NCBI GenBank assembly: GCA_964474085.1
Contig: CAYYRJ010000010.1
Location: 12,606 to 76,605 of the forward strand
DNA length: 64,000 bases
Direction: 5' to 3'
Source of the DNA: an uncultured Planctomycetales bacterium
Lineage (GTDB): Bacteria > Omnitrophota > Gorgyraeia > Zapsychrales > JANLHA01
Below, one piece after another: positions 1 to 64,000 of the stretch. A program made the translations under genes and the position numbers. Below the pieces are notes generated by a model. That model worked only from the letters and a program-made list of their open reading frames with translations. It made no database searches and was not told the DNA's origin. Positions within the stretch are counted from its first letter, which is position 1, and each line of letters begins with the position of its first letter.

Positions 1-3
1 ACG

Positions 4-363
4 ATGTCTTACACCTACGCCGCCACGATCGACCGCGTTGTTGACGGCGACACGCTCTTGGTTCTCATTGAGGCCGGTTTTGGAATCATCGTGCGTGACA
101 AACTCCGTCTGCGCGGAATCGACACGCCGGAATTAGGGACGGCTGAGGGCGAGCGAGCCAAAAAATTTGTCGAGAAGCTTCTTCCTGTCGGTTCTACCAT
201 CGTCATCAAATCGCACAAATGCAAGACCGATCTGCACGGCCGCTTCGTCGCGGACGTGTTCTATCGGCAAGACGTTACGGATGCCGATGAAATTCTCAAA
301 GACGCCGTGTACCTTAACCAACAGCTTCTTGATGAAGGCTACGCCGTTCGAATGGCAGAATAG
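4..363 (+). CDS. Staphylococcal nuclease (SNase/thermonuclease)-like protein
   Basis: 119-aa ORF carrying VVDGDT and RLRGIDTPE motifs typical of the SNase fold. Its ATG is at pos 4, so the true 5' end could lie upstream of the window. Confidence 0.6.
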   Translation: MSYTYAATIDRVVDGDTLLVLIEAGFGIIVRDKLRLRGIDTPELGTAEGERAKKFVEKLLPVGSTIVIKSHKCKTDLHGRFVADVFYRQDVTDADEILKDAVYLNQQLLDEGYAVRMAE

Positions 364-370
364 CAATGAA

Positions 371-997
371 ATGATGAACATCGAAAAAGCCCAGATCCGG
401 CAGATCACTTCCCGCTTTGAGCTCAAAGCCGACATTGTTATCAAACCTGGTTCTTGGCAGGGGCAGACCTTGGCCTTGCGCGGACTTGATTTTCCCGGCT
501 TTCGCTCGAAGAAAGGCCGGGCGCTGCGCGAACATTTGCTCAAGGTCATTGGCAGTGTTCCATTTTTGGCTGTAAAGAAATTCGGCAAGGACGCTTTCGT
601 GCGCCACAGCGTCGAGGTTTTTTATTGTCCCGGCGAAAATGATCCGGCCAAAGTGGTTAGAAACGGCCGCTGTCTAAACCAAGAACTTCTGGATCTTAAG
701 CTCGCCAAACTTTATGATGAAAATAAACGTAAAATTGATTTTTCAAAAAGGAGTTTTAAAATGTACGACGAACAGATCGATCTGGTGACCGGCAATTTCA
801 AGGCTGAGGTGTGCATGTACATCAACGACTGCAAACAGTACCTACGTGCGGCCAGCGAAGGCAAACCGGTCAATATGGAAAAGGGAGAATTCGATCCCAC
901 GGATGAAGAATTTCTGATCATCTACGGCTTAAAGCAACTCAAAGACATGTGCATGCGGCAGGCCCGCCGGGCCAGATTGGATTGGCAGGGCAATTAA
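371..997 (+). CDS. hypothetical protein, N-terminal SNase-like region (ALRGLDFPG)
   Basis: Same frame as ORF-track entry 167..997, but the first in-frame ATGs (371/374) follow the stop of the upstream gene (tagcaatgaaATGATG); the longer ORF overlaps gene 1 in another frame. Contains an internal AAGGAG-ATG at 746-765. Weak similarity to the SNase motif of gene 1. Confidence 0.45.
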   Translation: MMNIEKAQIRQITSRFELKADIVIKPGSWQGQTLALRGLDFPGFRSKKGRALREHLLKVIGSVPFLAVKKFGKDAFVRHSVEVFYCPGENDPAKVVRNGRCLNQELLDLKLAKLYDENKRKIDFSKRSFKMYDEQIDLVTGNFKAEVCMYINDCKQYLRAASEGKPVNMEKGEFDPTDEEFLIIYGLKQLKDMCMRQARRARLDWQGN

Positions 998-1051
998 AAG
1001 ATAAGCAATGGCAGCGTAAGTAAGGGGGACGCTGATGTGTCCCTGGGAATA

Positions 1052-1084
1052 CCTATACAATTCCCTATACAATACCTATACGAT
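1052..1084. repeat. three direct 10-bp repeats cctataca(a/g)t spaced 11-12 bp apart (iteron-like)
   Basis: Read directly: units start at 1052, 1064 and 1075. Helical-turn periodicity in a 270-bp non-coding gap. Confidence 0.5.
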
Positions 1085-1088
1085 ATTC

Positions 1089-1247
1089 TAGGGACCGTTT
1101 CTTTTGGGCTCATTGCAGAGCTAAAGTTTATGGCTGAAGTGTCCCGGGTAGTTACGTTATTTAAAAATGAATTGATATTTGTAAATAGTGGGGGCACTTT
1201 AGTAGTAACTCAATGTCAGTGTTCGGGATATTGGAAAACGGTCCCTA
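1089..1247. repeat. 12-bp perfect inverted repeat tagggaccgttt / aaacggtcccta flanking ~135 bp
   Basis: Left arm at 1089-1100, right arm at 1236-1247, read directly. Lies between the SNase-like pair and the AT-rich esterase gene. Confidence 0.5.
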
Positions 1248-1266
1248 AAATTATTGGAGTGTTTGC

Positions 1267-2157
1267 TTGGTGATTTTTAAAAAATTTTTTATAAAATGGC
1301 TTTTCATTATTTCTCTGGGGATAAATTTAATTTTATGGATTCTCATTGGGCTGAGGTTAACTACGCTCGAGTGCATACGGGATGCATTTACGGGCCCAAA
1401 TGTTGAAGAAAAAAGAGTTATCTTGCATAAAGTCACCAGTGAGTTTCAAAACATTCCGACGGACATTCGAGTGCTCGTTCCAAAAAATATTCAAAAAGAG
1501 AAACAATATAAGGTTCTTTACATCCTGCCAACGGTTCCTCAGCGATGGGATTTTTGGTGGAATAACGGACTTCACGAGGCTGTGAAGTATGATTTGTGTA
1601 ATAAATATGATTTAATTTGTGTTTGTCTTTCGCTTGAGAAAATGCCTTGGTTTGGGGATCATCCGAGCAATCAAAAAGTCCGACAAGAAAGTTATATTGT
1701 TCGTTTTGTCGTTCCATTTATCGATGAGCATTACCCAACTTTACAAAAACCTCAAGGACGCTTGCTCTTAGGAATCAGTAAGGCGGGGTGTGGGGCGTTT
1801 ACGTTGCTGCTTAGATATCCTGAAATCTTTGGCAAGGCGGTGGCTTGGGATGCTCCTTTAATGTATAGAAACATTAAACAATTGCCCGAGTCGGGTCTGG
1901 CGGATGTTTTTGGGACGGAAGAAAATTTTAATCAATACTATTTTCCTGATTTATTAAAAAAACAAGCCAAGGCGTTAAGTGGTCAACCGGCCCGATTGAT
2001 TTTGATGGGTTATGGGGAAATCAAAGACCAAGTCGAGCAGGCACACTCGCTGATGGAATCTTTACATGTTCCGCATATTTATGATAACCGTATTGAGCGA
2101 GAGCATAAATGGCAGAGCGGGTGGATGCCTGACGCTGTTAAATATTTGATGCAGTAG
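1267..2157 (+). CDS. putative esterase (alpha/beta-hydrolase, esterase D / enterochelin-esterase-like family)
   Basis: 296-aa ORF with a GISKAGCGAF nucleophile-elbow-like motif and an N-terminal hydrophobic segment. Markedly AT-richer than its neighbours. Start uses GTG/ATG at 1267. Confidence 0.55.
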   Translation: MVIFKKFFIKWLFIISLGINLILWILIGLRLTTLECIRDAFTGPNVEEKRVILHKVTSEFQNIPTDIRVLVPKNIQKEKQYKVLYILPTVPQRWDFWWNNGLHEAVKYDLCNKYDLICVCLSLEKMPWFGDHPSNQKVRQESYIVRFVVPFIDEHYPTLQKPQGRLLLGISKAGCGAFTLLLRYPEIFGKAVAWDAPLMYRNIKQLPESGLADVFGTEENFNQYYFPDLLKKQAKALSGQPARLILMGYGEIKDQVEQAHSLMESLHVPHIYDNRIEREHKWQSGWMPDAVKYLMQ

Positions 2158-2364
2158 ATGTTATTAAATGGGTTTTATAACTTTAGGTAATGGGACGCAA
2201 GCCTATAAATTATTCAAAAAGTTTTTATTCTAGACAAATTGCCTCCATAAAATAATTAGGCAGCCTTTCTATTTCGGATTTATGATGAACTAACTTTAAT
2301 TTAACGATTTTTGGGGTGTTGCTGTTTTAACTGGCTTTAGTATAAATTAATAAAGGAGAAAAAA

Positions 2365-3453
2365 TTGAGTATACACGCACACGGCTATGCCAATCATTCT
2401 GCAGCAGACAAACTCGCCCCATTCATGTTTGAACGCCGTGATCCACGAGGGCAAGATGTGGTTATCGAGATCAAATTTTGCGGGGTCTGTCATTCTGATA
2501 TTCACTCTGCCCGCAATGAATGGGGATGGACAACCTATCCGTTTGTTCCGGGCCACGAAATTATCGGGCACGTGAAAGCTGTTGGAAATAAGGTGTCCAA
2601 ATTTAAGGTGGGTGATTTAGTCGGTGTCGGCTGTCTGGTTGACAGCTGCCGACATTGTGAATCATGCGAGGATGGGCTGGAGCAATATTGTGAAAACGGA
2701 TTTACAGGCACTTATGGCAACGAAGATAAAATCGGCGGCACCAAACATCCCAAAACTTTCGGCGGCTACTCTGACATCATTACCGTCGACGAGCGCTTTG
2801 TCTTGAGTGTTCCAAAGAATCTCGATCCAGCTGCGGCCGCGCCTTTATTATGTGCCGGGATTACGACCTATTCGCCTTTGAACCATTGGAAAGTAGGCGT
2901 AGGGCAAAAGGTTGGCATTATCGGCTTAGGCGGGCTTGGACATATGGGGGTCAAATTTGCCCATGCGATGGGGGCACGTGTAGTGATCATCACCACTTCC
3001 CCTGAAAAAGCAGCTGATGCAAAAAAACTTGGTGCGGATGAAGTTTTGATTTCCAAAGACAGCAAAGCCATGGAGGATGCGCAAAACAGTTTTGATTTTT
3101 TGCTTAATACCATTCCCGTCGGGCATGATGTGGATCCATATATGCTGTTATTAAAACGTGATGCCGTTATGGTAGTTGTAGGATCTGTGGAGCCTTTAAA
3201 AAAAGCTAACGGCATTAATTTTATTTTTAAACGACGCTCCATGGCAGGGTCATTGATCGGCGGTATTCCCGAAACACAACAGATGCTGGATTTTTGTGGT
3301 AAGCATAACATTACATGCGATATTGAAAAAATCACCATCCAAGATATTAACGCGGCCTATGATCGCACGGTCAAGGGGGATGTGAAATATCGTTTTGTTA
3401 TCGACATGGCGTCCCTCTCCAAGGACGGAGATAAAAATAAAAATGTAAAATAA
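2365..3453 (+). CDS. NAD(P)-dependent Zn alcohol dehydrogenase (cinnamyl-alcohol dehydrogenase / YahK-like)
   Basis: 362 aa with GVCHSDIH and GHEIIG zinc-ligand motifs and a GLGGLGHMGVKFA Rossmann motif. TTG start 7 nt after an AAAGGAG RBS. Confidence 0.85.
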   Translation: MSIHAHGYANHSAADKLAPFMFERRDPRGQDVVIEIKFCGVCHSDIHSARNEWGWTTYPFVPGHEIIGHVKAVGNKVSKFKVGDLVGVGCLVDSCRHCESCEDGLEQYCENGFTGTYGNEDKIGGTKHPKTFGGYSDIITVDERFVLSVPKNLDPAAAAPLLCAGITTYSPLNHWKVGVGQKVGIIGLGGLGHMGVKFAHAMGARVVIITTSPEKAADAKKLGADEVLISKDSKAMEDAQNSFDFLLNTIPVGHDVDPYMLLLKRDAVMVVVGSVEPLKKANGINFIFKRRSMAGSLIGGIPETQQMLDFCGKHNITCDIEKITIQDINAAYDRTVKGDVKYRFVIDMASLSKDGDKNKNVK

Positions 3454-3456
3454 CAT

Positions 3457-4003
3457 TGGAATTATTGTCGTTATCGGGGCGGGATCAATTGGTCAGGCTA
3501 TTGCTCGTCGGGTAAGCGTTGGCAAGCATCACGTGCTTGCAGATTTGCGTCAAGAAAATGCCGATGCAGCGGCAAAAATTTTAAAGGATGCCTGTTTTAG
3601 CGTTAGCACGCAAAAGTGGATGTTTCCGCGCGCGCGTCTGTTCAAGCTTTGGTTAAAACAGCGACCTCTTTTGGAGAAATTTACGGCGTCATCCATGCGG
3701 CTGGCGTTTCTCCGAGTTAAGGATCGCCAGAGACGATTTTGAAGATTGATCTTTACGGAACAGCACTTCTGCTCGAGGAGTTTGGCAATGTTATCGCAAT
3801 CGGGGGTTCGTGTGTCGTTATTTCTTTATCGGCGCATGATCGAGTTATACCCGGCACGACGAGCTGGAACTCCCGACGAGGTTGGCGTGGTTGGTACGCT
3901 TCTTATGGGGCGTGACGGCACATTTATAACAGGCAGTGATTTTTTGATGGACGGGGGTGTGACAGCGTCTTATTGGTACGGAGAACTTGCTTCTAAGCCA
4001 TAG
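3457..4003 (+). pseudogene. short-chain dehydrogenase/reductase (SDR) remnant with at least 3 frameshifts and an internal deletion
   Basis: The SDR sequence is spread over three or more frames: IGIIVVIGAGSIGQAIARR in frame 1, VDVSARASVQALVKTATSFGEIYGVIHAAGVSPS in frame 3, PETILKIDLYGTALLLEEFGNVIAIGGSCVVISLS in a further frame, and the SDR tail RAGTPDEVG...FITGSDFLMDGGVT in ORF 3746-4003. The YxxxK segment is missing and there is no start codon. Confidence 0.65.
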
Positions 4004-4228
4004 AAAGGATATGGAATATCGAAATGAAAAGAAACGGTACACAAGTATCTTCGAAAGCTCTGCCGAATATTTCATAGGAGCAGAGGTATGGGTGCCAGTT
4101 CGTTTCGGAGACACCGTGTATCTTATGTCCCTGGTTTGTCAGGCATCAAATCCGGCATTGACAAAGATTGCTCAATCAGTATACTGCAAGTAAGTAAATG
4201 CTTACGTACAGTTGTTTTTAAGGAGACA

Positions 4229-4813
4229 ATGGTGATAAAAAAATCAACGCCGCGCCAGCAGGAAATTGTCGAAGCTGCGCGGGCGATTATTTTTAGCGAA
4301 GGGATTGAAAGTTTGACGGTCCGAAAGATTGCCGATGAGCTTAAAATTACGGACGGCGCTTTATACCGCCATTTTAAAAGCAAAGACGAAATATTAAGTT
4401 TGCTGATCGATGACATTGAGATGACCTTATTGTTTACAATTACCGAAGCCTCTCAAAAGGCAGAGGATTTCTTAAAGAAATTGGAAAACATTTTCTCGGC
4501 ACATCTTCATTATGCAGAAAAACGCAAAGGAGTTACTTTTATTATAATCGCCGGTTTAAAAGACAAAAAATTACAAAAGAAAATGTCCGCAGTTATCAGT
4601 AAATATTTAAAAGTGATCGAGAGTATTTTGAAACAAGGATCCAAAGAAGGTCGATGTCGGGTGGATATAAATTTTGAATCAGCAAGTATTGCGTTTTTGG
4701 GGATAATTCAGGGATTGGTAACGATTTGGAGACTTGGAGGGTACCACGATGCAATTCGCAAAGACCAAATTAACTCTATGTTTGATCTCTATAAGAGGGG
4801 CATTATGAAATAA
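4229..4813 (+). CDS. TetR/AcrR family transcriptional regulator
   Basis: N-terminal HTH LTVRKIADELKITDGALYRHFKSKDEIL. AGGAG RBS at 4221-4225 places the start at 4229, not at the ORF-track 4088. Confidence 0.8.
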   Translation: MVIKKSTPRQQEIVEAARAIIFSEGIESLTVRKIADELKITDGALYRHFKSKDEILSLLIDDIEMTLLFTITEASQKAEDFLKKLENIFSAHLHYAEKRKGVTFIIIAGLKDKKLQKKMSAVISKYLKVIESILKQGSKEGRCRVDINFESASIAFLGIIQGLVTIWRLGGYHDAIRKDQINSMFDLYKRGIMK

Positions 4814-4887
4814 AAAATTATTCAAAAAATTATTAAGGGGTTCAGGTAAATTGTAATCCTGAAGAGGTTTTTTTGAGATGGTCGGGC

Positions 4888-4928
4888 CGCCATCTGATTT
4901 TAGTGATCAGATGGCGTTTATTTTTTTA
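4888..4928 (+). terminator. rho-independent terminator
   Basis: 11-bp perfect stem cgccatctgat / atcagatggcg with a 7-nt loop, followed by tttattttttt. Confidence 0.6.
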
Positions 4929-4944
4929 CGATAGGAGCAGACCA

Positions 4945-7206
4945 ATGAAAGTAACGTTAAGACTTATTCTTTCTTTAATCTCGATTGTGGCCGTTGTGGC
5001 TTTTTCATTTTCATTTTGGCAGGCCCGACAAGAAGAAGATAGGCTCAAGACGGAATTAGAAAAAAGAGCGAGTTTTGTCGCGGATAGTTTGCGGATTTCT
5101 GTCGAGCCGATGCTGGCAACCGACGGGAACAGTCAATATTTACAGCGGCTCGTGGACCGATTTTCTAATCGTGAAAAACTTGTGGGGATTGATATTCACG
5201 ATGTCAGAGAGAACTTGATCGTTAATTCAAAAGGGATCAAGCCCCAGCTGGAAGCAGACCCCCGAGTTTTATCGCAGGCGATTGAGGAAGTTGAGCGGAC
5301 AGGCAATGAGCACGGCAGCTCTGTTACTTTAGAGGGCACAAATTTATATGCTTATACTGTTCCGATCGTGACTGGAGAAAAGACATCACATGTTTTGACG
5401 CTCTTTTATGATGTGGATTATATCCGCGATCGTGTTAAGAGGCTTTTGATCAATAATTTCTGGAGAGCATTGACTCAGGCTCTTTTGATCGCTTTGACGA
5501 CGTTTATTATTATTTTTTATAACGTCATGGCTCCGATCAGAAAAACGACAATGTGGATCAAAAAGATCCGTAAAGGCGAGCCATCGCGTCCTCTGGATGC
5601 CAGAGAACAGCTTTTATTGGGCCCTTTGGCCTTGGAAATCACTCGAATGGCCAAGAGTTTGGACGTGGCCAGAGCCGCAGCAGATGAGGAAGCTCGTTTA
5701 CGATATTCATCGGAATCCCGCTGGACGCCGCAGCGTTTGAAAGAATTTATCCGTTTAAAATTGGAAGACCGGCCGCTTTTTGTGGTTTCAAATCGTGAAC
5801 CATATATGCATATCAAAAATGGCAAAGACATCGAATGTATTGTTCCAGCCAGCGGTTTAGTTACCGCCCTTGAACCGGTGCTCAATGCGTGCGGCGGGAC
5901 ATGGATCGCACAAGGAAGCGGCAATGCTGATCGTGAAACGGTCGATAAAAATGACAGGATCATGGTCCCTCCGGAAGAACCCAAATACACTTTACGTCGT
6001 GTCTGGGTTGAGAAGGATTTGGAAGAAGGTTTTTATTCCGGATTTTCTAATGAGGGATTGTGGCCTTTGTGCCATATCGCGCATACACGGCCGATCTTCA
6101 GGGCCAAGGATTGGGAGGATTATAAAACGGTAAATCAAAAATTTGCCCATGCTGTTTCCCAAGAGCTCGAAGGTGTTTCAAATCCTTTTGTTCTGATTCA
6201 GGACTATCATTTTGCATTACTCCCGCGTTTGATCAAGCAGTTAAAACCTGATGCAAAGATTGCAATATTTTGGCACATCCCGTGGCCCAATCCCGAATCT
6301 TTTGGGATTTGTCCGTGGAGAAAAGAGCTATTAGACGGAATGTTAGGTGCAGATATCATAGGTTTTCACACGCAATTTCATTGCAATAATTTTATTGAAT
6401 CCGTTGACCGATTTTTGGAGTCGCGGATTGATTATGAACATTTTTCTATATATCGTGAAGGCCATACCAGCCTGGTCAAACCTTTTCCGATCAGTATCAA
6501 TTTTGATTCTGCGAATGGAGATTCAGCGAAGGAAGCGGTGAACAAAGCAGAGCTTTTGAAAAAGTACGGAATTCAAGCTCAATATCTGGGGGTTGGAGTT
6601 GACCGTTTGGATTACACGAAAGGTATTTTGGAAAGGTTCCGGGCCATCGAGAATCTTCTTGACAATCATTCGTCTTTCCGGGGGAAATTTACTTTCGTTG
6701 AACTGGGAGCGCCCAGCCGGACCATGATCCCGAAGTATAAAGAGTTCATCGATGAAATTACCAAAGAGGTCGAGCGGATCAACGCGAAGTTTAAGAAAAA
6801 CAACTGGCAACCGATTCTTTTTTTGATGAAACATCATAGCCATAAAGAGATCCTCCCCTTTTATCAGGCCGCGGATGTTTGCCTGGTGACCTCTTTGCAT
6901 GACGGGATGAACTTGGTCGCCAAGGAATTCATTTCGTCGCGGGCTGATGAACGTGGGGTTTTGGTTTTAAGCCAATTTACGGGGGCGGCAAGAGAGTTGC
7001 AGGACGCTTTGATCATTAATCCCTATGATGTCGTCGAAACCGCGCGCGCAATCAAGTCGGCTTTGGATATGAAGCCGGAAGAACAAAAAGATCGTATGAA
7101 ACGGATGCGCGAAACGGTCCAAAGCAATAACATTTACCGCTGGGCTGGAGAATTAGTCGAGCAATTGACCCATCTGAGGACTGAAAGCGCTGAGAGGGGA
7201 GTTTAA
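4945..7206 (+). CDS. otsA: membrane-anchored sensor-HAMP-trehalose-6-phosphate synthase fusion (GT20 OtsA catalytic domain)
   Basis: C-terminal ~470 aa is a clear GT20 domain (LWPLCHI..., [16 protein letters not shown]). The N-terminus has TM1 (res 5-28), a ~150-aa extracytoplasmic region, TM2 and an amphipathic HAMP-like linker. AGGAG RBS at 4933 precedes the ATG at 4945. Confidence 0.8.
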
Positions 7207-7210
7207 TAAA

Positions 7211-8308
7211 ATGTCGAATTACCTTGATTCATTCTTAAGCTTCACTATTTTTCAAAATAAGGTGCAGGATTACATTGTTTCAATATTGATATTTTTAATA
7301 TCAATTATTGGCTTATCAATCGTTAAAAGGTTTGTCATAAAACATTTGAAAGTGCGGGCAGAAAAAACAGTTTCTGACTTTGATGATTTGATCGTCAGGT
7401 TGATTTCACAAATTGGCTGGCCTGTGTTCGTGGTCCTTTCCGTGTATATGGCGGGCACTTCGTTAATTCTCTTGGAATCCATCAGGCCTTTCATCAAATA
7501 TGCGCTTGTTTTTGTTGTGACAATCCGGACGATATTACTTCTGCAGGAAATTATTCAATACGCGGTGAATAAAACTTTGATTCAGCGGATCGGCGGAGAA
7601 AATCAATCATCAAAAGCGATGATCAATAGTGTGGTATGGATTGTCAAGTGGGGGATGTGGTTATTGGGAGGGATTTTTATCCTCGATAATTTAGGGGTTA
7701 ATATTACGTCTTTAGTCGCGGGTATCGGGATAGGAGGGATCGCAGTTGCTATGGCGTCACAGGCGATACTAGGGGATGCGTTTAGTGCTTTGTCGATTTA
7801 TCTGGATAAGCCTTTTGAGATCGGAGATTTTATTATCGTCGATGATTGTATGGGGACGGTTGAGTACATTGGGGTCAAAACAACACGCTTACGCAGTCTC
7901 TCCGGGGAACAATTAGTTTTCTCAAATTCAGACCTAACGAAGAGCCGTGTCAAGAATTATAAGCGCATGGAAACGCGTCGCATCGCTTTTAAGGTCGGGA
8001 TTATTTACCAGACACCATTAGAAAAAGTTGAAAGAATCCCGCAAATCATCCGTGATATTTTAGAAAATGCCGGAGTAAGAACTGACCGTGTCCACTTCCA
8101 GAGTTTTGGCGATTCATCTTTGATCTATGAAGCTGTCTATTACGTTTTAAGCGCAGATTATAATGTCTATATGGATAAACAGCAGGACATCAATTTTGCG
8201 ATCATGCGGCAATTCGAGAAAGAAGGGATCGAGTTTGCCTACCCGACTCAAACGCTTTATCTAAAAAGTACCTCTTTAGTGAAGGAAGAAAATGTCCGGT
8301 ATTCATAA
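7211..8308 (+). CDS. MscS-family small-conductance mechanosensitive channel
   Basis: Three N-terminal TM helices plus a conserved MscS core (ITSLVAGIGIGGIAVAMASQAILGDAFSALSIYLDKPFEIGDFI). RBS gagggga. Start lies 5 nt after the otsA stop. Confidence 0.85.
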   Translation: MSNYLDSFLSFTIFQNKVQDYIVSILIFLISIIGLSIVKRFVIKHLKVRAEKTVSDFDDLIVRLISQIGWPVFVVLSVYMAGTSLILLESIRPFIKYALVFVVTIRTILLLQEIIQYAVNKTLIQRIGGENQSSKAMINSVVWIVKWGMWLLGGIFILDNLGVNITSLVAGIGIGGIAVAMASQAILGDAFSALSIYLDKPFEIGDFIIVDDCMGTVEYIGVKTTRLRSLSGEQLVFSNSDLTKSRVKNYKRMETRRIAFKVGIIYQTPLEKVERIPQIIRDILENAGVRTDRVHFQSFGDSSLIYEAVYYVLSADYNVYMDKQQDINFAIMRQFEKEGIEFAYPTQTLYLKSTSLVKEENVRYS

Positions 8309-9113
8309 AAGAAAAGTAAATTTCTTCAAGAACGAAGCTGCGTATAAAACCATTTTTCGGCAGAAAGGTATCATGCTTTTTCTTGATTTCGACGGGACAC
8401 TTGCCGATATTGTCGATCATTATAAAAACGCGACTATTCTAAAAGAGAGCAAAGTTTTATTAAGAAAGATCACTAAGATAAGGGATTGTTCGATCGCGAT
8501 CGTCAGCGGCCGGGCTTTGGATGATGTAAAAAAACGGGTTGGTCTGAAAAATATTACCTATGCGGGAAACCATGGACTCCAGATTGAAGGTCCCGGAGTT
8601 AAATCAACAATTTTTGTAAAAATGGGCGATAGAATACGTTTGAAGCTTATCAAGTATGACCTCATGACTCATATCGGGCAGATCAAAGGTATTGTATTAG
8701 AAGATAAAGGCCTTTCAATCACTGCCCATTATCGGCTGGTTAACGGGAGGGATCTGCGTGTATTTAAGAGAAAGTTTTTAGAGTGCCTTGAGCCTTATTT
8801 GCAAAAGAATGAAGTCAGTTTAAACGAAGGAAAGAAAGTTTTTGAGATCAATCCGAAGGTCAGGTGGGATAAAGGAAAAGCGATTTTATGGCTGATCGAC
8901 AATTTTCGAGAAAAAGGTTTTGGCAAAAAAGCATTCCCGATTTTTATCGGTGATGATGTGACCGATGAAACGGCATTCAAAGCGTTAAAAAGAAAAGGCC
9001 TTTGTATCCGTGTGGGAGAAAGTAAATCGTCAGCGGCCCCTTATTTTTTAAAAGATATTAAAGAAGTAGCGTGTTTTTTAAAGACAATCTTAGATTCCAA
9101 AATAAAGTCGTAA
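8292..9113 (+). CDS. otsB: trehalose-6-phosphate phosphatase (HAD family)
   Basis: HAD motif I LFLDFDGTLADI and FIGDDVTDE. Overlaps the MscS gene by 17 nt. RBS gaaggaag. Confidence 0.85.
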   Translation: MSGIHKRKVNFFKNEAAYKTIFRQKGIMLFLDFDGTLADIVDHYKNATILKESKVLLRKITKIRDCSIAIVSGRALDDVKKRVGLKNITYAGNHGLQIEGPGVKSTIFVKMGDRIRLKLIKYDLMTHIGQIKGIVLEDKGLSITAHYRLVNGRDLRVFKRKFLECLEPYLQKNEVSLNEGKKVFEINPKVRWDKGKAILWLIDNFREKGFGKKAFPIFIGDDVTDETAFKALKRKGLCIRVGESKSSAAPYFLKDIKEVACFLKTILDSKIKS

Positions 9114-9124
9114 GGAGAATCAAT

Positions 9125-10918
9125 ATGGATAAAGCTATTGTTGGGAATTGCACGAGTGCCGCTTTGATCAGCCCTGAATGCGCAATCGATTGGTTATGTT
9201 TACCTTTTTTTGATTCCCCGTCGGTATTTGGCCGTATTCTTGATGAGCAAAAAGGCGGGTATTTTCGTATCTGGGCTGAGGATATTATTGAAGTAAAACA
9301 AGAATATGTGCATCACACGCCTATTCTTAAGACGCGATTTAAGACAAAGGACGGTATTTTTGAAGTGATGGACTATATGCCGCGTTTTTTAGCGCATGAT
9401 GGGGAGGTGATCTGCCCGCCGGAAATTCATCGCAATATTTATTTGATCGTCGGCAAGCCGCGGATGATCGTTGAATTTAAGCCTTGTCCCAATTATGGAT
9501 TGGCCCCGGGGAGTTTATCGGTATCGTCCGATTATTTAAAAGTCAATTCCACCCAAGGGGAATACAACAGTTTCTATTTATACTCAAATTTAGATTTTAA
9601 CGCAGTATTGCAAGGTCAGCCGATTGAACTTAACACGTCGAGTTATTTTGTGCTTTCTTATCACGAAAAATTGAGTCTTGTTAAACAAGAGAGAATTTAT
9701 TTGGAGTACGAAAGGACAAAAAGTTACTGGATGGATTGGGTTTATCGGGTCAAAGCTCCTGAAAAATACCGCGAGATCGTCTTGCGGTCTATTATCACTC
9801 TTAAACTGCTGATGTTTCAAAGAAGTGGAGCATTCGTTGCCGCCCCGACGACATCATTGCCTGAAATTGCTGGAAAAGAACGTAATTGGGATTACCGTTT
9901 TTGCTGGGTCCGGGATGCGAGCATGATCATCGATCTTTTTGCGCGCATCGGACACGTCATTGCGTCAGAGAATTTTATGAAATTTATTCTCGGGAGAATG
10001 CTTTTGAAGAATGAAAATATTTCCGTTATGTATGGCATTAACGGTGAGCGTGATATTGAAGAACATGTTCTTAGTCATCTAAGCGGGTATCAAGGTTCCA
10101 AACCGGTACGCATCGGGAATGCGGCATATCGGCAACAGCAAAACGATGTATATGGAGAATTGATCGAGGCGATTTATTCCTATTTTATTATTAATGCCCG
10201 GAGTCAAAGTAATTTTGATGAAGAGCTCTGGACGGTTGTCCGGTCACTTGCTAATCGCGCGATAGAAGTGTGGAAAGAACCGGATTGCGGGATCTGGGAG
10301 CGTCGTGGCCCGATGCAGCATTTTGTGCATTCTAAGATGATGAGTTGGGTGGCCTTGGACCGGGCCGTTAAGATCAGTAAATATATCGGGAAAGAAAAAC
10401 ATGTTAAGCGATATTTAGAAGTTGCCGACGAGATCAAGAAGGATGTATTGAAAAACGGCTGGGACCCGGACCTGAATAGTTTTGTGATGGCGTATGGGTC
10501 AAAAGATCTTGATGCCTCAAACCTTTTGATGCTGCATTACGGATTTTTAGATGTTGCTGATCCAAAAATCGTAGCAACGGTCGAGGCCGCTTACAAGAAA
10601 CTTTTGCGCGATGGTTTTGTGATGCGTTATACCGCGCAAGATGAATTCGGTCTACCGCAAAACGCGTTTATCGTTTGCACGTTTTGGCTTATTGACGCGC
10701 TTTATCTGATCGGACGAAAAGAAGAAGCGCGGGAGATGTTCCATCGGGTCATTGGGTATACGAACAAGTTCGGGCTCTTATCGGAAGGGATAGAACCAAA
10801 AACTGGAGTCTTGGCCGGGAATTTTCCTCAAGGGTACTCGCATTTAGCTCTTGTCCAGACAGCATTTTTGCTGGAAACAGATTATCAATGGCGGGACAGC
10901 GTTTGTTCTTCGTCTTAA
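9125..10918 (+). CDS. glycoside hydrolase family 15 (glucoamylase/trehalase family)
   Basis: GH15 signature RNWDYRFCWVRDASMII and six-hairpin organisation. AAGGAG RBS. Its operon context suggests a trehalase. Confidence 0.75.
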   Translation: MDKAIVGNCTSAALISPECAIDWLCLPFFDSPSVFGRILDEQKGGYFRIWAEDIIEVKQEYVHHTPILKTRFKTKDGIFEVMDYMPRFLAHDGEVICPPEIHRNIYLIVGKPRMIVEFKPCPNYGLAPGSLSVSSDYLKVNSTQGEYNSFYLYSNLDFNAVLQGQPIELNTSSYFVLSYHEKLSLVKQERIYLEYERTKSYWMDWVYRVKAPEKYREIVLRSIITLKLLMFQRSGAFVAAPTTSLPEIAGKERNWDYRFCWVRDASMIIDLFARIGHVIASENFMKFILGRMLLKNENISVMYGINGERDIEEHVLSHLSGYQGSKPVRIGNAAYRQQQNDVYGELIEAIYSYFIINARSQSNFDEELWTVVRSLANRAIEVWKEPDCGIWERRGPMQHFVHSKMMSWVALDRAVKISKYIGKEKHVKRYLEVADEIKKDVLKNGWDPDLNSFVMAYGSKDLDASNLLMLHYGFLDVADPKIVATVEAAYKKLLRDGFVMRYTAQDEFGLPQNAFIVCTFWLIDALYLIGRKEEAREMFHRVIGYTNKFGLLSEGIEPKTGVLAGNFPQGYSHLALVQTAFLLETDYQWRDSVCSSS

Positions 10919-11092
10919 TAGATATCGACGGCAAATAATCAAAATATACTTTTAAAAAGAGTTAGGGTATTATGTTGGGGCAATGTTCTGACGTCCAATG
11001 TCCCGACACCTTTGAGATGTGCTTGGAGTCAAGACACATTTCTGTAGTCGATAGGATTTAATTCTGTTTTTAAAAAATATTGTTAAATAATT

Positions 11093-12172
11093 ATGGTTAT
11101 TATTTTTTGTCTGCTTTTAATTGGTGGAATTATTGCCGGACAGATGTTGGATTTTTCTCGGATGCATGAGATTTTGTCGCTGATGACTTCCATGTGTTTG
11201 GCTTACATTATGATTGAAGTTGGGTTGGAGTTTTCTGTCGATAAAAGAAAAATAAGAAGTTATGGATGGGATTCGATGGTGGCTGTCATTGCTGCCGTGC
11301 TGCCGGCCCTTTTATGGTTTGGTTATTTTGTCTTCTTTATCCACAGTCCCTGGAAGCCTGCAATATTATCTGGACTTTCTTCTGCGCCTACATCTGCAGG
11401 TGTTCTTTTTTCAATGATGATGGCGGCCGGATTAAGTGCAACGTGGGTATTTAAAAAGGCGCGGGTGCTGGCTGTGCTCGATGATTTGGCGACGATTTTA
11501 CTTTTAACACCACTTCAAATTCTCATTGCCGGTTTTGAGTGGGGATCAATAGCGACACTTATTTTAATTTCACTTTTTTTGTTTGCTTCTTTTCGCTGGC
11601 AGAACACCATTGATTGGCCAGTCTCAGAAAATTGGCTTTTAGGGTACGCTGTTGTTTTAACAGCAACATTATTTTTTGTTAAGCACACTACACATATTCA
11701 CTTGGAGGTCCTTGTTCCGGCTTTCATGTGGGGATGTCTGGTGCATATGCCGCAGCAGCACCAAAATCCTGTAGCGAGAAAAATGGTTGGATTAGATACG
11801 ATTGTTAAGGGGCTGTTTATGTTTTTAGTTGGTTTGTCTTTGCCAAAGATTGATCTGGGGTCTATTTCTATAGGATCAACCATTGGACATGTTGTGGTAT
11901 TGACGATATTAGCCAACGTTGGAAAATCCTTTTCTTTGTTATGTTACAGAAAAGAAGCTACATTAAGAGAACGCTTAGCTTTGAGTATTGCGATGTTTCC
12001 CAGAGGAGAAGTTGGGGCTGCTGTTTTAATCATTGGCCTTGGATATGGTTTTAGCGGATTTGAAAATACATTGGCCGTCTTAAGTCTGGCGTTTAATTTA
12101 GTTTTAACAGGAATATTCATTGGAATTGTGATGCGGCTATTGAAAAATAAGGGCGCAGCTGGGCAATTTTAG
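11093..12172 (+). CDS. cation:proton antiporter (CPA superfamily)-like membrane protein
   Basis: 10-12 predicted TM segments with GLEFS and FPRGEVGAAVL motifs resembling the Na/H-exchanger family. Confidence 0.5.
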   Translation: MVIIFCLLLIGGIIAGQMLDFSRMHEILSLMTSMCLAYIMIEVGLEFSVDKRKIRSYGWDSMVAVIAAVLPALLWFGYFVFFIHSPWKPAILSGLSSAPTSAGVLFSMMMAAGLSATWVFKKARVLAVLDDLATILLLTPLQILIAGFEWGSIATLILISLFLFASFRWQNTIDWPVSENWLLGYAVVLTATLFFVKHTTHIHLEVLVPAFMWGCLVHMPQQHQNPVARKMVGLDTIVKGLFMFLVGLSLPKIDLGSISIGSTIGHVVVLTILANVGKSFSLLCYRKEATLRERLALSIAMFPRGEVGAAVLIIGLGYGFSGFENTLAVLSLAFNLVLTGIFIGIVMRLLKNKGAAGQF

Positions 12173-12198
12173 GGCAACCAAACGGAGTCGCTACTGTA

Positions 12199-12227
12199 TT
12201 GACAGAATTGATTTTAGGAAATATAAC
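12199..12227 (+). promoter_or_regulatory. sigma70-like promoter TTGACA-17-TATAAC upstream of the PEPC gene
   Basis: -35 at 12199-12204, -10 at 12222-12227, about 65 nt upstream of the ATG. Confidence 0.4.
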
Positions 12228-12294
12228 CTTTGCAGTTAAATTGATTGAGTAGACTGCCTGCATAATTTTAAGGCTATAAAATATAGGAGAAAAT

Positions 12295-13782
12295 ATGGGA
12301 TCCCTCAAAATACCACGCACGCTTTCAACCCAGCACCCGGACAATGTGACAATCCCTTTTTTTGCTAATCATTCTGTTCTTCGTGGGGACGATGAGATCA
12401 AGGAAGCTTTTTATGCTTTTTCCAATCTCGGTGTCGAGGAGATTATGTGGGACGCCGAAGGCAAGGAAGCCGATGATTTTGTTATTCGAAAATTGATCAC
12501 CGAATATAAAAGTTTTTTTGAAAAGAACCGGATCGGGAAAGATGTTTTTATCAATATCCGTGTTCCTAACCCGCAATACGAAAAAGCAGAGGCCAAAATT
12601 CTTCTTGAAACCTTAGAAAGTATTCCGCGTTCCTATGATACGGCAGAGCTTTTTTATGGCGATGGCGCTTATCCTCCGATTTTTGAAGTTGTTGTGCCTA
12701 TGGCCGACGGAGAAATTATTAAAAAGATTCGTGATTATTATAAGAATGTTGTCATTGGCAAGGAAAAGTCGCGTTTTGTCGAGGGAGAAGCTCTGACGGT
12801 GGGTGACTGGATCGGCCGGTTTGAACCTAAAAATATCAATGTGATCCCATTATTCGAAGATCTTTATTCGATGCTCAATGCGGATGAGACGCTAAGAACT
12901 TTTCTTAAAAACAGAAAAGTAAAATATCAGCGCGTTTTTTTGGCTCGCTCTGATCCGGCGATGAATTATTCGTCCGTGGCAGTGATTCTGGCTTTGCACA
13001 TTGCGCTGGATAAATTATATAAACTTCAAAATGAGATCAATGTCCCGATTTATCCGATTTTAGGGTCGGGAAGTGCGCCCTTTCGCGGGCATTTAACGCC
13101 GCACACGGTAGATTATATTTTAAGTAAATATCCGAGTGTGGCGACGTTTACCATACAGTCGGCATTCAAATATGATTTTCCGGTCAAAGATGTTCAAGGC
13201 GCCATTGAGTTGATTAACAAGACCCAGATAAAGCCGCCGGCGGTTGTTGAAAATCAAAAAGAAGTCTTAAAGATTATCAAAAAAGTTTCTCATGAGTATC
13301 AACGGCAAATTCAGATTTTGGCCCCACTGGTCAATGAAGTCGCAAAATTTGTTCCTAGCCGTCGGATGCGCAAGTTGCACACCGGACTTTTTGGATATTC
13401 CCGTGAGTTAAAAGAAGGGGTTTCCTTGCCTCGCGTTATTTCGTTTTGCGCGGTTTTATATTCTCTGGGGTTGCCGCCGGATATTATTGGTTTAAATGTT
13501 TTGACGGAGAATGAAAAAGATGTTGTTCGCAGTATTTATCCGCGGTTTGACGGGGGGTTAAGAGATATTCTTGAACTGTGGAACCCGGATGTTCTCAAAA
13601 TTATTCCTGCCAGTATTCGCCAGAATATCAAAGATGTTGTTAAGCAATATGATTTTAAGACTAACCCAAAACATCTGGAAATCACCGATGAAATTATCCG
13701 AAACATTCAAAAACGAAATTTTGGCGTTCATTTGACCGATCTGATCACCCGGGCCGGATCAGTTAGAGGGTTTTTGGGCTAG
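12295..13782 (+). CDS. ppcA: archaeal-type phosphoenolpyruvate carboxylase
   Basis: 495 aa with the N-terminal IPRTLSTQHPDN motif characteristic of archaeal-type PEPC (~55 kDa). AGGAG RBS. Confidence 0.75.
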   Translation: MGSLKIPRTLSTQHPDNVTIPFFANHSVLRGDDEIKEAFYAFSNLGVEEIMWDAEGKEADDFVIRKLITEYKSFFEKNRIGKDVFINIRVPNPQYEKAEAKILLETLESIPRSYDTAELFYGDGAYPPIFEVVVPMADGEIIKKIRDYYKNVVIGKEKSRFVEGEALTVGDWIGRFEPKNINVIPLFEDLYSMLNADETLRTFLKNRKVKYQRVFLARSDPAMNYSSVAVILALHIALDKLYKLQNEINVPIYPILGSGSAPFRGHLTPHTVDYILSKYPSVATFTIQSAFKYDFPVKDVQGAIELINKTQIKPPAVVENQKEVLKIIKKVSHEYQRQIQILAPLVNEVAKFVPSRRMRKLHTGLFGYSRELKEGVSLPRVISFCAVLYSLGLPPDIIGLNVLTENEKDVVRSIYPRFDGGLRDILELWNPDVLKIIPASIRQNIKDVVKQYDFKTNPKHLEITDEIIRNIQKRNFGVHLTDLITRAGSVRGFLG

Positions 13783-13834
13783 GAAAATGTTCCAAGCCCT
13801 GTGAGCTGATTTGCAGATCTTTTGTGGAGGCAGG

Positions 13835-14731
13835 ATGAGATTAGGACTTTGTTGTTTATTTGCCCAGGAGCCCATCAAGTTTCGCACGACTAACGCATCA
13901 TCATTAATGAAGTTAAATAAAAAAGATGCGTTAACTAAACTTTCTGCTATTTGTTTGCATAATGCGCGTTCGCTCGTTGAGGCATTGGGTTATTGCGCAA
14001 AGCATGATATCGGCTCATTTCGTGTCAGCAGCCAGATTCTTCCAGTTAAAACCCATCCGCATGTCGGGTACGATGTTTTGGATTTGCCCGACGGTAAAGA
14101 AATTATTAAAGTTTTTGAGAGTTGCAAAGATATTTCGAAGCGATATGACTTGCGGACGGTCTTTCATCCGGACCAGTTTATTGTTTTAAGCTCATCAAAT
14201 CAGGATGTCACCCAGAGGTCTATTGCGGATTTGAATTATCAGGCCGAAGTCAGCGACTGGATTGGGGCGGATGTGATCAATGTCCATGGGGGAGGCGCGT
14301 ATGGGAACAAACAAGAGGCTTTGAGCCGTGTGGCCCGCAATTTAAAGCGCTTATCGAAAGCGGTCCGTAGTCGTTTAACTTTTGAAAATGATGATAAAAC
14401 ATATACACCCCACGACTTATTACCTTTATGTCAAAAAGCCAAAGTCCCTTTTGTTTATGATGTGCATCATCATCGTTGCAATCCGGATACGATGAGTATT
14501 CAAGACGTGACACGTTTAGCTTTGTCGACGTGGAATCGGCAGCCGCTTTTTCATTTGTCGAGCCCTAAAGAAGGTTGGCGTGGCCCCAATCCATCGAGGC
14601 ATCATGATTATATCGATATCCAAGATTTTCCAGAGTGTTGGCGTGGGCTTGATATTACCGTTGAGATCGAGGCCAAGGCCAAAGAGCTTGCTGTTAAAAA
14701 ATTTCATGATTCTTTGTCGCGGATAAATTAA
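13835..14731 (+). CDS. uvsE: UV DNA damage endonuclease
   Basis: MRLGLCC N-terminus, TFENDD and YDVHHH motifs of the UvdE family. GGAGG RBS at 13826. Confidence 0.8.
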   Translation: MRLGLCCLFAQEPIKFRTTNASSLMKLNKKDALTKLSAICLHNARSLVEALGYCAKHDIGSFRVSSQILPVKTHPHVGYDVLDLPDGKEIIKVFESCKDISKRYDLRTVFHPDQFIVLSSSNQDVTQRSIADLNYQAEVSDWIGADVINVHGGGAYGNKQEALSRVARNLKRLSKAVRSRLTFENDDKTYTPHDLLPLCQKAKVPFVYDVHHHRCNPDTMSIQDVTRLALSTWNRQPLFHLSSPKEGWRGPNPSRHHDYIDIQDFPECWRGLDITVEIEAKAKELAVKKFHDSLSRIN

Positions 14732-14790
14732 AACAGGTTATTGTGGTATGTCAGATATTCAAAATTTTATCTAACCCCAAGGGGGAATCG

Positions 14791-15243
14791 ATGAGCCAAA
14801 TACATTTCAAAGCCAAAGATTTTTTTATTTCTTTAAATAAAGATACGATGGGTCTGGTCGATGAATTTTATGATGAGAATATTGTTTTTCGTGATCCATT
14901 AGTCGAGATTAACAACAGAAAACAAATGAAAAATTACTATGCGAATATGTATAAAAATGTAGAGTCGGTCGCGTGGAGTTTTTCAGACGAGATTAGCGAT
15001 AAGGACAACTGTGTTCTTGCATGGAAAATGACCCTGCTAGCCAAAAATTTTAATGGCAACAAGCCTCTGGTTGTTGACGGAGTTTCAGTGATCAAGTTTG
15101 GCGGTAAAGAAGGCAAAGCCATTTATCATCGGGACTATTTTGATTTGGGCGCTTTTGTTTATGAAGGGTTGCCGGTTTTAGGATCCATGGTCCGATTTGT
15201 TAAAAAGAAAATGGCCAGTCATCAGAACGAGTGCTGTGCTTAA
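14791..15243 (+). CDS. SnoaL/NTF2-like domain protein
   Basis: ~150 aa with the fold pattern of the SnoaL-like polyketide cyclase/NTF2 superfamily. RBS aaggggg. Confidence 0.45.
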   Translation: MSQIHFKAKDFFISLNKDTMGLVDEFYDENIVFRDPLVEINNRKQMKNYYANMYKNVESVAWSFSDEISDKDNCVLAWKMTLLAKNFNGNKPLVVDGVSVIKFGGKEGKAIYHRDYFDLGAFVYEGLPVLGSMVRFVKKKMASHQNECCA

Positions 15244-15278
15244 TTTTCTTGAGATTAAAAAATTAAAAAGGGGTGGAT

Positions 15279-15815
15279 ATGAACATCAGCAAATTCTTTG
15301 TTATCGGGATGGTTTTTTTGCTCGCCGGCTGCAGCAGTTCATTGCCTAAACTCAAAACAGTTGATAATATCGACCTTAAACGTTATATGGGGCCTTGGTA
15401 TGTTATCGCGTGTATTCCGACTTTTATTGAAACAAAAGCTTATAATGCCGTTGAAGAATATCGTCTGCTTGATGACGGAAGCATCGACACGGTTTTTACT
15501 TTTAATAGCGGCCGTTTTGACGGGCCTAAGAAGCGATACAATCCCCGCGGTTTTGTCGTCGACAAGGTGAATAACTCAACCTGGGGGATGCGTTTTATCT
15601 GGCCGTTTAAGGCAGAATTTCTGATTACTTATCTAAGCCCCGACTACAGCCAAACGATCATTGGCCGCAACAAGCGTGATTATTTTTGGATTCAGGCGCG
15701 TACCCCGCAAATTCCCGAAGAGGATTATCAACAGTTGCTGGGTATTTTGGCATCGCAAGGTTACGATATAAGCAAAGTTCGCAAGGTTCCGCAAAGTTGG
15801 CCGGACAAGCAATAG
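15279..15815 (+). CDS. blc: bacterial lipocalin (Blc) outer-membrane lipoprotein
   Basis: Lipobox LLAGC, followed by YMGPWYVIA and other Blc motifs. Confidence 0.8.
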   Translation: MNISKFFVIGMVFLLAGCSSSLPKLKTVDNIDLKRYMGPWYVIACIPTFIETKAYNAVEEYRLLDDGSIDTVFTFNSGRFDGPKKRYNPRGFVVDKVNNSTWGMRFIWPFKAEFLITYLSPDYSQTIIGRNKRDYFWIQARTPQIPEEDYQQLLGILASQGYDISKVRKVPQSWPDKQ

Positions 15816-15867
15816 CAGCAGAATAAGTTTTTAAAAATATTTTTTACAGACTTGCGAAAAATGTTTC

Positions 15868-15906
15868 TTGACGCGTGTACCGTATCATCGTAATATTGCG
15901 ATATTA
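15868..15906 (+). promoter_or_regulatory. promoter TTGACG-17-TAATAT with overlapping 16-bp palindrome TAATATTGCGATATTA (putative ArsR operator)
   Basis: Read directly. The palindrome overlaps the -10 element, consistent with autoregulation. Confidence 0.45.
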
Positions 15907-15928
15907 TGATTTATATGAGGAGAGCCGG

Positions 15929-16195
15929 ATGGATTATAAAAAAGGCGCAGCAATTCTTGGGGCTTTAGGGCATCCTGCCCGTTTGCAAATAATAACAGCA
16001 ATAACAAAATATGGTTGTCACGTCTCTAAAATTGTCGAAAAATTGGGTTTGCCACAATCGACGGTCTCTCAGCATCTGGCGGTATTAAGGTCGGCAGGGA
16101 TTGTCACTTATGAAAAAGAAGGGCTCAAGGCATGTTATCGTTTGGCGGATAAGAAATTTAATAAACTTTTAAAAGCGTTGGGAGAAATCGTTTGA
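15929..16195 (+). CDS. ArsR/SmtB family metalloregulator
   Basis: HTH HVSKIVEKLGLPQSTVSQHLAVLRSAGIV. RBS gaggag. Confidence 0.8.
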   Translation: MDYKKGAAILGALGHPARLQIITAITKYGCHVSKIVEKLGLPQSTVSQHLAVLRSAGIVTYEKEGLKACYRLADKKFNKLLKALGEIV

Positions 16196-17562
16196 GATTT
16201 TTGCCTTGGCTGTTAATAAGTTTTATTTTTGTTTCTTCTCCGAGCTATGTTTTAGCGCAAGATGTGGTTTTGCCGTCTAACGTTACGTATAAAGAATATC
16301 TCGCCGAAGTTATAGCTTACTATCCTTTATTAAAAAGAGAGCATGCCTCTATTGAAAAAGCTATCGCTCAAAAAGCTTTAGCAGCTTCCGGTAGAGTTCC
16401 TGCGTTTTGGGCTTCTGTTAAAGCAGAGTATGGCGATGATCCGGTCTATGTTTTTGGTGCTTTATTGCGTCAAAATCGTTTTACCAGCGATGATTTTGCT
16501 TTAGGAAGGCTCAATACCCCTTCTGCAACAGCGGATTATTCGGCTGGAGTTGCGGGGCAATGGTTACTATTTGATTTTTCGCAAACGACTTCACGTATTA
16601 AGTCAGCCGACCTTTTAGCGCAGTCAGCAGAGTTTCAGTCTCAGGCAACGCGCATGGAAGCGATCTTGGCGGCATCTGAAATTTATAGTCGTTTAGCATT
16701 GGCGGATAGTCTGCTTGGAGTTCTTAGTGAAGTTGTTTTGAGCTCTAGCGAAGACATTGCTATGGCCGAATCGTTAAGTCAGAAAGGTTTGGTTTTAGGT
16801 GCGGACTTTTACCTTTCGCGAGTAACTTATGGTCAACTTTTGCAGATGAAAAATGAAATGCAAGCTCAGCGTGCGGCGTTGGCTATGGTTTTTAATGTAT
16901 TGCGCGGGACGGATCCGACGATGGAAGTTCAAGTGCAGGTGGATTTTGGGAAGGCTTTACCATTGGAGGCAACAGCGCAAGAGTGGGTCGCCAGGGCTGT
17001 TTCGGGCCGGTTAGATATCAAAGCAATGGAAAAGAAATTAGAATCACAGGGATTTGTGCTCAAGGAACATAAGGCGAGTTTTTTGCCCGAAGTTTTAGCT
17101 TACGGGAATGCAGATGAGAATGTTGATCGTATAGGACATACGGGCGCAGAGAATTATATCGTTGGTATTAAGGCCAAGATGAATATTTTTGATCCCGGGT
17201 ATGGTGCCCGAGTCAAGTTAGCCAAAGAAGAAGTCAATGCACTCGCTGCCAGTTTACAGCAAGCCAAAGACCAGGCGACCGAAGATGCGGCGTCGGTGTA
17301 TTATCGTTTAAAAGCGCTTGAGTCCAACGCTAAGCTGGCCTCACAAATTCTGGATGATTCAACTTATGCGGTAAAATTAACGACACCATTATACGCACAA
17401 AGACGCAGGTCTGTTGAACAGATGCTTTCGTTGAGGGCCGCATTTGTCCAAGCTCACGAGCATTGGCTTAAAATGGAATTTGCCCGTCGTCAAAACTTTT
17501 TGATATTAAACTACTACACGGGACAATTGACGTGCGCTTTTGCGGAAAACATTTATGAATAA
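16192..17562 (+). CDS. TolC-like outer membrane efflux protein (OEP)
   Basis: Signal peptide, then OEP-type repeats. Its start overlaps the ArsR gene stop. Confidence 0.7.
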   Translation: MRFLPWLLISFIFVSSPSYVLAQDVVLPSNVTYKEYLAEVIAYYPLLKREHASIEKAIAQKALAASGRVPAFWASVKAEYGDDPVYVFGALLRQNRFTSDDFALGRLNTPSATADYSAGVAGQWLLFDFSQTTSRIKSADLLAQSAEFQSQATRMEAILAASEIYSRLALADSLLGVLSEVVLSSSEDIAMAESLSQKGLVLGADFYLSRVTYGQLLQMKNEMQAQRAALAMVFNVLRGTDPTMEVQVQVDFGKALPLEATAQEWVARAVSGRLDIKAMEKKLESQGFVLKEHKASFLPEVLAYGNADENVDRIGHTGAENYIVGIKAKMNIFDPGYGARVKLAKEEVNALAASLQQAKDQATEDAASVYYRLKALESNAKLASQILDDSTYAVKLTTPLYAQRRRSVEQMLSLRAAFVQAHEHWLKMEFARRQNFLILNYYTGQLTCAFAENIYE

Positions 17563-20500
17563 TAGCTCCAATTGGATTGGCAAAATAGTCGCTTTTTTTA
17601 TTCGGTCAAAGGTGACGCCTTTGATTTTGGGCTTTGCGTTATTCCTAGGGATCATGGCTGTTGTAAATTTGCCAAGAGAGGAAGAACCACAAATTTCTGT
17701 GCCCATGTTTGATATTTTTGTTCATTATCCTGCGGCAAGTTCACAGGAGGTGGAAGAAAGAATTATTAATGTCGCTGAGCGTAAACTTTGGGAAATCCCG
17801 GGCGTTGAGTATATTTATTCGACGGCACAAACACACGATGCTTTGATTGTCGTCCGTTTTAAGGTCGGGGAAGATGTCGAAAAATCTTTGATTAAGTTGT
17901 ACACGAAAGTTTTTGCAAATTTAGATTTTTTACCCCAGGGTGCTTCGCAGCCGCTGATTAAGGTCCGTTCTATTGATGATGTCCCTATTTTGGCGTTAAC
18001 TTTTTATTCCAAGACAAAAGATGAAATAGCCTTGCGCCGGGTTGCCGCATCTGTACAAGAAGAAGTCAATGCCATCGAGAATATATCGCAAACCCAGATT
18101 ATCGGAGGGCATAAACGTGTTTTTAACGTGTTGCCGGACCTTATCAAACTTCAAGAACATTTGATTGATTTTTCTGCCATTGAGCAGGCGATCGTTTCTT
18201 GTAATGTTAAATTTTCTGCCGGTCATTTGCAAACAGATCCCAAAACGATGCTTGTAGAAGCAGACGGGTTTTTTAGGTCCAAGGAAGATTTGGAAAATCT
18301 TGTTGTAAGTTCTTCGTCAGGAAAAGTGGTTTATCTTAAAGATATTGCACAAATTATTGATAGCCCTGATACGCAAGAACATCAGGTCAATATTCGTTTC
18401 GGGGCACGAGAAGATCAGGCCGATTTGCAGCCGTTAAAAGCTGTGACTTTGGCCATATCCAAACGTAAAGGATCGAATGCCGCGTGGTTATCCCAGCAAG
18501 TTCTTAAAAAGGTCGATATTGTCAAAGGAGATTTAATCCCTGCAGACGTAAAATTTGAAGTGACTCGTAATTATGGAGAAACCGCCACAGAAAAATCCAA
18601 TGAGCTTCTTGTGCACATGGCTATTGCGGTTATTGGTGTTGCTTTGCTGATTGCCTTTGTTTTAGGCTGGAAAGAGGCTGGTATTGTCGCGGTCGCTATT
18701 CCGGTCACGTTGGCTTTGACGCTCGCTTCTTTTTATTGGCTTGGATTTACTTTAAATCGTATTACACTTTTTGCCCTTATTTTTTCGATAGGTATTTTGG
18801 TTGATGATCCGATTGTGAATGTTGAAAATATTGTCCGGCATTTGCGTTTGGCAGAAAATCGTGGGCGTAAATTTTTTGATATCGTTGTCGGCGCTGTGAT
18901 TGAAGTTCAAAGTCCTTTGATTTTGGCTACCTTAACGGTTATTTCTGCGGTTTTACCTATGGCTTTTGTCGGCGGACTGATGGGGCCATATATGCGGCCT
19001 ATTCCCATCGGTTCGAGTTTGGCAATGGTCTTTTCGATGATAGTGGCTTTTGTTGCAACACCTTGGGCGGCGACGGTTATTCTAAAACGCAGTTTTGAAA
19101 AAAACACTCTTGTGGATCACAATACTCAAGAAGATTTCTTAACAGGTGTTTACCGTTCATATATGAAGCCGCTGATTTATGATATGAAAGTTCGGAAGAT
19201 TTTTTTAATTGTTCTCGGTGTCCTTTTGGGATTTTCAATTTTGTTGGTCCCTTTGAAAGCTGTTAAGGTCAAAATGCTTCCTTTTGATAACAAAAATGAG
19301 TTTCAGGTCGTGCTTGATATGCCCTCGGATACATCATTGGCCAAAACCACAGAAGTCATTGAAGAAATTGCACAATATTTACAGACTATTCCTGAAGTTG
19401 ATAATATTCAGGCGTATGTGGGAACAAGCGCTCCGTATAATTTCAATGGGCTGGTGCGTCATTATTATTTGAGGACAGGGCTTTATCAGGCGGATTTACA
19501 GGTTAATCTAGTATCAAAAGATAAACGTCACCGTCAAAGTCATGCCATTGCCAAAGCCGTTCGTGGCAAAATCCATGAAATTGTTTCAAGAAATGGCGGG
19601 CATGTTCAGGTTGCTGAAGTCCCACCTGGCCCGCCGGTATTGTCGACATTGGTTATGGAACTTTATGGCCCTGATCGTCAGAAAGCAGATAATTTAGCCA
19701 AACAGATACAGGATATGATGGCGTCAAATCCTAACGTTGTGGACATCACAACACCCGGGCCATTGGAACAGAAATTATTGCATTTAGCCATTGACCATCA
19801 AAAGGCAAGCCTCAATGGGATTTCTTCATCGCTTATTGCACGGACGATATCAACGGCAATGGCAGGCAAAAGTGTTGATTTAGCCCATTTGTCAAATGAG
19901 TATGAACCGCTGGAAATCGTTTTACGATTACCCGAAGATAAACGTAGAGATTTAGATTCTCTGCTTGGGATTACTCTTTTGTCTGCTTCTGGGGTGCCAA
20001 TACCCCTTAAAGATTTAGTCACTGTTGAAAATACTTTCAAAGAAAAACCGATTTTTCATAAGAATCTCATGAGGGTCAATTATGTTTTTGGGGACATTGC
20101 CGGCCCATTTGAAAGTCCGGTGTATATCATTTTTGATTTGGATAAAAGTTTTAAAAAACTCGTTCTTCCATCATATCCTGAAGGCCAAAAATCATTGAAG
20201 ACCCTTTGGACGAGTCTTCCGGCAAGCGAGAATCAATGGTCTCTAAAGTTTGATGGGGAATGGCACATTACCTATGAGGTTTTCCGAGACTTGGGGATTG
20301 CTTTTGCGGTCGTGCTTGTTTTGATTTATGTTTTGGTCGTCGGGTGGTTTCAATCCTTTAAGGTCCCGCTTATCATTATGATGCCTATTCCTTTGACGCT
20401 CGTGGGGATTTTACCTGCGCATTGGTTGTCGGGGACGTTTTTTACAGCAACGTCAATGATAGGAATGATTGCCGGAGCCGGTATTGTGGTTCGCAACTCG

Positions 20501-20773
20501 ATTATTTTAGTGGACTTTATTCAATTGCGTTTAAAAGAAGGAATGTCTTTGGAAGAAGCTGTTGTTGATGCCGGTGCGGTACGTTTTCGACCGATGTTAT
20601 TAACGGCGATGGCAGTTGTTGTTGGCGCCTGTGTGATTCTTTTTGACCCAATATTTCAGGGTTTAGCTGTTTCTTTGATGGCTGGCGAGTTGGCCTCCAC
20701 ATTGCTGTCTCGCACGGCGATTCCTGTTATTTATTACATTGTTATGAAACGTTCCCCCAAAATGGAGGTTTAA
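17555..20773 (+). CDS. RND efflux transporter permease (AcrB/CzcA family)
   Basis: ~1070 aa with 12 TM helices and two large periplasmic loops. Overlaps the OEP gene by 8 nt. No adaptor gene is present between them. Confidence 0.85.
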   Translation: MNNSSNWIGKIVAFFIRSKVTPLILGFALFLGIMAVVNLPREEEPQISVPMFDIFVHYPAASSQEVEERIINVAERKLWEIPGVEYIYSTAQTHDALIVVRFKVGEDVEKSLIKLYTKVFANLDFLPQGASQPLIKVRSIDDVPILALTFYSKTKDEIALRRVAASVQEEVNAIENISQTQIIGGHKRVFNVLPDLIKLQEHLIDFSAIEQAIVSCNVKFSAGHLQTDPKTMLVEADGFFRSKEDLENLVVSSSSGKVVYLKDIAQIIDSPDTQEHQVNIRFGAREDQADLQPLKAVTLAISKRKGSNAAWLSQQVLKKVDIVKGDLIPADVKFEVTRNYGETATEKSNELLVHMAIAVIGVALLIAFVLGWKEAGIVAVAIPVTLALTLASFYWLGFTLNRITLFALIFSIGILVDDPIVNVENIVRHLRLAENRGRKFFDIVVGAVIEVQSPLILATLTVISAVLPMAFVGGLMGPYMRPIPIGSSLAMVFSMIVAFVATPWAATVILKRSFEKNTLVDHNTQEDFLTGVYRSYMKPLIYDMKVRKIFLIVLGVLLGFSILLVPLKAVKVKMLPFDNKNEFQVVLDMPSDTSLAKTTEVIEEIAQYLQTIPEVDNIQAYVGTSAPYNFNGLVRHYYLRTGLYQADLQVNLVSKDKRHRQSHAIAKAVRGKIHEIVSRNGGHVQVAEVPPGPPVLSTLVMELYGPDRQKADNLAKQIQDMMASNPNVVDITTPGPLEQKLLHLAIDHQKASLNGISSSLIARTISTAMAGKSVDLAHLSNEYEPLEIVLRLPEDKRRDLDSLLGITLLSASGVPIPLKDLVTVENTFKEKPIFHKNLMRVNYVFGDIAGPFESPVYIIFDLDKSFKKLVLPSYPEGQKSLKTLWTSLPASENQWSLKFDGEWHITYEVFRDLGIAFAVVLVLIYVLVVGWFQSFKVPLIIMMPIPLTLVGILPAHWLSGTFFTATSMIGMIAGAGIVVRNSIILVDFIQLRLKEGMSLEEAVVDAGAVRFRPMLLTAMAVVVGACVILFDPIFQGLAVSLMAGELASTLLSRTAIPVIYYIVMKRSPKMEV

Positions 20774-20913
20774 TATGTTAGAAAGATTTTTACGTGGGAT
20801 AGCGGGATGTTTTATTTACAAATTGGTGTCCAATGATGTGGATGTTGAAACGATGCGGGGTTAAGTAAACATAATGATCCGGAGTTCGCTAACCAATGAG
20901 GAGAAGAGCAATT

Positions 20914-22704
20914 ATGACCGATGACCGTATCGCTAGATTGATCGAAACTGCAGAGGCTATCAAACGTGGAAATTTTTGTGTTCAACTTTCTGCCGAGGGC
21001 AATGATGAAATTGCGCATCTTGGCAGGCAACTGATCGACTTGGCGAGTTTTGTTGAAAAAAAGTTTGAAGAAATGCGCATCATGTCGGTTATTACCCAAA
21101 AAATCAATACGGGTATCGTTTTAGATGAAGTTCTTAATTATGCGTTTGATCATTTTAATGAGTTTATTCCTTATGACCGCATTGGGTTTTCGCTGATTGA
21201 ACAAAATGGAAAAAAGGTCCGCTCTCGCTGGGCCAAGTCAAGGGCGTCCGAGATGGTTTTAGGAAAAGGCTATAGTGCATTATTAGAAAACAGCAGTTTG
21301 CAAAAAATTATAGAGACAGGAAATCCCCGGATTCTCAATGACTTGGAAGAATATCTTAACGAACATCCGCAGTCGGATTCCACTCGAAAGGTTCTCTCCG
21401 AAGGGATTCGCTCGAGCTTGACTTGCCCTCTAATCGTTTTAGGCAAACCGATTGGGTTTATGTTTTTTTCGAGCATGCAAAAAAACACTTATCAAAATGT
21501 CCATTTGGATCTTTTTTTGCAGATTGCCGGTCAGTTTTCGATGATTGTTGAAAAAAGCAGGCTTTATGATGAGCTATTGCAAAAAAATGAAGACTTGCGT
21601 AAGCTCGACGAGCTTAAAAGTAATTTTGTGTCGACGATTTCTCATGAATTGCGGACACCTTTGACGATTATCAAAGAGTCAATCAGCCAGATTATAGACG
21701 GGATTTTGGGGCCTGTTCCCGAAAAGCAACAGAAATCCTTAAGTATTGCGCATAGATCTTGCAATCGTTTGATGAATATTATCAATGACCTTCTGGATAT
21801 GTCAAAACTCGAGGCAAAGAAAGTGCGGCTTCACAAAGAATATGTGGATGTTGCGGACCTGATCCATGATGTCGTTTTGTCTTTTGAGCCGCAAGCGGCG
21901 CAAAAAGGTTTGGAAATCAAACTCGATTGTCCTACCCAGCCGGTAAAAATTGAAATGGATCATGCCCGGATGGTACAAGTTTTTACAAATTTCGTCGGAA
22001 ACTCTTTGAAATTTACAAAGCAGGGAAGTATCACACTGGGATTTACTGAAAATATCGATGAAATTCACTGTTGGATTAAAGATACGGGTTGTGGCATTGC
22101 CGAGGAAGATTTAAAAAAAGTTTTTAACCGTTTTGAGCAATTTAACCGTCAACCGGGCTCTGGGCCTCGGGGAACAGGGTTGGGGCTGTCGATTTGTAAG
22201 GAAATTATTCAGTTGCATGGCGGGAATGTTTGGGTGGAAAGTAAATTAGATCAGGGCACCACAATTAATTTCGCTCTGCCAAAATTTTCAAGTCAAAAAT
22301 ATGCTCTTGCCGCGGTTCATGAAGCGTTTGCAAAAGCGGTTGATCAGTCGCTGCCTTTGTCGTTGGTAACCATTAGTATCAATAACAAAGAAGCTGCCTC
22401 TGGCAAGCATGATCAGCAGCAAATGGTTTCATTCCTGCATCGTTTTGAAGGTTGGATTTGGAAGTCATTGCGTCAAGATTCGGATCGGGTTGTCCGCAGT
22501 GAGTATTCTTTTTATGTGGTTTTGTTTTTGGACAAAAAAGATTCTTTTTCCGTCGCTGAACGTATTTCGCATACGATTAATGAACATCTTCTCAAGGAAG
22601 AGTTTTTTAAAGAACAGTTAAAAATCAGCTGGCAGGTGGTCAGTTATCCTTATGACGTTGTTAGTATTGATCAGTTGATTTCTAATCTTGGTTTGAACAA
22701 GTAA
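20914..22704 (+). CDS. sensor histidine kinase with GAF domain and a C-terminal degenerate GGDEF-like region
   Basis: H-box SHELRTPL and an HATPase_c domain (GLGLSICKEIIQLHGG). The last ~150 aa contain RSEYSFYVVLFLD...VAERISHTIN, reminiscent of an RxGGDEF...AERIR pattern. Alternative start at 20896. Confidence 0.7.
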   Translation: MTDDRIARLIETAEAIKRGNFCVQLSAEGNDEIAHLGRQLIDLASFVEKKFEEMRIMSVITQKINTGIVLDEVLNYAFDHFNEFIPYDRIGFSLIEQNGKKVRSRWAKSRASEMVLGKGYSALLENSSLQKIIETGNPRILNDLEEYLNEHPQSDSTRKVLSEGIRSSLTCPLIVLGKPIGFMFFSSMQKNTYQNVHLDLFLQIAGQFSMIVEKSRLYDELLQKNEDLRKLDELKSNFVSTISHELRTPLTIIKESISQIIDGILGPVPEKQQKSLSIAHRSCNRLMNIINDLLDMSKLEAKKVRLHKEYVDVADLIHDVVLSFEPQAAQKGLEIKLDCPTQPVKIEMDHARMVQVFTNFVGNSLKFTKQGSITLGFTENIDEIHCWIKDTGCGIAEEDLKKVFNRFEQFNRQPGSGPRGTGLGLSICKEIIQLHGGNVWVESKLDQGTTINFALPKFSSQKYALAAVHEAFAKAVDQSLPLSLVTISINNKEAASGKHDQQQMVSFLHRFEGWIWKSLRQDSDRVVRSEYSFYVVLFLDKKDSFSVAERISHTINEHLLKEEFFKEQLKISWQVVSYPYDVVSIDQLISNLGLNK

Positions 22705-22728
22705 ACGGGTTTAAGAAAGCAGGATACT

Positions 22729-24111
22729 GTGGTTGAAAAATCAAAAAGTTTTAAAAGTGTCGGATTAAGCCAGCCGATGCTTGATAATTTAAAATCTTTG
22801 GGTTATTTGGAAATGACGCCGATCCAAGAAAAGGGCTTGCCGTTTATTTTAAGCGATCGCGACTTTATCGGGCAGGCTAATACCGGTAGCGGAAAAACCG
22901 CCGCTTTTGCTTTAGGGATTTTGACCAAGTTGGATTTGACCAATCGTCTTCCGCAGGCTTTGGTGCTTGTCCCGACGAGAGAATTATCTGAACAGGTGGC
23001 CAACGAGATCCGCAGGCTGGCTCGTTTTGCGAGCAATATTAAAGTATTGACACTTTCAGGGGGCAGTGAAGAACGCCATAAAGTCAAGTCGCTAAATCAC
23101 GGCGCGCATATTATCGTCGGAACGCCGGGGCGTATTACAAAATTGTTGGAAAAAGGCACGCTTGTAGCGTCGGACATCAAAGTTTTGGTTTTGGATGAAG
23201 CTGATCGTTTGCTTGAGATGGGAACGATTCAAGAGATCAATCATATTGCCAGTTTTACGCCCGTTAATCGTCAGACGATGCTTTTTTCGGCGACGTTTCC
23301 CAACGGAATCAAGACTTTAAGTGCGAGTTTACAGGAAAACGCTGCGGCTGTGACAATCGATTCGCAGCATCAGATGAGCACGACAGAGCAATTGTTTTTT
23401 AAGGTCGAAGAAAATAAGGACGATGCGCTTTTGCGTCTCTTGGCACATTATCGTCCTCAATCGTGTATTATTTTTTGCAATAGCCGAGAAACTTGCAATC
23501 ACGTTGCCGGAATGCTTCGGACAAAAAAAATCGAATCGCTGCAACTGCATTCGGATTTGGATCAACCAGAGCGGACGCTGATTCTCATTAAATTTGACAA
23601 TAAAAGTACACGTATTCTTGTGGCCACCGACTTGGCTTCCCGTGGACTTGACATTAAGGATGTCAGTGTCGTGCTTAATTACGATTTGCCTTCGGACCAC
23701 GAACTTTATATTCACCGTATCGGTCGCAGCGGACGTGCGGGGCAAAAGGGTTTGAGCTTAAGCTTATACACGCCTAAAGAAAAAAAATTGCTCGAGACGA
23801 TCAGTGATTATTTGAAAACCAGTTGTCGAACAATGGAATTGACGGATTTGGCAAAGCTTAAATTCGTGACTTTTGCATCCGGGATGACAACGCTGTATAT
23901 TAGTGCAGGGCGAAAAGATAATATTCGTCCCGGGGATATTTTAGGCGTGCTCACCAAACAAGCCGGACTTGCAAAAGAGGATGTCGGCAAAATTCATATT
24001 TTGGAAGTCAATAGTTATGTAGCTGTTCTGCATGAAAAAGTCGCGCAAGCGATTAAAATTTTGAATGTGTCAAAAATCAAGGGAAAAAAGTTTAAGGTAG
24101 GAAAAGCTTAA
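22729..24111 (+). CDS. dbpA: DEAD-box ATP-dependent RNA helicase, DbpA-like
   Basis: Q-motif, GSGKT, DEAD, SAT and HRIGRSGR motifs plus a DbpA-type C-terminal RNA-binding domain. GTG start. Confidence 0.85.
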   Translation: MVEKSKSFKSVGLSQPMLDNLKSLGYLEMTPIQEKGLPFILSDRDFIGQANTGSGKTAAFALGILTKLDLTNRLPQALVLVPTRELSEQVANEIRRLARFASNIKVLTLSGGSEERHKVKSLNHGAHIIVGTPGRITKLLEKGTLVASDIKVLVLDEADRLLEMGTIQEINHIASFTPVNRQTMLFSATFPNGIKTLSASLQENAAAVTIDSQHQMSTTEQLFFKVEENKDDALLRLLAHYRPQSCIIFCNSRETCNHVAGMLRTKKIESLQLHSDLDQPERTLILIKFDNKSTRILVATDLASRGLDIKDVSVVLNYDLPSDHELYIHRIGRSGRAGQKGLSLSLYTPKEKKLLETISDYLKTSCRTMELTDLAKLKFVTFASGMTTLYISAGRKDNIRPGDILGVLTKQAGLAKEDVGKIHILEVNSYVAVLHEKVAQAIKILNVSKIKGKKFKVGKA

Positions 24112-24126
24112 AGGAGTTTATTTAAC

Positions 24127-26820
24127 ATGGATACGAAAAGATTTTATAGCATGACCACAGAAGCGGTGGCTGGGGATTTGGGCAGTGATTTAAAAAATGG
24201 TTTAAGCCACGAGTTGGCTCAAAAAGTTTTTTCTGAAATTGGGGCCAATCAACTGACAGAGCAAAAAGGCACCAGCCCTTTTGTTCTTTTTCTCGGACAG
24301 TTTAAAGATTTCATTGTTTGGGTTTTAATCGGTGCAGCGTGCGTTTCAGGCTTTTTGCAGGAATGGATCGATGCATTGGCCATTGTCGCTATTGTAATTA
24401 TCAACGCGATTTTAGGATTCATTCAGGAATACCGTGCCGAGAAGTCGCTGGCTGCGCTTCGAAAATTATCTAATCCGACGGCCAAAGTCATTCGTGACGG
24501 TCAGCGCCAGATCATCGGCTCTTGTCATTTGGTTCCAGGAGATCTGATAGAAGTTGAGGCTGGCGACAGTATTCCCGCCGACAGCCGCTTGGTGTGGGTC
24601 AGTTCTAATTTTGGCGTGCAAGAAGCGAGTCTTACGGGTGAATCAACGCCGGTAACCAAGACGATACAAGCATTAGAGGAAAAAGATATCCCTTTGGCGG
24701 ATCGGGCGAACATGGTTTATATGGGCACGTCGGTTTCTTTTGGTAAAGCCCGGGCGATGGTTGTTTTTACAGGGATGCAAACTGAACTTGGAAAAATTGC
24801 AGGTTTAGTCCAGGCTGTCGGACATGAGACGACACCTTTGCAGAAAAAACTCGAAGAGTTCGGCAAGTGGATTGTGTATTTGTGTTTTGTGATGGTGGGA
24901 ATTGTTTTTCTTTTAGGCTGGCTGCGCGGCGGAAAAATTGTGGATGTCTTTTTAACGTCGGTGAGTTTGGCAGTTGCAGCAATCCCTGAGGGGTTGCCGG
25001 CCGTTGTCACGATTGCTTTAGCACTAGGCGTGCACCGGATGGTCAAGCGTCATGCGCTTATTCGTAAATTGCCGTCGGTCGAAACTTTGGGTTGTGCGAC
25101 GGTTATCTGTTCGGATAAGACAGGAACGCTGACAAAAAATGAAATGACCGTTCAGAGAGTTTTTGTGGGGCATAAAGTTTTTACGGTCACAGGTATCGGC
25201 TATGCCCCGACGGGTGAGTTTTTGGTGGATGGAAATCTCCAGAATGATAAGCAACCGGATTTGCAAAACATCCTTCTTGCGAGTGTTTTGTGCAACGGGG
25301 CGCAATTGGTCAACAATGCCGGTGTTTATAAAATTGTCGGCGACCCGACGGAAGGGGCGCTGTTGACTCTTGCGGCGAAGGCGGGCATTTTAAAGGAAAA
25401 AGCTGAAAGCGAATTTTTGTTTGTCGATGAAATTCCCTTTGATTCTGAACGCAAAAAAATGACGGTGATTCGCAAGCACAAAGATCATATTTTGGCCTTT
25501 GTCAAAGGGGCCCCGGATATTTTGATTGCTGATTGCGTCAATATTTATCACGATGGGACGGTCAGAAAGTTGACCGACGCGGACAAAGAAGCGATTGCAC
25601 GAGTCAACGATCAACTTGCTAACCAAGCGATGCGTGTTTTAGCTGTCGCAACTCGAGAGTTAGACAAGAATTTAGAAAAGTTTGATGCCAAGTTGACAGA
25701 AACTCAATTGACCTTTGTCGGTTTGGTGGCAATGATTGATCCGCCTCGTCCAGAAGTCAAAGAAGCCATCACGCACTGTAAAGCCGCCGGGATTAAGACA
25801 GTCATGATCACAGGTGATCACAAAAACACAGCTGTCGCTATTGCCAAGGCCCTGGGATTTTTTAATGAAAACTCTTTAGCCTTAAGTGGGGAAGAGCTCG
25901 ACCGTTTAAATGATGAAGAGCTTTTTAAGCAGGTTAAAAATATTTCTGTGTATGCGCGTGTGTCGCCGGAGCATAAGCTTAGGGTTGTGCGTGCGTGGCG
26001 CAAACATGGGGATATTGTGGCCATGACCGGCGATGGGGTCAACGATGCGCCGGCCGTTAAGGAAGCGGATATTGGGGTGGCCATGGGCATTACGGGGACC
26101 GATGTGACCAAGGAAGTTGCGGACATGATTGTTACGGACGACAATTTTGCATCCATTGTTTCAGCCGTTGAAGAAGGCAGAGGCATTTATGACAATATCA
26201 AAAAATTTATACAGTATTTGCTCTCTTGTAATGCCGGGGAAATTTTGGTCATGTTTGTTGCGACCCTAGTCGGATTGCCCGCACCGCTTTTGCCGATTCA
26301 TATTTTATGGGTCAATCTTGTTACCGACGGATTGCCCGCGCTGGCTTTGGGGGTGGATCCCATTGACCCGCATATTATGAAACGTTCTCCGCGGCCTGCG
26401 GATGAAAAGGTGGTCAGCAAGGCCCGTGCGATTGCGATTCTTGCGCAGGGGTCTTTTATTGCGTTTTGTACCCTTTTGGCGTTTGTGTTTGTTCTCTATA
26501 TAGAAAAGGAAGGTTTGGCCCGGGCGCGGACGGCCGCCTTTATTGTATTGGCTTGTTCGCAGTTATTTCACGCGTTTAATTGCCGCAGTACAACCGAGTC
26601 TTTATTTAGGCTTGGAATTTTGACGAACAAAAAATTAATTCTGGCGACGGGGATTTCTTTTATCCTTCAGATGGCGGTCGTTTATTTGCCGTTTTGTCAG
26701 AAAATATTTAAAACAGAAGCCCTTGGGCTATTCGACTGGATTTTGGTGCTTGTTATTTCTTCGTTCCCGCTGTGGGCTGTTGAGATACAGAAGGCTCTTA
26801 AGAGAAAAAATGCTGTTTAA
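24127..26820 (+). CDS. P2-type cation-transporting ATPase (Ca2+-ATPase family)
   Basis: [18 protein letters not shown] and GDGVNDAP motifs, ~10 TM helices. Confidence 0.85.
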
Positions 26821-26838
26821 AGAATCGGGAATGCCGCA

Positions 26839-27210
26839 ATGAAACAGATTAAAAAGTTTGTGTTGATGGGGGCAGGGTTTTTGTTTGTAGCCTTGGGTGT
26901 TATCGGCTTCTTTTTGCCGGTTATGCCTAGCGTTCCTTTTTTTATTCTTGCGTCGATTTGTTTTTCGAAAAGTTCTGAAAAGTTTCATGATATGTTGATG
27001 AATAATAAATGGGTTGGGCCCCAAATTAGAGACTATCATCAGAATAATGGAATTAAGATGAGCACAAAGATTTTTTTGATTGTTTTGCAATGGTCGGGGA
27101 TATTATTTACGTCGATATTCTTTGTTCATAACCTGTTTGGAAGAGTCCTTATGCTTTGTATTGCCGTGGGCGTGACCGTTTACATAGTCTCGTTAAAAAC
27201 TGCCAAATGA
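26839..27210 (+). CDS. DUF454/YbaN-family inner membrane protein
   Basis: GFFLPVMPSVPFFILASICFSKSSEKFH, then a xGPxIRDY motif. Confidence 0.75.
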   Translation: MKQIKKFVLMGAGFLFVALGVIGFFLPVMPSVPFFILASICFSKSSEKFHDMLMNNKWVGPQIRDYHQNNGIKMSTKIFLIVLQWSGILFTSIFFVHNLFGRVLMLCIAVGVTVYIVSLKTAK

Positions 27211-28076
27211 CAAAAAAACCTAAAACCAAGACAGCTATCAGCAGAGGCCGCCGGGGTCTTTCAAAAAAGAAACCACACGAAACCCGCAAGGCTGAGCGCG
27301 TGCGGTTGCAGGGGCGGGTTAATTTTTTAAGTGATTCGCGAGATCAGTTGGATTTGGAACTCAAAGAACAGCGCGAAGAGCTTTTGCATGTAACACGCGT
27401 TGGCAAAATGGCAGAATTTGTTTCATCTTTAGCGCATGAAATTAGCCAGCCGCTGACGGCTATTCTTTCCTATGCTCAAGGTGCCAAGCGCATGCTGGGT
27501 AATCGGGAACCAGAGATACAAGAAATTTTGCAGTACATAATTAATGATGACCAGCGGGCGGCTGAGGTTATAAGGCAGTTGCGTTCGCTGCTTAAGAAAA
27601 GTGAGCCGCAGATAACGCTTTTAGATATCAATGCGCTTATCAGCGAAACGGTTTTGCTGCTCTCTGCGGATGCGACAGCCAAAAAAAATATTCTTAAGCT
27701 AGAGCTTAGTGCAAATATCCCGATGATAAAAGGCGATCGGATACAGCTGCAGCAGGTGCTTATAAATCTTATTAGCAATAGTTTTGACGCCATGCACGGC
27801 AGTAAACAGTCACATCAGATGGTGATTCGCACTTTACGTAAAGATCCAGAAACAATTTTAGTCGGAGTGCAGGACACAGGCTGCGGTATTGCGCCAGAGA
27901 ACATGACTAAAATTTTTTCGCATTTTTTTACCAGTAAGCCCGACGGGTTGGGCATGGGCCTGTCAATCAGCCGTTCGATCATTGCTGAGCATGGCGGAAT
28001 TTTGGAAGCAAAGAATAATCCTGATTGCGGCGCGACTTTTTATTTTACTTTGCCGATTGTTAGCAAACAGCTATGA
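27207..28076 (+). CDS. soluble sensor histidine kinase (no TM or sensor domain)
   Basis: HisKA LAHEISQPL plus HATPase_c. Start overlaps the YbaN stop (ATGA). Confidence 0.75.
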   Translation: MTKKPKTKTAISRGRRGLSKKKPHETRKAERVRLQGRVNFLSDSRDQLDLELKEQREELLHVTRVGKMAEFVSSLAHEISQPLTAILSYAQGAKRMLGNREPEIQEILQYIINDDQRAAEVIRQLRSLLKKSEPQITLLDINALISETVLLLSADATAKKNILKLELSANIPMIKGDRIQLQQVLINLISNSFDAMHGSKQSHQMVIRTLRKDPETILVGVQDTGCGIAPENMTKIFSHFFTSKPDGLGMGLSISRSIIAEHGGILEAKNNPDCGATFYFTLPIVSKQL

Positions 28077-28699
28077 AGAGTACAAAACCTATCGTTTATG
28101 TCGTTGATGATGATCTTTCTGTTTGCCGCGCTTTATCTGTTTTGTTAACTGCCAACGGGTTTTGGGTTGAAACTTTTAATCGGCCAGAGGATTTTTTGGC
28201 TTTCAAGCATCCGCATTTGACCGCTTGCCTTGTTTTGGATATTCGTATGCCTAAATTCAGCGGCTTTGAGCTTAGCGAAATAATGGCTCAACGCAAAATT
28301 GAAGTGCCTGTCATTTTCATAACCGGTCACGGCGATATCCCGATGAGCGTCAAGGCGATGAAGGCTGGTGCTATTGATTTTTTGCCTAAGCCGTTTACCC
28401 AAAAACAATTGCTGGCCGCTATTACTTTGGCTTTGATTAGAAGTAAAAAACAAAATTTAGAAAAATCGCAAATTGCGAGGATCAAAGGCCGCATCAAAAC
28501 TTTGTCGGTCCGCGAATTGGAGGTTTTTCGTTTTGTTGCTTTAGGGATGTTAAGCAAGCAGATTGCCTTCAAGCGTGGAACGTCCCTGCAAACGATCAAA
28601 GTCCACCGCTCCCGCGTCATGCAAAAGATGGACGCAAAAACCGTCACCGAGCTTATTGCCTTTGCGCAAAAAGCCGGCATAGTCTCTCTGCCACAATAA
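28073..28699 (+). CDS. FixJ/LuxR-family response regulator (REC + HTH)
   Basis: VVDDD REC domain and a LuxR-type HTH. ATGA overlap with the HK gene. Confidence 0.8.
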   Translation: MKSTKPIVYVVDDDLSVCRALSVLLTANGFWVETFNRPEDFLAFKHPHLTACLVLDIRMPKFSGFELSEIMAQRKIEVPVIFITGHGDIPMSVKAMKAGAIDFLPKPFTQKQLLAAITLALIRSKKQNLEKSQIARIKGRIKTLSVRELEVFRFVALGMLSKQIAFKRGTSLQTIKVHRSRVMQKMDAKTVTELIAFAQKAGIVSLPQ

Positions 28700-28832
28700 T
28701 CTTTCAATAATAAAATTCATTCTCTCGTCGGGAAAGTCCGCTATTATACCTCGGTACAATTGCATCGCTTCGCCTCTTGCCTAAAATACAATCATGAATT
28801 TAGAAAACACACCATCTAAGGAGAAAAGCCCG

Positions 28833-29219
28833 ATGCTCTCAGATAAAAGAAAAGTCTTTATTGTTGACGATGACATTTCGGTTCGACGTGCCCTGGGGAT
28901 TCTTTTAAAGACTTATGAGTTTATTGTCGAAGCTTTTTCATCCGCTGAAGAGTTTTTTAGTGCTGTGCCCAACAGCGTTGCAGGCTGTTTACTCTTGGAT
29001 ATCCATATGCCCGGCCTAGACGGCTGGGGTACCCTTTCGCGGCTGCAAGCGTCAGGGTCAAAACGTTCGGTGATTATGATTACCGCCGAAAAGAATAATG
29101 GGGTAAGGGCCCGGGCGATGAGTGCAGGCGCCACGGGATTTTTACAAAAACCATTTAACGACCAAGAGTTGGTTGCTTTGATCAACCAGTCGTTTTTGGA
29201 AAGGAGGTCACCATGTTAA
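28833..29219 (+). CDS. single-domain response regulator (REC only)
   Basis: FIVDDD...[11 protein letters not shown]...FLQKPF. AAGGAG RBS places the start at 28833. Confidence 0.7.
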
Positions 29220-29377
29220 ATTGGGCAGTGACATTTTTTGTTATTGCTATTATCGCCGCGGTTTTGGGATTCGGCGGTATTGCAGGCTCGGCTATTGACA
29301 TTGCCAAGATTTTATTCTTTGTATTCTTGGTTTTGGCAGTGCTTTCATTCCTTTTAGGGAGAACAAGAACGTTGTAA
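29213..29377 (+). CDS. UPF0391 (DUF1328, YtjA-like) small membrane protein, 54 aa; not in ORF track
   Basis: [64 protein letters not shown] at 29201. Overlaps the REC gene stop. Confidence 0.7.
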
Positions 29378-29406
29378 TTCAAAAACAGGTTAACGAAAGG
29401 GATTAT

Positions 29407-30183
29407 ATGAATATGGATCATGTGAAAGTTTTGGTTGCATCTTTAGGGGTGGTTTTAATGATGGGTTCATCCGCGGGTGCTTCGCAAACGGATGAACGGA
29501 TTGAAGCCTCTGCCAAGAAGTCGTATGTTTTTAAGACGTATCTTAAAGACGACAGTATTAACACCCAGTCAAAAGATGGCGTGGTTACTTTGACGGGCAC
29601 GGTCGCCGAAGAATCACACAGATCATTGGCCCAGGAAACAGTGGCCAATTTACCCGGAGTTGTCAACGTCGATAACCAGTTAAAACTACAAGGGCAAGTG
29701 CCCGTTGAGAATTCGGATAATTGGATCGGGATGCAGGTTAAGTATTCGCTACTTTACAATCGCAATGTCAGCGGCATTAATACAAAAGTTGCTGTTGTTG
29801 ATGGCATTGTTACGTTAAAAGGCGAAGCCGAGAATCAAGCGCAGATTGACTTGGCTGGTGAATATGCCAAGGACATCAAAGGGGTCAAGGACGTCAAGAA
29901 TGAAATGACGATTGCTAAAGTTATCAGTGTCCCTAAGCAAACTTTAGCCGAAAAGATCGATGATGCTTCGATTACCGCGCAAATAAAGATGGCGCTTTTA
30001 TCGCATCGCTCGACGAGTGCTTTTAAAACCGGCGTGGCGACTTTAAACGGGGAAGTTACTTTGACCGGCAAAGCCGACAATGCCGCTGGAAAAGATATCG
30101 CCAGCAAACTTGCCAATGATGTTTATGGCGTGACAAAAGTGGTCAATAACATGACTATTGAAGATGTTTTGTCAAAAAAATAG
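29407..30183 (+). CDS. periplasmic BON-domain protein (OsmY-like, three BON repeats)
   Basis: Signal peptide plus three repeats of GVVTLTG...A...PGV..V.N.L. Confidence 0.8.
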   Translation: MNMDHVKVLVASLGVVLMMGSSAGASQTDERIEASAKKSYVFKTYLKDDSINTQSKDGVVTLTGTVAEESHRSLAQETVANLPGVVNVDNQLKLQGQVPVENSDNWIGMQVKYSLLYNRNVSGINTKVAVVDGIVTLKGEAENQAQIDLAGEYAKDIKGVKDVKNEMTIAKVISVPKQTLAEKIDDASITAQIKMALLSHRSTSAFKTGVATLNGEVTLTGKADNAAGKDIASKLANDVYGVTKVVNNMTIEDVLSKK

Positions 30184-30195
30184 GTGTTTAGAAAA

Positions 30196-30240
30196 GGCCG
30201 GTTGGTGCTTTAAGTTAAACGCACCAGCCGGTGTTTCTTG
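30196..30240 (+). terminator. rho-independent terminator
   Basis: Stem ccggttggtgc / gcaccagccgg (one G-U pair), followed by tgtttctt. Confidence 0.4.
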
Positions 30241-30276
30241 AGGATAATTCTAAAATTACGATAAAAGGGGGAAGAT

Positions 30277-30417
30277 ATGAAAAAGAATTTAATGTTGATT
30301 TTTACCGCTGTGTTTTTAACAACGATGATCGCAGGTTGCAATATGTTTAAAGGCGCTGGAAAAGACATGGAAAACGCCGGCAAAGGGATTCAAAAAACAG
30401 TGGACCGTAATGATTAA
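30277..30417 (+). CDS. entericidin-like small lipoprotein, 46 aa; not in ORF track
   Basis: MKKNLMLIFTAVFLTTMIAGCNMFKGAGKDMENAGKGIQKTVDRND, with a lipobox and a glycine-rich amphipathic tail. RBS aaaggggg. Confidence 0.65.
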   Translation: MKKNLMLIFTAVFLTTMIAGCNMFKGAGKDMENAGKGIQKTVDRND

Positions 30418-30420
30418 ACG

Positions 30421-30609
30421 TTGTTTTTGGCATTTGCGCAAGCAGGAGGCATTATTAAAAAATTGGTCGTTTCTCTAAAGGGAAGAAAATGTAAATATCC
30501 AAGATGCAAGCACATCTTAAGTATTTATAACCATGAAATTTATTGTCACGTTCATGCCGCCAGTCTGGAGGACCGAAAAGGGGGGCAAGGGGTATGCGCG
30601 GGGATTTAA
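30421..30609 (+). CDS. putative small zinc-ribbon protein (start uncertain)
   Basis: C-KYPR-C ... C-HVH spacing suggests a metal ligand set. Overlaps the GtrA start. No clean RBS. Confidence 0.25.
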   Translation: MFLAFAQAGGIIKKLVVSLKGRKCKYPRCKHILSIYNHEIYCHVHAASLEDRKGGQGVCAGI

Positions 30610-30977
30610 AAGAAATCTTGCGTTTTTCAATGGCCGGCGCTTTAGCCGGTTGTGTCGACTTAAGCGTTTATTTTCTTTTGATCCCTTTCGTATCTTTTAA
30701 CATTTCTAAAGCGATTTCTTTTACCTGCGCCGGAATTATCGCGTATTTGCTAAATAAGTTTTGGATATTTAAAAGTAAGATGTCTGTTTCCTATCAAGAA
30801 ATTGGGCGCTATATTCTCGTCAATCTTTTAGCTTTGGTGATTAATATTTTGACTAATCAGGGCATTTTAAAACTCTGGCCTTCGTCTTTTCTTTTAGCTT
30901 GGAGCATCGCTTCAATAGCTACCGGTTTGGTGACTTTTTTGGGCTTTAAATGGTGGGTTTTTCGTTATCCGAAGTAA
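30594..30977 (+). CDS. GtrA-family membrane protein
   Basis: 127 aa with 4 TM helices and the GtrA-like pattern FxxxGxxxxxxNxxLxxxxxF...KWWVFR. Confidence 0.7.
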   Translation: MRGDLKEILRFSMAGALAGCVDLSVYFLLIPFVSFNISKAISFTCAGIIAYLLNKFWIFKSKMSVSYQEIGRYILVNLLALVINILTNQGILKLWPSSFLLAWSIASIATGLVTFLGFKWWVFRYPK

Positions 30978-31044
30978 TGCGTATAGAAAGCCTCTGGTCA
31001 GGGAAGTATAATAAACTCAGATAAAAACAAAATTGAGGTTTGCC

Positions 31045-33315
31045 ATGTGGTGGAAATGGTTGCCGTGGAAATTTCTTGTTCGTCAGGCAGCGCGCCGGCA
31101 GGGGTTTTTAGACCCGATTAAACTGCTTTCGCAATTGCAGAATTTTGCCCAGCCCTCTGAAGTTGCCGCCCCGACGGAGTTATTGCGTTCCGGCGTTGTT
31201 CTTCACGCGCGGGGCTTGATGAACAGTTTGGCGATTCAGCATAATTTAGACTGGGTTTGGCCGTATTGGGTCGAATGCCAATATGATCCGCTTAACAGAG
31301 CGTTTATTCCCAGATCGTTTTCTTTAACACAAATTAATCTTACACATCGAAATTGGACGGCTTTAGGCGTTCCTGACGGTGTCGAGTTTCCGCTGGTTGA
31401 CCCCCGAGGGCTTTTGACGCCGTTTTATGATAGCTGGTCGATCGATGTTTGGATTATCCCCCAAACTGGGCAGCCGCTTTTTCCTTCGCGCTGTCCGACG
31501 GTATCCCAAAAATTGATCATAAAAGACAATCTTTGCGTCACAACAGAATCAAGTCTTGATTCTCTAAAATTGCAATTAAAGGCCAAGGTCATTGGCAGCG
31601 CGCAAACGCCGGTCTGCCAGCTAAAAATTTCAGCATCATCGTCGGTCAAAGCGCGGCTGGTTGTTTCTCTAAGACCGTATAATCCAGAAGGGGTCAGCTT
31701 TATCAATACGATAGCGATGATGGAAGATTCTTTGGGATGGAAAGTTAACGGCGAGCATTCGATCTATTTTGATAAAAAGCCGCACCAATGTATTTTTTGT
31801 AATTATCAACAGGGGGATGTTTATAGCCGTTTGTCTTTCCCTGAGCCTGAACATGAAATTTCCTGTCACGTCGGCATGGCCACTGCGGCGGCGACTTACA
31901 CATTATCTGAGGGAGAGATGCAAGAAATTACGGTTTTAATCCCATTGTCAAAACACCCTTTTAAAAAAGAAAATTCCAGTCACGATGAAAAAACAGCCGA
32001 TTCTTTATGGGAAAAAAGTTTAGAAGGCGCCTGCCGTTTGCAAATTCCCGACGAGCATTTTATGTTCCTTTATCAGGCGGCGCTTAAGACGATGGTTTTG
32101 CATTCCCCTCGCGAAGTTTATCCGGGGCCGTTTATTTATCGGCGGTTTTGGTTTCGTGACGCCGCTTTTATTTTGCACGCGCTTCTGGCGGTCGGATTAA
32201 AAGACCGCGTCAAACGCGCCTTGGATTGTTTTCGCGCACGCCAGACGAATCAAGGGTATTTTCTTTCGCAAGAAGGCGAATGGGATTCCAACGGTCAAGC
32301 GCTTTGGATTATCGAGCAGTATTGCCGGATGAGTGGAAATCCGCCGGCAGAACAATGGGAAAACTCGATTAAAAAGGCAGGCGAATGGATTTGCAAAAAG
32401 TGTTTGCCTGAGGATTTGCCTTCTGCGCACGCCGGTCTTTTGCCGTCGGGCTTTAGCGCTGAACATTTGGGACCCAACGATTTTTATTATTGGGATGATT
32501 TTTGGGGTGTCTCGGGGTTAAAGGCTGCAGCTTTTTTGTGTGAAAAAAACAAGAGCGCAAAATTGTCGATCAAGTTTGAAAAAAAAGCATTCGCTTTATT
32601 AGAAAGCATTATGGAAAGTTTAAAAAAAGTCCAAGCGCGTTTGCACCGACCGGCAATCCCGGCTTCGCCGTATCGACGTCTTGATACAGGCGCTATCGGC
32701 TCTTTGGTGGCGGGGTATCCGCTTCGAATTTTTAAACCCGATGATCAAAGGCTTTTAGACACGGCAGATTTTTTAATGAAAAACTGTTTGGTCGCTGGCG
32801 GATTTTTTCATGACATGACCCACTCTGGGATCAATCCTTATCTGACGCTGCATTTGGCCCAAGTGCTTTTGCGCGCCGGTGATGAACGTTATTTTCCGCT
32901 GATGACGGCGGTCGCAAATCTTGCTTCCCCGACGGGACAATGGCCCGAGTCAGTGCATCCGCAAACCTTAGGCGGCTGCATGGGAGACGGGCAGCATGTT
33001 TGGGCAGCGGCTGAATGGGTGCTTATGGTCCGCAACTGTTTTGTCCGTGAAGAAGAGCAAAGTCTTATTTTGTGCAGCGGGATCTCTAAAGAGTGGCTTT
33101 TACAAAAACAAACAATGAGCTTTGGCCCGGCCCCGACGAGTTTTGGCGACATTCAAGTTTTTATAAAAGTTAATGAAGAAAATATTGTTGTTGAGTGGAA
33201 AGGCCAATGGTTTGGCCAAGCGCCGTCGATTGAAATTCGTTTGCCGGGGTTTGCGCCAGAGCGTGTTTTGCCGGGAGTCGATCAGCTGGTTTTAAAACTT
33301 GAGGCAAAGTCATGA
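31045..33315 (+). CDS. large six-hairpin (alpha/alpha)6 glycosidase-like protein (GDE_C / GH63 / GH116-like; family unresolved)
   Basis: 756 aa with an N-terminal beta-rich region, then FIYRRFWFRDAAFILHALLAVG and QGYFLSQEGEWDSNGQALWI resembling the W-x-RD...Q..G motifs of amylo-alpha-1,6-glucosidase-type barrels. ATG at 31045 after GAGG. Confidence 0.45.
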   Translation: MWWKWLPWKFLVRQAARRQGFLDPIKLLSQLQNFAQPSEVAAPTELLRSGVVLHARGLMNSLAIQHNLDWVWPYWVECQYDPLNRAFIPRSFSLTQINLTHRNWTALGVPDGVEFPLVDPRGLLTPFYDSWSIDVWIIPQTGQPLFPSRCPTVSQKLIIKDNLCVTTESSLDSLKLQLKAKVIGSAQTPVCQLKISASSSVKARLVVSLRPYNPEGVSFINTIAMMEDSLGWKVNGEHSIYFDKKPHQCIFCNYQQGDVYSRLSFPEPEHEISCHVGMATAAATYTLSEGEMQEITVLIPLSKHPFKKENSSHDEKTADSLWEKSLEGACRLQIPDEHFMFLYQAALKTMVLHSPREVYPGPFIYRRFWFRDAAFILHALLAVGLKDRVKRALDCFRARQTNQGYFLSQEGEWDSNGQALWIIEQYCRMSGNPPAEQWENSIKKAGEWICKKCLPEDLPSAHAGLLPSGFSAEHLGPNDFYYWDDFWGVSGLKAAAFLCEKNKSAKLSIKFEKKAFALLESIMESLKKVQARLHRPAIPASPYRRLDTGAIGSLVAGYPLRIFKPDDQRLLDTADFLMKNCLVAGGFFHDMTHSGINPYLTLHLAQVLLRAGDERYFPLMTAVANLASPTGQWPESVHPQTLGGCMGDGQHVWAAAEWVLMVRNCFVREEEQSLILCSGISKEWLLQKQTMSFGPAPTSFGDIQVFIKVNEENIVVEWKGQWFGQAPSIEIRLPGFAPERVLPGVDQLVLKLEAKS

Positions 33316-34778
33316 CCCAAAGTCTTCTTACAGGATTTAGAAATTTCTTGGTACTAAGCACTGGTCAATTTATTGATCCGCACGAGATTGAAGCGCTTTA
33401 TACCCAATCGGCTCCTGTCAAAGAAATGTGTGTTTTTGCGATTTTAGGGATGAAAGGTCATAAGAAATCAAAAGTGCTCTGGGCGGTCATTGTGCCGGAT
33501 TTAGAGCAGTTTAGAGAATTTGATGAAGTTAATTTGCGTGCTGTGATTGGAGAGCGTTTTGATAATGCGGCGCAGGCACTGCCGGTTTACAAAAGGCTTA
33601 AAGGTTTTACCCTGACCCTCAAAGATTTGCCGCATACGTATTTGGGAGCTGTGGACACAAGTCAGGTCAAAAAAATATTTGAACCTCGTGTGTTGGCCGG
33701 ACTAGAAGGAAGTATTTCTGGTGGTGGCAAGATTTCACCAGAGGATTTGCTTTTACGTGAATCATCGACGGGAAAGAAAGTCCTGGAATGTTTAATGCTG
33801 CAGAGCAAAGCAAATCAGCCGATCACTCTTGAAGATTCTCTGGAGTTGGATTTAGGGATTGATTCCTTAGGGCGTATTGAGCTTGCTTCGCGTTTAGCAC
33901 TTGGGTTTAGCGCTGATATTAAGCCGGAGGTTATTTCAAAATCGTTTAGGATCAAGGCGCTTATTGTAAGTATTAACGAAGCCTTAAAAGATGCAAAAGC
34001 TATTCTTCCGTCAGATGAAGGCTTGACTTTGGGAGCGGATTATTGGGAAGAACATCTAAATGTCCTGCCTAAAAAAGAAACGCTGGATATGCTCGAGCTG
34101 GGAACAGGCTATTTTGCGTGGCTGTTTCGGTTTGTCATAACAGCTATTAATTTTGTGATTTTTAAATTATTTTTTCAGATTAAAGGGCAAGGTGCTGAGT
34201 ATGTACCGAAAGAAGGCGCTTTTATTCTTTACGGCAATCATACAAGTTTTTTGGACGGTTCGGCGATTGCCGCTTGCCTGCCACGTCGACGCGTGTTTCA
34301 ACTCTTTTATTTTGTTTTTGGCCCGTATTTTTTTAGACCTTTCGAAAAATCCAGTGTTTTGCGCAACTTAGTCAAGATGGGACGCTTTATTCCGTTTGAT
34401 TATTCAACGCATTTTTTGGAGGCTTTGCGCAGTAGTTATTATGTTTTACAGCAGGGAAAGGGCTTATGTTTTTTCCCGGAAGGCTTGCGAAGTACGACGG
34501 GAGAAATCGGTGAATTTAGAAAGGGTTTTGGCGTTTTGGCCAAAGAAACGGGTGCTAAACTTGTTCCGGTCGCGATAGACGGAGCGCACGAGGCTTGGAG
34601 CAGCACGGCCAAGTTCCCGCGCTGTTATCCTATTCGTGTGCGTTTTGGAAAACCCCTTTTACCGGCGGATTTAGAAAAGCAAGGGTTTGCGATGGGTGCC
34701 AAAAACAGTTATGAGGCTATTTGTATTGCCGCGCGTGCGGCGCTTATCGAATTAAAAAACGATAAAGGTAAGATATGA
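33312..34778 (+). CDS. tri-partite protein: C-terminal remnant of an acyl-CoA/ACP synthetase, an acyl-carrier domain and an LPLAT (PlsC-like) acyltransferase
   Basis: Residues 1-120 match a FACL-type C-terminus (EMCVFAI, KVLWAVIVPDLEQ, LPVYKRLKGFTLT). The DLGIDSLGRIELA phosphopantetheine site is at ~180. NHTSFLD (HxxxxD) and FPEGLRS acyltransferase motifs follow. ATGA overlap with the upstream gene. Confidence 0.65.
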   Translation: MTQSLLTGFRNFLVLSTGQFIDPHEIEALYTQSAPVKEMCVFAILGMKGHKKSKVLWAVIVPDLEQFREFDEVNLRAVIGERFDNAAQALPVYKRLKGFTLTLKDLPHTYLGAVDTSQVKKIFEPRVLAGLEGSISGGGKISPEDLLLRESSTGKKVLECLMLQSKANQPITLEDSLELDLGIDSLGRIELASRLALGFSADIKPEVISKSFRIKALIVSINEALKDAKAILPSDEGLTLGADYWEEHLNVLPKKETLDMLELGTGYFAWLFRFVITAINFVIFKLFFQIKGQGAEYVPKEGAFILYGNHTSFLDGSAIAACLPRRRVFQLFYFVFGPYFFRPFEKSSVLRNLVKMGRFIPFDYSTHFLEALRSSYYVLQQGKGLCFFPEGLRSTTGEIGEFRKGFGVLAKETGAKLVPVAIDGAHEAWSSTAKFPRCYPIRVRFGKPLLPADLEKQGFAMGAKNSYEAICIAARAALIELKNDKGKI

Positions 34779-37700
34779 AAATTCTTATGATGACAAATTC
34801 CTATGCGCCTATGGTCGGCGGCATCGAGGAGTCGATACGCTCGTTTAGTGCCGAGTTTGAAAAATTAGGGCATGAGGTTATGATCGTGGCCCCCGAGTGT
34901 GAGGGAGCGCCGTTAGACGAGGTAGGCGTTATCCGTCTTCGGGCGATACAAAATTTTAATAATTCGGATTTTTCTATCGCACTGCCTATGTCGAGTCTTT
35001 TGCCAGAACTGATCAAAACTTTTAAGCCGGACATTATTCATAGTCATTATCCCTTTTGGATGGGCAGCATTGCGCTTCGTTTAAGCGGACAGTTTAAGAT
35101 TCCGCTGGTCTTTACGTATCACACGATGTTTGAACAGCACATGCATTATTTACCGGTTCAAAATGAGGGCGTGCAGAGGTTTATCGTCGAGATTTTTGCC
35201 GGTTACGCAAACTTGGCAAACCAAGTCGTGGTTCCCAGTGAAAGTGTCCGCGTTATTCTTTTAGAGCGCGGGGTAAAGACCCCCATCGCTGTTGTGCCAA
35301 CGGGAGTTGATTTACAGAGGTTTTCGCGCGGGGACGGCAAGGTGGTCCGTCACCGGCTGGGGATTGCGCAGGATGCGCCTTTGATCGGTTATGTCGGTCG
35401 TCTGGCCTTGGAAAAAAATCTTGAATTTTTAAGCTCTGCTGTGGCCGCGTATTTAAAACAAGAAACGAGTGCGCATTTTGTCGTCGGTGGCGATGGCCCG
35501 CTCAAAGAACTTATCCAAAAGATTTTTGACGAGCAAGGAGTCGGTAAGCGTCTGCATTTTGCCGGTGTGCTTAAAGGCCAAGATTTAGTTGACTGTTATC
35601 AGGCGATGAATGTGTTTGCCTTTGCTTCATTAAGCGAAACGCAGGGCATTGTTTTGGTCGAAGCAATGGCCGCCGGCGCTGCGGTTGTGGCTTTGGATGC
35701 GCCCGGCGTGCGTGAAGTGCTCAAAGATGGTTACAATGGCCGTCTTGTTTTTGGCGAAAATAAAAATAATTTTGTTGAGGCGCTTTCGTGGTGTTTGAAG
35801 TTGCCGGCCAATGAGTTTGTGCGTATTAAAGAAAACGCAAAAACAACGAGCAAAGAATTTTCAGTCAACAGTTGCGCACTGCGTATGCTTAAAACTTACG
35901 ACGAGGTTTTGGTCAAAGAGTATTCGTCGCCCGATTATAAGAATAGTCCGTGGGATGCTTTGGCCGGCCGGCTTAAAAACGAGTGGGACATGTTTAAAAA
36001 TGTGTTGGAATCCGGTACGAGTGCTATTGTCGACACAAGCAGTTTGCCAAAGCCGCTTGTCAAAAAAGCCAGGGGATTGTTTCTTCGTCTGCCGAGGCTT
36101 TTGTCGTTAAGCGAATGGTCCGCTAAATTGTTGCGTTTGCCCCGCACGCAAGATACGCAAACGGATCCCGGCCTTGTGCTTATTCAGATTGACGGGTTTT
36201 CGGGCGGTCAGTTTAAGAAAGCTATTGAACAGGGAAAAATGCCTTTTCTCAAAGGTCTGCTGCAAAAACAATACTACACGCTTTATCCGCAGTATCCGGG
36301 TTTGCCGTCGAGCACGCCGTCAGTGCAGGGGGAATTGTTTTATGGGGTCAAACAAATTGTCCCTGCTTTTGCTTTTTGGGACCGCGAAACGCAAAAAATT
36401 TTTCGTATGTATGACGGCCCGGCGGTTTTGGAAATTGAGCGGCGTCTGGCCGCTCAAGGCCAAGGTCTTTTGGCAGAAGGGAGCTCTTACTCTAATATAT
36501 ATTCAGGCGGCGCTATGCAATCGCATTTTTGTGCCACATCTTTGGGGTGGAGCAAAATTTGGAAAGAAATTAACCCACTGAACTTTTTTATTCTGATCTT
36601 GACGCATTTTCCTTCTTTTGTCCGCATGATGGCCTTAACGGCATGGGAAATGATTTTAGGCGCTGTTGATTTTGGCTGGGGGATACTAAGGGGTGAGAAT
36701 TTTAAAAATGAATTTAAATTTATTTACCTGCGAGCGTTAATTTGTGTTCTTTTGCGTGAGCTTGTGACCTTAGGCGTCAAAATCGATATCGTGCGCGGCT
36801 TGCCGATTATTCATGTCAACCTTTTAGGCTACGATGAATTAGCCCACCATAGCGGTCCGTCTTCCACGTCGGCACATTGGTCTTTAAAAGGGATTGACCG
36901 CGCTATCGAAAAAATTTATGGCAAAGCTCTTCATTCTTCGGCGCGCAGTTACGATGTTTGGATTTATTCGGATCATGGGCAAGAGGACACCGTTTCATAC
37001 GCGGCTAAGTACAAGCGCAGTATCGAAGAAGCGGTTGCCGAAGTTTATAAAGAATTTGACGCAACGGCCCAATTTTCGGTTGTTGATAAAACCAGCGAAC
37101 AGTTGCAGCGTGCGCGTTTTTTAGGATTTTCATTTTTGGAAAAGTTTTTTAGCGGTGTTTCTTTTCCTAAAGAAAATCTTTTAGAAAACAAGCTGATTGT
37201 CACGGCCATTGGCCCGACGGGAAATATTTATTTGCCCCGACAGATGAGCTTGGAGGAAAAGTGCCGTTTTGCGCAATGCTTGGTCGCAAAGGCTTATATT
37301 CCTGTGGTCATGTTTGTAGACGAACAAGGAAAAGTCCGCGTGTGGACTGACCAAGGCGAATTTTGTTTGCCGCAAGATGCCAAAACAATTCTGGGTGCGG
37401 ACCATCCCTATTTGGCCGCGGTTACTGAGGATATTATTGCCCTTTGTCAGCACAAGAATGCAGGAGACTTTACGTTGATGGGATATCAGCCGAACAAAAA
37501 ACCGATGAGCTTTCCGCTTGAAAACGGTTCGCACGCCGGACCGGCCCCAAAGGAAACAGATGGCTTTGCACTTTTGCCCAAGGACATTATTCCCCGACAA
37601 AGAACCCGGGAGTATATTACCCCGATGGATTTGCGTTTTGCCGCTTTACGGTTCTTGAAGCGTTCTGTCCCGAAAGAAAACAAGTCCTATCCAGAAATTA

Positions 37701-38467
37701 TATTTCCTCAAAAGAGTGCTGTGGACAAAGAAACTATTCGCGTGATGACTTATAATGTCCACTCCTGTATCGGCATGGACGGCAAAATTTCGCCAGAGCG
37801 CATTGCGCGTGTCATCGGACGCCATCAGCCGGATATTGTAGCGCTCCAAGAGTTGGACTTAGGCCGCAAGCGCACTGGGCAAATCGATCAGCCGCAGCTT
37901 ATTGCCAAGGAATTAGAAATGCATTATCACTTTCATCCGTCAGTCATTGTCGACGAAGAACATTACGGCAATGCGATTCTTAGCCGATATCCGCTGGATC
38001 TTGTCCGTGGTGGACATTTGCCGGAAATTGCCCGGCATCGGATGGTCGAACGCCGCGGCGCGATTTGGGCAACAGTCAATATCGGTAAAACAAGGATTAA
38101 TTTCTTTAATACGCATTTTGGTCTTCTGCCGCGTGAGGCGATTTTGCAGGCGCAGGCACTGCTGGGGGCAGAGTGGATTTCTCATTTCGTCTGTCAGGGG
38201 CCGGTTATTTTGTGCGGAGACTTTAATTCTTTACCTAATTCGCAGGTCTGCCGCGATATTAAAAAAGTCTTGCGCGATGCCCAAGGAGAATTGGACAATC
38301 ATCGTCCTAAATCGACGTGGTTTAGCCATTATCCGATCGGCCGGATTGATCATGTCTTTGTCAGTCCGGATATTGAAGTGACTCATGTTGAAGTTTCCCG
38401 CAGCGATTTAGACAAGCTCGCTTCAGATCACCTGCCGCTTATTGTGGACATTAAATTAAAGAAATAG
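34775..38467 (+). CDS. 1230-aa fusion: GT4 glycosyltransferase + AlkP-superfamily phosphodiesterase (NPP/PglZ-like) + endonuclease/exonuclease/phosphatase (EEP) domain
   Basis: GT4 region: ETQGIVLVEAMAAGAAVVALDAPG. Middle region: IQIDGFSGGQF...MPFLKGL...PSSTPS...YSDHG. C-terminal region: MTYNVHS...ALQELD...GDFNS...IDHVFVS. ATGA overlap with the upstream gene. Confidence 0.7.
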   Translation: MKILMMTNSYAPMVGGIEESIRSFSAEFEKLGHEVMIVAPECEGAPLDEVGVIRLRAIQNFNNSDFSIALPMSSLLPELIKTFKPDIIHSHYPFWMGSIALRLSGQFKIPLVFTYHTMFEQHMHYLPVQNEGVQRFIVEIFAGYANLANQVVVPSESVRVILLERGVKTPIAVVPTGVDLQRFSRGDGKVVRHRLGIAQDAPLIGYVGRLALEKNLEFLSSAVAAYLKQETSAHFVVGGDGPLKELIQKIFDEQGVGKRLHFAGVLKGQDLVDCYQAMNVFAFASLSETQGIVLVEAMAAGAAVVALDAPGVREVLKDGYNGRLVFGENKNNFVEALSWCLKLPANEFVRIKENAKTTSKEFSVNSCALRMLKTYDEVLVKEYSSPDYKNSPWDALAGRLKNEWDMFKNVLESGTSAIVDTSSLPKPLVKKARGLFLRLPRLLSLSEWSAKLLRLPRTQDTQTDPGLVLIQIDGFSGGQFKKAIEQGKMPFLKGLLQKQYYTLYPQYPGLPSSTPSVQGELFYGVKQIVPAFAFWDRETQKIFRMYDGPAVLEIERRLAAQGQGLLAEGSSYSNIYSGGAMQSHFCATSLGWSKIWKEINPLNFFILILTHFPSFVRMMALTAWEMILGAVDFGWGILRGENFKNEFKFIYLRALICVLLRELVTLGVKIDIVRGLPIIHVNLLGYDELAHHSGPSSTSAHWSLKGIDRAIEKIYGKALHSSARSYDVWIYSDHGQEDTVSYAAKYKRSIEEAVAEVYKEFDATAQFSVVDKTSEQLQRARFLGFSFLEKFFSGVSFPKENLLENKLIVTAIGPTGNIYLPRQMSLEEKCRFAQCLVAKAYIPVVMFVDEQGKVRVWTDQGEFCLPQDAKTILGADHPYLAAVTEDIIALCQHKNAGDFTLMGYQPNKKPMSFPLENGSHAGPAPKETDGFALLPKDIIPRQRTREYITPMDLRFAALRFLKRSVPKENKSYPEIIFPQKSAVDKETIRVMTYNVHSCIGMDGKISPERIARVIGRHQPDIVALQELDLGRKRTGQIDQPQLIAKELEMHYHFHPSVIVDEEHYGNAILSRYPLDLVRGGHLPEIARHRMVERRGAIWATVNIGKTRINFFNTHFGLLPREAILQAQALLGAEWISHFVCQGPVILCGDFNSLPNSQVCRDIKKVLRDAQGELDNHRPKSTWFSHYPIGRIDHVFVSPDIEVTHVEVSRSDLDKLASDHLPLIVDIKLKK

Positions 38468-38540
38468 TTCTTTTAAAGGAATATTGTGATGTAAAATTCT
38501 TTTCGTATTCTAAACTTTCATAAATCGTAGTGAGGTTTTT

Positions 38541-40184
38541 ATGCGTATTTTGATTGTAGGCGGTGTTGCCGGCGGAGCTTCTGCAGCGGCGCGGGCGCGC
38601 AGGTTGTCGGAGGATGCAGAGATCATTATTTTTGAACGCACCGAGCATGTGTCTTTTGCTAACTGCGGCTTGCCGTATCATGTCGGTGGGGTCATTAAGG
38701 AAAGGGCAAAGCTTTTGGTCCAAACTCCCGAGTCATTGTATCGGCGCTTTCGTATCACAACAAAAGTTAAGACGGAAGTTTTGTCGATTGACCGTTCGCA
38801 AAAAAATATTACCGTCAAAAATTTGGTCACAGGACAAGAGTCCAAAGAGGCGTATGATTTTTTGATTTTAAGTCCCGGCGCGGATCCGATCAAGCCGCCT
38901 ATGCCTGGCTTAGGTTTACCGCAGGTTTTGACTTTGCGCAATTTAGCGGACATGGATAAGATTATCGCGAAGATTGCGCAGGGTAAGGCCCAAAAAGCGC
39001 TGGTCGTTGGCGGAGGATACATTGGTTTGGAAATGACTGAGGCTTTGTGCGAACGTGGACTTCGGGTGACGATCGTTGAGCTTTCGTCGCAGGTGATGGG
39101 GCCCTGCGATCCTGAGATGGCGTACTATTTACATCAAGAGCTGACTAAACATGGGGTTGAATTAAAATTTGGTGTTTCGGTCAAAAGTTTTTCTCAGGCT
39201 TCTGATGGTGTTTTGGCAGAATTAAGCGATGGGCAGTCGATCACATGTGATTTTGTTATTTTAGCTATTGGCGTTAAGCCCGACGTAAGTCTAGCCAAAA
39301 ACGCAGGGTTAACAATCGGTGAGCGCGGCGGCATTGTTGTCAATGACAAGATGCAGACAAATGACCCGAGCATTTTTGCCGTCGGGGATGCGATTGAAGT
39401 TGAGGAATTTGTGACTGGCACAAAAGCTTTGATCCCTTTGGCGGGGCCGGCTAACCGGCAAGGTCGTATTGCGTCAGATAATATTTTTGGCCGCAACGTG
39501 ATTTACAAAAAGACTCAAGGCACAGCAATTTGCAAATTGTTTGATCTGACGATCGGCATGACGGGAGTTAATGAAAAGATTTTAAAACGGATGAATATGC
39601 TTTACGAAAAAGTTTATATTCACCCTAATCATCATGCCAGCTATTATCCGGGCGCTGTGCCAATGAGCATGAAGTTACTTTTTGATCCTAAGAGCGGAAA
39701 AATTTTAGGAGCTCAAGCTGTCGCAAGCCAAGGCGTCGATAAGCGCATTGATGTTTTGGCGGTGGCTCTGCGGGCGGGGATGACGGTTTATGATTTAGAA
39801 AATTTAGAGCTCTGTTATGCTCCGCCGTATGGCGCGGCCAAAGATCCGGTTAACTTTTTGGGATTTGTTGCGGCCAATTTGCTTAAAGGCGATTTTAAAC
39901 AGTGTCACAGCGACGATATAAAATCATTAAAGCCGGACCAAATTATTTTAGATGTCAGGTCAGCCAAAGAAGCGCAAGCCGGCATGATTGCAGGGGCCGT
40001 GAATATTCCCGTCGATGATTTGAGGGACAAGTTGCGAGAGCTTTCAAAGGACATAGAATATTTAACGTATTGTCAGGTGGGTTTGCGCGGCTATCTGGCG
40101 TGCCGGATACTGATGCAAAACGGCTTTAAATGCCGAAACCTCTCCGGCGGGTATCAAACGTATAAATCGACTTTAGGTGATTGA
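38541..40184 (+). CDS. CoA-disulfide reductase / NADH-dependent persulfide reductase with C-terminal rhodanese domain
   Basis: FAD-binding VGGVAGGASAA, redox-active SFANCGLPY, and a rhodanese active site YCQVGLRG. Confidence 0.85.
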   Translation: MRILIVGGVAGGASAAARARRLSEDAEIIIFERTEHVSFANCGLPYHVGGVIKERAKLLVQTPESLYRRFRITTKVKTEVLSIDRSQKNITVKNLVTGQESKEAYDFLILSPGADPIKPPMPGLGLPQVLTLRNLADMDKIIAKIAQGKAQKALVVGGGYIGLEMTEALCERGLRVTIVELSSQVMGPCDPEMAYYLHQELTKHGVELKFGVSVKSFSQASDGVLAELSDGQSITCDFVILAIGVKPDVSLAKNAGLTIGERGGIVVNDKMQTNDPSIFAVGDAIEVEEFVTGTKALIPLAGPANRQGRIASDNIFGRNVIYKKTQGTAICKLFDLTIGMTGVNEKILKRMNMLYEKVYIHPNHHASYYPGAVPMSMKLLFDPKSGKILGAQAVASQGVDKRIDVLAVALRAGMTVYDLENLELCYAPPYGAAKDPVNFLGFVAANLLKGDFKQCHSDDIKSLKPDQIILDVRSAKEAQAGMIAGAVNIPVDDLRDKLRELSKDIEYLTYCQVGLRGYLACRILMQNGFKCRNLSGGYQTYKSTLGD

Positions 40185-40185
40185 T

Positions 40186-40599
40186 ATGAATAGCGTTTAT
40201 TTGTGCGGATTTTTAGGCGGGATGCTCATTGGCGCTGCTGCTGTTTTGTTGTTTTGGTTTAACGGCCGGATTATGGGAGTCAGCGCTATCAGCTCAAAAC
40301 TATTGGGTAAGCCGGACAAAGATTTTTTGTGGCGTTTGGCTTTTGTCTTGGGGCTTGTCGTGGGGGGATTTTTATATCAGCTTAAATTTCCGGTTGTTGC
40401 CGTTATCAAAGCCGATGTTGGGACTTTGATCATCGCTGGATTGCTTGTGGGATTTGGAACCGTGTTGGGCAACGGCTGCACGAGCGGGCATGGGATTTGT
40501 GGCATGGCAAGGTTCTCTAAGCGTTCAATCGCCGCAACCCTTAGCTTTATGGCAGCCGGGATTTTGACAGTGGCCATTAAGAATATGTTGGGAGGTTAA
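40186..40599 (+). CDS. YeeE/YedE sulfur-transport family protein, half-size (part 1)
   Basis: GNGCTSGHG motif. Alternative GTG start at 40177. Confidence 0.75.
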   Translation: MNSVYLCGFLGGMLIGAAAVLLFWFNGRIMGVSAISSKLLGKPDKDFLWRLAFVLGLVVGGFLYQLKFPVVAVIKADVGTLIIAGLLVGFGTVLGNGCTSGHGICGMARFSKRSIAATLSFMAAGILTVAIKNMLGG

Positions 40600-41004
40600 A
40601 TGACAAGTATCGTTGCTTTTTTTTGCGGGCTTATCATGTCTTTGGGCTTGATTATTTCTGGCATGGTCAATCCGCAAAAGGTGATTGGGTTTTTGGATAT
40701 GTTTAGACATTTTGACCCGACCCTGGCCTTTGTTATGGCGGGCGCTTTGCTGGTTGCGGCCGTCGGGTTTCGTCTCGTCGGATGCGGTAAGCCGTTATTG
40801 TGTGAGTGTTTTGATTTACCTAAAAAAAATAAAATTGATGCCCCGCTGATTATAGGCGCCGTAATTTTTGGTGTTGGCTGGGGCTTGGCCGGGTTTTGTC
40901 CGGGGCCGGCGATTGTTGGCGTAGGGTTAGGGTTACCTTACGCTGGTGTTTTTGTGCTGGCTATGCTTTTGGGGATGTTTTTTGCCAGAAAGGTTTTAAA
41001 ATGA
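40600..41004 (+). CDS. YeeE/YedE sulfur-transport family protein, half-size (part 2)
   Basis: Homologous half encoded as a separate gene. GGAGG RBS. Confidence 0.75.
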   Translation: MTSIVAFFCGLIMSLGLIISGMVNPQKVIGFLDMFRHFDPTLAFVMAGALLVAAVGFRLVGCGKPLLCECFDLPKKNKIDAPLIIGAVIFGVGWGLAGFCPGPAIVGVGLGLPYAGVFVLAMLLGMFFARKVLK

Positions 41005-42872
41005 TGAGTTCCATATTTAAAAAATTACTCAAATATGACAAAGAAATTTATATTGCCGCTCTGGCTGTCATTGGCATCAGCGCGTATCTTGTTTTGCATT
41101 TTGCTCTCAAAGTTTCTGCCCCGCTTGTTCATTGGCCGCTGTGGATTGTTCTTGTCGTCGGCGGTGCGCCTTTAGTATGGGATCTTTTTCTTAAACTGCT
41201 TAAACGTCAATTTGGTTCTGATCTTTTAGCGGGTATTTCTATCGTAGCTTCTGTTTGTTTAGGCGAATATTTGGCAGGGAGCCTGGTCGTTCTTATGCTC
41301 TCCGGCGGAGCGGCTTTGGAAAGTTTTGCCGTGGCCCGCGCTTCATCGGTACTCGCGGCCTTAGCCAAGCGCATGCCGAATAAGGCGCACCGCAAAAGCA
41401 CTCAAGGTGTCGTCGATATCACCATTGACCAGATTTCTATTGGCGATGAACTTGTTATTTTTCCCCACGAAATTTGTCCGGTCGACGGCAAGGTCAGCGA
41501 AGGCCATGGCACGATGGACGAATCCTACTTGACGGGTGAGCCGTTTATTATTTCAAAGGTCGTTGGATCCGATGTTTTATCCGGCGCAATTAATGGGGAA
41601 GCGTCCTTGACAATTAAGGCGACCAAACGTGCGGTCGATTCGCGGTATGCCAAGATCATGGAAGTCATGCGTGCCGCCGAGGAGAAACGTCCCAGTATTC
41701 AGCGGCTGGGCGATCAGCTGGGAGCTGTTTACACGCCGTTGGCTTTGGTTTTGGCAGCTGGCGCTTGGGGCTTAAGCCATGACCCGATGCGATTTTTGTC
41801 GGTTTTGGTCATTGCAACTCCTTGCCCGCTTCTTATTGCGATTCCGGTTGCTGTCATCGGGTCTATTTCCTTGAGTGCTCGACGAGGAATTATTATTAAA
41901 AACCCTGCGGTCTTAGAGCAGATTGACAATTGCCGTACTGTTATTCTGGATAAAACAGGCACATTGACCTACGGTCGGCCGACGGTAACAGAGGTCAATT
42001 GCTTTAATGGTTTTCAAAAGGACGAAGTTTTAAGATATGCCGCAAGTCTTGAACAGTATTCGAAACATCCTTTAGCTCACGCGATTGTTGATGCCGGGCA
42101 AAAATCCGGTTGCGGTCTGGTTGATGTTAACCAAATTAGTGAAGCCGCTGGAGAAGGTTTGCGCGGTATTGTCGACGGGCATAGCGCTTTGATTACCAGC
42201 CGCGCGAAATTGATCGCCCAAGGCAAACAAGAGTGGTTTAAAGATATAGTGCAAACCAGCGGTTTGGAATGTGTGCTGGTTATCGACGAAAAATTTGCAG
42301 CCCATTTTCGTTTCCATGATGAGCCGCGTATTGAGGGAAAATCATTTATCGATCACTTAAGCCCGCAACATAAAATCAATCGCGTTATGATCGTCTCCGG
42401 GGACCGCGAAAGCGAAGTTAAATATTTGGCCGAAAAAGTTGGGATTGATATTATCCATGCCGGTAAAAGTCCTGAGGAAAAAATCGAAATTGTCCGTCAG
42501 GAAACAAAGCTAGGGCCCACGATGTATTTAGGCGACGGTATTAATGATGCGCCGGCGTTGACAGCTGCGACGGTGGGGATTGCTTTTGGCCAAAATAGCG
42601 ACATTACCTCTGAGGCGGCTGGTGCGGTTATTATGGAAAGCTCGCTGACCAAAGTCGATGAGCTTATGCATATCAGCCGGCGGATGCGAAAAATTGCCTT
42701 GCAAAGCGCTGTCGGAGGTATGGCCTTGTCCGTCGTGGGGATGCTTTTAGCCGCTTTCGGGCATTTGACGCCGGTGGCTGGGGCTATTTCTCAAGAGATT
42801 ATCGACGTTTTTGCTGTGCTTAATGCTTTGCGCGCGGCTTTTCCGCCTAAAGACCTGACAGATTTTGCATAA
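41001..42872 (+). CDS. P1B-type metal-translocating ATPase with PCP transmembrane motif and no N-terminal HMA domain
   Basis: DKTGTLT and GDGINDAP motifs, IATPCPLLIA in TM6. ATGA overlap with the YeeE gene. Confidence 0.8.
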   Translation: MMSSIFKKLLKYDKEIYIAALAVIGISAYLVLHFALKVSAPLVHWPLWIVLVVGGAPLVWDLFLKLLKRQFGSDLLAGISIVASVCLGEYLAGSLVVLMLSGGAALESFAVARASSVLAALAKRMPNKAHRKSTQGVVDITIDQISIGDELVIFPHEICPVDGKVSEGHGTMDESYLTGEPFIISKVVGSDVLSGAINGEASLTIKATKRAVDSRYAKIMEVMRAAEEKRPSIQRLGDQLGAVYTPLALVLAAGAWGLSHDPMRFLSVLVIATPCPLLIAIPVAVIGSISLSARRGIIIKNPAVLEQIDNCRTVILDKTGTLTYGRPTVTEVNCFNGFQKDEVLRYAASLEQYSKHPLAHAIVDAGQKSGCGLVDVNQISEAAGEGLRGIVDGHSALITSRAKLIAQGKQEWFKDIVQTSGLECVLVIDEKFAAHFRFHDEPRIEGKSFIDHLSPQHKINRVMIVSGDRESEVKYLAEKVGIDIIHAGKSPEEKIEIVRQETKLGPTMYLGDGINDAPALTAATVGIAFGQNSDITSEAAGAVIMESSLTKVDELMHISRRMRKIALQSAVGGMALSVVGMLLAAFGHLTPVAGAISQEIIDVFAVLNALRAAFPPKDLTDFA

Positions 42873-42874
42873 AG

Positions 42875-43363
42875 ATGATGGAACAAATTCAATATCAGAT
42901 AAAATCAAAAGTCGGGCCGCTGTATCTGGTCGCTTCAAGACAAGGTTTGCGTGGGGTATTTTTTTGCAAGCAGAACGTCAAGGCAGTCCAACAACTTAAT
43001 CTCTTAAATCCCGTCGAGAAAGTCTTAGCGCAGGCTTCTGAGCAACTCGAAGAATATTTTGCAGGCAAGCGTCAGCAATTTGAACTCAACATTGATTTTG
43101 CAGGAACAGCTTTTCAAAAAAAAGTATGGCAAGCTTTGTCAAAAATTCCTTTTGGCCAAACTGTGTCTTATCGGGATATCGCCCAAAAAATTAAAAATCC
43201 TAAAGCGGTTCGTGCCGTAGGATCCGCCAATGGCAAAAATCCATTTTGCATTATCATTCCCTGTCACCGCGTCATTGCCGCCAACGGGACGCTTGGCGGT
43301 TATTCCGGTGGCCTTGCGATCAAGCGAAAGCTTCTAAAGCTCGAAGGCGGTCAATTTAAATAA
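42875..43363 (+). CDS. ogt: methylated-DNA--protein-cysteine methyltransferase
   Basis: IPCHRVI active site, 162 aa. Confidence 0.85.
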   Translation: MMEQIQYQIKSKVGPLYLVASRQGLRGVFFCKQNVKAVQQLNLLNPVEKVLAQASEQLEEYFAGKRQQFELNIDFAGTAFQKKVWQALSKIPFGQTVSYRDIAQKIKNPKAVRAVGSANGKNPFCIIIPCHRVIAANGTLGGYSGGLAIKRKLLKLEGGQFK

Positions 43364-43373
43364 GATGATGTTT

Positions 43374-43461
43374 GAGTTTAGCTGATTTGGAAATCCTTTT
43401 TAGGCGAATTGCGCCATAGAGGCGCGAAACAATTGAGCCTAAAAGGATTTTCAAATCGGCA
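43374..43461. repeat. ~90-bp palindromic repeat element, copy A
   Basis: gtttagctgatttgg...aggcgaattgcgccatagaggcgcgaaacaattgagcc...tcaaatcggc. The outer stem is ~22 bp. The whole element is approximately the reverse complement of copy B. Confidence 0.6.
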
Positions 43462-43498
43462 CAGATACAAATTTCTATATGGCATTAATTAAAAAGTT

Positions 43499-44866
43499 AT
43501 GTCGACTAAAATAAACAAGCCCGGCGGTATTTGGGAAATGGTTTTGATTGCGCTTCCTATGGTCGTTTCCTTTGCGTGCGACACGGTCATGACCTTTACC
43601 GACAGGTTGTTTCTTTCGCGCGTTGGGCCGCTTCATATGAACGCGGCGATGGCAGGCGGGATTTCGTATTTTTTTATGATGTCATTTTTTTTAGGGTTGA
43701 TCGGTTACGTTACGGCATTGACCGCACAATATCTTGGCGCCGGCCAAAAATCAAAGTGCAGCAAAGTTGTGACACAGGCTTTTTTTATTATTCTTATCGC
43801 GTATCCATTTTTGCTTTTAATTCGGTACCCTGCACTTAAGATTATTTCGGGGCTGGGCGTTTCCCCTGAGCAGTTTGCTTTGCAAAAAGAATATTTTGAC
43901 CTTTTGATGTTAGGGACGGTTTTTAGTTTGGGCCGGCACGCCTTAAGCAGTTTTTTCTCAGGCATCGGGCGCACTCGGCAAGTGATGACAGCGTCGCTTC
44001 TTGCGATGGTTGTGAATTGTTTTTTAAATTATTGTCTTATTTTTGGAAATTTGGGGTTTCCAAAGCTTGGCATCAAAGGCGCGGCTTTGGGGACGATACT
44101 CGCGTCAGCGAGCGCGTTTGTGTTTTTGTTGGTCGCTTATTTTAGGAAAGAGAATAGAAAAGAATTTGCGCTGACCGACTCGTTTGGGTTTGACCGCATC
44201 CTCATGAAAAAGTTGCTTGTCTTTGGTTACCCGGCGGGCGTGGAATTTGCCCTTAATATTTTGGCTTTTTCGGGAATTATTTTTCTTTTTCACGCCCAAG
44301 GAGCTGTCACAGCGACGGCTCTGACCATTGTTTTTAATTGGGACATGGTGACTTTTGTTCCTTTGATTGGCATTGAGGTCGGCGTCACAAGTCTCGTTGG
44401 CCGTTACAAAGGTGCAGGCGAGCTTAAAATTGCCCGACGTGCCGTACGCTCAGGCGTGACTTTAGGGTTGTTTTATTCGTGCGTGATGCTTGTGATTTTT
44501 ATTCTTTTTCCCGACGGGCTTGTTAACTTTTTTAGGCCGGATATCGCAAATGATATTTTTAGCGCGGCCTATCCGTTGGCTGTCTCAATGATAAAACTGG
44601 TGGCGGTTTATGTCATGGCCGAAGTGCTTTTGATTGTTTTTACCGGCGCTTTGCGCGGGGCAGGCGATACGTTTTGGGCGATGGTCATCTCCGTGAGCAT
44701 TCACTGGACGATACTTATTGTTTTGTATTTTGCTTTAAACTTTTTGCACGTTAGCGCCTATCAGGGGTGGGTGATTTTAGTCGTTATTTTTACGGCGATG
44801 GCGTTTTTGCCGTATGCACGCTACCGGACCGGCGCGTGGAAGAATATTAAAGTTATTGAAACTTAA
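43499..44866 (+). CDS. MATE-family multidrug efflux transporter
   Basis: 12 TM helices with a typical MATE N-terminus. Confidence 0.85.
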   Translation: MSTKINKPGGIWEMVLIALPMVVSFACDTVMTFTDRLFLSRVGPLHMNAAMAGGISYFFMMSFFLGLIGYVTALTAQYLGAGQKSKCSKVVTQAFFIILIAYPFLLLIRYPALKIISGLGVSPEQFALQKEYFDLLMLGTVFSLGRHALSSFFSGIGRTRQVMTASLLAMVVNCFLNYCLIFGNLGFPKLGIKGAALGTILASASAFVFLLVAYFRKENRKEFALTDSFGFDRILMKKLLVFGYPAGVEFALNILAFSGIIFLFHAQGAVTATALTIVFNWDMVTFVPLIGIEVGVTSLVGRYKGAGELKIARRAVRSGVTLGLFYSCVMLVIFILFPDGLVNFFRPDIANDIFSAAYPLAVSMIKLVAVYVMAEVLLIVFTGALRGAGDTFWAMVISVSIHWTILIVLYFALNFLHVSAYQGWVILVVIFTAMAFLPYARYRTGAWKNIKVIET

Positions 44867-46170
44867 ACGTTTTTGGCGACGAAGGCTTCGCTGATTTTGT
44901 TGCGGCGCAACTTGCGAACCGTGACCTGCAGACCATGGGTGTTGATGGTTTCTCCGGCTTTAAGCGGGGTAGGGCTTTGCCGTTCAAACCAGTCAGCCAA
45001 TTTTAAATTTGGCTCATCCGGCCAATTGACGCCTAAGGTTTTGGCAAGCGTGGACATGGCCACAGCGCCGCCGACTAGCCATTGATTGCCGTAAGCTAAA
45101 ATATGATGCGGCAGGCGGTCAAATTCATCTTCAATATCTCCGACGAGCTCTTCAATGATATCCTCTTGGGTCACCATCCCGATGATGTTGCTTTCGGCAT
45201 TTTCAACCAGACCAATATGCAGTTTTTCCTGGATCATCCGTTCCAAAACTTTTGAAATCGGGGTATTGTCGTTAAATTTAGGCAGGGGCCGGATAATACC
45301 TTTGATTGTGGGATCTTCCGGATTGATCCTAAGAGCGACAATAATGTCCTTAAAGTTGATGTAGCCTTGCACGGTTTGTAAGTCATTTCCGACGGCGCAC
45401 ACCGGAAAACGGGTATGCATATCCATATGCGCGCGCAAAAGGGCGTCCGAAAGCGTGCTGTTTTGCGGAATAATGCAGATGTCTGTCGAAGGGATCATGA
45501 TGTCTTTAATCGGCCGCAGGGAAAGTTGCGCGGCGGACAAAACGATTTTTTCCTGCTGTGCATCGATAAGCCGTGTCGTGCGTGCGACTGAAAGTGCGGC
45601 GGTTAATTCATGCAAACTACTTTCTGTATCAGAAGATGACGCCGGTGTCCGGGTTTTTCGGCTGATAAAGCGCATTGAGGCTTTGACAATATTTTCGATC
45701 GTTGAAATGATGGGATAAGCGATCAGTGTAAAATATTTCATGATCGTCGATAATTTGAGGATGACCCATTCGTTGTGTTTGAGAGCAAAGGTTTTGGGAA
45801 TAAGTTCGGCAAAAATGATCGTAAAAATACTCAAAGGAATAATCAGGACAACCAGACTTGCAACTTCGGAAAGCTGTGCCGACAAATTGAAATATTTTTG
45901 AAAATACGGATTAAGAAGTGTCGTGATGCCGGCTCCGCCTATCGCTGCAGCAATAGCCCCCACAAGCGTGATTCCAAGCTGCACGACGGCTAAGCTGGCT
46001 TCCATGCGGTCTTTCATAAATAACGCTTCAGCGGCGCCTGGTTTTTTGATTTGGACCAGATAGGTCAGTTTTGTCCGGGTGATGGAGGCTAAAGCCATTT
46101 CATAAGCGGCAAAAACGGCATTGAGGATAATCATCGTAAAAATAATAATGATTTCGGCTGTAAATTCCAT
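44863..46170 (-). CDS. CNNM/CorC/TlyC-family transporter (DUF21 + CBS pair + CorC_HlyC)
   Basis: 435 aa with 4 TM helices, a CBS pair and a C-terminal CorC domain. Confidence 0.85.
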   Translation of the reverse strand: MEFTAEIIIIFTMIILNAVFAAYEMALASITRTKLTYLVQIKKPGAAEALFMKDRMEASLAVVQLGITLVGAIAAAIGGAGITTLLNPYFQKYFNLSAQLSEVASLVVLIIPLSIFTIIFAELIPKTFALKHNEWVILKLSTIMKYFTLIAYPIISTIENIVKASMRFISRKTRTPASSSDTESSLHELTAALSVARTTRLIDAQQEKIVLSAAQLSLRPIKDIMIPSTDICIIPQNSTLSDALLRAHMDMHTRFPVCAVGNDLQTVQGYINFKDIIVALRINPEDPTIKGIIRPLPKFNDNTPISKVLERMIQEKLHIGLVENAESNIIGMVTQEDIIEELVGDIEDEFDRLPHHILAYGNQWLVGGAVAMSTLAKTLGVNWPDEPNLKLADWFERQSPTPLKAGETINTHGLQVTVRKLRRNKISEAFVAKNV

Positions 46171-46195
46171 TTAACGCTCCTGTTGAAAAACACGA

Positions 46196-46291
46196 GTGAA
46201 GTTTAGCTGATTTAGTTGAGCCCTTTTTCGGCTCAATTGTTTGGCGCCTCTATGGCGCTATTCGCCTTAAAAAGGTCTCAACTAAATCAGC
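46196..46291. repeat. ~95-bp palindromic repeat element, copy B
   Basis: gtgaagtttagctgatttagttgag...cggctcaattgtttggcgcctctatggcgctattcgcc...ctcaactaaatcagc. 16-bp perfect outer stem. Confidence 0.6.
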
Positions 46292-46388
46292 AGGTAATAA
46301 GACGAATTACACATGAAATTCTAAATGTTGGTTCATTGTATCAAAACAACTCGCGCAAGTTAGAAGTTTTTTGTGCTAAAATGCGCCA

Positions 46389-47324
46389 ATGTTAACTGTC
46401 CTTCCACAGATATTTTTAGAACGCCTTGTAAAAATTGTCCCCGAAGAAAATTTTTCCGGCGTGGTGTCTTCTTTTTCGGCGCAGGGGCTAGTAAGTGTGC
46501 GGATTAACACGCTTAAAGTTACGTTAGAGGATATTGTTAGTGAACTTAACACGTTGAAAATTTCTTTTACACAAATCCCGTGGTACAAAGACGCTCTGGT
46601 TCTGCAGGGCTTAGGTGCCAAAGAATACGGTGAATTGGAGTTGGTTAAGAGGGCGTGCGTTTATCGCCAAAGTCTTTCGAGCATGCTGCCGGTTTTGGTC
46701 TTAGATCCAAAGCCAGGTGAGCGGATTTTGGATTTTTGCGCAGCGCCGGGAAGTAAGACGACCCAGATGGCGTCATTAATGAATAATCAAGGCGAGATTG
46801 TGGCTGTTGAGGCGATACGGCCACGTTTTTATAAGCTTAAAAGCGTTTGTGAGCTTTTGGGGGCGCACAATGTTTCGTTTAAATTAACCGATGCCCGGCG
46901 TTTTCGCAGTGAAGAATTGTTTGATAAAATTCTCGTCGATGCGCCTTGCAGCAGTGAAAGCCGTTTTAAGGCGGATGACCCAAAGTCGGTTGGTTATTGG
47001 AGTCTTCGCAAGATTAAGGAAATGGCGCACAAACAAAAGGGACTGCTTTTGTCGGCGAGTCGTTTTTTAAAGCCGGGCGGTGTTTTGGTGTATTCGACCT
47101 GCACGTTTGCGCCCGAGGAAAATGAAAGTGTCGTCGATTGGGTTTTGAGAAAGACACAAGGGATGTTGCAGGTGTCACCCGCGCAAGTGACCGGCGTTAA
47201 GTCTTATCCGGCTTTGGCCAGTTGGGAGCAAAGAGAATTTAGCGTGCAGGGTGAAAATCTTTTGCGCGTTTTGCCGGATGGGATGATGGAAGGTTTTTTT
47301 GTGGCTAAGTTTGTCAAACAATAA
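46389..47324 (+). CDS. RsmB/RsmF (NOL1/NOP2/Sun) family rRNA m5C methyltransferase
   Basis: AAPGSKT SAM motif and DAPCSSE catalytic motif. Confidence 0.8.
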   Translation: MLTVLPQIFLERLVKIVPEENFSGVVSSFSAQGLVSVRINTLKVTLEDIVSELNTLKISFTQIPWYKDALVLQGLGAKEYGELELVKRACVYRQSLSSMLPVLVLDPKPGERILDFCAAPGSKTTQMASLMNNQGEIVAVEAIRPRFYKLKSVCELLGAHNVSFKLTDARRFRSEELFDKILVDAPCSSESRFKADDPKSVGYWSLRKIKEMAHKQKGLLLSASRFLKPGGVLVYSTCTFAPEENESVVDWVLRKTQGMLQVSPAQVTGVKSYPALASWEQREFSVQGENLLRVLPDGMMEGFFVAKFVKQ

Positions 47325-47340
47325 TAGGCTGGAGCAAACG

Positions 47341-47712
47341 ATGATAAGAAAAAATAAAATTCTTTTAGGCTCGTTTATTTTTTTCGCGGTTTTGACTTCT
47401 GTGTTGCATGCCGCACAAGCCCCCGAAAACGGAACAATCAAAGAACTCGACGGGCAGGGACGGCTCAAGGCGATTTTAAAATACAAGAATGGCCGACTGG
47501 TCCGCAAAAGAATTTATCACGAGAATGGAAAATTGATTTTGGATACGGTTTATAAAAAAGCAACACCGATTGCGATGAAAACCTATTATCTAAACGGCGT
47601 GCTTAAAAGTGTATGGACGCAAAAAAGCGGCGAGGCGCGGTTTTATTTCCCGACGGGTCAGCATAACATGACGATTCCTGTCAAAAATTCGGAGCAGTTG
47701 CAGCAAGAATAA
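47341..47712 (+). CDS. secreted MORN-repeat (YwqK-like) protein
   Basis: Signal peptide plus YKNGRLVRKRIYHENGKL-type repeats. Confidence 0.55.
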   Translation: MIRKNKILLGSFIFFAVLTSVLHAAQAPENGTIKELDGQGRLKAILKYKNGRLVRKRIYHENGKLILDTVYKKATPIAMKTYYLNGVLKSVWTQKSGEARFYFPTGQHNMTIPVKNSEQLQQE

Positions 47713-47723
47713 TTTATCCCAAA

Positions 47724-47781
47724 TTTTGCATTACAACACAGTGCGCGACGATCCGTCGCGCACAAAAAAGTGAATGCAAAA
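47724..47781. other. 58-bp nested palindrome (inner stem gtgcgcgacg/cgtcgcgcac, outer ttttgcatt/aatgcaaaa)
   Basis: Read directly in the 92-bp gap before the CPBP gene. No clear U-tract on either strand. Confidence 0.4.
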
Positions 47782-47804
47782 TTCGGGTTTATGAGAATAT
47801 TTTT

Positions 47805-49169
47805 ATGGAATTACTTTCTTTTCTGATCGTTTATTTGTTTTTTAAATTTGATATCGCGCTTTTAAAGAAGCGCGCGTTACCGATTTTTGAAAGCGTCTTT
47901 CATTTTTCGTCGTGGCAAACACTGGGCATGGCGTTGCTGCTTATTTTAGCGCTTTTAAAAATGGGCGAGAGCGGTTTTGCGATGGTTCAGATTCTTTTTG
48001 TTCTTCTTTTGACGATTTATCTTCTGCGGCGTGTTGTATTTTTGAAATTAGTAAAGGCTTCCTCTGAATATGCCTTAGTCCAAGATGAAAATTTGCAATT
48101 AGCACTTTCGACGCTGTCGATTGTCGGATTTTGGGTTTTGGGGATGGTTGTCATGAGCCTTTGCATCGAGATTATAGAAAATATTTTACATCGAACGCTG
48201 GATCAGTTGGCGAGTTTGCTTATTTTTTCTGAAATATCCGTCGTGTTGTTCGTTGTTCTGATTTATCGGGCCGTGCGGTTTTGTAAAGGGGTAAAACTTT
48301 TTGAAGTTTTAGGTTTGGAAACCAAAGGCCTAGGCTGGGTCAAGATTTGGGTTTTGCCATCGGTTTTTGCGTTAGCCTATGCGATTTTGACTTCGCATTT
48401 TTTAGATGCCCGCCCGATACAACCCTTGACGCCGTTGCAAGATATTCTAAACTCGACGAATTCTGCGGTCCTTTTGCTTTTTTTTGCGGCCAGCGCGATT
48501 TTGACAGCGCCGTTTTTTGAGGAAATTATTTTTCGCGGTTTCTTTTTTACGCTATTGCAGCGGTTTAAGGGAAGTTTTTTTGCCGTACTTTTTGTCGCGC
48601 TTGTTTTTGGCGCTTTGCATATTGAGCAGTATTGGGGAGATTGGGATGCTATCGTGGTCGTTGGGCTTTTTGGTTTGTCGTTGACGATTCTGCGTTTGTG
48701 GAGCGGTTCAGCGGTGCCGGGGATGATTGCCCATTATATTTATAATTCGTGCCTGATCGTTGTGCCGGTTTTGACGGTTATTTTTTCTAACCCCGTTTAT
48801 TTGGACTATCAGCTTAATATGTATCGGTTGACTTATGTCCAAAAAGAGCAACGCTTGCTTAAAAGTATTGAGCAATATCCTCAGTTTAGCGAAGCTTACA
48901 ATGATTTGGCGTGGATTTATAGCGAGCAAGGTGTTCATTTGGATCGCGCTTTGGAATTTATTGATAAAGCTTTGAGTCTTGAGCCGCAAAATTATGCGTT
49001 TTTGGATACAAAAGCAGAAGTCCTCTTTAAAATGGGCCGCAAACAAGAGGCGATTGCTATTGAAGAGGATTTGATGAAAAAATATCCGCATGACCCGCAA
49101 TTGCGTCAGCAGCTTGAGAAATTTCGAGGCGGTAAATTATTTAAAGACAAAAGCAAAGTCTCTCTATGA
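47805..49169 (+). CDS. CPBP (CAAX/Abi) intramembrane metalloprotease with C-terminal TPR domain
   Basis: EEIIFRG, FGALH and HYIYN motifs, followed by TPR repeats. Confidence 0.7.
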   Translation: MELLSFLIVYLFFKFDIALLKKRALPIFESVFHFSSWQTLGMALLLILALLKMGESGFAMVQILFVLLLTIYLLRRVVFLKLVKASSEYALVQDENLQLALSTLSIVGFWVLGMVVMSLCIEIIENILHRTLDQLASLLIFSEISVVLFVVLIYRAVRFCKGVKLFEVLGLETKGLGWVKIWVLPSVFALAYAILTSHFLDARPIQPLTPLQDILNSTNSAVLLLFFAASAILTAPFFEEIIFRGFFFTLLQRFKGSFFAVLFVALVFGALHIEQYWGDWDAIVVVGLFGLSLTILRLWSGSAVPGMIAHYIYNSCLIVVPVLTVIFSNPVYLDYQLNMYRLTYVQKEQRLLKSIEQYPQFSEAYNDLAWIYSEQGVHLDRALEFIDKALSLEPQNYAFLDTKAEVLFKMGRKQEAIAIEEDLMKKYPHDPQLRQQLEKFRGGKLFKDKSKVSL

Positions 49170-49207
49170 ATTTGCTATAATACGGCGTGTTTCTTAAAGG
49201 AATCCAT

Positions 49208-50197
49208 ATGAAAAGAATTTATATTTTTACTTTCGGGTGTTTTCTATTCTGCGCAATTTCGTTTTGTTCGGCAGAGCAGGCGAGTGTTTTGGCGGCAAAT
49301 TCTGAAAACAGCGTGGTTGTTTCAACTAATGCTTTAGATTCAAGTACGGCCCCAGAGATCGCCACTAGCCTTAAGCTGGAAACAAAAATTTTTCAGATCA
49401 CCTATGTCCCTTTGCAAAGTGCTGCGAAAGAAGTGCGCGAATTTATGGGTTCTTCGCAGGGACAAGTCATCGTCAATGAAGAATCTCGCCAACTGGAAGT
49501 CTCTGCTCCCCCAGAGTTGCTTTTGAAAATTCAGGATTTACTTTCTAGCCTTGACAAACCGCACGATATTCTCGTTGACGTAAAAGTTTTGCAAATAGAT
49601 CTTAATGAAGAACATTTGCCCGGAATTAATTGGTCTGCGATTGTTTCGGATTACAAAAGTTTTACCGTTCAAGAAGACAAAAGAACATTTAGCGTCGGGA
49701 CTGTTTCAGGCGAGGATTTGGCTGTTTTGCTCGAAGCGCTTTCAACTGTCGGAGAAACAAAAGTGTTTCCAGTCAAAACAGTCAAGATCAACAGCGGATC
49801 GGATGCCGATGTTCGCCTAAAAGCTTTCGATCGTAATGTTTCTGTGACCATCGACTCGTTTAAACCTTCCGAAGAGTCGCAACAAAAGCAGGATCGCTAT
49901 ACGGCACGGCTTTTAGTCAGCCCCATAGTGACCAGCCAAAATGCGGTTGATTTGCGTATTCCTTCGGGGTTGGGTGATGTGATCAGTGTTCATGTCAAAA
50001 GCGACTGTGTTGCCGTTATCGGGGGAATATTTACACAAACCAAATCGCAATCGACAAAGAAATTTCCGTTTTTAGGTGATTTGCCGCTTGTGGGGGCTGT
50101 TTTTCGTGATCAAAGCACAGTCGTCCATCGGTTGGAAAATATTATTTTTTTAACGCCCCATATTAGTACGCCTTCGGTCGATGCCGCATCAAAATAA
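49208..50197 (+). CDS. short secretin-family protein
   Basis: Signal peptide, a secretin-N-like region, and a C-terminal FPFLGDLPLVGAVF...IIFLTPHI secretin signature. Only ~330 aa. Confidence 0.6.
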   Translation: MKRIYIFTFGCFLFCAISFCSAEQASVLAANSENSVVVSTNALDSSTAPEIATSLKLETKIFQITYVPLQSAAKEVREFMGSSQGQVIVNEESRQLEVSAPPELLLKIQDLLSSLDKPHDILVDVKVLQIDLNEEHLPGINWSAIVSDYKSFTVQEDKRTFSVGTVSGEDLAVLLEALSTVGETKVFPVKTVKINSGSDADVRLKAFDRNVSVTIDSFKPSEESQQKQDRYTARLLVSPIVTSQNAVDLRIPSGLGDVISVHVKSDCVAVIGGIFTQTKSQSTKKFPFLGDLPLVGAVFRDQSTVVHRLENIIFLTPHISTPSVDAASK

Positions 50198-50233
50198 GAT
50201 AGTGTTGTTTGGATTGGTTCAGGAGTTTTTTTT

Positions 50234-50905
50234 ATGAGGGATCATCCGCCGAAGGTTAACCGTCCCAAGCGTGATCCTGTTGATCCTGCGGCGCGGGCGT
50301 GGTTTATGATTTTTGTTCTTCTTGTCTGCGTGGGGATGATGATTTTTATCGATTTTAACCGTCGGTTATGGAATGCGCCAGCGCCAAAGCCGATTGCCGG
50401 CCGCGATTGGGGAAACCCGGATGCAGAGTTAAAAATTATTCAATTTTTGGATTTTGAATCGCCTGAGATTGTGCGTGGCGCAGAAATTATTTCTCAATTT
50501 ATGCGAAAGCATCCTCAAACGGTATTTTTGCAAACGCGGTATTTTCCGCAAGAGGACAAATCAATATTGATTACACGCTACGAAGAGTGTGCGAATCAAC
50601 AAAAGAAATTCCGCACGTTTACCACACTTCTTTTTGAGAGATATTATCAGTGGGCTGGTTTGCCGGGATTAGCACCTATTCTAAATACGATAGCTTCGGA
50701 TGCTGGTCTTGATAAAGATCAATTAAAGGGGTGTTTGGCCAGCGAGCAAACAACCGCTGTTATTGCCGTTGACCGGATTTACGGCGAGTCGATGGCTGTC
50801 AGGTCAAGCCCGACGTATTTTTTAAATGGAAAAATGGCCGTCGGTGTCGAGGCTTTAGAAAAAGCGCTTAAAGCCTGGGACGAACCATTATCGCAAGAAG
50901 AATAA
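50234..50905 (+). CDS. DsbA-like thioredoxin-fold protein lacking the CxxC active site
   Basis: GNPDAELKIIQFLDFESPEI aligns with the G..A.V.I.EF.D..CP.C region of DsbA, with ESPE replacing CPxC. TM anchor present. Confidence 0.55.
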   Translation: MRDHPPKVNRPKRDPVDPAARAWFMIFVLLVCVGMMIFIDFNRRLWNAPAPKPIAGRDWGNPDAELKIIQFLDFESPEIVRGAEIISQFMRKHPQTVFLQTRYFPQEDKSILITRYEECANQQKKFRTFTTLLFERYYQWAGLPGLAPILNTIASDAGLDKDQLKGCLASEQTTAVIAVDRIYGESMAVRSSPTYFLNGKMAVGVEALEKALKAWDEPLSQEE

Positions 50906-50907
50906 GC

Positions 50908-52206
50908 GTGAAAAATTTGCCCTTTGATATGGATGAGAAAGAAAGAAAATCTTTAACCGTTTATTTGATTGCCGCAACGGTTATTTTGTCGAATCTCGTC
51001 GTTCTGTGTGTTATTTATCAAGTCCCGTTTTTGTCGGCGCTGCCTCTGATACGCAAAGCGCTTCCCTTGATTTCGCTGGCTGGCGTTTATCCGCAGGATT
51101 TATTCCAAAATTATTTTAGAGAAGATTTGGGGATCCATTTTTTTTGGATCATGTCTGTGATTCTTTCCGGATTCGGATTGCTTGTATTTAATAAATTTGC
51201 CCGCATTGTGTTGATTGTTTTTAGCATTATTCATTTTGTTGTTTTGGGTATTATTTCTGCATTTTATTTTGGGCAAACGATGTTTTGGGGGTATTTTTTT
51301 AAATGTTATTTTAACTTGGTTGCATTTTTGTTTTATGTCGGATATTTGACTCTGCCTGAGGTTCGTCAGCAATTTGAGGGTCAAAAGAAGGACAAACGCA
51401 ATAATTTTTGGTTTTTAAAGCTGCGGCGCAAAACGCTTTTGCCCAAAGATGCGCAAGGATACTTTAATCTGGCTTTAGCGTATCAGCGTTTGGCGCGCGT
51501 CGATGAAGCGCTGGATTTTTTAAATCGTGCGGTTGCTATTGTTCCGAAAAAAGCAGAATATCATTTTGCGATCGGACAAATTCATTTCGATCGTCAGGAT
51601 TATACAGCGGCTATCAGGGCGTTGAATCAGACAATTGTCCTTGATCCGATTCATGTCAAGGGGCGCTATCTTCTGGGATTAGCGTATCAAAAAACAGGTT
51701 GTTTCAAAGAGGCGGTCGAAACTTTTCGTCGGTGCAGCTATTTAGAACCGCAAAACGGTCAAGTTTTTCGCGAGTTGGGAATGGCCTGTTATTATGCAGG
51801 GTATTTGGAAGAAGCAGAGCAAGCTTTGCACAAAGCCTTGAAGTTAGACCCGCAGGATTATCTTGCGCCGTTTTATTTGGGACTGATTATGGCCAAGGAG
51901 CCGGCGCTTATGAAAAACGCTGAGGAGTTTTTTAAAAAAGCGCTGCGATTAAAGCCGGATTTTATCGACGGATATCGTGAGCTTGGCAACTTGTCGGTTG
52001 GGTTAGGTGATTATAAAGCGGCGGTGCGCGCGTTTCGGGATGTTTTGCGGTTGGACGAAAATTTAGTCGTGGCTCATTATCACTTGGGATTCGCTTATGC
52101 GATGCTCAAAGATATGGAATCCGCTCGTCGAGAATATAAGTATTTGAAAGATGTTGATCCGGACTTGGCCCAGACTTTGGCGCTACTTTTATCCAGGGCG
52201 GGGTAA
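50908..52206 (+). CDS. membrane-anchored TPR-repeat protein
   Basis: 4-5 N-terminal TM helices then about 8 TPR repeats. GTG start; alternative ATG at 50929. Confidence 0.6.
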   Translation: MKNLPFDMDEKERKSLTVYLIAATVILSNLVVLCVIYQVPFLSALPLIRKALPLISLAGVYPQDLFQNYFREDLGIHFFWIMSVILSGFGLLVFNKFARIVLIVFSIIHFVVLGIISAFYFGQTMFWGYFFKCYFNLVAFLFYVGYLTLPEVRQQFEGQKKDKRNNFWFLKLRRKTLLPKDAQGYFNLALAYQRLARVDEALDFLNRAVAIVPKKAEYHFAIGQIHFDRQDYTAAIRALNQTIVLDPIHVKGRYLLGLAYQKTGCFKEAVETFRRCSYLEPQNGQVFRELGMACYYAGYLEEAEQALHKALKLDPQDYLAPFYLGLIMAKEPALMKNAEEFFKKALRLKPDFIDGYRELGNLSVGLGDYKAAVRAFRDVLRLDENLVVAHYHLGFAYAMLKDMESARREYKYLKDVDPDLAQTLALLLSRAG

Positions 52207-52246
52207 TTTTATGGTTAATAATCAATAGGGTCTTGGGAGTTAACGG

Positions 52247-53143
52247 ATGTCAAAAAGAACGCAGGTGGTTAAGTTATTTTTTGCGTTTTGGGGTGTTTTT
52301 TTAGTCGTGGCTTCAGCAAATGCGCAGACGAAAGACACAGTGTTTTTTGAAAAACTGGTCCCGCTTTATGAAGTCAAAAAAGATCCCGGCCCCACGGATT
52401 GGCTTGCGACACAACAGGAGAGCGGTCAAACATTTTCTGACTATACGGCTTTAAAGCCGATTATGCCAAGCGTCGATAAACCCTTTATTTATATCGCGCT
52501 TTTAGGCGATTTTAGCGCAGAACAGAAAAAAGTTTTGCAAATGACAAGCCGGTATATTGAAATTTATTTTCAGACGCCGGTCAAGTTTAGCGAGCCGCTT
52601 GAATTGTCGGTTGTCCCCCCGTCGGCTAAGCGCAAGCATCCTCAAACCGCTGATGTTCAAATTTTGACCAGTGAAGTGATCGAAAATATTTTAAAGCCGC
52701 GTATGCCAAAGGATGCGTTTTGTTTTATTGCGTTTACCTCGTCGGACCTTTGGCCGGGGGAGGGATGGAATTTTGTTTTTGGCCAAGCGTCTTTGGAAGA
52801 TCGCATCGGCGTTTGGTCGATTTATCGCAATGGCGATTTAGCCAAGGACTTTCAATTGTTTTTGCGGCGGACAATTCAAACAGGGACGCATGAAATTGGC
52901 CATTTGTTTGGATTGCATCACTGCATTTATTATGAATGTAATCTTAACGGAAGCAATTCCCGTCACGAGAGCGATTTGCGTCCTTTGTGGGAGTGCCCGG
53001 TGTGTCTGCGCAAATTAGCCTGGGGCAAAAACATGGATATTGCCAAACGTTATCGAGAGCTTGCCGAGATCAGTAGAGAATTTGGCTTTCAGCGGGAAGC
53101 AAAATTTTTTGAAGAAAACCTGCAGGTGATACAAAAGAAATAG
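52247..53143 (+). CDS. archaemetzincin-like zinc metallopeptidase (M54), secreted
   Basis: HEIGHLFGLHHC...C...CPVC matches the archaemetzincin HExxHxxGxxHC + CxxC pattern. Signal peptide present. Confidence 0.7.
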   Translation: MSKRTQVVKLFFAFWGVFLVVASANAQTKDTVFFEKLVPLYEVKKDPGPTDWLATQQESGQTFSDYTALKPIMPSVDKPFIYIALLGDFSAEQKKVLQMTSRYIEIYFQTPVKFSEPLELSVVPPSAKRKHPQTADVQILTSEVIENILKPRMPKDAFCFIAFTSSDLWPGEGWNFVFGQASLEDRIGVWSIYRNGDLAKDFQLFLRRTIQTGTHEIGHLFGLHHCIYYECNLNGSNSRHESDLRPLWECPVCLRKLAWGKNMDIAKRYRELAEISREFGFQREAKFFEENLQVIQKK

Positions 53144-53210
53144 GGAACGAGAAGAAGTTTTTTCTATTAAAGCAACTGCTTTGTTGCTGATTCCAGCATC
53201 CCTTTATATT

Positions 53211-56200
53211 ATGCCCATGACAAAAGAATTAAACGAGATTTTTACTTTACCGCAAGTCCGTGTTGTTGAAGCCTCCGCAGGCTCCGGCAAAACCTATTGC
53301 CTGGCGCGCCGTTATGTGCAGCTGTTGCTCCATCCGCGTTTCTCCGGCGACAAAATCCTTTTGCGCAACATTCTTGCGATCACTTTTACGAATAAAGCCT
53401 CTTATGCGATGAAGGGCCGGATTTTGGAATTTTTAAAAAAAATCGCTTTGGGCGTTATGCCTCCGACGGAGGTTAAGGAAATATTAACGCCGATTGATTT
53501 GTCGCTGGAGGATGCTAAGCCTGTCGCGGGCCGTATTATGGACGAACTGATTTGCCGGTATAATTTTTTTCAGGTACAAACGATCGATAGTTTTATTAAT
53601 GCACTTTTGTCCGGGTGTGCGTTTAAAATTGGACTTTCAGCAGGATTTAAAATCAAACGCAATTATCTCGAATATTTAGAACACAGTTTTGACCGCATGA
53701 TCGACCAATCTGCCGACGATAAAGCAATTTTTGAGATTTTGTCGCGGTTTTTGTACCAGTATCTTTTTCTTGAAAACAAGACCGGTTGGTTTCCCAAAAA
53801 AGACATGTTGGGCCTTCTTTCCGCACTTTATAGCCAGAGCAATACGTATGGGCGCGATTTTTTGCCTTTTGGAAAAGGTGGGGATGATCTTTATCAGCGC
53901 AAAAAAGAAATTCTTTCTCTGTTGCGGGACTTGCAGACGTCTTTGCCGCAAGGGACACACAAGAGGTTTGCCGAAAGTTTAAAGGATTTTTTGGCCCAAT
54001 ATCAGGACGGATTTGATTTTGACAGAATTTCTGAATATTTGAGCTGGGAAAATGTTCCGGTCACCAAAGGCGTTATTGTTTCTCAAGAGCTGGACCGTCT
54101 TTGGAAAAAAATCCAAAAGCAGCTTATCTTTTTAAGTGAACGCGAAGCGTACAGTTTGTTTGATCCCTACATTGACGTGTTTAATCAGGTTAATGATGAT
54201 TTTCATCTTCAGGCTGCGAAAGACGATGTGCTGTTTTTGCCGGAACTTAACCGGCGGGCGCGTGAACTTTTTGACGAAGGCAAAGTTACTGTGGAGGAAT
54301 TGTATTATCGGCTGGCGAATCGTTTTCAGCATTATTTGCTCGATGAATTTCAAGACACGAGTCGTTTGCAGTGGCAAAATTTGGAAATGATGATTGAAGA
54401 GGCGCTTTCGGTGGGCGGCACTTTATTTTATGTCGGCGATAAAAAGCAGGCGATTTATGGGTTTCGCGGCGGGGAGGTCAAACTTTTTGATGAGATTAAA
54501 CAGCGCTTTGGCGCGTTTAATGTCAGGGTTGAGGCGCTTTCAACCAATTATCGCAGCCAAAAAGCGATCGTTGATCTTAATAATCAGGTTTTTTCGCCGG
54601 AAAATCTGCGGCGTTTTATTGCGCAATTGCAAGAAGAAAAAAGTGAAGCCGCCCCATTGGGCGCCATGGACATCAGGGAAGTTGAAAGTATTTTTCATGG
54701 CGCAGAGCAAAAAGTTTCCGACGGCCATGACGGCGGGTATGTCCAAATCGAGTACGTAGAGCCGACGGGAAAAGGCGAAATCAATGAACAAATCCGTCTG
54801 CGGCTGTTGGCTGTGATTGCGGACTTAAAAAAGCGTTTTAGCTTAAGCGAGATTGCGATTTTGACACGAAGTAATTTGGAAGTTGAACAAATTACCAGCT
54901 GGCTGATGCAAAATGGGATTTTTGTTGAGTCGGAGCGGACCCTTAATATCAAAGAAAATCCGCTTATTGTGGAGCTGATCGCGTATTTGAAATTTTTGGA
55001 TTCCCCGATTGATAATTTGAGTTTTGCAAAATTTTTAAGCGGAGAAATTTTTCATAAAGTTTCCGGTTTGCCGCAACAGGAGATACATAGTTTTTTATTC
55101 AGTCATCGGCCTGCGCTGGATGCCAAAAAAGATTTTTATCTCTATCGGGCCTTTCGGCAGCAGTATCCTTTTCTCTGGGACAAAATCTTTGATGAATTCT
55201 TCAAAAATGTCGGACTGTTTGCGCTTTATGAGTTAAGTACCAGCCTTTTTCGACGGCTTGAGGTTTATGCTAATTTTCCCGACGAGCATGGATTTTTTAT
55301 GCGTTTTTTAGAACTTGTTAAAGAAAAGGAAGAGGAATTTAGCGATTTGAATTCTTTTTTGGAGCATTTTGAATTTCTCGAAAATGATGAGCTTTTTGTC
55401 AATGTCGTCAATAGCGATGCGATCAAGATTTTGACGACGCACAAATCCAAGGGATTGGAATTTCCGGTTGTTATCATCCCGTTTTTGGCAATGAAAGTGC
55501 ACGCGGCAAGTTCTGGCGGTTTAGGACAGCAAAGTTATATTGTTGATGCCAGTGAAGATCATTTGAAACTGCTGCGGATCAAAAAGAAATATTTGAGTTT
55601 TTCTGAGAAGTTGGCGCAAGTCGAGCGCGTCCAAAAAGTGCAGTCGTTTATTTCGGAACTTAACAATATTTATGTTGCACTAACGCGTGCCGAACATGAG
55701 CTGTATGCTTTTATTCCGCAAAAAATCGGGTCCAGCACAAATATTCTTAAGTTTTTGATTCCTCCGCAGTGTCTTAAAATAAATCATCCGCAAGAGCATG
55801 TGCAGGCAAAAGAGCGCATCCGAGAAAACCGTCTAAGCTTGCCGGTTTTAGGAGATCATAACTGGATTGATTTTTTGAAAGAAGAATTTGTTGACGCTGC
55901 GAGTGTTTTTCGTCGCAAAGAGCTTCAGCGCGGCGTTGTCCTGCACGATTTTTTATCACGGATCAAAAATTTATATAAAGTTGATAAAGCTCAGGCGATT
56001 AATTCTGCTTTGCAGCAATGCAAGCTTCAATATCCGCAGCAGGCCGATTGGCATTCTTTTGAGAGCGATATCAAGCGTATTTTTGAGTCTCGTGATTTAG
56101 AGCCTTTTTTTGTGATTTCTGATGGGGAAGTTTTTGTTGAAAAAAATTTGGTCAATTCTGCCGGTTTTACGCGGCGTATTGACCGGCTTATTGTTAAGCC

Positions 56201-56366
56201 ACATGAAATCTGGATTGTCGATTACAAGAGTTCGCGCGAAGGTCATGAAAAATTTGTTGAACAAATCCGGGAATATATTCAGATCGTTGGCGAAATCCAT
56301 GCTCATAAAAAGGTCAGGGGATTTTTGATTTATCTGGATGAAGTGCTCGTCGAGGAAGTCATGTAA
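53211..56366 (+). CDS. AddA/RecB-like UvrD-family helicase with C-terminal PD-(D/E)xK nuclease
   Basis: ASAGSGKT, DEFQDT and VGDKKQAIYGFRGG helicase motifs. C-terminal IDRLIV...IWIVDYKSS nuclease motif. Confidence 0.8.
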   Translation: MPMTKELNEIFTLPQVRVVEASAGSGKTYCLARRYVQLLLHPRFSGDKILLRNILAITFTNKASYAMKGRILEFLKKIALGVMPPTEVKEILTPIDLSLEDAKPVAGRIMDELICRYNFFQVQTIDSFINALLSGCAFKIGLSAGFKIKRNYLEYLEHSFDRMIDQSADDKAIFEILSRFLYQYLFLENKTGWFPKKDMLGLLSALYSQSNTYGRDFLPFGKGGDDLYQRKKEILSLLRDLQTSLPQGTHKRFAESLKDFLAQYQDGFDFDRISEYLSWENVPVTKGVIVSQELDRLWKKIQKQLIFLSEREAYSLFDPYIDVFNQVNDDFHLQAAKDDVLFLPELNRRARELFDEGKVTVEELYYRLANRFQHYLLDEFQDTSRLQWQNLEMMIEEALSVGGTLFYVGDKKQAIYGFRGGEVKLFDEIKQRFGAFNVRVEALSTNYRSQKAIVDLNNQVFSPENLRRFIAQLQEEKSEAAPLGAMDIREVESIFHGAEQKVSDGHDGGYVQIEYVEPTGKGEINEQIRLRLLAVIADLKKRFSLSEIAILTRSNLEVEQITSWLMQNGIFVESERTLNIKENPLIVELIAYLKFLDSPIDNLSFAKFLSGEIFHKVSGLPQQEIHSFLFSHRPALDAKKDFYLYRAFRQQYPFLWDKIFDEFFKNVGLFALYELSTSLFRRLEVYANFPDEHGFFMRFLELVKEKEEEFSDLNSFLEHFEFLENDELFVNVVNSDAIKILTTHKSKGLEFPVVIIPFLAMKVHAASSGGLGQQSYIVDASEDHLKLLRIKKKYLSFSEKLAQVERVQKVQSFISELNNIYVALTRAEHELYAFIPQKIGSSTNILKFLIPPQCLKINHPQEHVQAKERIRENRLSLPVLGDHNWIDFLKEEFVDAASVFRRKELQRGVVLHDFLSRIKNLYKVDKAQAINSALQQCKLQYPQQADWHSFESDIKRIFESRDLEPFFVISDGEVFVEKNLVNSAGFTRRIDRLIVKPHEIWIVDYKSSREGHEKFVEQIREYIQIVGEIHAHKKVRGFLIYLDEVLVEEVM

Positions 56367-59144
56367 ATGGGAAAAATCAAGACGCTGGATTTTGGCGAAA
56401 ATTTTATTAAAGAACTTGTCGATTACCTTGGCGCGAATTATTCGTCGCTGGGCAGGGACTTGAGTCGTTTGGCGGTTGTTTTTGGCGGAAAGCGCCCGAG
56501 CCTTTTTGTCAAACGGGAACTTCAAGAGAAATTAGGGGCAAGTTTTTATCCGCCGCAATTTTTTTCGATGGATGAGCTCGTCAGCTATTTGGCCTGCAAA
56601 CAAGAAATTTTTCACTCCGGGCAGGATTTGGAACAGCATTATTCCTTATACCAGTTAACAAAAACTCATGCGCCCAAAATTTTAAAAGGCCGGGAGGCTT
56701 TTGCGCAGTTTTTGCCGTGGGCCCGCGAAATTTTAAGTTTTATCGACCATGTTGACTTGGAAGATGTTCCCGACGATAAACTGCGCAATATTCAGGCCAA
56801 CGCGCAAATCGGTTATCCGGTGCCGGACGATGTGAACGAACTTTTAGAAAGCATTGTTCTTTTGCGTGGTGCGTATCATAAGCTTATGCACAAGACAAAA
56901 AATTTTTCGCGCGGGTTTCTTTACCGAATTGCCTCGCAGTCTGCCGCAGAGAGTGACCTTTCAGAATTTGATCAGATTATTTTTTGCAATTTCTTCCATT
57001 TTCACCACTGCGAAGCGAAGTTGGTCAAAAGTCTTTATGGCCGCGGTTTGGCGTCTTTTATTTTTCAGGGAGAACAAGAGCTTTGGCCAACTCTCAAACG
57101 GGCCGCAAATCTTTTAGGCGAGCCGATCAGCGAAAAGAAAACTGCGACAACGCCGAAGTTCGAACTTAAGCTTTACTCTGCCTTCGACGGGCATTCGCAA
57201 GTAGCTTGTGTCCGTGAAATTTTAAAGAAAATACCGCATCTTGACCAAACGGTCATTGTCTTGCCGGATCCTAATCATATTATTCCGCTGTTGTCTGAAA
57301 TCAATCCCTTGGTCAAAGAATTTAACATCTCGATGGGGTATCCCTTAAAGCGCAGCTCATTGTATTCGCTGTTGGATTTTATTTTTAAAGCGCAACTTTC
57401 GCGGGACCAGAATGGTTATTATACGCGTGATTTTTTGCGCGTTTTGCGCCATCCCTTGATGAAAAATCTGGATTTTGGAGACGGGGCCGTTGTCTGCAGG
57501 GTTTTGATTCACAAGATCGAAGAAATGTTGACCGGACTGACGCCCGGGGCGCTGACGGGTCATCTTTTTCTTGAGCCTTTAGAATTGTTAGATTTGGAAG
57601 AAATTTATTTGCAAACAGAGCAAACGCTTCTGGGGATGGATATTAAGTTAGAACGCAGCCGCCTGCGTGATATTTTGTCGGTGATGATGCAAACCGCTTT
57701 CGGTCAATGGGAAAGTTTTAATAATTTTGCGCAGTTTTCCGTATGTCTTGACGGTTTGTTGACGTTAATGCTTGAGAAAAGTTTTTTGCGCGCCTATCCG
57801 CTTAATTTAAAGATCGCCGAAAAAATGATTGTCCTTAAGGAAACGATGGAAAGTGTCGGGTTTTGTCGCGAGGTTTTTTCGAAAGAGGATATTTTTAGGA
57901 TTTTTGCCTCTCAAATGGACCGCGAGATTGTTGCCTTTATCGGTTCGCCTCTGAAGGGTCTGCAAATTTTAGGTCTGTTTGAAACGCGGGCGTTGTGTTT
58001 TGAAAACGTGATTGTTTTAGACGCCAATGAAGGCGTTTTGCCCAAACTCAATGTGTACGAGCCTTTGATTCCCCGTGAGGTGATGTTAAGTTTAGGGCTT
58101 GACCGTTTAGAGCAGGAGGAGGAAATTCAGCGTTACCAATTTATGCGGCTTATTTCGTCGGCGAAAGAAGTGCACTTAGTTTACGAGGAGAATGCCAAAA
58201 AAGAAAGAAGTCGTTTTGTTGAAGAGCTTGTCTGGGAAAAGCAAAGGAATAAGGGTGCGCTCGATGCCGTTGCGGTCATTTCTCCAAGCTTTAGCGCCAA
58301 GGTTCTGCCGCGCAAGAATGAAGTTGTCAAGACGCAGGAGATGATTAATTTCTTGAGAAGTTACCGGTATTCGGCATCGAGTCTTAATACATATCTTCGA
58401 AGCCCGCTTGAATTTTATTACAGCCATGTTCTGGGTTTGCGCGAAAAGGAAGATTTGCTCGACGAGCCGGAAAACCGGCAAGTCGGTGTTTTTGTCCATG
58501 GTTTGCTCGAGGAAACGTTTAAGAATTTTATTGGTAAAAAGCCGATTATCGATGAAAAGTTCAAAATGTATTTTCGCAAAGCGTTAGATGAGCGGTTTAA
58601 CAAAAGTTTTGGCAAAGGGCATCAGTCAGACGCTTTTTTGCTGCGAAAAGTCCTCGATGCGCGGCTTGATCGTTTTCTCGACGCGCAAGTCGAAGATTTT
58701 GCCCACGTTAAACAGATTCTTTATATAGAGAAGAAGTTTGAAGATCAGATTGCTTTATCCTGCGGGGTGATGAATTTTGTTTATCGGGTTGACCGGGTCG
58801 ATGAGTTGGAAGATGGGACGGTGATGATTTTAGATTATAAGACTGGCAGTGTCGACCCGATGCCTAAGGCTATCGAAAAGATTGAGGCACTTGAGCTTTC
58901 GCGCGAGAACATTCGCGATGAGGTTGTCTCGTTTCAGATTCCGTTGTACTTTCATTATCTAGATCAAGCTTTTAAGGGAAAAAATATTAATGCGGCGTAC
59001 TATAATTTGCGTACGCTGCAGATAAGCAAGTTTATTGATACCAAAATGACCTTTGACTATGAGCGGATCAACGCTGCTTTTTTGCGTCCCTTAGATTTTA
59101 TTATGACGGAGATTTTGGATATTCAAACTCCATTTCAAGAATAA
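56367..59144 (+). CDS. AddB-like PD-(D/E)xK nuclease subunit (no Walker A, no Cys cluster)
   Basis: Start abuts the AddA-like stop (taaATG). C-terminal VMILDYKTGS motif. Confidence 0.65.
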   Translation: MGKIKTLDFGENFIKELVDYLGANYSSLGRDLSRLAVVFGGKRPSLFVKRELQEKLGASFYPPQFFSMDELVSYLACKQEIFHSGQDLEQHYSLYQLTKTHAPKILKGREAFAQFLPWAREILSFIDHVDLEDVPDDKLRNIQANAQIGYPVPDDVNELLESIVLLRGAYHKLMHKTKNFSRGFLYRIASQSAAESDLSEFDQIIFCNFFHFHHCEAKLVKSLYGRGLASFIFQGEQELWPTLKRAANLLGEPISEKKTATTPKFELKLYSAFDGHSQVACVREILKKIPHLDQTVIVLPDPNHIIPLLSEINPLVKEFNISMGYPLKRSSLYSLLDFIFKAQLSRDQNGYYTRDFLRVLRHPLMKNLDFGDGAVVCRVLIHKIEEMLTGLTPGALTGHLFLEPLELLDLEEIYLQTEQTLLGMDIKLERSRLRDILSVMMQTAFGQWESFNNFAQFSVCLDGLLTLMLEKSFLRAYPLNLKIAEKMIVLKETMESVGFCREVFSKEDIFRIFASQMDREIVAFIGSPLKGLQILGLFETRALCFENVIVLDANEGVLPKLNVYEPLIPREVMLSLGLDRLEQEEEIQRYQFMRLISSAKEVHLVYEENAKKERSRFVEELVWEKQRNKGALDAVAVISPSFSAKVLPRKNEVVKTQEMINFLRSYRYSASSLNTYLRSPLEFYYSHVLGLREKEDLLDEPENRQVGVFVHGLLEETFKNFIGKKPIIDEKFKMYFRKALDERFNKSFGKGHQSDAFLLRKVLDARLDRFLDAQVEDFAHVKQILYIEKKFEDQIALSCGVMNFVYRVDRVDELEDGTVMILDYKTGSVDPMPKAIEKIEALELSRENIRDEVVSFQIPLYFHYLDQAFKGKNINAAYYNLRTLQISKFIDTKMTFDYERINAAFLRPLDFIMTEILDIQTPFQE

Positions 59145-59169
59145 GCAGGGTGCAGGCAAGAAAATAATG

Positions 59170-59197
59170 TTGACAAAGGAAAAGTTAGTCGTATAGT
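59170..59197 (+). promoter_or_regulatory. sigma70-like promoter TTGACA-16-TATAGT
   Basis: Read directly. Drives a ~120-nt non-coding stretch that ends at the 59285-59325 terminator. Confidence 0.4.
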
Positions 59198-59284
59198 TAG
59201 AAACGTTATTAGTTTTTGTTTTATAAAAACATTGAAGTTTTTATAGAAACACATTAGAGCATCGTAGCTTTTTTGGGCATTGTC

Positions 59285-59325
59285 GCCCTCGATCGGGATT
59301 ATTCCTAGTCGAGGGCTTTTTTATT
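59285..59325 (+). terminator. rho-independent terminator
   Basis: Stem gccctcga / tcgagggc followed by ttttttatt. Confidence 0.6.
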
Positions 59326-59404
59326 GACTCGTAAAGAAAGGACGCCTATGAAACAAACTTGTTCTGCGAGAGATATCAACATTCAAATTAAAGGAGGAAC
59401 ATCA

Positions 59405-60208
59405 ATGTTAAAAGTTAAATTTACACAACTGGCAAGTTTAATCGTATTTGCATTCGCAATAATTGTCCTAACCACGACAAAGGTTTTGGCAGAGGATACG
59501 GATGCGCCTAAAACGCTTTTGGGCGATTATCTTAAAGAAAAGGGGATTGAGATCACCTCCGGCGCGACCCTTGATTTTTATGATAAGTATGTTTGGCGCG
59601 GACAGTATTTGGACACTGATCCGGTTGTCCAGCCGGGGATTAGCTTTTCTTCTTACGGAGTTACGCTTGGGTATTGGGGAAGCTTGCCTATGGGTTCGAC
59701 TTCGGACACTTTAAATTCGAGCGAAAGCGATTATTATCTTTCATATTCGCATACTTTTGACCCAGTTACGATTAGCGCCGGTCATACCTGGTATGAGTTT
59801 TCCGGGACGAGTACTTCGTCTAAAGAATTTTATTTTACGCTTGCTGCGGCAACATTATTGTCTCCGACGTTTTCTTTTTATCATGATTATGAAGACGGAA
59901 AGACGCTCAACACCGATAAAAGTGGAAATTATTACTCATTGGCGATTTCGCATAGCGTCCCTTTGATTAAGGAATATAACGTGAGTCTTGAATTAGGTGC
60001 AACCTATGGGTATATCGACGGGCAATGGCTCAGTGGAGAAGGTTCGCATTTGACTCCTACCGTCGGATTAAAGTTGCCGTTAACAGCCAACTTAAGTGTT
60101 ATTCCGACGGTTGGTTATAATTGGACTATGGGTGATTTGGAAGATGAAAATATTGCTAATCAGGAATCCAAGTTTTTTGGCGGCGTCAAAAGTTCATTTA
60201 CTTTCTAA
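59405..60208 (+). CDS. putative outer-membrane beta-barrel protein
   Basis: AAGGAGG RBS at 59390-59397, a signal peptide, alternating amphipathic strands and a C-terminal F. The in-frame ATG at 59348 is less likely. Confidence 0.5.
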   Translation: MLKVKFTQLASLIVFAFAIIVLTTTKVLAEDTDAPKTLLGDYLKEKGIEITSGATLDFYDKYVWRGQYLDTDPVVQPGISFSSYGVTLGYWGSLPMGSTSDTLNSSESDYYLSYSHTFDPVTISAGHTWYEFSGTSTSSKEFYFTLAAATLLSPTFSFYHDYEDGKTLNTDKSGNYYSLAISHSVPLIKEYNVSLELGATYGYIDGQWLSGEGSHLTPTVGLKLPLTANLSVIPTVGYNWTMGDLEDENIANQESKFFGGVKSSFTF

Positions 60209-60228
60209 GCCGATCAAAGAATAGCTTT

Positions 60229-60271
60229 AGGTAAAAAAGCCCTTTATTCTCAAAAGAGTAAAGGGCTTTTT
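60229..60271. terminator. bidirectional rho-independent terminator between convergent genes
   Basis: aaaaaa-agccctttat...gagtaaagggc-ttttt, with A- and T-runs on both sides. Confidence 0.5.
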
Positions 60272-60272
60272 G

Positions 60273-60965
60273 TTAAACGAAAGTGCGGTATCTTATCAAA
60301 GCCCAATACATTTGCAGTGCTTTAGGCCAATCCATCTTTTTGCCATGTTTTTTGTCGCGGGCTTCGTAGCTGATGGGGACTTCGAGGATTTTAAATTTCT
60401 TCTGCAGTAATTTTACGGTCAATTCCGTTTCAAATTCAAACCCGCGCGACTCAATATGAATGTCCTGCAAAACTTCCTTTCGCATGACTTTAAAGCACGT
60501 ATTGACGTCAGTGATGTGGCTGCCGTAAAGTACGTTTAAAGTCCAGCTGCAAAACAGATTCGCCCAACGGTTTAGGAAAGACATGTTTTTAATTTGCCCT
60601 TTGAAGCGTGAGCCGTAAACAATGCTGGTTTTGTTTTGCAGAATAGGTTCAAGCAACGCGCGATAATTGCCCGGATCATATTCAAGATCCGCATCCTGAA
60701 TCAAAATAATATCTCCGCTGGCTTTGCTGATTCCTTTGATAAGTGCAGCCCCCTTGCCTTCATTGAGTTCTTGGAACAAAACGACAAAGGCCGTGGTGCT
60801 TATGAAATTTTGCAATTTGCGCCGGGTCGTATCTGTCGAACCATCGTCGACAACGATGATTTCCCGTGTCAGCCCATCGGCCAGAGGGGCAGCGACAATT
60901 TTTTCAAGAATCGGAATAATCGTGATTTGTTCATTATAAACGGGAACGATGATAGAAATTTTCAT
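60273..60965 (-). CDS. GT2 family glycosyltransferase (polyprenyl-phosphate sugar transferase, DPM1-like)
   Basis: IIVPVYNE...VVDDGSTD...DADLEY motifs. 230 aa with no TM extension. Confidence 0.8.
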   Translation of the reverse strand: MKISIIVPVYNEQITIIPILEKIVAAPLADGLTREIIVVDDGSTDTTRRKLQNFISTTAFVVLFQELNEGKGAALIKGISKASGDIILIQDADLEYDPGNYRALLEPILQNKTSIVYGSRFKGQIKNMSFLNRWANLFCSWTLNVLYGSHITDVNTCFKVMRKEVLQDIHIESRGFEFETELTVKLLQKKFKILEVPISYEARDKKHGKKMDWPKALQMYWALIRYRTFV

Positions 60966-61056
60966 GTGGCCTCAAAAATATACCCTAAAGATTGAAACTC
61001 AGGCAATATAACAAAAATATTTTGTTTTATCGAGTGAGATTTGGCTTTTGTCGGCA

Positions 61057-61084
61057 TTGACTTCTTAGGGTCGTTTTGTATAAT
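61057..61084 (+). promoter_or_regulatory. sigma70-like promoter TTGACT-16-TATAAT
   Basis: Read directly, ~60 nt upstream of the GH5 gene ATG. Confidence 0.45.
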
Positions 61085-61146
61085 GAGGCAGCATTAGACA
61101 AGCCTTCCCTAAATAATATGATCTTACTTGCTAAGGTGCGCATATC

Positions 61147-64000
61147 ATGAACAAGAAATCTTTATTTCTATCCGCTGTTATTTTTTTATCGCTTTCAATT
61201 TCTTCGTTGGTTTCGGCCGGAACAATTTATCAAAATTTTGAACCAGACAATGGGATTCCAATTAATATTTGGAGCCGGACTCTCGAAGGCCGCGCATCGG
61301 TTGTCGATCGCCACGACGGCGTTTACTTAGGACAAAATGCGGCACGATATGAAAGCGGTTGGAACTGGAACGGGTTGGGCATTAACACAACGCCTCAACT
61401 TGTTGATTTTAAACAAGTTAATAATGACCGCTTCACGTTTTGGACGCTGGCGTTTCCTCATGTAACGTGCCAAGTTTGGGGTTGTGATACGGCGGTGGAT
61501 AATAATATCGGGATCAGTTTTCATGACGCTTCTAAATATGCCAATGGCGGGTTTGACGTCTGGACCGTCAAAAAAGCCAAATATAAGCAATGGACTAAAC
61601 TCGATGTTCTCTTTAGCCAATTGCCGCCGGATTTTGATTTGAAGCATATTTCACAAATACAATTTATCAATTATTGGCCGGGAAAATATTATTTAGATGA
61701 TTTTCATGCGGTACGCGAGGATCGTGTTTATCAATCGTTTAATCAGGGCAATCGCAGCGGCACGACCGACAGTGATTACGGCTGGCGATGGAATGACGCT
61801 GACATAGTCGGGTTATCCAAAGACGGTGAGCCGGTCTATGAAGGCAGCCACTCGTGGAAAATGGTTTTAAATGGCAAGTGGGGCGGCGGCGGAATTGCTT
61901 CAGAGCAGCAGAATTATTTTTTTAATAAAGAGACTAAAAGTGCTGAGCAAAGTTTTTGGCACAACAATTTTTTGCCACAAAACAATGACCGGTTGTCTTT
62001 GTGGGTTTATGCCTTGCCCGAAAACGGGATGGATAACAATATCAATATTCAGATTTATGACCACGGGGCTCACTCGACGGATGAAACCAAAGCGCAGGTT
62101 TGGACCAAATTAGCCGCACGCTATGGGCAGTGGACGCAGTTGGAAGTATTGTTTAAAGACCTTCCTGTGGATTTGAATTTAGAGGATATCGACAAAATTC
62201 AGATCCAGGATTATTGGGCGGGGACGTTTTATATTGACGATATTCGCGCAACTGGCCCGCGCTTAAAGATCAGCGAGGCCGCTCTTAAGTCGCTGGCCAA
62301 GGCCATGTGGGACTATGTCCCGGGTACGGATCTTAATGCAAACTTTCGCCTGCAGGAAAGTGTCGACGGCCCCGACGGCCCGTGGGTGACAATTTACAGC
62401 GGAGCTCAATATGAATTTCAGTTAAGCGCTTTGACACCCCGCTGGCTTAGAGTCCGTTGGGAAGAAAATTTTAAAGGAAAAAATTCATTGCCGTATGCTT
62501 CGCCGTGGTCTTTGCCGATCGAGTATAAGCCGCGGCCTGTTTTTTTAAATTATCAGGCACTTACAAACGGTTTTTTGATGTGGGAAAATATATCGCAAAC
62601 AAATTCCCATGAATTGCAACAAGCGTTTTCTCCCGCTGGTCCTTGGACGACGACGTTTAAAGGTCCCCACCAGCCGACGGACCGGTCCAATGCGTTTGTC
62701 GGGTATTGGTATCGTCTGCGTGCGATTAAGGAAACCAACAATCAGATTTCTGATTTTACGCCTTGGAGCCGACCGCAAAAATATGATCCGGGCAAAGGCT
62801 TTGTGAAGGCGGTGGGTACCGCTTTGCGAGGGCAAGACGGTTTGGGCGATGAACTTGTTCTTTCGGGTGTTAATCTGGGCAATGCGTTTTTGATCGAAGA
62901 CTGGATGACCGGTTATGGCCAGGCAGATTCGCCGCCTATCCCCGACGATTGGACATTGCGTCAGGTATTGACCGATCGCTTTGATGCAAACCATGCCGAA
63001 CTTTTGTATCGTCAGCATCAAAATGCGTATCTAAACGATTGGGATTATGATTTTTTGGTAGAAAGTCCATTTACGATGGTGCGCCTGCCAATTTATTATC
63101 GAAATCTGATGGATGACAACGGTAATTTTTTGCTCGACCCGTCTGACCCGAATCTTTTTTATCAAATTGATCGTGTGGTCAATGCGTTTTCTGATCGCGG
63201 GATTTATGTCTTGATCGATTTGCACGGCGCGCCGGGAAGTCAAAACGCCGAATTCCACAGTGGCCGCAAAGATTTTAATAAGCTTTTTGAGCCCAGCCCT
63301 GCCGGAGAAACGTATCGCAACCGCACTGAGAATTTGTGGCGGGAAATAGCCAAACATTATCAAAATAATCCATGGGTGCTAGGCTATGATCTTCTTAATG
63401 AACCAACTGGAGCCCCTACACCGACGGTGCTTGCTGATTTTTATGACCGGTTATACCGTGCGATCCGAGAGGTGGACACCAATCATTTGATTGTGATGGA
63501 AGGGATTTGGGATTGGGATACTTTACCTAACCCGACGGATTATGGTTGGCAAAATGTGAGTTATCAGTTTCATTATTATTGCCCGATGATTGCAGAGCCG
63601 CAAAAGCCGGCAGATCCTCTGCCTGTTATGGGTAAGAGTTGCGCGAATTATGGTTCTATGGCGTCGCGCTTAGAATACCAAAAAGCTTTTATTGATGCGA
63701 AGGTTGCGCAGTCGCGTCAGAATCTTTACAAGGTTCCGGTAATGGTCGGTGAATTTAATGCGTTTGATCAGAAAGAAGTCTGGGAATATTATTTGCAAAC
63801 ATTTAATGCGCAAAAGTGGAGTTGGGCGGTTTGGTCACTCAAAGACCATGCGAGCCCGTCGAATTGGGGTTTATTTAACCATGCGCATTACGATTTGCCA
63901 TTGCCAAGATTCCGCGCTATTGAGGCGGATGGTTCCGCCGGAGATTCGTTTTCAACACTTCTTGCGAAAGTTCAGCGATATGCTACCGGCGAGTATCATG
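61147..64000 (+). CDS. secreted GH5 glycoside hydrolase with two N-terminal CBM-like beta-sandwich modules; 3' end beyond window
   Basis: Translated by hand; the frame stays open to the window end (not in the ORF track). Signal peptide MNKKSLFLSAVIFLSLSISSLVSA. Two repeats end in Y..DDF/YIDDI. GH5 core has LIDLHGAPGSQN, LLNEP (acid/base) and VGEFN (nucleophile). Confidence 0.75.
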   Translation, partial: MNKKSLFLSAVIFLSLSISSLVSAGTIYQNFEPDNGIPINIWSRTLEGRASVVDRHDGVYLGQNAARYESGWNWNGLGINTTPQLVDFKQVNNDRFTFWTLAFPHVTCQVWGCDTAVDNNIGISFHDASKYANGGFDVWTVKKAKYKQWTKLDVLFSQLPPDFDLKHISQIQFINYWPGKYYLDDFHAVREDRVYQSFNQGNRSGTTDSDYGWRWNDADIVGLSKDGEPVYEGSHSWKMVLNGKWGGGGIASEQQNYFFNKETKSAEQSFWHNNFLPQNNDRLSLWVYALPENGMDNNINIQIYDHGAHSTDETKAQVWTKLAARYGQWTQLEVLFKDLPVDLNLEDIDKIQIQDYWAGTFYIDDIRATGPRLKISEAALKSLAKAMWDYVPGTDLNANFRLQESVDGPDGPWVTIYSGAQYEFQLSALTPRWLRVRWEENFKGKNSLPYASPWSLPIEYKPRPVFLNYQALTNGFLMWENISQTNSHELQQAFSPAGPWTTTFKGPHQPTDRSNAFVGYWYRLRAIKETNNQISDFTPWSRPQKYDPGKGFVKAVGTALRGQDGLGDELVLSGVNLGNAFLIEDWMTGYGQADSPPIPDDWTLRQVLTDRFDANHAELLYRQHQNAYLNDWDYDFLVESPFTMVRLPIYYRNLMDDNGNFLLDPSDPNLFYQIDRVVNAFSDRGIYVLIDLHGAPGSQNAEFHSGRKDFNKLFEPSPAGETYRNRTENLWREIAKHYQNNPWVLGYDLLNEPTGAPTPTVLADFYDRLYRAIREVDTNHLIVMEGIWDWDTLPNPTDYGWQNVSYQFHYYCPMIAEPQKPADPLPVMGKSCANYGSMASRLEYQKAFIDAKVAQSRQNLYKVPVMVGEFNAFDQKEVWEYYLQTFNAQKWSWAVWSLKDHASPSNWGLFNHAHYDLPLPRFRAIEADGSAGDSFSTLLAKVQRYATGEYH

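Follow-up and report, generated by a model that had tools for sequence, protein, structure and literature searches.

To our knowledge, the characterised trehalose-6-phosphate (T6P) synthases of the OtsA/Tps1 type are soluble, and the question raised by this locus is why its otsA-like gene begins with what resembles a membrane receptor, and whether that receptor might control the enzyme. Coordinates (Table 1) refer to the window, the whole 64,000-nt stretch, analysed here by computation only (positions 12,606-76,605 of contig CAYYRJ010000010.1, assembly GCA_964474085.1, forward strand); related loci carrying a fused otsA are labelled L001, L002, and so on.

Table 1. Genes, leader elements and predicted protein regions of the trehalose locus, in window coordinates.
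Feature	Position	Strand	Evidence and remarks
TetR-family regulator gene	4229..4813	+	directly upstream; ORF listed from 4088, likely start M48 at 4229
nhaA-I RNA aptamer (Li+-I / Na+-II riboswitch family)	4838..4895	+	Rfam RF03057; 5' leader of the operon
Putative intrinsic terminator (riboswitch expression platform)	4888..4927	+	12-bp stem 4888-4916, T-run 4917-4927
Sensor-HAMP-OtsA fusion gene	4945..7206	+	753 aa; full-length AlphaFold2 model, mean pLDDT 84.8
Predicted TM1	4957..5019	+	aa 5-25; hydropathy; in the model within a continuous helix, aa 2-58
Predicted periplasmic single Cache/PDC sensor domain, WalK-like	5020..5466	+	aa 26-174
Predicted TM2	5467..5535	+	aa 175-197, last residue the invariant P197; hydropathy
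HAMP-like unit	5536..5673	+	aa 198-243: AS1 198-212, variable connector, AS2 225-243
Conserved gap-free linker	5674..5775	+	aa 244-277
GT20 T6P synthase catalytic domain	5776..7203	+	aa 278-753; PF00982, E 2.6e-120
MscS-family mechanosensitive channel gene	7211..8308	+	PF00924, PF21082, PF21088 above cutoffs
OtsB trehalose-6-phosphate phosphatase gene	8292..9113	+	TIGR00685, 158.7 bits (cutoff 68.05); PF02358
GH15 trehalase-like hydrolase gene, cytoplasmic	9125..10918	+	PF00723 (E 1.9e-65) and TREH_N (PF19291), above cutoffs
Na_H_Exchanger-superfamily membrane protein gene	11093..12172	+	PF00999, E 2.9e-12

The fusion is real. In the ORF list of the window the gene forms a single uninterrupted frame of 753 codons, without frameshift. 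The listed ORF opens at TTG 4873, but the real start is ATG 4945, which is preceded by AGGAG (4933-4937) at a 7-nt spacer; homologues begin at the matching MK(V/I)TLRL. Based on the Pfam bounds of the GT20 domain, the N-terminal extension measures ~277 aa (~300 aa in the original prediction). This layout is common to all 120 best full-length homologues listed (at least 120 clusters, 56-98% identity) and is thus more than a chance arrangement; in 113 of these 120 clusters the protein is 737-814 aa long and the match spans at least 96% of the query, the remaining seven being shorter or truncated gene calls. In our genome scan, the N-terminal module runs directly into GT20 in the same frame in 80 of 80 related loci (all loci except truncated ones). 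The original prediction had itself named a missed frameshift, leaving the extension as a separate ORF, as the way in which it could fail. An artefact in which two genes were joined by frameshift or mis-assembly is extremely improbable in view of the intact frame, the full-length homologues, the 80 same-frame loci and the gap-free junction in an alignment of 39 N-terminal sequences; we found no support for it and reject it.

The search for GT20 fusions with TM helices and HAMP in related genomes, proposed along with the prediction, was strongly positive: besides the homologue clusters of ~750 aa, a collection with one genome per species contains 494 confirmed fusion stretches from many phyla. 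Among uncultured bacteria of soil and groundwater the fusion is common. The architecture had been thought undescribed, which holds for the literature searched, where we found no paper on a sensor-HAMP-OtsA protein, but not for public data, where thousands of copies are named plain "trehalose-6-phosphate synthase" and one JGI entry already bears the name [quoted passage not shown].

The identity of the C-terminal part is well supported. Pfam Glyco_transf_20 covers aa 279-742 with 402.8 bits (cutoff 32.5), Foldseek aligns the domain to OtsA/Tps1 structures with TM scores of 0.82-0.90, and sequence identity to E. coli OtsA is 34%. Over its C-terminal 476 aa the protein has the GT-B fold of OtsA/Tps1 (for example E. 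coli 1GZ5/1UQT, M. thermoresistibile 5JIJ), and its gene, like theirs, is paired with otsB. All twelve OtsA residues checked are kept and invariant in 76 members of the fusion family (R284, G304, W320, Y364, W373, D420, H444, R554, K559, R592, D653 and E661, equivalent in order to E. coli R9, G22, W40, Y76, W85, D130, H154, R262, K267, R300, D361 and E369, the substrate-binding and catalytic residues of that enzyme). The GT20 assignment of the original prediction therefore stands, with its checked active-site residues intact. The protein nevertheless belongs to a divergent clade and misses both OtsA equivalog cutoffs (TIGR02400, 435.4 versus 564.85 bits; PRK14501, 498.2 versus 634), and because of this divergence we base its presumed T6P synthase activity on the residues and the otsB neighbour. 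The missed cutoffs, together with a match of the GgpS model at 305 bits, could suggest that the domain makes another sugar phosphate such as glucosylglycerol-phosphate. We regard this as very unlikely, given that the OtsA models score far above GgpS, that every residue checked for contact with glucose-6-phosphate or UDP-glucose is kept, that a gene whose product scores above the trehalose-phosphatase equivalog cutoff adjoins the fusion here, as otsB does in most relatives, and that the operon carries a trehalase-like GH15 gene.

What sets the protein apart from OtsA/Tps1 is its 277-aa TM-Cache-TM-HAMP-linker module: the characterised enzymes in our list of solved structures match the GT20 part only, and none aligned to aa 1-274. 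Kyte-Doolittle windows above 1.5 are confined to aa 1-27 and 172-199, and over the 20 residues past TM2 the charge balance (K+R minus D+E) amounts to +6, against a roughly neutral loop side. Based on these two hydrophobic segments and the positive charge bias after TM2, we predict an integral membrane protein with N-in, C-in topology, which puts aa 26-174 outside and leaves GT20 cytoplasmic, in agreement with the two helices around a ~150-aa extracytoplasmic domain proposed earlier. In the AlphaFold2 model of the module (monomer, pLDDT 84.9), a long helix at the N terminus leads into a PAS-like alpha/beta core between the two TM helices, as in Cache/PDC domains. Its closest fold match is the extracellular domain of the kinase WalK (YycG), and the NCBIfam WalK model aligned to aa 3-251 (E 1.8e-7). 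Identity to the N-terminal module of WalK is only ~15%. In WalK, PAS-DHp-CA kinase domains come next and a response regulator relays the signal, whereas the fusion has a glycosyltransferase output without kinase or receiver. No Cache-clan Pfam model matched the fusion protein of the window at E <= 1; among 39 relatives, we obtained matches to SMP_2 (20), sCache_3_2 (5), dCache_1 (4) and sCache_4 (3), and some acidobacterial members carry a precomputed PF17203 annotation.

A HAMP-like unit directly follows the last TM helix, as the original prediction had it. It comprises two amphipathic helices and a connector, with the signature P...G-[DE]...E, in which the Pro opens AS1 and the Glu stands at the start of AS2, and is modelled (monomer models) as a helix-loop-helix with helices 158-210 and 219-256 and loop 211-218. 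P197, W204, G211 and E231 are invariant, G211-E212 closing AS1. Pfam HAMP (PF00672) did not match the fusion protein of the window at E <= 1, but weakly matches 15 of 39 relatives (best E 7.9e-5). Beyond it, the AS2 helix is prolonged to aa 256 and followed by a W260-T261 turn, a short helix (262-273) and GT20 strand beta1, which bears the acceptor-phosphate-binding arginine R284. The stretch from AS2 to GT20 shows zero gaps in 39 sequences at 34-62% identity, every indel between P197 and R284 being located in the HAMP connector. It is also the best conserved part of the module (mean top-residue frequency 0.70-0.75, reaching 0.73-0.75 in the linker of aa 244-277, versus 0.45 in the Cache domain, the least conserved part), with E249, A250, L252, R253, W260, T261 and L265 invariant.

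This pattern bears on whether the module signals. The module could instead merely anchor the enzyme in the membrane and scaffold its dimerisation, as a signal-free relic of a former receptor that places T6P synthesis at the inner membrane, for instance near MscS or transporters or for membrane protection. Such a role would fit the low conservation of the Cache domain, in which no ligand-binding residues or pocket could be assigned, the missing Pfam HAMP match in the window, and natural Cache-less variants in which only TM1 and TM2, joined by a short loop, and HAMP remain, and which show that some lineages can dispense with the periplasmic domain. It would also fit the position of the active site, which in GT-B enzymes lies within one monomer, leaving no established way for a HAMP dimer to control GT20; we know of no precedent for HAMP control of a GT-B enzyme. 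A tether should, however, tolerate changes in length and sequence, yet the AS2-to-GT20 stretch is indel-free across phyla with its seven invariant residues, the HAMP signature residues are invariant, and the Cache domain, with R76, E77, G81 and D86 conserved, is kept all the way from Omnitrophota to Acidobacteriota. We thus consider a mere anchor unlikely. Coupling of the module to the enzyme is preferred over passive tethering because the stretch leading to GT20 is gap-free and most conserved, because length varies only in the connector, and because the family shows modular variants like those of receptors (the Cache-less TM-TM-HAMP-GT20 forms and one double-Cache form of 913 aa); this domain variation looks typical of receptors. 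Based on the architecture and the linker conservation, T6P synthesis would be gated by a signal.

The genetic surroundings bear on what that signal could be. As predicted, the MscS, OtsB and GH15 genes follow with near-zero spacing: a 4-nt gap between fusion and MscS, a 17-nt overlap between MscS and OtsB, and an 11-nt gap between OtsB and GH15. The GH15 start is ATG 9125, with AAGGAG upstream; the alternative GTG 9071 would produce a 43-nt overlap, and the Pfam match begins past M19 counted from that GTG. The GH15 protein reaches 431 bits against NCBIfam TreH1 (cutoff 820), and a search for solved-structure relatives returned none at E <= 1e-5. No terminator-like site was found on the + strand between 10919 and 11092, and the Na_H_Exchanger-type gene is probably the last of the unit; its L001 orthologue (66% identical) lies between the riboswitch described below and the fused otsA. 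Upstream, the TetR-family protein carries Pfam TetR_N (aa 60-103 of the ORF listed from 4088) and TetR_C_4, and a TetR of 57% identity occupies the matching position in L002.

The predicted genes for solute synthesis, release and degradation are indeed encoded together in the window, as had been claimed, but this is not a general trait. Of 72 related loci, at least 42 have OtsB as the next gene after the fusion (L068 being a further case by Pfam only), whereas MscS occurs in three of 72, in the same position as in the window only in L001 and L002, and GH15 in two of 75, L001 and L006. The widely conserved core is sensor-OtsA and OtsB only, while MscS and GH15 are limited to close Omnitrophota relatives. 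In Acidobacteriota the operons instead include DUF5752 and a TreT-like gene, next to a DUF4118 histidine kinase.

The leader of the operon contains an nhaA-I aptamer (40.4 bits, 3.4 above the gathering score of 37; 55 of 55 model positions matched) and, overlapping it, a putative terminator, which is the strongest terminator-like site within 4000-14200 and whose hairpin dominates the MFE and centroid folds. The terminator has GCCATCT (4889-4895) in common with the 3' arm of stem P2 in the aptamer. Neither element had figured in the original prediction. Above the gathering score, nhaA-I also precedes the fused otsA in 10 of 80 related loci (38.3-54.6 bits; L001, L002, L009, L010, L019, L025, L030, L032, L040 and L050), hence in 11 of 81 with the window, all from Omnitrophota, Elusimicrobiota and Verrucomicrobiia MAGs; the large acidobacterial clade is without it. 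All 11 copies show an alternative hairpin on the same arm. The riboswitch is often accompanied by a Na+-related transporter gene, and the genes between it and the fusion include Na_H_Exchanger, Na_Ca_ex and DUF1646.

The nhaA-I class has been validated as Li+-responsive, with Na+-responsive terminator-bearing variants; 16 otsA and 3 mscS associations were counted among 944 such RNAs, the motif was reported in Proteobacteria, and the terminator-bearing variants, with C at position 54, only in Deltaproteobacteria (White et al., 2022; PMC9646797). The leader of the window shares the conserved GGUCGGGCCGCC loop-stem of Li+-I and Na+-II riboswitches, and a terminator platform as in the Na+-II examples. 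All 11 copies, however, read GGUCGGGCC, with U where the validated Na+-II variant has C; the D. propionicus construct reads AGCCGGGCC, position 54 being mapped to this U/C nucleotide by inference from the construct sequence. The Na+-II subtype mark, a C equivalent to D. propionicus C54, is thus absent from all 11 copies. These have a terminator together with the Li+-I-typical U and come from other phyla, unlike those of White et al. (2022; PMC9646797). The ligand would be Li+ and/or Na+, and could be Li+ rather than Na+ because all copies carry U. The presence of this riboswitch provides independent support for a salt-stress operon.

We therefore propose, as the somewhat more probable reading, a salt- or osmotic-stress trehalose operon under two-level control, by cation-induced transcription and receptor-gated T6P synthesis. 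At the first level, the riboswitch would act as an ON switch for transcription: without ligand, the 4888-4916 hairpin and T-run would stop transcription, and with the cation bound, aptamer stem P2 would keep the GCCAUCU arm, so that RNA polymerase reads into the operon. At the second, the fusion protein would be a presumably dimeric inner-membrane receptor with a cytoplasmic catalytic domain. Its WalK-like Cache domain, or the TM helices themselves, would detect an extracytoplasmic or membrane signal, which TM2 would hand on to the HAMP unit; from there a rigid helix of fixed length, continuing AS2, would reach to within ~20 residues of GT20 strand beta1. The HAMP state might move the two GT20 N-domains or alter their pairing, and thereby turn T6P synthesis on or off. 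OtsB would next free trehalose. In this lineage, co-expressed MscS would release solute upon down-shock, the GH15 trehalase-like enzyme would remove trehalose, and a cation/proton-exchanger-like protein would be made alongside. We infer the nature of the signal as well as the direction and mechanism of gating.

A genuine receptor might also respond to something other than osmolarity, such as a cue from the envelope or from nutrients, a sugar in the periplasm (trehalose itself, as feedback, for example), desiccation or cold, a reading that differs from the one above only in the signal. Single Cache domains usually bind small molecules (such as citrate or pyruvate in the structures listed); for the extracellular domain of WalK we know of no established small-molecule ligand. 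The link to salt would then run solely through a riboswitch found in a minority of lineages, and most of the family, the acidobacterial clade, is without riboswitch, MscS and GH15, having DUF5752, the TreT-like gene and the adjoining histidine kinase instead. Nothing speaks directly against a non-osmotic cue, yet wherever regulatory context is present it is cation- or salt-related, and we see such a cue as a serious but lesser possibility.

The salt- or osmotic-stress receptor that we propose would have partial parallels among known systems. YfiN/DgcN-type TM-PAS-like-TM-HAMP-GGDEF cyclases and the mycobacterial HAMP-adenylyl cyclase Rv3645 are HAMP-coupled one-component enzymes, in which a TM sensor and HAMP are likewise wired to a catalytic domain in one polypeptide through a helical linker of fixed register. 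Their outputs are second messengers made in active sites across the dimer interface, whereas the output here would be a metabolic enzyme for an end-product precursor, with its active site in one monomer. The transporters BetP, ProP and OpuA sense internal ionic strength or K+ via cytoplasmic domains; by functional analogy only, they too join sensor and compatible-solute effector in one membrane protein and respond without new gene expression. The fusion differs from them in being a biosynthetic enzyme with periplasmic Cache and HAMP, and has no homology to them.

We give about even chances to the broader proposition that these proteins form a class of one-component TM receptors with a metabolic glycosyltransferase output, in which an extracytoplasmic or membrane signal passed via HAMP switches T6P synthesis on within seconds. 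If so, no kinase, second messenger or new transcription would be needed to switch on T6P synthesis, and this would be the first coupling of HAMP to a GT-B enzyme, in a large undescribed class spread over many phyla. This class, which abounds in the Acidobacteriota of soil, would then also provide soil bacteria with a direct molecular sensor of osmotic or desiccation stress.

The sensor-HAMP-OtsA gene forms a single uninterrupted frame of 753 codons in the ORF listing. We place its start at ATG 4945 because an AGGAG motif (4933-4937) lies 7 nt before it, because homologues share an N-terminal start, MK(V/I)TLRL, equivalent to this codon, and because an RNA element surrounds the start given in the ORF list, TTG 4873; the latter was rejected, as it falls inside a riboswitch and terminator and the homologues begin at the later position. 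The fusion in one ORF put forward in the original prediction stands on this frame and on the 80 related loci kept from a scan of a one-genome-per-species collection, in which the N-terminal module runs straight into the GT20 domain wherever the contig allows; a frameshift or an assembly artefact is excluded.

Features of the trehalose operon, of the rest of the window and of related loci (L handles) discussed in the text
Feature	Position	Strand	Basis or remark
TetR gene, stop codon	4811-4813	+	ORF listing; precedes the unit
nhaA-I RNA (RF03057)	4838-4895	+	Rfam, 40.4 bits (gathering score 37), full model matched
Terminator-like hairpin	4888-4916		12 bp
Sensor-HAMP-OtsA	4945-7206	+	753 aa; Glyco_transf_20 at aa 279-742, E 2.6e-120 (Pfam)
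MscS	7211-8308	+	three MscS domains (Pfam)
OtsB	8292-9113	+	TIGR00685, 158.7 bits (cutoff 68)
GH15 with trehalase-like N-domain	best start ATG 9125	+	own AAGGAG upstream
Na_H_Exchanger-superfamily membrane protein	11093-12172	+	Pfam
P-type cation ATPase	24127-26820	+
760-aa ORF	31033-33315		no Pfam match
Acyltransferase	33312-34778
1230-aa ORF	34775-38467	+	GT4, type I phosphodiesterase/nucleotide pyrophosphatase and endonuclease/exonuclease/phosphatase domains
P-type cation ATPase	40896-42872	+
CNNM/CorC-type transporter	44863-46170	-
Small ORF, Elusimicrobia	L010:9769-9966		no Pfam match
Small ORF, Elusimicrobia	L019:4414-4614
Small ORF, Elusimicrobia	L025:1170-1385
Second nhaA-I copy, Elusimicrobiales	L040:19145-19192	-	~10 kb from the first copy, opposite strand
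Acidobacterial operon	L068:8511-15188		DUF4118-HisKA_3 kinase, sensor-OtsA, OtsB-like phosphatase, DUF5752, TreT-like gene

The first 277 aa of the window protein gave no Pfam match. Relatives were more informative: among the 39 members of an alignment of N-terminal regions (34-62% identical to that of the window, each scanned against Pfam), matches were found to SMP_2 (20), HAMP (15), sCache_3_2 (5), dCache_1 (4) and CHASE8 (4). An AlphaFold2 model built from this alignment (mean pLDDT 84.9) consists of a helix at aa 2-58, an alpha/beta core at aa 63-156, and helices at aa 158-210 and 219-256. With Foldseek the entire module aligns over 282 columns with a TM-Cache-TM-HAMP model of WalK (E 1.2e-10); at the sequence level, the alignment profile retrieves from the PDB the extracellular domain of WalK (E 2.7e-4) and the NCBIfam WalK model covers aa 3-251 (E 1.8e-7), so that fold and sequence comparisons concur on WalK as the closest match. 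The alignment also displays a HAMP signature after the second transmembrane helix, namely an invariant P197, I/W/I/I at heptad spacing and an invariant G211 followed by E/D, then a variable connector and the second HAMP helix (AS2) starting from an invariant E231. It is thus nearly certain that the module comprises TM1, then a single Cache domain resembling that of WalK, and finally TM2 and HAMP. The order of two transmembrane helices around an extracytoplasmic domain, followed by HAMP, is exactly as had been predicted, and the extracytoplasmic domain, for which Cache and CHASE-like folds had been suggested, is of the Cache type.

Hydropathy over the whole fused protein peaks only at aa ~5-25 and ~175-197, and the 20 residues past the second peak hold 7 K/R versus 1 D/E, the loop side being charge-balanced. 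The protein is therefore predicted to be N-in and loop-out, its C-terminal enzyme facing the cytoplasm, the compartment of the substrates UDP-glucose and glucose-6-phosphate. Cleavage of TM1 as a signal peptide is unlikely, given the one continuous, PDC-sensor-like helix at aa 2-58 of the model, and would leave the topology of the remaining protein unaffected. Among the homologous fusion proteins, P0121, P0125 and P0126 (617-626 aa) are without Cache and consist of TM1, a ~20-aa loop, TM2, HAMP and GT20; P0144 (913 aa) carries two tandem Cache modules ahead of TM2. The variants without Cache are a hint that what is indispensable is the membrane/HAMP part.

The C-terminal domain shares 34% identity with E. 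coli OtsA, and its model superimposes on OtsA/Tps1 structures with TM-scores of 0.82-0.90. The residues in contact with glucose-6-phosphate and UDP-glucose in structures of the E. coli enzyme (R9, G22, W40, Y76, W85, D130, H154, R262, K267, R300, D361, E369) are all twelve identical in the window protein and invariant across the family. Because the NCBIfam OtsA equivalog cutoffs are missed, the domain represents a divergent GT20 clade. OtsA models score far above the glucosylglycerol-phosphate synthase model and a bona fide otsB adjoins; the fused protein very probably has trehalose-6-phosphate synthase activity.

The module is best conserved at aa 225-277, where AS2 leads up to the first strand of GT20. 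This junction has a mean top-residue frequency of 0.70-0.75 versus 0.45 for the Cache domain and gaps in none of the 39 sequences; all length variation between P197 and R284 falls within the HAMP connector. E249, A250, L252, R253, W260, T261 and L265 are invariant both in the alignment and in 76 full-length proteins. In the full-length model (pLDDT 84.8), AS2 continues as an unbroken helix to aa 256, followed by a W260-T261 turn, a short helix (aa 262-273) and strand beta1 (aa 278-282). In the sequence, small and hydrophobic residues recur at 228, 232, 235, 239, 242, 246, 250 and 253 in unbroken 3-4 spacing. R284, the acceptor-phosphate arginine on beta1, lies only ~28 residues past the end of the AS2 helix. 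Fixed-length, invariant helical connectors are typical of signal-transmitting linkers, not of passive tethers. It is mainly from this helical, invariant connector of fixed length that we infer a functional coupling of the Cache/HAMP module to the enzyme. The main rival reading, in which the N-terminal module is a passive membrane anchor, is made less likely by the invariant, gap-free linker and the conserved HAMP signature, and we consider it improbable. Actual gating of the enzyme by a signal is slightly more likely than not; candidate signals could be osmolality or ionic strength, the state of the envelope, or a small ligand.

A second putative control element lies in the operon leader, where Rfam detected the sole RNA family of the 64-kb window, an nhaA-I riboswitch. 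The 3' arm of its P2 stem-loop (GAGAUGG-UCGGGCC-GCCAUCU) doubles as the 5' arm of a hairpin followed by TTTATTTTTTT. This hairpin is stronger than any other terminator-like site in 4000-14200 and dominates the fold prediction. As P2 and the terminator hairpin share one arm, the leader appears to be built as an ON switch, in which ligand-stabilised P2 would block termination. RNAs of the nhaA-I family are Li+-responsive riboswitches, and rare terminator-bearing variants of Deltaproteobacteria ("Na+-II"), with C replacing U at one position, respond to Na+ instead (White et al., 2022; PMC9646797). The C-to-U mutant responded to Li+, Na+ and NH4+ (PMC9646797). In the window RNA a terminator occurs together with U (GGUCGGGCC), and its sequence is therefore compatible with either Li+ or Na+. 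Among the 944 RNAs of that study, 16 were associated with otsA and 3 with mscS, and these were proposed as possible Na+ sensors in osmotic stress (PMC9646797).

Rfam also assigned nhaA-I copies, all above the gathering score, 5' of the fused gene and in its orientation at 10 of these 80 related loci. Between RNA and otsA lie Na+-related transporter genes (Na_H_Exchanger in L025, Na_Ca_ex in L040, DUF1646 in L050, and in L001 a Na_H_Exchanger inferred by tblastn with the Na_H_Exchanger-like protein of the window) or small membrane peptides. An alternative hairpin using the P2 3' arm is present in 11/11 copies, the window included; it is followed by a U-run in six and sequesters the ribosome-binding site in L002. 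Taken together, the riboswitch is quite likely functional. In three Elusimicrobia loci, the ORFs between nhaA-I and the next gene encode products of 65-71 aa that have a single hydrophobic helix and share a C-terminus (...LKHVFKLF / ...FVFKIKVF), and may represent a conserved riboswitch-controlled membrane peptide.

In the window, only 24 nt (4814-4837) separate the TetR stop codon from the riboswitch; the operon promoter must thus lie inside the TetR gene, or else TetR is co-transcribed with the leader. TetR and riboswitch stand in this order in L002 too. Downstream, domain matches and junctions of +4, -17 and +11 nt (fused otsA/MscS/OtsB/GH15) confirm the closely spaced or overlapping MscS, OtsB and GH15 genes. 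The GH15 protein had no match among solved structures at E <= 1e-5, and no terminator-like site was found between its gene and the Na_H_Exchanger-type gene. Synthesis, release and degradation are encoded together here as anticipated, but MscS and GH15 were found in few related loci (3/72 and 2/75), so this package is a trait of the present Omnitrophota lineage. OtsB, on the other hand, lies directly 3' of the fusion in at least 42 of 72 loci (and in L068, seen by Pfam only); sensor-OtsA and OtsB thus make up the conserved unit. In the acidobacterial clade of L068, the operon ties another trehalose route and an uncharacterised protein to the fusion.

As to whether such fusions occur in related genomes, the scan with the N-terminal alignment confirmed at least 494 genomic stretches. 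The best 80 of these belong in majority to Acidobacteriota/Terriglobia, the others to Omnitrophota (some labelled Planctomycetales), Elusimicrobiota, Nitrospirota, Syntrophus, Syntrophorhabdus, Eisenbacteria, Verrucomicrobiia, Ignavibacteria and Dormibacterota; identity to the window is 58-84% for GT20 and 33-71% for the N-terminal part. In an exhaustive profile search of 1.84 billion representatives, 282 matches passed a threshold of E <= 1e-30 and 1100 one of E <= 1e-10. A Sulfotelmatobacter-like acidobacterial clade alone accounts for at least 120 clusters or best hits at >=85% identity, and the best hits of an acidobacterial query were all (120/120) metagenomic or MAG sequences. A word-index search with aa 1-287 yielded only 23 short fragments; the full-length query recovers complete homologues.

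Over the window as a whole, the + strand carries all but two of the 35 ORFs that reach 220 aa. From 1 to 16000 the GC skew stays positive, and no tRNA genes were found in the 64 kb. The 1230-aa ORF, preceded by an acyltransferase gene and a 760-aa ORF, joins three enzymes in an unusual fusion. The two P-type cation ATPase genes and the CNNM/CorC-type gene are further ion-homeostasis genes near the operon; Rfam detected no riboswitch at them.

Collectively, we find it fairly probable that the locus is a salt/osmotic trehalose operon with two control layers. The first would be cation-dependent anti-termination in the leader; the second would place the first enzyme under receptor control, from Cache/TM through HAMP and a rigid helix to the GT20 N-domain. 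Sensor-HAMP-enzyme proteins are already known with GGDEF, adenylyl cyclase or phosphatase outputs. The original prediction regarded the architecture as undescribed. No paper on a TPS/OtsA with HAMP, Cache or a transmembrane sensor, nor on Omnitrophota trehalose, was found in the searchable literature, and as far as these searches show, a GT20 metabolic enzyme as HAMP output is undescribed. Yet thousands of copies exist in databases, plainly named "trehalose-6-phosphate synthase"; the words "HAMP domain-containing protein" are appended in one JGI record, and "membrane protein affecting hemolysin expression" in a second. The riboswitch-otsA link is not new, having been noted in passing (White et al., PMC9646797). 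What is new is that an otsA gene linked to this riboswitch can encode a receptor fusion, and that nhaA-I RNA with terminators occurs outside Proteobacteria. The otsA and mscS associations of the Li+/Na+ riboswitch class, left unexplained by its discoverers, thereby gain a biological setting.

Against salt, drought and cold, trehalose serves as a major protectant, and control of its synthesis in bacteria is usually attributed to transcription and to bulk ionic effects acting on a soluble enzyme. An OtsA fused to a receptor, if true, would obey another control logic, in which a single membrane protein both senses and synthesises. It would also add to the HAMP outputs known so far, which are signalling enzymes, a metabolic enzyme with a fold of another class. 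As the fusion family is very common in uncultured bacteria of soil, peat and groundwater, it could matter for the survival of soil communities through drying and rewetting.

Follow-up and report, generated by a model that had tools for sequence, protein, structure and literature searches.

In the FixL-FixJ-FixT system of Caulobacter and rhizobia, FixT is a single-domain receiver that acts as a negative-feedback inhibitor of FixL, and Caulobacter FixT carries a 4-Cys Fe-S motif (PMC7078487). In Pseudomonas, where StyS-StyR and TodS-TodT sense aromatic compounds, phosphorylated StyR dimerises and activates transcription from an inverted-repeat site ~40 bp upstream of the start (PMC2442086). In Salmonella, the small ORFs under sigma-S control include ytjA and ecnB (PMC5437024). 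In E. coli K-12 MG1655, osmY is followed 126 bp downstream by ytjA (DUF1328) in the same orientation, in agreement with the original prediction for the present locus, which placed the two side by side. The alphaproteobacterial general stress regulon, that of the PhyR-NepR-sigma EcfG system, is rich in CsbD, BON, DUF1328, entericidin, Transgly_assoc and DUF3309 proteins.

We analyzed a 64-kb stretch of DNA (the window) from an uncultivated Candidatus Omnitrophota bacterium, focusing on a cluster at 26839-30417. Gene identities were assigned with Pfam, using gathering cut-offs, and NCBIfam, using equivalog cut-offs. All seven genes of the original prediction, each on the + strand, were present in the expected order and positions, with the expected stop/start overlaps. 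A new finding is an operator-promoter element; the kinase and regulator appear FixL/FixJ-like in sequence.

The kinase-regulator pair and its conserved neighborhood

The kinase gene (27207-28076) encodes a soluble histidine kinase of 289 amino acids, in which Pfam recognized HisKA and HATPase_c domains only. It has a coiled-coil DHp domain with the H-box SLAHEISQPL and a catalytic domain, and its N-terminus is a basic tail. Pfam detected no PAS domain, and the N-terminal 46 residues, which make up the basic tail, matched nothing in PAS-bearing homologues. There is also no transmembrane segment, in agreement with the original prediction of a kinase lacking membrane and sensor segments; only one 19-residue stretch reaches the hydrophobicity threshold (residues 136-154, Kyte-Doolittle 1.61), and it is inside the catalytic core. 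Extending the ORF upstream in frame adds only 17 polar residues, to a TTG at 27156. A longer start that would add transmembrane segments is ruled out by an in-frame stop at 27129. Judged by these comparisons, the kinase has no recognizable input domain. Among solved structures, it is closest to the FixL kinase module (PDB 4gcz, E = 2.3e-46), and its best NCBIfam match is sens_FixL (residues 46-286), with a score of 192 that is far under the equivalog cut-off of 850. Unlike FixL, it has no haem-PAS domain and no sensor at all.

The regulator gene (28073-28699) overlaps the kinase gene in an ATGA at 28073-28076 and encodes a FixJ/StyR-type response regulator of 208 amino acids, with a receiver and a GerE/LuxR helix-turn-helix (Pfam Response_reg and GerE), the REC + GerE arrangement of FixJ. 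StyR is the closest solved homologue, matching over the full length (1yio, 4.6e-47), followed by FixJ (5xso, 1.7e-38). FixJ was the top NCBIfam match, at 194 bits and below the equivalog cut-off of 255. The kinases of the aromatic-sensing systems, StyS and TodS, differ from the kinase here in being large double-kinase sensors with PAS domains.

We compared the locus with 79 other Omnitrophota loci containing a homologous kinase. The regulator adjoined the kinase in 66 of the 72 loci with enough flank, and a lone receiver (REC) was found downstream in 42/61. Genes for entericidin-like, DUF1328 and BON proteins gave 79 matches downstream of the kinase and none upstream. The conserved order is thus kinase, FixJ/StyR-type regulator, and then the lone receiver and DUF1328/BON/entericidin-like genes, with the order and spacing of these effector genes differing between loci. 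The proposed neighborhood of signaling and envelope-protein genes is real and conserved. In the window, the kinase-regulator pair has no upstream operator of the kind described below and appears to be co-transcribed with DEAD helicase and ATPase genes; in contrast, many other loci have a REC-kinase-regulator operon with its own operator.

An operator-promoter element behind the regulator gene

Starting 44 nt after the regulator stop, we found a 7-2-7 inverted repeat, TTATACC-TC-GGTACAA (28744-28759, + strand), of the general form TTATACC-NN-GGTACAA, which we propose is an operator. The window contains no second site of this kind (0.15 expected by chance in 64 kb), and the repeat scored 31.2 bits with a position weight matrix; apart from its own reverse image, the next best site scored below 8 bits. 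The repeat abuts the -35 hexamer of a sigma-70-like core promoter read from the sequence (28760-28787, + strand), consisting of TTGCAT at 28760-28765, a 16-nt spacer and the -10 hexamer TAAAAT at 28782-28787, such that its center lies near -42.5 relative to the predicted transcription start.

Alignment of 110 sites gave the consensus RTTATACCnnGGTACAATTGATT. Positions outside the search pattern were still 73-99% conserved: on the left, an A/G mixture followed by T, T, A and T in 104, 103, 101 and 109 of the 110 sites, and on the right, A, T and T in 95, 80 and 90. All but three sites (107/110) were on the kinase strand. An operator site lay 0-300 bp after the regulator stop in 59/68 loci, compared to 2.7 expected; site density around kinases was 1 per 7.5 kb, while 37.5 kb of unrelated Omnitrophota loci contained none. 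A -10-like hexamer accompanied 110 of the 130 sites found by regular expression in kinase loci and 127 of 128 sites from metagenomes, nearly all at a spacing of 16-17 nt, and across sites the core promoter is near consensus (TTGATT, 16-17 nt, TATAAT). A conserved operator-promoter connects the regulator gene to the downstream envelope and stress genes.

Both the window site and the 110 aligned sites have the geometry of GerE-family operators, namely two 7-bp half-sites separated by 2 bp and abutting the -35 (TTGCAT in the window, TTGATT in the consensus). An inverted repeat ~40 bp upstream of the predicted start is also the arrangement used by StyR. StyR and TodT boxes resemble ATAAACC-NN-GGTTTAT, and the ACC-NN-GGT core is common to these boxes and to the operator here. 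The two Pseudomonas regulators differ in that their targets are catabolic operons and in that IHF and multiple sites are involved. By analogy, the FixJ/StyR-type regulator is most likely the protein that binds the candidate operator. Because the core promoter is already near consensus, the regulator could repress rather than activate.

We also collected sites independently of the kinase, by searching for the exact 20-base motif, which yielded at least 120 metagenome stretches of median length 3.8 kb. An orthologous kinase or regulator was present on 27/120 stretches; at the other 93 sites, the short stretch contained neither. Among the first genes behind sites were REC, DUF1328, BON, entericidin-like, CsbD, DUF5670, DUF3185 and DUF2934, as well as DUF3309, Transgly_assoc, MlaE with ABC, an iron permease and GGDEF proteins, and this kinase-blind sample returned the same gene families as the kinase loci.

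The palindrome and promoter could be real and yet be read by another transcription factor or an unrelated repressor, making the two-component genes members of the regulon and not its master. The 93 metagenome sites without kinase or regulator would fit such an arrangement, as would the near-consensus promoter, which suits repression, and the many loci in which operators also precede REC-kinase-regulator operons, as expected of targets. Against this, the operator follows immediately after the regulator stop in most loci, a 7-2-7 repeat beside a -35 matches the mode of GerE-family regulators such as StyR, and none of the other DNA-binding genes at these loci recurs consistently. We therefore consider a different reader unlikely and favor the adjacent regulator.

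The lone receiver and the envelope genes

The first gene behind the operator (28794-29219) encodes a single-domain receiver of 141 amino acids (Pfam Response_reg, 92.8 bits). Its ATG is exactly 6 nt after the -10, making the start at 28794 probably leaderless; an alternative ATG at 28833, led by a Shine-Dalgarno sequence, would give 128 amino acids. A 6-nt distance from the -10 to an ATG was seen at 22 REC promoters, and at several of them no other start is possible. On inspection of the sequence, the phospho-acceptor set is complete (D25/D26, D69, T97 and K119). REC is the commonest first gene behind the operator, at 41/106 sites in kinase loci and 17/123 metagenome sites. As with FixT, the single-domain receiver gene may be under the control of the pathway. 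The window receiver differs from FixT in that it has two cysteines, C65 and C141, and no 4-Cys Fe-S motif. In the PhyR-NepR-EcfG system as well, single-domain receivers modulate the pathway, a role we infer for the receiver here. By analogy, its most likely role is feedback on the kinase, either as a sink for phosphate or by inhibition in the manner of FixT.

Phosphorylated REC might instead signal forward, binding a downstream partner to extend the response, for example a c-di-GMP enzyme or a partner-switching route to an ECF sigma factor. In one related locus (L013), REC is directly preceded by an ECF sigma gene that has an operator on either side; genes for GGDEF proteins are found repeatedly behind operators; and in many loci the kinase gene is flanked by distinct REC paralogues, one on each side. 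However, of the 55 first genes other than REC, only one encodes an ECF sigma factor, REC has no conserved partner gene alongside it, and for the FixLJ family the precedent on record is inhibition by feedback. We consider a forward role unlikely and retain feedback on the kinase as the preferred role.

The receiver gene overlaps the next gene by 7 nt (ATGTTAA, 29213-29219). This gene (29213-29377), preceded by the Shine-Dalgarno sequence AAGGAGG at 29200-29206, encodes a 54-amino-acid DUF1328/UPF0391 (YtjA-like) protein with two hydrophobic, transmembrane segments (Pfam PF07043, 59.2 bits versus a cut-off of 27; NCBIfam PRK13682.1-4, 84.3 versus 52). The suggested pairing of REC with UPF0391 held in part: the two usually share an operon-like array, while the stop/start overlap occurs only in the window and in L003, a close relative, and is lineage-specific. 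Elsewhere, the gene directly after REC is most often entericidin-like (17/50 loci), and the usual order is REC, entericidin-like, DUF1328, BON.

The third gene (29407-30183) encodes a secreted protein of 258 amino acids with an N-terminal hydrophobic signal segment (residues 6-24) and three BON stretches (Pfam BON, 161 bits). Its score against NCBIfam OsmY, 92.7 bits, is below the cut-off of 174, and by this comparison the triple-BON protein is OsmY-like and no OsmY orthologue. An intrinsic-terminator-like hairpin (30197-30240, + strand) comes next, followed by UGUUUCUU; its predicted RNA fold of -30 kcal/mol (z = -4.86) was equaled by none of 200 shuffles, and it probably ends the REC-DUF1328-BON transcript. 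Beyond it lies a gene for an entericidin-like lipoprotein of 46 amino acids (30277-30417) with the lipobox IAGC. Its family membership is borderline, since it scores 23.3 bits with Pfam PF08085, exactly at the cut-off, and 25.5 bits against 94 for NCBIfam EcnB. This gene has no operator of its own in the 64-kb window.

The same three families, BON/OsmY, DUF1328/YtjA and, with borderline membership here, entericidin, occur in the RpoS-dependent osmY-ytjA and ecnB set of enterobacteria. There, an alternative sigma factor is used, whereas here a two-component regulator apparently acts at a sigma-70-type promoter; moreover, OsmY has two BON domains, not three, and the window proteins fall short of the equivalog cut-offs for OsmY and EcnB. 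Several of the small families behind the operator are also those of the PhyR-NepR-EcfG regulon, but PhyR, NepR and EcfG are not found here, the promoter is of a non-ECF type, and a DNA-binding response regulator provides the output. Pfam detected no sigma-like domain in the cluster proteins, and an ECF sigma factor occurs in only the one related locus mentioned above. Unlike FixLJ targets, which are respiration or nitrogen-fixation genes, the predicted targets here are envelope and general-stress genes, and no FixK intermediate was seen. Genes found behind the operator resemble those of a general or envelope stress response; the "osmotic" label given to the cluster comes only from the comparison with E. 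coli and would apply by analogy.

DUF454 and the proposed circuit

The first gene of the cluster (26839-27210) encodes a DUF454/YbaN small membrane protein of 123 amino acids with three to four hydrophobic segments (Pfam PF04304, 120.9 bits versus a cut-off of 35.1), which is below the equivalog cut-off for E. coli YbaN (71 versus 163). It overlaps the kinase gene by 4 nt (ATGA, 27207-27210). The original prediction took YbaN to be the membrane sensor or anchor of the sensor-less kinase, with translational coupling fixing their stoichiometry and with REC acting together with the UPF0391 protein. In its favor are the two overlaps, the missing input domain of the kinase and the retention of the arrangement in L003, which is 86% identical. 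This model did not survive the wider comparison. DUF454 adjoins the kinase only in the window's own sequence (L001) and in L003, and it is missing from all 79 other kinase loci. The original prediction had itself given lack of conservation of the adjacency in related genomes as grounds for rejection, and this is what the comparison showed. The kinase homologues include 28 short and 45 PAS-bearing forms, intermixed in the tree, such that about one-third are equally sensor-less without any DUF454. No FixL-like kinase was found beside DUF454 orthologues of 65-77% identity: the closest (L084, 77%) overlaps a P-type ATPase gene, followed by unrelated transporter genes, and more distant orthologues adjoin BacA, PgpA or VanZ genes. 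Stop/start overlaps are also frequent elsewhere in the window (for example, 33312/33315 and 34775/34778), and because they are common, an overlap alone is little evidence of partnership. Finally, an entericidin-like gene, not DUF1328, usually follows REC. A YbaN sensor is thus very unlikely.

In the nearest relatives, L003 and L084, DUF454 stays with the P-type ATPase gene that precedes it. Its proximity to the kinase is a local accident of gene order, and DUF454 is a bystander to the signaling system. It belongs to an upstream GAF-kinase/P-type ATPase/DUF454 block that became juxtaposed to the circuit in this lineage.

A reading without any functional unit, in which unrelated small stress genes and a two-component system became neighbors by chance within a compact genome segment coded on a single strand, is hardly credible: effector order and spacing do vary, and the shared orientation of the cluster genes is uninformative because 40 of the 43 window ORFs of at least 150 amino acids are on the + strand, but the neighborhood statistics contradict it, through the exclusively downstream effectors, the linkage of operator to regulator and the recovery of the same families by the kinase-blind sample.

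The reading we favor, which we hold to be probable while allowing appreciable doubt, is that a two-component stress circuit shared across the Omnitrophota has its local copy in this cluster. In this circuit, the soluble FixL-like kinase, responding to a presumed stress signal, would phosphorylate the FixJ/StyR-type regulator, and a dimer of the phosphorylated regulator would bind the 7-2-7 repeat abutting the -35. Binding would control, and most likely activate, the three-gene transcript that ends at the hairpin, and the receiver encoded by its first gene would feed back on the kinase. The DUF1328 and BON proteins and the entericidin-like lipoprotein would then be envelope effectors of a wider general-stress-type regulon sharing the operator, in which a palindromic promoter element probably switches on small envelope stress proteins.

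The two-component cluster and its conserved neighbourhood

Pfam and NCBIfam searches and reading of the sequence confirmed the seven genes of the original prediction and their overlaps. The cluster begins with a DUF454/YbaN gene (26839-27210), followed by a HisKA and HATPase_c kinase (27207-28076), a regulator with REC and GerE domains (28073-28699), a lone REC, or single-domain receiver (28794-29219), DUF1328 (UPF0391; 29213-29377), a triple-BON protein with a signal segment (29407-30183) and a 46-aa entericidin-like lipoprotein (30277-30417), whose score for the Entericidin model exactly equals the cut-off. Stop and start codons overlap as ATGA at 27207-27210 and 28073-28076 and as ATGTTAA at 29213-29219, an arrangement that is frequent in the compact, almost entirely plus-strand DNA of the window. 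The strand bias is unusually strong: the plus strand carries 40 of the 43 ORFs that reach 150 aa, and all 2 kb bins of the 64 kb window show a positive GC skew. No Rfam match to a structured RNA was found at E ≤ 1 in 26000-31200. The adjacency of osmY and ytjA (the UPF0391 gene) in E. coli, to which the cluster had been compared, is real. In Salmonella, ytjA and ecnB are sigma-S-controlled small ORFs (PMC5437024).

We fetched 80 loci, numbered with the prefix L, from GTDB species genomes by aligning kinase homologues. The window's proteins served as phmmer queries to annotate every ORF in these loci. Neighbourhood counts leave out the near-identical L001-L003 (L001 is the window's own sequence and L003 an 86%-identical relative). 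The regulator adjoined the kinase in 66 of the 72 loci whose downstream flank reached 1 kb. Where at least 5 kb of downstream DNA was available (61 loci), a lone REC lay downstream of the kinase in 42, at least one of the entericidin-like, DUF1328 and BON genes in 38, and at least two in 24. Matches to these three numbered 79 downstream of the kinase (607 kb) versus none upstream (493 kb). Together with the operator described below, this asymmetry supports and sharpens the view of the genes as a stress-signalling cluster. The usual gene order across loci was REC, entericidin-like, DUF1328, BON, and the gene directly after REC was entericidin-like in 17/50 cases and DUF1328 in only 2. Thus, the proposed REC-UPF0391 pair holds as a conserved operon theme, but direct coupling of the two genes is a local variant.

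An operator-promoter module and its proposed mechanism

Alignment of the DNA upstream of lone REC genes exposed a 7-2-7 inverted repeat, a candidate binding site of the regulator that we call the operator. The window copy, TTATACC-TC-GGTACAA (28744-28759), starts 44 nt after the regulator stop codon and is followed directly by a -35 element (TTGCAT, 28760-28765), a 16-nt spacer, a -10 element (TAAAAT, 28782-28787) and, after six bases, the ATG at 28794. A loose pattern identified 130 sites in the 80 kinase loci. A hexamer resembling a -10 element followed 110 of them, in nearly every case at a spacing of 16-17 nt, and 107 of these 110 were on the kinase strand. The consensus was RTTATACCnnGGTACAATTGATTnnnT, with high conservation also at positions left free in the search pattern. 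An operator occurred within 300 bp after the regulator stop codon in 59/68 loci, versus 2.7 expected from the locus-wide density, and no operator site was present in 37.5 kb of Omnitrophota DNA retrieved by way of DUF454. The window contains a single operator (31.2 bits; 0.15 matches expected by chance), and no second site of at least 8 bits was found there, for instance before the entericidin-like gene or DUF454/kinase, except for its own reverse image.

For a kinase-independent sample, we used at least 120 metagenome stretches containing the exact 20-base motif. Among the matches listed, a -10 hexamer was present at 127 of 128 operator sites, and 27 of 120 stretches (median 3.8 kb) carried an orthologous kinase or regulator, which is far above chance for a single 1.5 kb locus per few-megabase genome.

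A generic promoter/terminator scan was not above shuffles and missed both the promoter (-35 TTGCAT) and the BON terminator; these were detected by cross-locus comparison and by folding, respectively. The predicted terminator, at 30197-30240, is a strong hairpin followed by a U-tract (-30 kcal/mol, z = -4.9), and the entericidin-like gene of the window lies beyond it without an operator of its own. The 3′ end of REC contains another hairpin resembling a terminator, with a run of Ts (29168-29200), just before the DUF1328 ribosome-binding site. Since the scan was not above shuffles, this hairpin may be due to chance or be a weak attenuator.

In 22 REC promoters, an ATG in the receiver frame followed the -10 element by exactly 6 nt, a spacing that points to leaderless mRNAs in Omnitrophota. 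Since seven loci (L008, L023, L051, L060, L103, L170 and L185) contain no alternative Shine-Dalgarno-led ATG for REC, translation of REC in these loci must start on leaderless mRNA. The window REC has two ATGs, one at 28794, the start given in the original prediction, and an in-frame, Shine-Dalgarno-led one at 28833, chosen by an automatic gene caller. Both may be used.

A second REC paralogue was found directly upstream of the kinase in 16 of 61 loci (L008 6889, L012 8764, L019 4250, L029 8748, L050 237, L056 9231, L074 9297 and others). This copy was preceded by a more symmetrical operator variant (TCTATTGTACCTTGGTACAATAGA) and a TAATAAT-like -10 element. This arrangement suggests that REC, kinase and regulator form autoregulated operons there. 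No upstream REC copy is present in the window, where the kinase-regulator pair is not preceded by an operator.

The closest solved relatives of the regulator are StyR (4.6e-47, full length) and FixJ, and that of the kinase is the FixL kinase module. The StyR and TodT boxes are similar to the operator described here. Phosphorylated StyR dimerises and activates from an inverted-repeat site ~40 bp upstream of the start (PMC2442086). If the A of ATG 28794, which follows the -10 element by seven bases, is the transcription start in the window, the centre of the palindrome lies at about -42.5. Because the core promoter is near consensus, the regulator could repress rather than activate it. The likeness to StyR, FixJ and FixL, the StyR precedent and the position of the palindrome lead us to propose a kinase-regulator-operator chain in which the kinase would phosphorylate the regulator, a regulator dimer would then bind the 7-2-7 operator, and a REC-DUF1328-BON transcript ending at the hairpin after BON would be made. 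From the operator's binder onwards, these steps are inferred.

By two-component type, the system adds a new member to the FixLJ/StySR group. The kinase lacks the haem-PAS feature that defines FixL, and the window proteins score below the FixL and FixJ equivalog cut-offs. The receiver, with all catalytic residues present, is the commonest first target behind the operator. The single-domain receiver FixT, which exerts negative feedback on FixL (PMC7078487), is its best precedent. The window's receiver lacks the 4-Cys motif of FixT.

Kinase input domains and the DUF454 junction

The kinase has no membrane segment, as originally described. A longer ORF with transmembrane segments was excluded: the reading frame is closed upstream by a stop codon at 27129, and the 17 residues that could be added are polar. 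The window belongs to a Candidatus Omnitrophota genome; its kinase has 100% identity to a protein of a metagenome-assembled genome, and all close homologues occur in Omnitrophota assemblies. The family comprises 28 short forms (290-330 aa), which share a lysine- and arginine-rich N-terminal tail, and 45 PAS-bearing forms (415-530 aa). Short and PAS-bearing kinases were interspersed in a neighbour-joining tree built from the catalytic core (kinase ORFs of L003-L082), so the input domain has undergone repeated loss or gain. The sensor-less kinase of the window may have arisen by a recent PAS truncation where its gene meets DUF454. In this family, kinases lacking a sensor are frequent without any DUF454 in the locus. 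Some contigs whose kinase shows 65-86% identity carry the labels Planctomycetales, Marinamargulisbacteria, Elusimicrobia, Firestonebacteria or Goldiibacteriota (L003, L006, L022, L028, L036, L040, L063 and L079), reflecting either mislabelled bins or a wider spread of the system.

From the overlap of their genes, YbaN (DUF454) had been proposed as the membrane partner or sensor of the kinase. This adjacency is not conserved, an outcome that the original prediction had named as refuting it: DUF454 lay anywhere in the locus in 0 of 79 other kinase loci, and the neighbourhoods of four DUF454 orthologues (L084-L087) lacked such a kinase. The partnership was therefore rejected. In L084, the orthologue (77% identity) lies in a block of GAF-kinase, P-type ATPase and DUF454, with a 4-nt overlap at the ATPase and unrelated transporter genes next. 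The window has the same block upstream, with a GAF-kinase, a DEAD/DbpA helicase and a P-type ATPase. Since this block is common to both, DUF454 belongs to it, and its contact with the kinase in the window is a lineage-specific junction. The GAF-domain histidine kinase, an orphan without an adjacent regulator (20896-22704 in the window, 3652-5439 in L003 and 431-2215 in L084), is retained by the nearest relatives alongside the P-type ATPase and DUF454. DUF454 orthologues at 65-71% identity (L085-L087) adjoin genes for an LpxD-like acyltransferase and VanZ, for the undecaprenyl-diphosphatase BacA, or for PgpA and a CDP-alcohol phosphatidyltransferase. These envelope-lipid neighbours hint at a lipid-related role for YbaN-family proteins.

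The candidate regulon and its meaning

Lone REC was the first ORF after 41 of 106 operator sites in kinase loci and, among the matches listed, after 17 of 123 metagenome sites. Other first ORFs encoded DUF1328, BON and entericidin-like proteins; CsbD, DUF5670, DUF3185, DUF2934, DUF3309, DUF6515 and Transgly_assoc; MlaE with ABC ATPases, low-affinity iron permease and VIT1; and GGDEF proteins, polysaccharide export proteins, alpha/beta hydrolases, autotransporters and one ECF sigma factor. Such a make-up is typical of a general or envelope stress regulon, as in the RpoS, SigB and EcfG regulons. Nothing in it points to osmotic stress specifically. Partner switching of the ECF-sigma or PhyR-like kind was rejected, as an ECF sigma gene lies beside REC in one locus only. 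In that locus (L013, 16108-17238), the gene has an operator on either side and comes just before the lone REC.

In 23 of 61 loci (including L005, L008, L010, L014 and L017), the two-component cluster is followed downstream by GtrA, a 760-aa protein and a 488-aa acyltransferase, which together form a block (30543-34778 in the window). The 760-aa protein has no Pfam match and only a 25.9-bit similarity to an oligosaccharide amylase, and many genomes encode it fused with GtrA in a single ORF of about 890-915 aa. In a few cases an operator occurs a short distance before this block or before acyltransferase paralogues, for example L057 11233, L080 2469 and L031 1090.

Omnitrophota are widespread and mostly uncultivated, and to our knowledge nothing is known of their gene regulation. 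Among the papers listed by a full-text query combining the phylum with two-component systems, none had, by title or abstract, such a system of Omnitrophota as its subject. Taken jointly, and with slightly more doubt than confidence, we propose that a FixLJ/StySR-type two-component system, not an alternative sigma factor, controls the general and envelope stress response of Omnitrophota. One regulator would act on a phylum-wide RTTATACCnnGGTACAATTGATT operator fused to sigma-70-type promoters, behind which lie dozens of small stress genes, including those for DUF1328, BON, entericidin-like, CsbD, DUF5670 and Mla proteins. Leaderless single-domain receivers, the commonest first target, would close a feedback loop, and kinase input domains would have been repeatedly lost or gained. 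New in this arrangement are the fusion of a phylum-wide operator to sigma-70-type promoters, the apparent control of a general-stress-type regulon by a response regulator instead of an alternative sigma factor, the role of predicted leaderless receivers as main target, and the recurrent loss or gain of the kinase input domain.

The analysis also removes the tempting but unsupported idea of YbaN/DUF454 as a kinase co-sensor. Regulator, operator and promoter form a compact set that is testable in a heterologous host. With a sharply defined operator and a specific regulator, a testable regulon can be read straight from metagenomes, giving a handle for the interpretation of metatranscriptomes and a regulatory context for the widespread families of unknown function DUF1328, DUF5670, DUF2934, DUF3185 and DUF6515.

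Follow-up and report, generated by a model that had tools for sequence, protein, structure and literature searches.

A widespread, stress-linked gene cassette pairing a candidate GH15-like protein with a GT4 glycosyltransferase, and its possible role in glycolipid synthesis and turnover

We analysed a 64,000-nucleotide stretch of DNA (hereafter the window) whose source is a Candidatus Omnitrophota bacterium. Four intact open reading frames, all on the plus strand, encode a GtrA-like protein and the products of genes 1–3, and regulatory and stress-type genes lie upstream:

27156–28076, plus strand: histidine kinase (Pfam HisKA/HATPase_c)
28073–28699, plus strand: response regulator with a GerE/LuxR output domain (Pfam Response_reg/GerE)
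28794–29219, plus strand: single-domain response regulator (Pfam Response_reg, 2e-26)
29407–30183, plus strand: BON/OsmY-like protein (Pfam BON, 8e-48)
30277–30417, plus strand: entericidin-like lipoprotein, 46 aa (PF08085, score exactly at cutoff)
30543 (TTG) or 30594 (ATG) to 30977, plus strand: GtrA-like gene, 127 aa from the ATG
31033 (TTG) or 31045 (ATG) to 33315, plus strand: gene 1, 756 aa from the ATG
33312–34778, plus strand: gene 2, 488 aa
34775–38467, plus strand: gene 3, 1230 aa

The 756-aa ATG product of gene 1 is identical to a database protein (P0121), the gene 3 product is 100% identical to another (P0001), and each protein has numerous homologues at 40–75% identity, so the locus proteins are not chance reading frames. 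As a preliminary description of this DNA had stated, genes 1–3 are consecutive with ATGA start/stop overlaps at both junctions (33312 and 34775), and from these overlaps alone we infer that the three genes are co-transcribed. The GtrA gene is separated from gene 1 by 67 nt, and promoter and terminator scans gave no signal above shuffled background. All of the domain calls in that description were reproduced, those for GtrA and genes 2 and 3 by Pfam and NCBIfam profile searches, and the stress-gene setting it had pointed to was borne out both in the window and in other phyla; genes for BON, DUF1328, Transgly_assoc, HSP20 and ferritin occur in related loci. A kinase–regulator pair of like size and domains also lies upstream of the cassette in two related loci (L005 and L006), and the pair at 27156–28699 may possibly regulate it.

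Comparison of ∼90 related loci, 54 of them informative, identified a conserved core consisting of gene 1 followed by a GT4 glycosyltransferase. The two adjoin in 42 of the 54, spanning Omnitrophota, Planctomycetota, Verrucomicrobiota, Desulfobacterota, Alpha- and Gammaproteobacteria and others. In look-ups starting from gene 1 the pairing was present for two Omnitrophota homologues and, of four remote representatives, for the two with 36% and 29% identity. The alkaline phosphatase-superfamily (AlkP) and EEP domains of gene 3 are nearly always fused to each other and adjoin GT4, and since this AlkP–EEP protein is missing from 12 loci that have gene 1 and GT4, it is not required for the core reaction. 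In most phyla gene 1, GT4 and AlkP–EEP are three separate genes; the latter two are separate neighbours outside Omnitrophota and some Planctomycetota. In other loci GT4 is a single-domain protein or carries a fused alpha/beta hydrolase, and all cassette variants with that hydrolase lack the phosphatase. The three coupled giant proteins are thus not the unit that had been supposed: the conserved unit is gene 1 plus GT4 with an optional AlkP–EEP, and the fused proteins of this locus are a lineage-specific packaging of it. Nor is the architecture of gene 3, earlier described as unrecognised, a rare one, since near-full-length relatives (at least 1,157 aa) account for 105 of the 120 database clusters listed, and species-representative genomes yielded 512 confirmed relatives; the cassette itself is widespread across many bacterial phyla, stress-linked and so far uncharacterised.

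Gene 1 belongs to a large family that has no Pfam model. Its product comprises a conserved N-terminal region (aa 1–105), a beta-sandwich (110–300), an (alpha/alpha)6-like domain (308–664) and a C-terminal beta domain (668–751), with D372 (FWFRD), D484 (YYWDD) and E635 (WPE) as candidate catalytic residues. The nearest folds to its structural model, which is of moderate confidence only, are glucoamylase, glucodextranase and dextran dextrinase, and we consider the protein a candidate remote GH15-like glycosidase or transglycosylase. It has no Pfam GH15 match, falls below every curated GH15 threshold, and reaches a probability of 1.6% in profile comparison with the true GH15 of the same window; it differs from GH15 glucoamylases, glucodextranases, trehalases and dextran dextrinases in its extra conserved N-terminal ∼100 aa and in its fusion to GtrA in Omnitrophota. 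That gene 1 is simply a trehalase was ruled out, because the window already encodes a complete trehalose set of OtsA, OtsB and its own true, trehalase-like GH15. Since GT4 enzymes form alpha products with retention of configuration, and GH15-type enzymes act on alpha-glucosides, the stereochemistry fits the gene 1–GT4 pairing.

Gene 3 joins three catalytic domains, with a linker between the first two:

34775–35920, plus strand: GT4 domain, aa 1–382 (Pfam aa 1–380, 4e-36 and 2e-32)
36050–36103, plus strand: GT4–AlkP linker segment, aa 426–443, KPLVKKARGLFLRLPRLL, cationic amphipathic
36170–37549, plus strand: alkaline phosphatase-superfamily domain, NPP branch, aa 466–925 (PF01663 aa 467–753, 6e-8)
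37733–38467, plus strand: YbhP-like EEP phosphoesterase, aa 987–1229 (Pfam aa 991–1219, 1e-26)

The first is a GT4 domain of the retaining GT-B class with invariant E288 and E296 (EX7E), R209 and K214, and the active-site residues of all three domains are invariant in 42 homologues. The best NCBIfam match of the GT4 domain, end to end, is alpha-monoglucosyl-diacylglycerol synthase (Mgs, NF049988). The same model was the top match for all nine cassette GT4s tested (139–162 bits, end to end), with GlcNAc-phosphatidylglycerol synthase (NF053787) second, third or fourth. The cassette enzymes differ from both in forming a GT4 subfamily of their own, whose partners are fused or coupled, and all their family matches score far below the curated cutoff (151 against 400 bits for gene 3), which weighs against a lipid acceptor. 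The linker segment, with a hydrophobic moment of 0.61 and a net charge of +6, lies in a region modelled as helical at low confidence and is a candidate membrane-surface helix.

The NPP-type domain retains its metal ligands and nucleophile (D473, T514, D687, H691, D733, H734, H920), as the EEP domain does its conserved residues (N994, E1026, D1149, N1151, D1192, D1218, H1219). Both had been linked to lipid phosphodiesterases, and the domains are there with intact active sites; their nearest solved structures, however, include both lipid and nucleotide or nucleic-acid enzymes with close scores, which weighs against the lipid reading, and similarity by itself cannot separate the two kinds of substrate. 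NPP6, NPP7 and Xanthomonas NPP share 12–17% sequence identity with the NPP-type domain, which differs from them in being cytoplasmic, in its ∼75-aa helical insertion (∼aa 601–674) and in its fusion to EEP. The EEP domain shows 26% identity to YbhP in a full-length alignment (E 3e-17); in Escherichia coli that protein is encoded in the ybhP-clsB-ybhN operon with cardiolipin synthase B and a PplT-type membrane protein. In at least 10 loci, stand-alone EEP relatives (45–54% identity) likewise lie beside cardiolipin-synthase-like genes. Unlike in that operon, EEP here shares a polypeptide with an NPP-type domain and is coupled to GT4; the window has no cardiolipin synthase. The function of YbhP is not known (bioRxiv 10.1101/2022.03.11.483950). 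Overall, membrane lipid chemistry appears the better reading than nucleotide chemistry.

Gene 2 has the following features:

33384–33638, plus strand: AMP-binding_C relic, aa 25–109 (Pfam, weak at 18 bits, below cutoff)
33807–33935, plus strand: carrier domain with Ser185, PP-binding aa 166–208 (22.4 bits, cutoff 20.8)
34107–34181, plus strand: hydrophobic helix, aa 266–290 (hydropathy)
34179–34577, plus strand: PlsC acyltransferase, aa 290–422 (Pfam 1e-14; H310/D315, FPEG388)

The domains claimed for it are thus all present, AMP-binding_C below cutoff, and the gene itself is not a general part of the cassette: it was found solely in Omnitrophota, is missing from all loci of other phyla, and is absent even from the closest relative sharing gene 3 (L004, 75% identity). 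Its PlsC domain matches the solved PlsC 5kym (2.7e-7), and its best NCBIfam matches are the Aas/acyl-ACP:phospholipid acyltransferases (PRK08633, PRK08043; 80 bits). Gene 2 resembles Aas in having a carrier domain and an acyl-ACP synthetase remnant, but differs in lacking the adenylation core, in its relic–ACP–PlsC order and in the loss of the A10 lysine (LGAVD in place of LGKII). No adenylating enzyme was found in the window. Over its full length gene 2 is 37% identical to the C-terminal half (438–907) of a complete AMP-binding–ACP–PlsC protein at L006, which, together with the GT4–alpha/beta hydrolase fusion, represents further acyl chemistry in Omnitrophota.

The remaining partner is a GtrA/DPMS-type membrane protein (PF04138, 2.3e-19, 70 bits) with three hydrophobic stretches in a hydropathy scan of its 127 aa; four membrane helices are expected in the family. 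It is a separate gene here, and in most Omnitrophota it forms the N-terminal domain of the gene 1 protein, most gene 1 homologues among the matches listed being ∼890 aa long and carrying PF04138. Gene 1 lacks a membrane domain outside Omnitrophota, and VTT-domain (DedA) proteins adjoin the cassette in about 18 of the gene 1–GT4 loci.

We tentatively propose, at somewhat below an even chance, that the cassette makes and turns over an alpha-linked glycosyl-glycerolipid at the cytoplasmic face of the inner membrane during a general or osmotic stress response. Gene order, fusions, active-site conservation and best family matches are what was observed, and on them we build the following substrates, step directions and regulation. 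With a nucleotide sugar as donor, GT4 would glycosylate diacylglycerol or a different glycerolipid, for instance phosphatidylglycerol, to give an alpha-glycolipid. The NPP- and YbhP-type domains would supply or recycle the acceptor by cleaving phosphate-containing lipid precursors, acting either like phospholipase C/D on phospholipids or as pyrophosphatase plus phosphatase on CDP-diacylglycerol. Gene 1, held at the membrane by GtrA, would hydrolyse or transglycosylate the alpha-glycoside, making the change reversible, while binding or flipping of the lipid may fall to GtrA at this locus and to VTT/DedA proteins in other phyla. Gene 2, confined to Omnitrophota, could re-acylate a lyso-lipid or glycolipid with an acyl chain from its own carrier, which would have to be loaded in trans. 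This reading is favoured by the conserved gene 1–GT4 pairing, the uniform Mgs match, the invariant catalytic residues, the GtrA fusion and VTT/DedA neighbours, the acyl chemistry of Omnitrophota, the YbhP-like EEP with its cardiolipin-synthase neighbours, and a gene 1 relative that adjoins a gene with two acyltransferase domains (PF19576 and PF13444), a combination known from ornithine-lipid synthase OlsF; the stress genes in the window and in other phyla argue for its link to stress. Weighing against it are the sub-threshold GH15 scores and moderate-confidence model of gene 1, the lack of a membrane domain in gene 1 of other phyla, and the 12 gene 1–GT4 loci without AlkP–EEP.

An unlikely alternative, modelled on sucrose-phosphate synthase with its phosphatase and invertase or on the glucosylglycerate synthase/phosphatase/hydrolase set, is a soluble compatible-solute cycle in which GT4 glycosylates a phospho-acceptor, the phosphoesterases dephosphorylate the product and gene 1 degrades the solute after stress. 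The best solved relatives of GT4 by sequence, MshA, sucrose-phosphate synthase and GlgM, use soluble phosphorylated acceptors, and hydropathy gave no transmembrane helix in genes 1 and 3, both of which weigh against a membrane lipid; a synthase–hydrolase pairing is typical of solute metabolism, and with halophilic hosts among the carriers (Thiohalophilus, Thiohalobacter, Arhodomonas, Desulfohalobiaceae) and the osmotic or general stress context a soluble osmolyte fits equally well. Such a cycle is, however, hard to square with the GtrA and VTT partners, the PlsC/carrier and lipase-like domains of Omnitrophota variants, the lipid-acceptor GT4 matches, the 12 loci and all hydrolase variants without a phosphatase, and the trehalose set already in the window, and a fused diesterase-type pair is unlike the known phosphatases of solute pathways, which are single enzymes of the HAD or histidine phosphatase type.

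Slightly less probable still is a phosphoglycolipid builder resembling OpgB, EptA or the GPI ethanolamine-phosphate transferases, in which the NPP-type domain, through its threonine, transfers a phospho-head group from a phospholipid to the glycolipid sugar, the released diacylglycerol feeds GT4, and EEP and gene 1 trim or remodel the product. PF01663, which we take to cover the GPI transferases too, the EEP match to the PGAP2IP lipid-remodelling model (39.8 bits, cutoff 27), the near-constant AlkP–EEP fusion beside GT4 and the intact nucleophile and metal sites agree with it. The bacterial head-group transferases that we know of, however, are extracytoplasmic enzymes of the sulfatase-like branch with large membrane domains, whereas the gene 3 domain is a soluble one in the cytoplasm, nearest to the hydrolytic NPPs.

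We think it improbable that the cassette serves in the recycling or remodelling of undecaprenyl phosphate or its sugar derivatives under envelope stress. Both alternative membrane partners have characterised relatives acting on polyprenyl phosphates (undecaprenyl-phosphate-glucose and the DPMS membrane domain for GtrA, undecaprenyl phosphate for DedA), and NPP- and EEP-type enzymes could cleave polyprenyl-(pyro)phosphate–sugar bonds; yet the clustered neighbourhoods hold no recurrent priming phosphoglycosyltransferase or GT2 polyprenyl-phosphate glycosyltransferase, the nearest matches to GT4 are enzymes with glycerolipid acceptors, and the PlsC, lipase-like and cardiolipin synthase links indicate glycerolipids. 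A cytoplasmic alpha-glucan or acylated oligosaccharide, elongated by a glycogen-synthase-like GT4, trimmed by a glucoamylase-like gene 1 and modified with acyl and phospho groups as in mycobacterial methylglucose lipopolysaccharide, has very little probability, for although the folds nearest gene 1, weaker GT4 matches to glycogen synthases and an acyltransferase fit it, the scores of glycogen-synthase models are far lower than those of the lipid-acceptor ones, the clustered neighbourhoods show no recurrent gene for a branching enzyme, a methyltransferase or sugar-nucleotide metabolism, and the membrane partners are left unexplained.

The preferred glycolipid reading is closest to the PlcP–Agt/Pgt remodelling of Sinorhizobium, Agrobacterium and marine heterotrophs, which converts phospholipid to diacylglycerol and then to glycosyl-diacylglycerol and likewise couples a phosphoesterase gene to a GT4 gene. 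PlcP, however, is a calcineurin-type metallophosphoesterase in place of the fused NPP- and EEP-type domains, and that system has no counterpart of gene 1, the cassette's most conserved partner. Agt is a GT4 glycolipid synthase (cited in PMC5193443). Of the phospholipid-to-glycolipid system first suggested for this locus, lipid chemistry is retained as the better reading, centred on gene 1 and GT4; its link to phosphate starvation, the setting of PlcP–Agt/Pgt, was not seen at the locus, where the context is instead one of osmotic, heat or general stress.

The locus lies on the + strand and comprises four genes, for which the ORF list gives the following extents.

30543 (TTG) or 30594 (ATG) to 30977, + strand: GtrA-like ORF
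31033 (TTG) or 31045 (ATG) to 33315, + strand: gene 1 (756 aa)
33312–34778, + strand: gene 2 (488 aa)
34775–38467, + strand: gene 3 (1230 aa)

In agreement with the preliminary description, the ORF list and the junction sequences contain ATGA start/stop overlaps at both the gene 1/gene 2 and gene 2/gene 3 junctions (GTCATGACC and ATATGAAA). Judged by these overlaps alone, genes 1–3 would be co-transcribed; a scan for consensus promoters and terminators performed no better than on shuffled sequence. The GtrA-like ORF and gene 1 are in different frames and separated by a 67-nt gap (30978–31044), which contains a promoter-like TAGAAA-17-TATAAT, though matches of this kind occur no more often than by chance. 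Database proteins identical to the 756-aa and 1230-aa products come from an 88-kb NCBI contig, and their named relatives are Candidatus Omnitrophota. Pfam and NCBIfam profile searches also reproduced each domain that had been named: in gene 2, an AMP-binding C-terminal subdomain (weak; aa 25–109), a PP-binding domain (166–208) and a PlsC acyltransferase (290–422), and in gene 3, by Pfam, a GT4 glycosyltransferase (1–380), an NPP-type AlkP domain (PF01663, 467–753) and an EEP domain (991–1219). All four proteins score below the curated equivalog thresholds.

Neighbourhoods of related loci were gathered through exact-protein look-ups and a scan of species-representative genomes, with at least 512 relatives confirmed and 80 loci kept. 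An exact look-up of the gene 3 protein gave no record, so its context was read from relatives. For each locus, every window domain was searched by tblastn, arrangements were counted, and neighbouring ORFs were clustered all against all. A GT4 match was present in 56 loci, two of which had too little upstream sequence, leaving 54 that were informative. Gene 1 adjoins the GT4 in 42 of these 54, directly upstream in 41 (three being Omnitrophota loci with gene 2 in between) and downstream in one. Hosts of the pair include Omnitrophota, Planctomycetota, Verrucomicrobiota (Opitutaceae), Desulfobacterota, and Gamma- and Alphaproteobacteria, the proteobacterial ones being Thiohalophilus, Aliiglaciecola, Microbulbifer, 'Ca. 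Methylobacter favarea', Arhodomonas, Magnetospirillaceae and Geminicoccaceae. Look-ups that started from gene 1 returned two Omnitrophota homologues whose operons contain a GT4 gene further downstream. When four distant gene 1 representatives were looked up for neighbours, one at 36% identity overlapped a downstream GT4, one at 29% had a divergent GT4 neighbour, and one had neither a GT4 nor a PF19576/PF13444 acyltransferase as neighbour; the fourth, in locus L091, is described below. No gene 1–GT4 fusion protein was found among the 150 best family representatives. The conclusion that gene 1 and the GT4 form a functional pair stands, whatever the chemistry.

Two kinds of locus deserve separate mention. 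Contigs labelled 'Halobacteria archaeon' (L007 and L014) carry a full series of VTT protein, gene 1, GT4 and fused NPP-type–EEP protein at 44–58% identity to the window, which reflects either mis-binning or transfer into archaea. In locus L091 (1078–5141), the start of a gene 1 relative (32% identity) overlaps the preceding gene, whose 598-aa product combines the acyltransferase domains PF19576 and PF13444, as does OlsF, a bifunctional ornithine-lipid synthase; little of the contig remains after this, so a GT4 may lie beyond its end.

The genes around this core are packaged in several ways. In 24 loci the GT4 (∼425 aa) and the NPP-type–EEP protein (about 800–860 aa) are encoded by separate, often overlapping genes, and in 12 loci gene 1 and the GT4 occur without the NPP-type–EEP protein, which is also found alone. 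Among cultured or named carriers, Arhodomonas sp. SL1 (L047) has gene 1 and the GT4, and Aliiglaciecola (L016) and 'Ca. Methylobacter favarea' (L037) have cassettes that include the NPP-type–EEP protein. The NPP-type and EEP domains are fused to each other in all loci but one. Fusion of the GT4 to both occurs in the window and in L002–L004 with gene 1, and in L001 without it; such fusions come from Omnitrophota and some Planctomycetota. The common Omnitrophota form instead consists of a GtrA–gene 1 fusion, a gene 2 orthologue (64–69% identity) and a GT4 fused to an alpha/beta hydrolase, sometimes trailed by a full AMP-binding–ACP–PlsC protein of 907 aa. In L004, the closest relative, whose gene 3 is 75% identical to that of the window, gene 1 is followed directly by gene 3, and the absence of gene 2 between them indicates that the window is a mixed form. 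The system had been read as three coupled giant proteins of unrecognised architecture. That arrangement turns out to be packaging only, one version of a system that is modular across loci, and its apparent uniqueness does not hold; the cassette is widespread.

Gene 1 is the most conserved partner, and no Pfam family matched it. Its family comprises 2,227 representative clusters (50% identity) at E ≤1e-3 and 463 at E ≤1e-30, with members mostly of 750–800 aa, and mean column identity is 54% across 29 cassette gene 1 proteins from many phyla. With an Omnitrophota-only alignment there was no PDB sequence match; a broader one yielded only two PDB profile matches near significance, both to GH15 (1lf6, E 0.017, and dextran dextrinase, 0.11), whose alignments match FWFRD372 to the WxRD region of GH15 and YYWD484D to its W-E-D acid motif. 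An hhalign comparison with the true GH15 protein of the window (9071–10918) put WPE635 on the base region, at a non-significant probability of 1.6%. D372, D484 and E635 are invariant in the 29 cassette proteins. Membership of GH15 itself was rejected, since the hhalign comparison was not significant and family thresholds were not reached: TIGR01577 matched at E 3.5e-6 with 25.9 bits against a cutoff of 820, and PF00723 did not match gene 1 and gave E 0.08 in two homologues. Gene 1 is thus a candidate remote GH15-like glycosidase or transglycosylase. The glucosylglycerol hydrolase GghA/Slr1670 was also rejected as a counterpart, because it is a member of GHL5, an unrelated family (PMC5002435).

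The membrane partner of gene 1 differs between lineages. The GtrA-like protein matches PF04138 over model positions 1–117 of 117 (2e-19, 70.2 bits against a cutoff of 26.1), and a hydropathy scan gave three hydrophobic stretches in which four separate helices were not resolved. In most of the listed Omnitrophota gene 1 homologues GtrA is the N-terminal domain of a single fused protein of ∼890 aa, which argues that GtrA and gene 1 are one functional unit, split by 67 nt in the window. The position held by GtrA in Omnitrophota is occupied elsewhere by VTT-domain (DedA/TVP38) proteins, found directly upstream of gene 1 or nearby in ∼18 loci with the gene 1–GT4 core.

For the GT4 domain, both GT-B halves score above the gathering threshold (PF13439 and PF00534, 125 and 112 bits), and E288 and E296 (EX7E), R209 and K214 are invariant in 42 full-length gene 3 homologues, down to 40% identity. 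The best curated match, end to end, is alpha-monoglucosyl-diacylglycerol synthase (NF049988), both for the window protein (151 bits) and for eight other cassette GT4s (139–162 bits), all well below the equivalog cutoff of 400; GlcNAc-phosphatidylglycerol synthase is the second, third or fourth match. For alpha-monoglucosyl-diacylglycerol synthase itself, the acceptor is diacylglycerol and the donor UDP-glucose. The best solved structures by sequence are MshA, sucrose-phosphate synthase, GlgM and PimA. A TreT-type trehalose synthase paired with a trehalase is unlikely, because OtsA, OtsB and a true GH15 are already encoded in the window and the GT4 best matches lipid-acceptor models.

The remaining domains of gene 3 also retain their active sites. 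The NPP-type domain reaches the Pfam gathering score of the NPP branch (PF01663) and has the bimetal site and Thr nucleophile, with D473, T514, D687, H691, D733, H734 and H920 invariant in the 42 homologues; in the EEP domain N994, E1026, D1149, N1151, D1192, D1218 and H1219 are likewise invariant. Given this invariance, all three gene 3 domains look active. Scores of the NPP-type domain against its nearest structures are near-equal (ENPP4 23.8, Xanthomonas NPP 23.8, NPP7 23.0, NPP6 22.8); for this domain and the EEP domain alike, similarity confirms the families and fits lipid as well as nucleotide substrates. The EEP domain (PF03372, 94 bits) aligns with full-length YbhP at 26% identity (E 3e-17, residues 9–253) and scores 37.9 bits against NF003842, for which the NCBIfam cutoff is 144. 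YbhP is encoded in the E. coli ybhP-clsB-ybhN operon and is without known function (bioRxiv 10.1101/2022.03.11.483950). No transmembrane helix was found in gene 3 by hydropathy scan; the linker between the GT4 and NPP-type domains contains a cationic amphipathic segment (aa 426–443, moment 0.61, charge +6) that could lie on the membrane surface. Separately, stand-alone EEP proteins that share 45–54% identity with the gene 3 domain are found in Caulobacter, Brevundimonas, Caulobacteraceae, Rhizobiales and others (L064–L086; L001, 16618–19128), and in at least 10 loci they adjoin a cardiolipin-synthase-like gene with two PLD domains, an echo of ybhP-clsB.

Gene 2 was seen only in Omnitrophota loci (tblastn, collected loci). 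It aligns over its whole length, at 37% identity, with the C-terminal half (438–907) of a 907-aa AMP-binding–ACP–PlsC protein from another collected locus, L006, and looks like a copy of that half in which adenylation has been lost. The acyltransferase (PF01553, 54.7 bits) carries H310/D315 and FPEG388, and the carrier domain (PF00550, 22.4 bits) has its serine S185 in GIDSL; a single hydrophobic helix spans 266–290. The adenylation core is missing, the AMP-binding C-terminal subdomain scores 18.4 bits against a cutoff of 24.5, and in this relic the A10 lysine is replaced (LGAVD versus LGKII in the full-length paralogue). Because a tblastn search of the window with the L006 adenylation domain gave no match, any acyl loading of gene 2 must occur in trans. 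In L006, which is from an Omnitrophota genome, the full-length gene (16229–18952) comes directly after a GT4–alpha/beta-hydrolase gene.

The window as a whole is a stress island, and Pfam annotation of the upstream genes bore out the osmostress setting that had been proposed.

4873–12172: complete osmoprotection block, in order OtsA, an MscS channel, the trehalose phosphatase OtsB, a true GH15/TREH_N protein (trehalase-like) and a Na+/H+ exchanger (Pfam)

After this block, still upstream of the cassette, the order is P-type ATPase, histidine kinase plus GerE-type regulator, single-domain regulator, BON protein, entericidin-like lipoprotein. A similar kinase–regulator pair flanks the cassette in other Omnitrophota together with DUF1328, Transgly_assoc, BON and ferritin genes; in a planctomycete the flanking genes are HSP20 genes, DnaJ, HtrA and YfdX, and a Desulfobacterota genome has HSP20 there. 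No metallophosphoesterase was present among the Pfam-scanned window genes. OtsA itself (GT20, 777 aa) has an unexplained N-terminal extension of ∼300 aa without a Pfam match.

Our preferred reading, which we hold at a little under an even chance, is that the cassette serves the synthesis and turnover of an alpha-glycosyl glycerolipid on the inner side of the membrane in stressed cells; that it performs membrane-lipid rather than soluble or nucleotide chemistry is somewhat more probable. Gene linkage, fusions, conserved active sites and best family matches are direct observations, and we infer all of the substrates. The GT4 would make the glycolipid, the NPP-type–EEP protein would supply or recycle the lipid acceptor from phosphate-containing lipids, and gene 1 would reverse or reshape the glycoside. 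GtrA or VTT proteins may bind or flip the lipid, and acyl chains could be adjusted in Omnitrophota by gene 2 and, in sister forms, by the lipase-like fusion. Retaining GT4 enzymes yield alpha products and GH15-type enzymes cleave alpha-glucosides, so the stereochemistry of the GT4 and gene 1 would fit.

Several other readings are less probable. A soluble osmolyte cycle is the strongest of them and still unlikely. Slightly behind it is a builder of phosphoglycolipids with the NPP-type domain working as a transferase, and we give a little less weight again to polyprenyl-phosphate-linked sugars. We are more doubtful still of a self-feeding cycle that builds a glycolipid decorated with a phospho-head group, a bacterial counterpart of GPI-type or phosphoglycolipid anchors. 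There the GT4 would glycosylate a glycerolipid and the NPP-type domain would move a phospho-head group from a phospholipid to the sugar, releasing the diacylglycerol needed by the GT4; the PGAP2IP/YbhP-like EEP domain and the acyltransferase would remodel the lipid part, and the GtrA-tethered gene 1, as founding member of a new glycosidase family, would trim or reverse the product. Eukaryotic GPI synthesis uses the same four classes, each from a different origin: PIG-A (GT4), PIG-N/O/G (PF01663), PGAP2IP/CWH43 (EEP) and acyltransferases. Cytoplasmic glucan or acylated oligosaccharide metabolism is very improbable.

As an alpha-glycosyl glycerolipid system, the cassette would have its nearest functional parallel in PlcP-Agt lipid remodelling without belonging to it, since its phosphoesterase folds differ, gene 1 is new and nothing in its surroundings points to phosphate. 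The phospholipase C partner in PlcP-Agt is a calcineurin-type metallophosphoesterase, whereas the partner domains here are PF01663 and PF03372, and gene 1 has no counterpart there. PlcP-Agt is induced by phosphate starvation (Pho regulon); the neighbours of the cassette are osmotic and general stress genes, and nothing in the gene context ties the locus to phosphate. No published description of the cassette, or of a YbhP function, was found in the literature, which, together with scores below equivalog thresholds, points to an uncharacterised but widespread system.

If the glycerolipid reading is true, many bacteria would possess an undescribed phospholipid-to-glycolipid exchange that answers osmotic stress, heat or drying and not a lack of phosphate, in hosts from Omnitrophota (maybe host-dependent) to planctomycetes, sulfate reducers, methanotrophs and halophiles. 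It would rely on enzymes unrelated to the PlcP step and on a built-in reversal enzyme from a large family without a Pfam model. It would give the first functional handle on E. coli YbhP-type proteins, on GtrA domains fused to soluble enzymes and on the VTT/DedA neighbours of lipid genes, and would explain some glycolipids of environmental lipidomics. The architecture has lost its uniqueness, but the wide spread of the cassette and its large gene 1 family still recommend it for experimental work.

Directly downstream of gene 3 is a separate sulfur module (38541–41004), with a pyridine-nucleotide-disulfide oxidoreductase–rhodanese fusion that is CoA-disulfide-reductase-like and two short sulfur-transport genes (YeeE/YedE-like, DUF6691). 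Further on (53181–59144), genes for a 1061-aa UvrD-type helicase and, after it, a 925-aa PD-(D/E)XK nuclease protein form what looks like an AddAB-like pair. Across 1–64000 the + strand carries nearly all long ORFs, and every 2-kb bin has a positive GC skew, a pattern that fits a long run of leading-strand genes.
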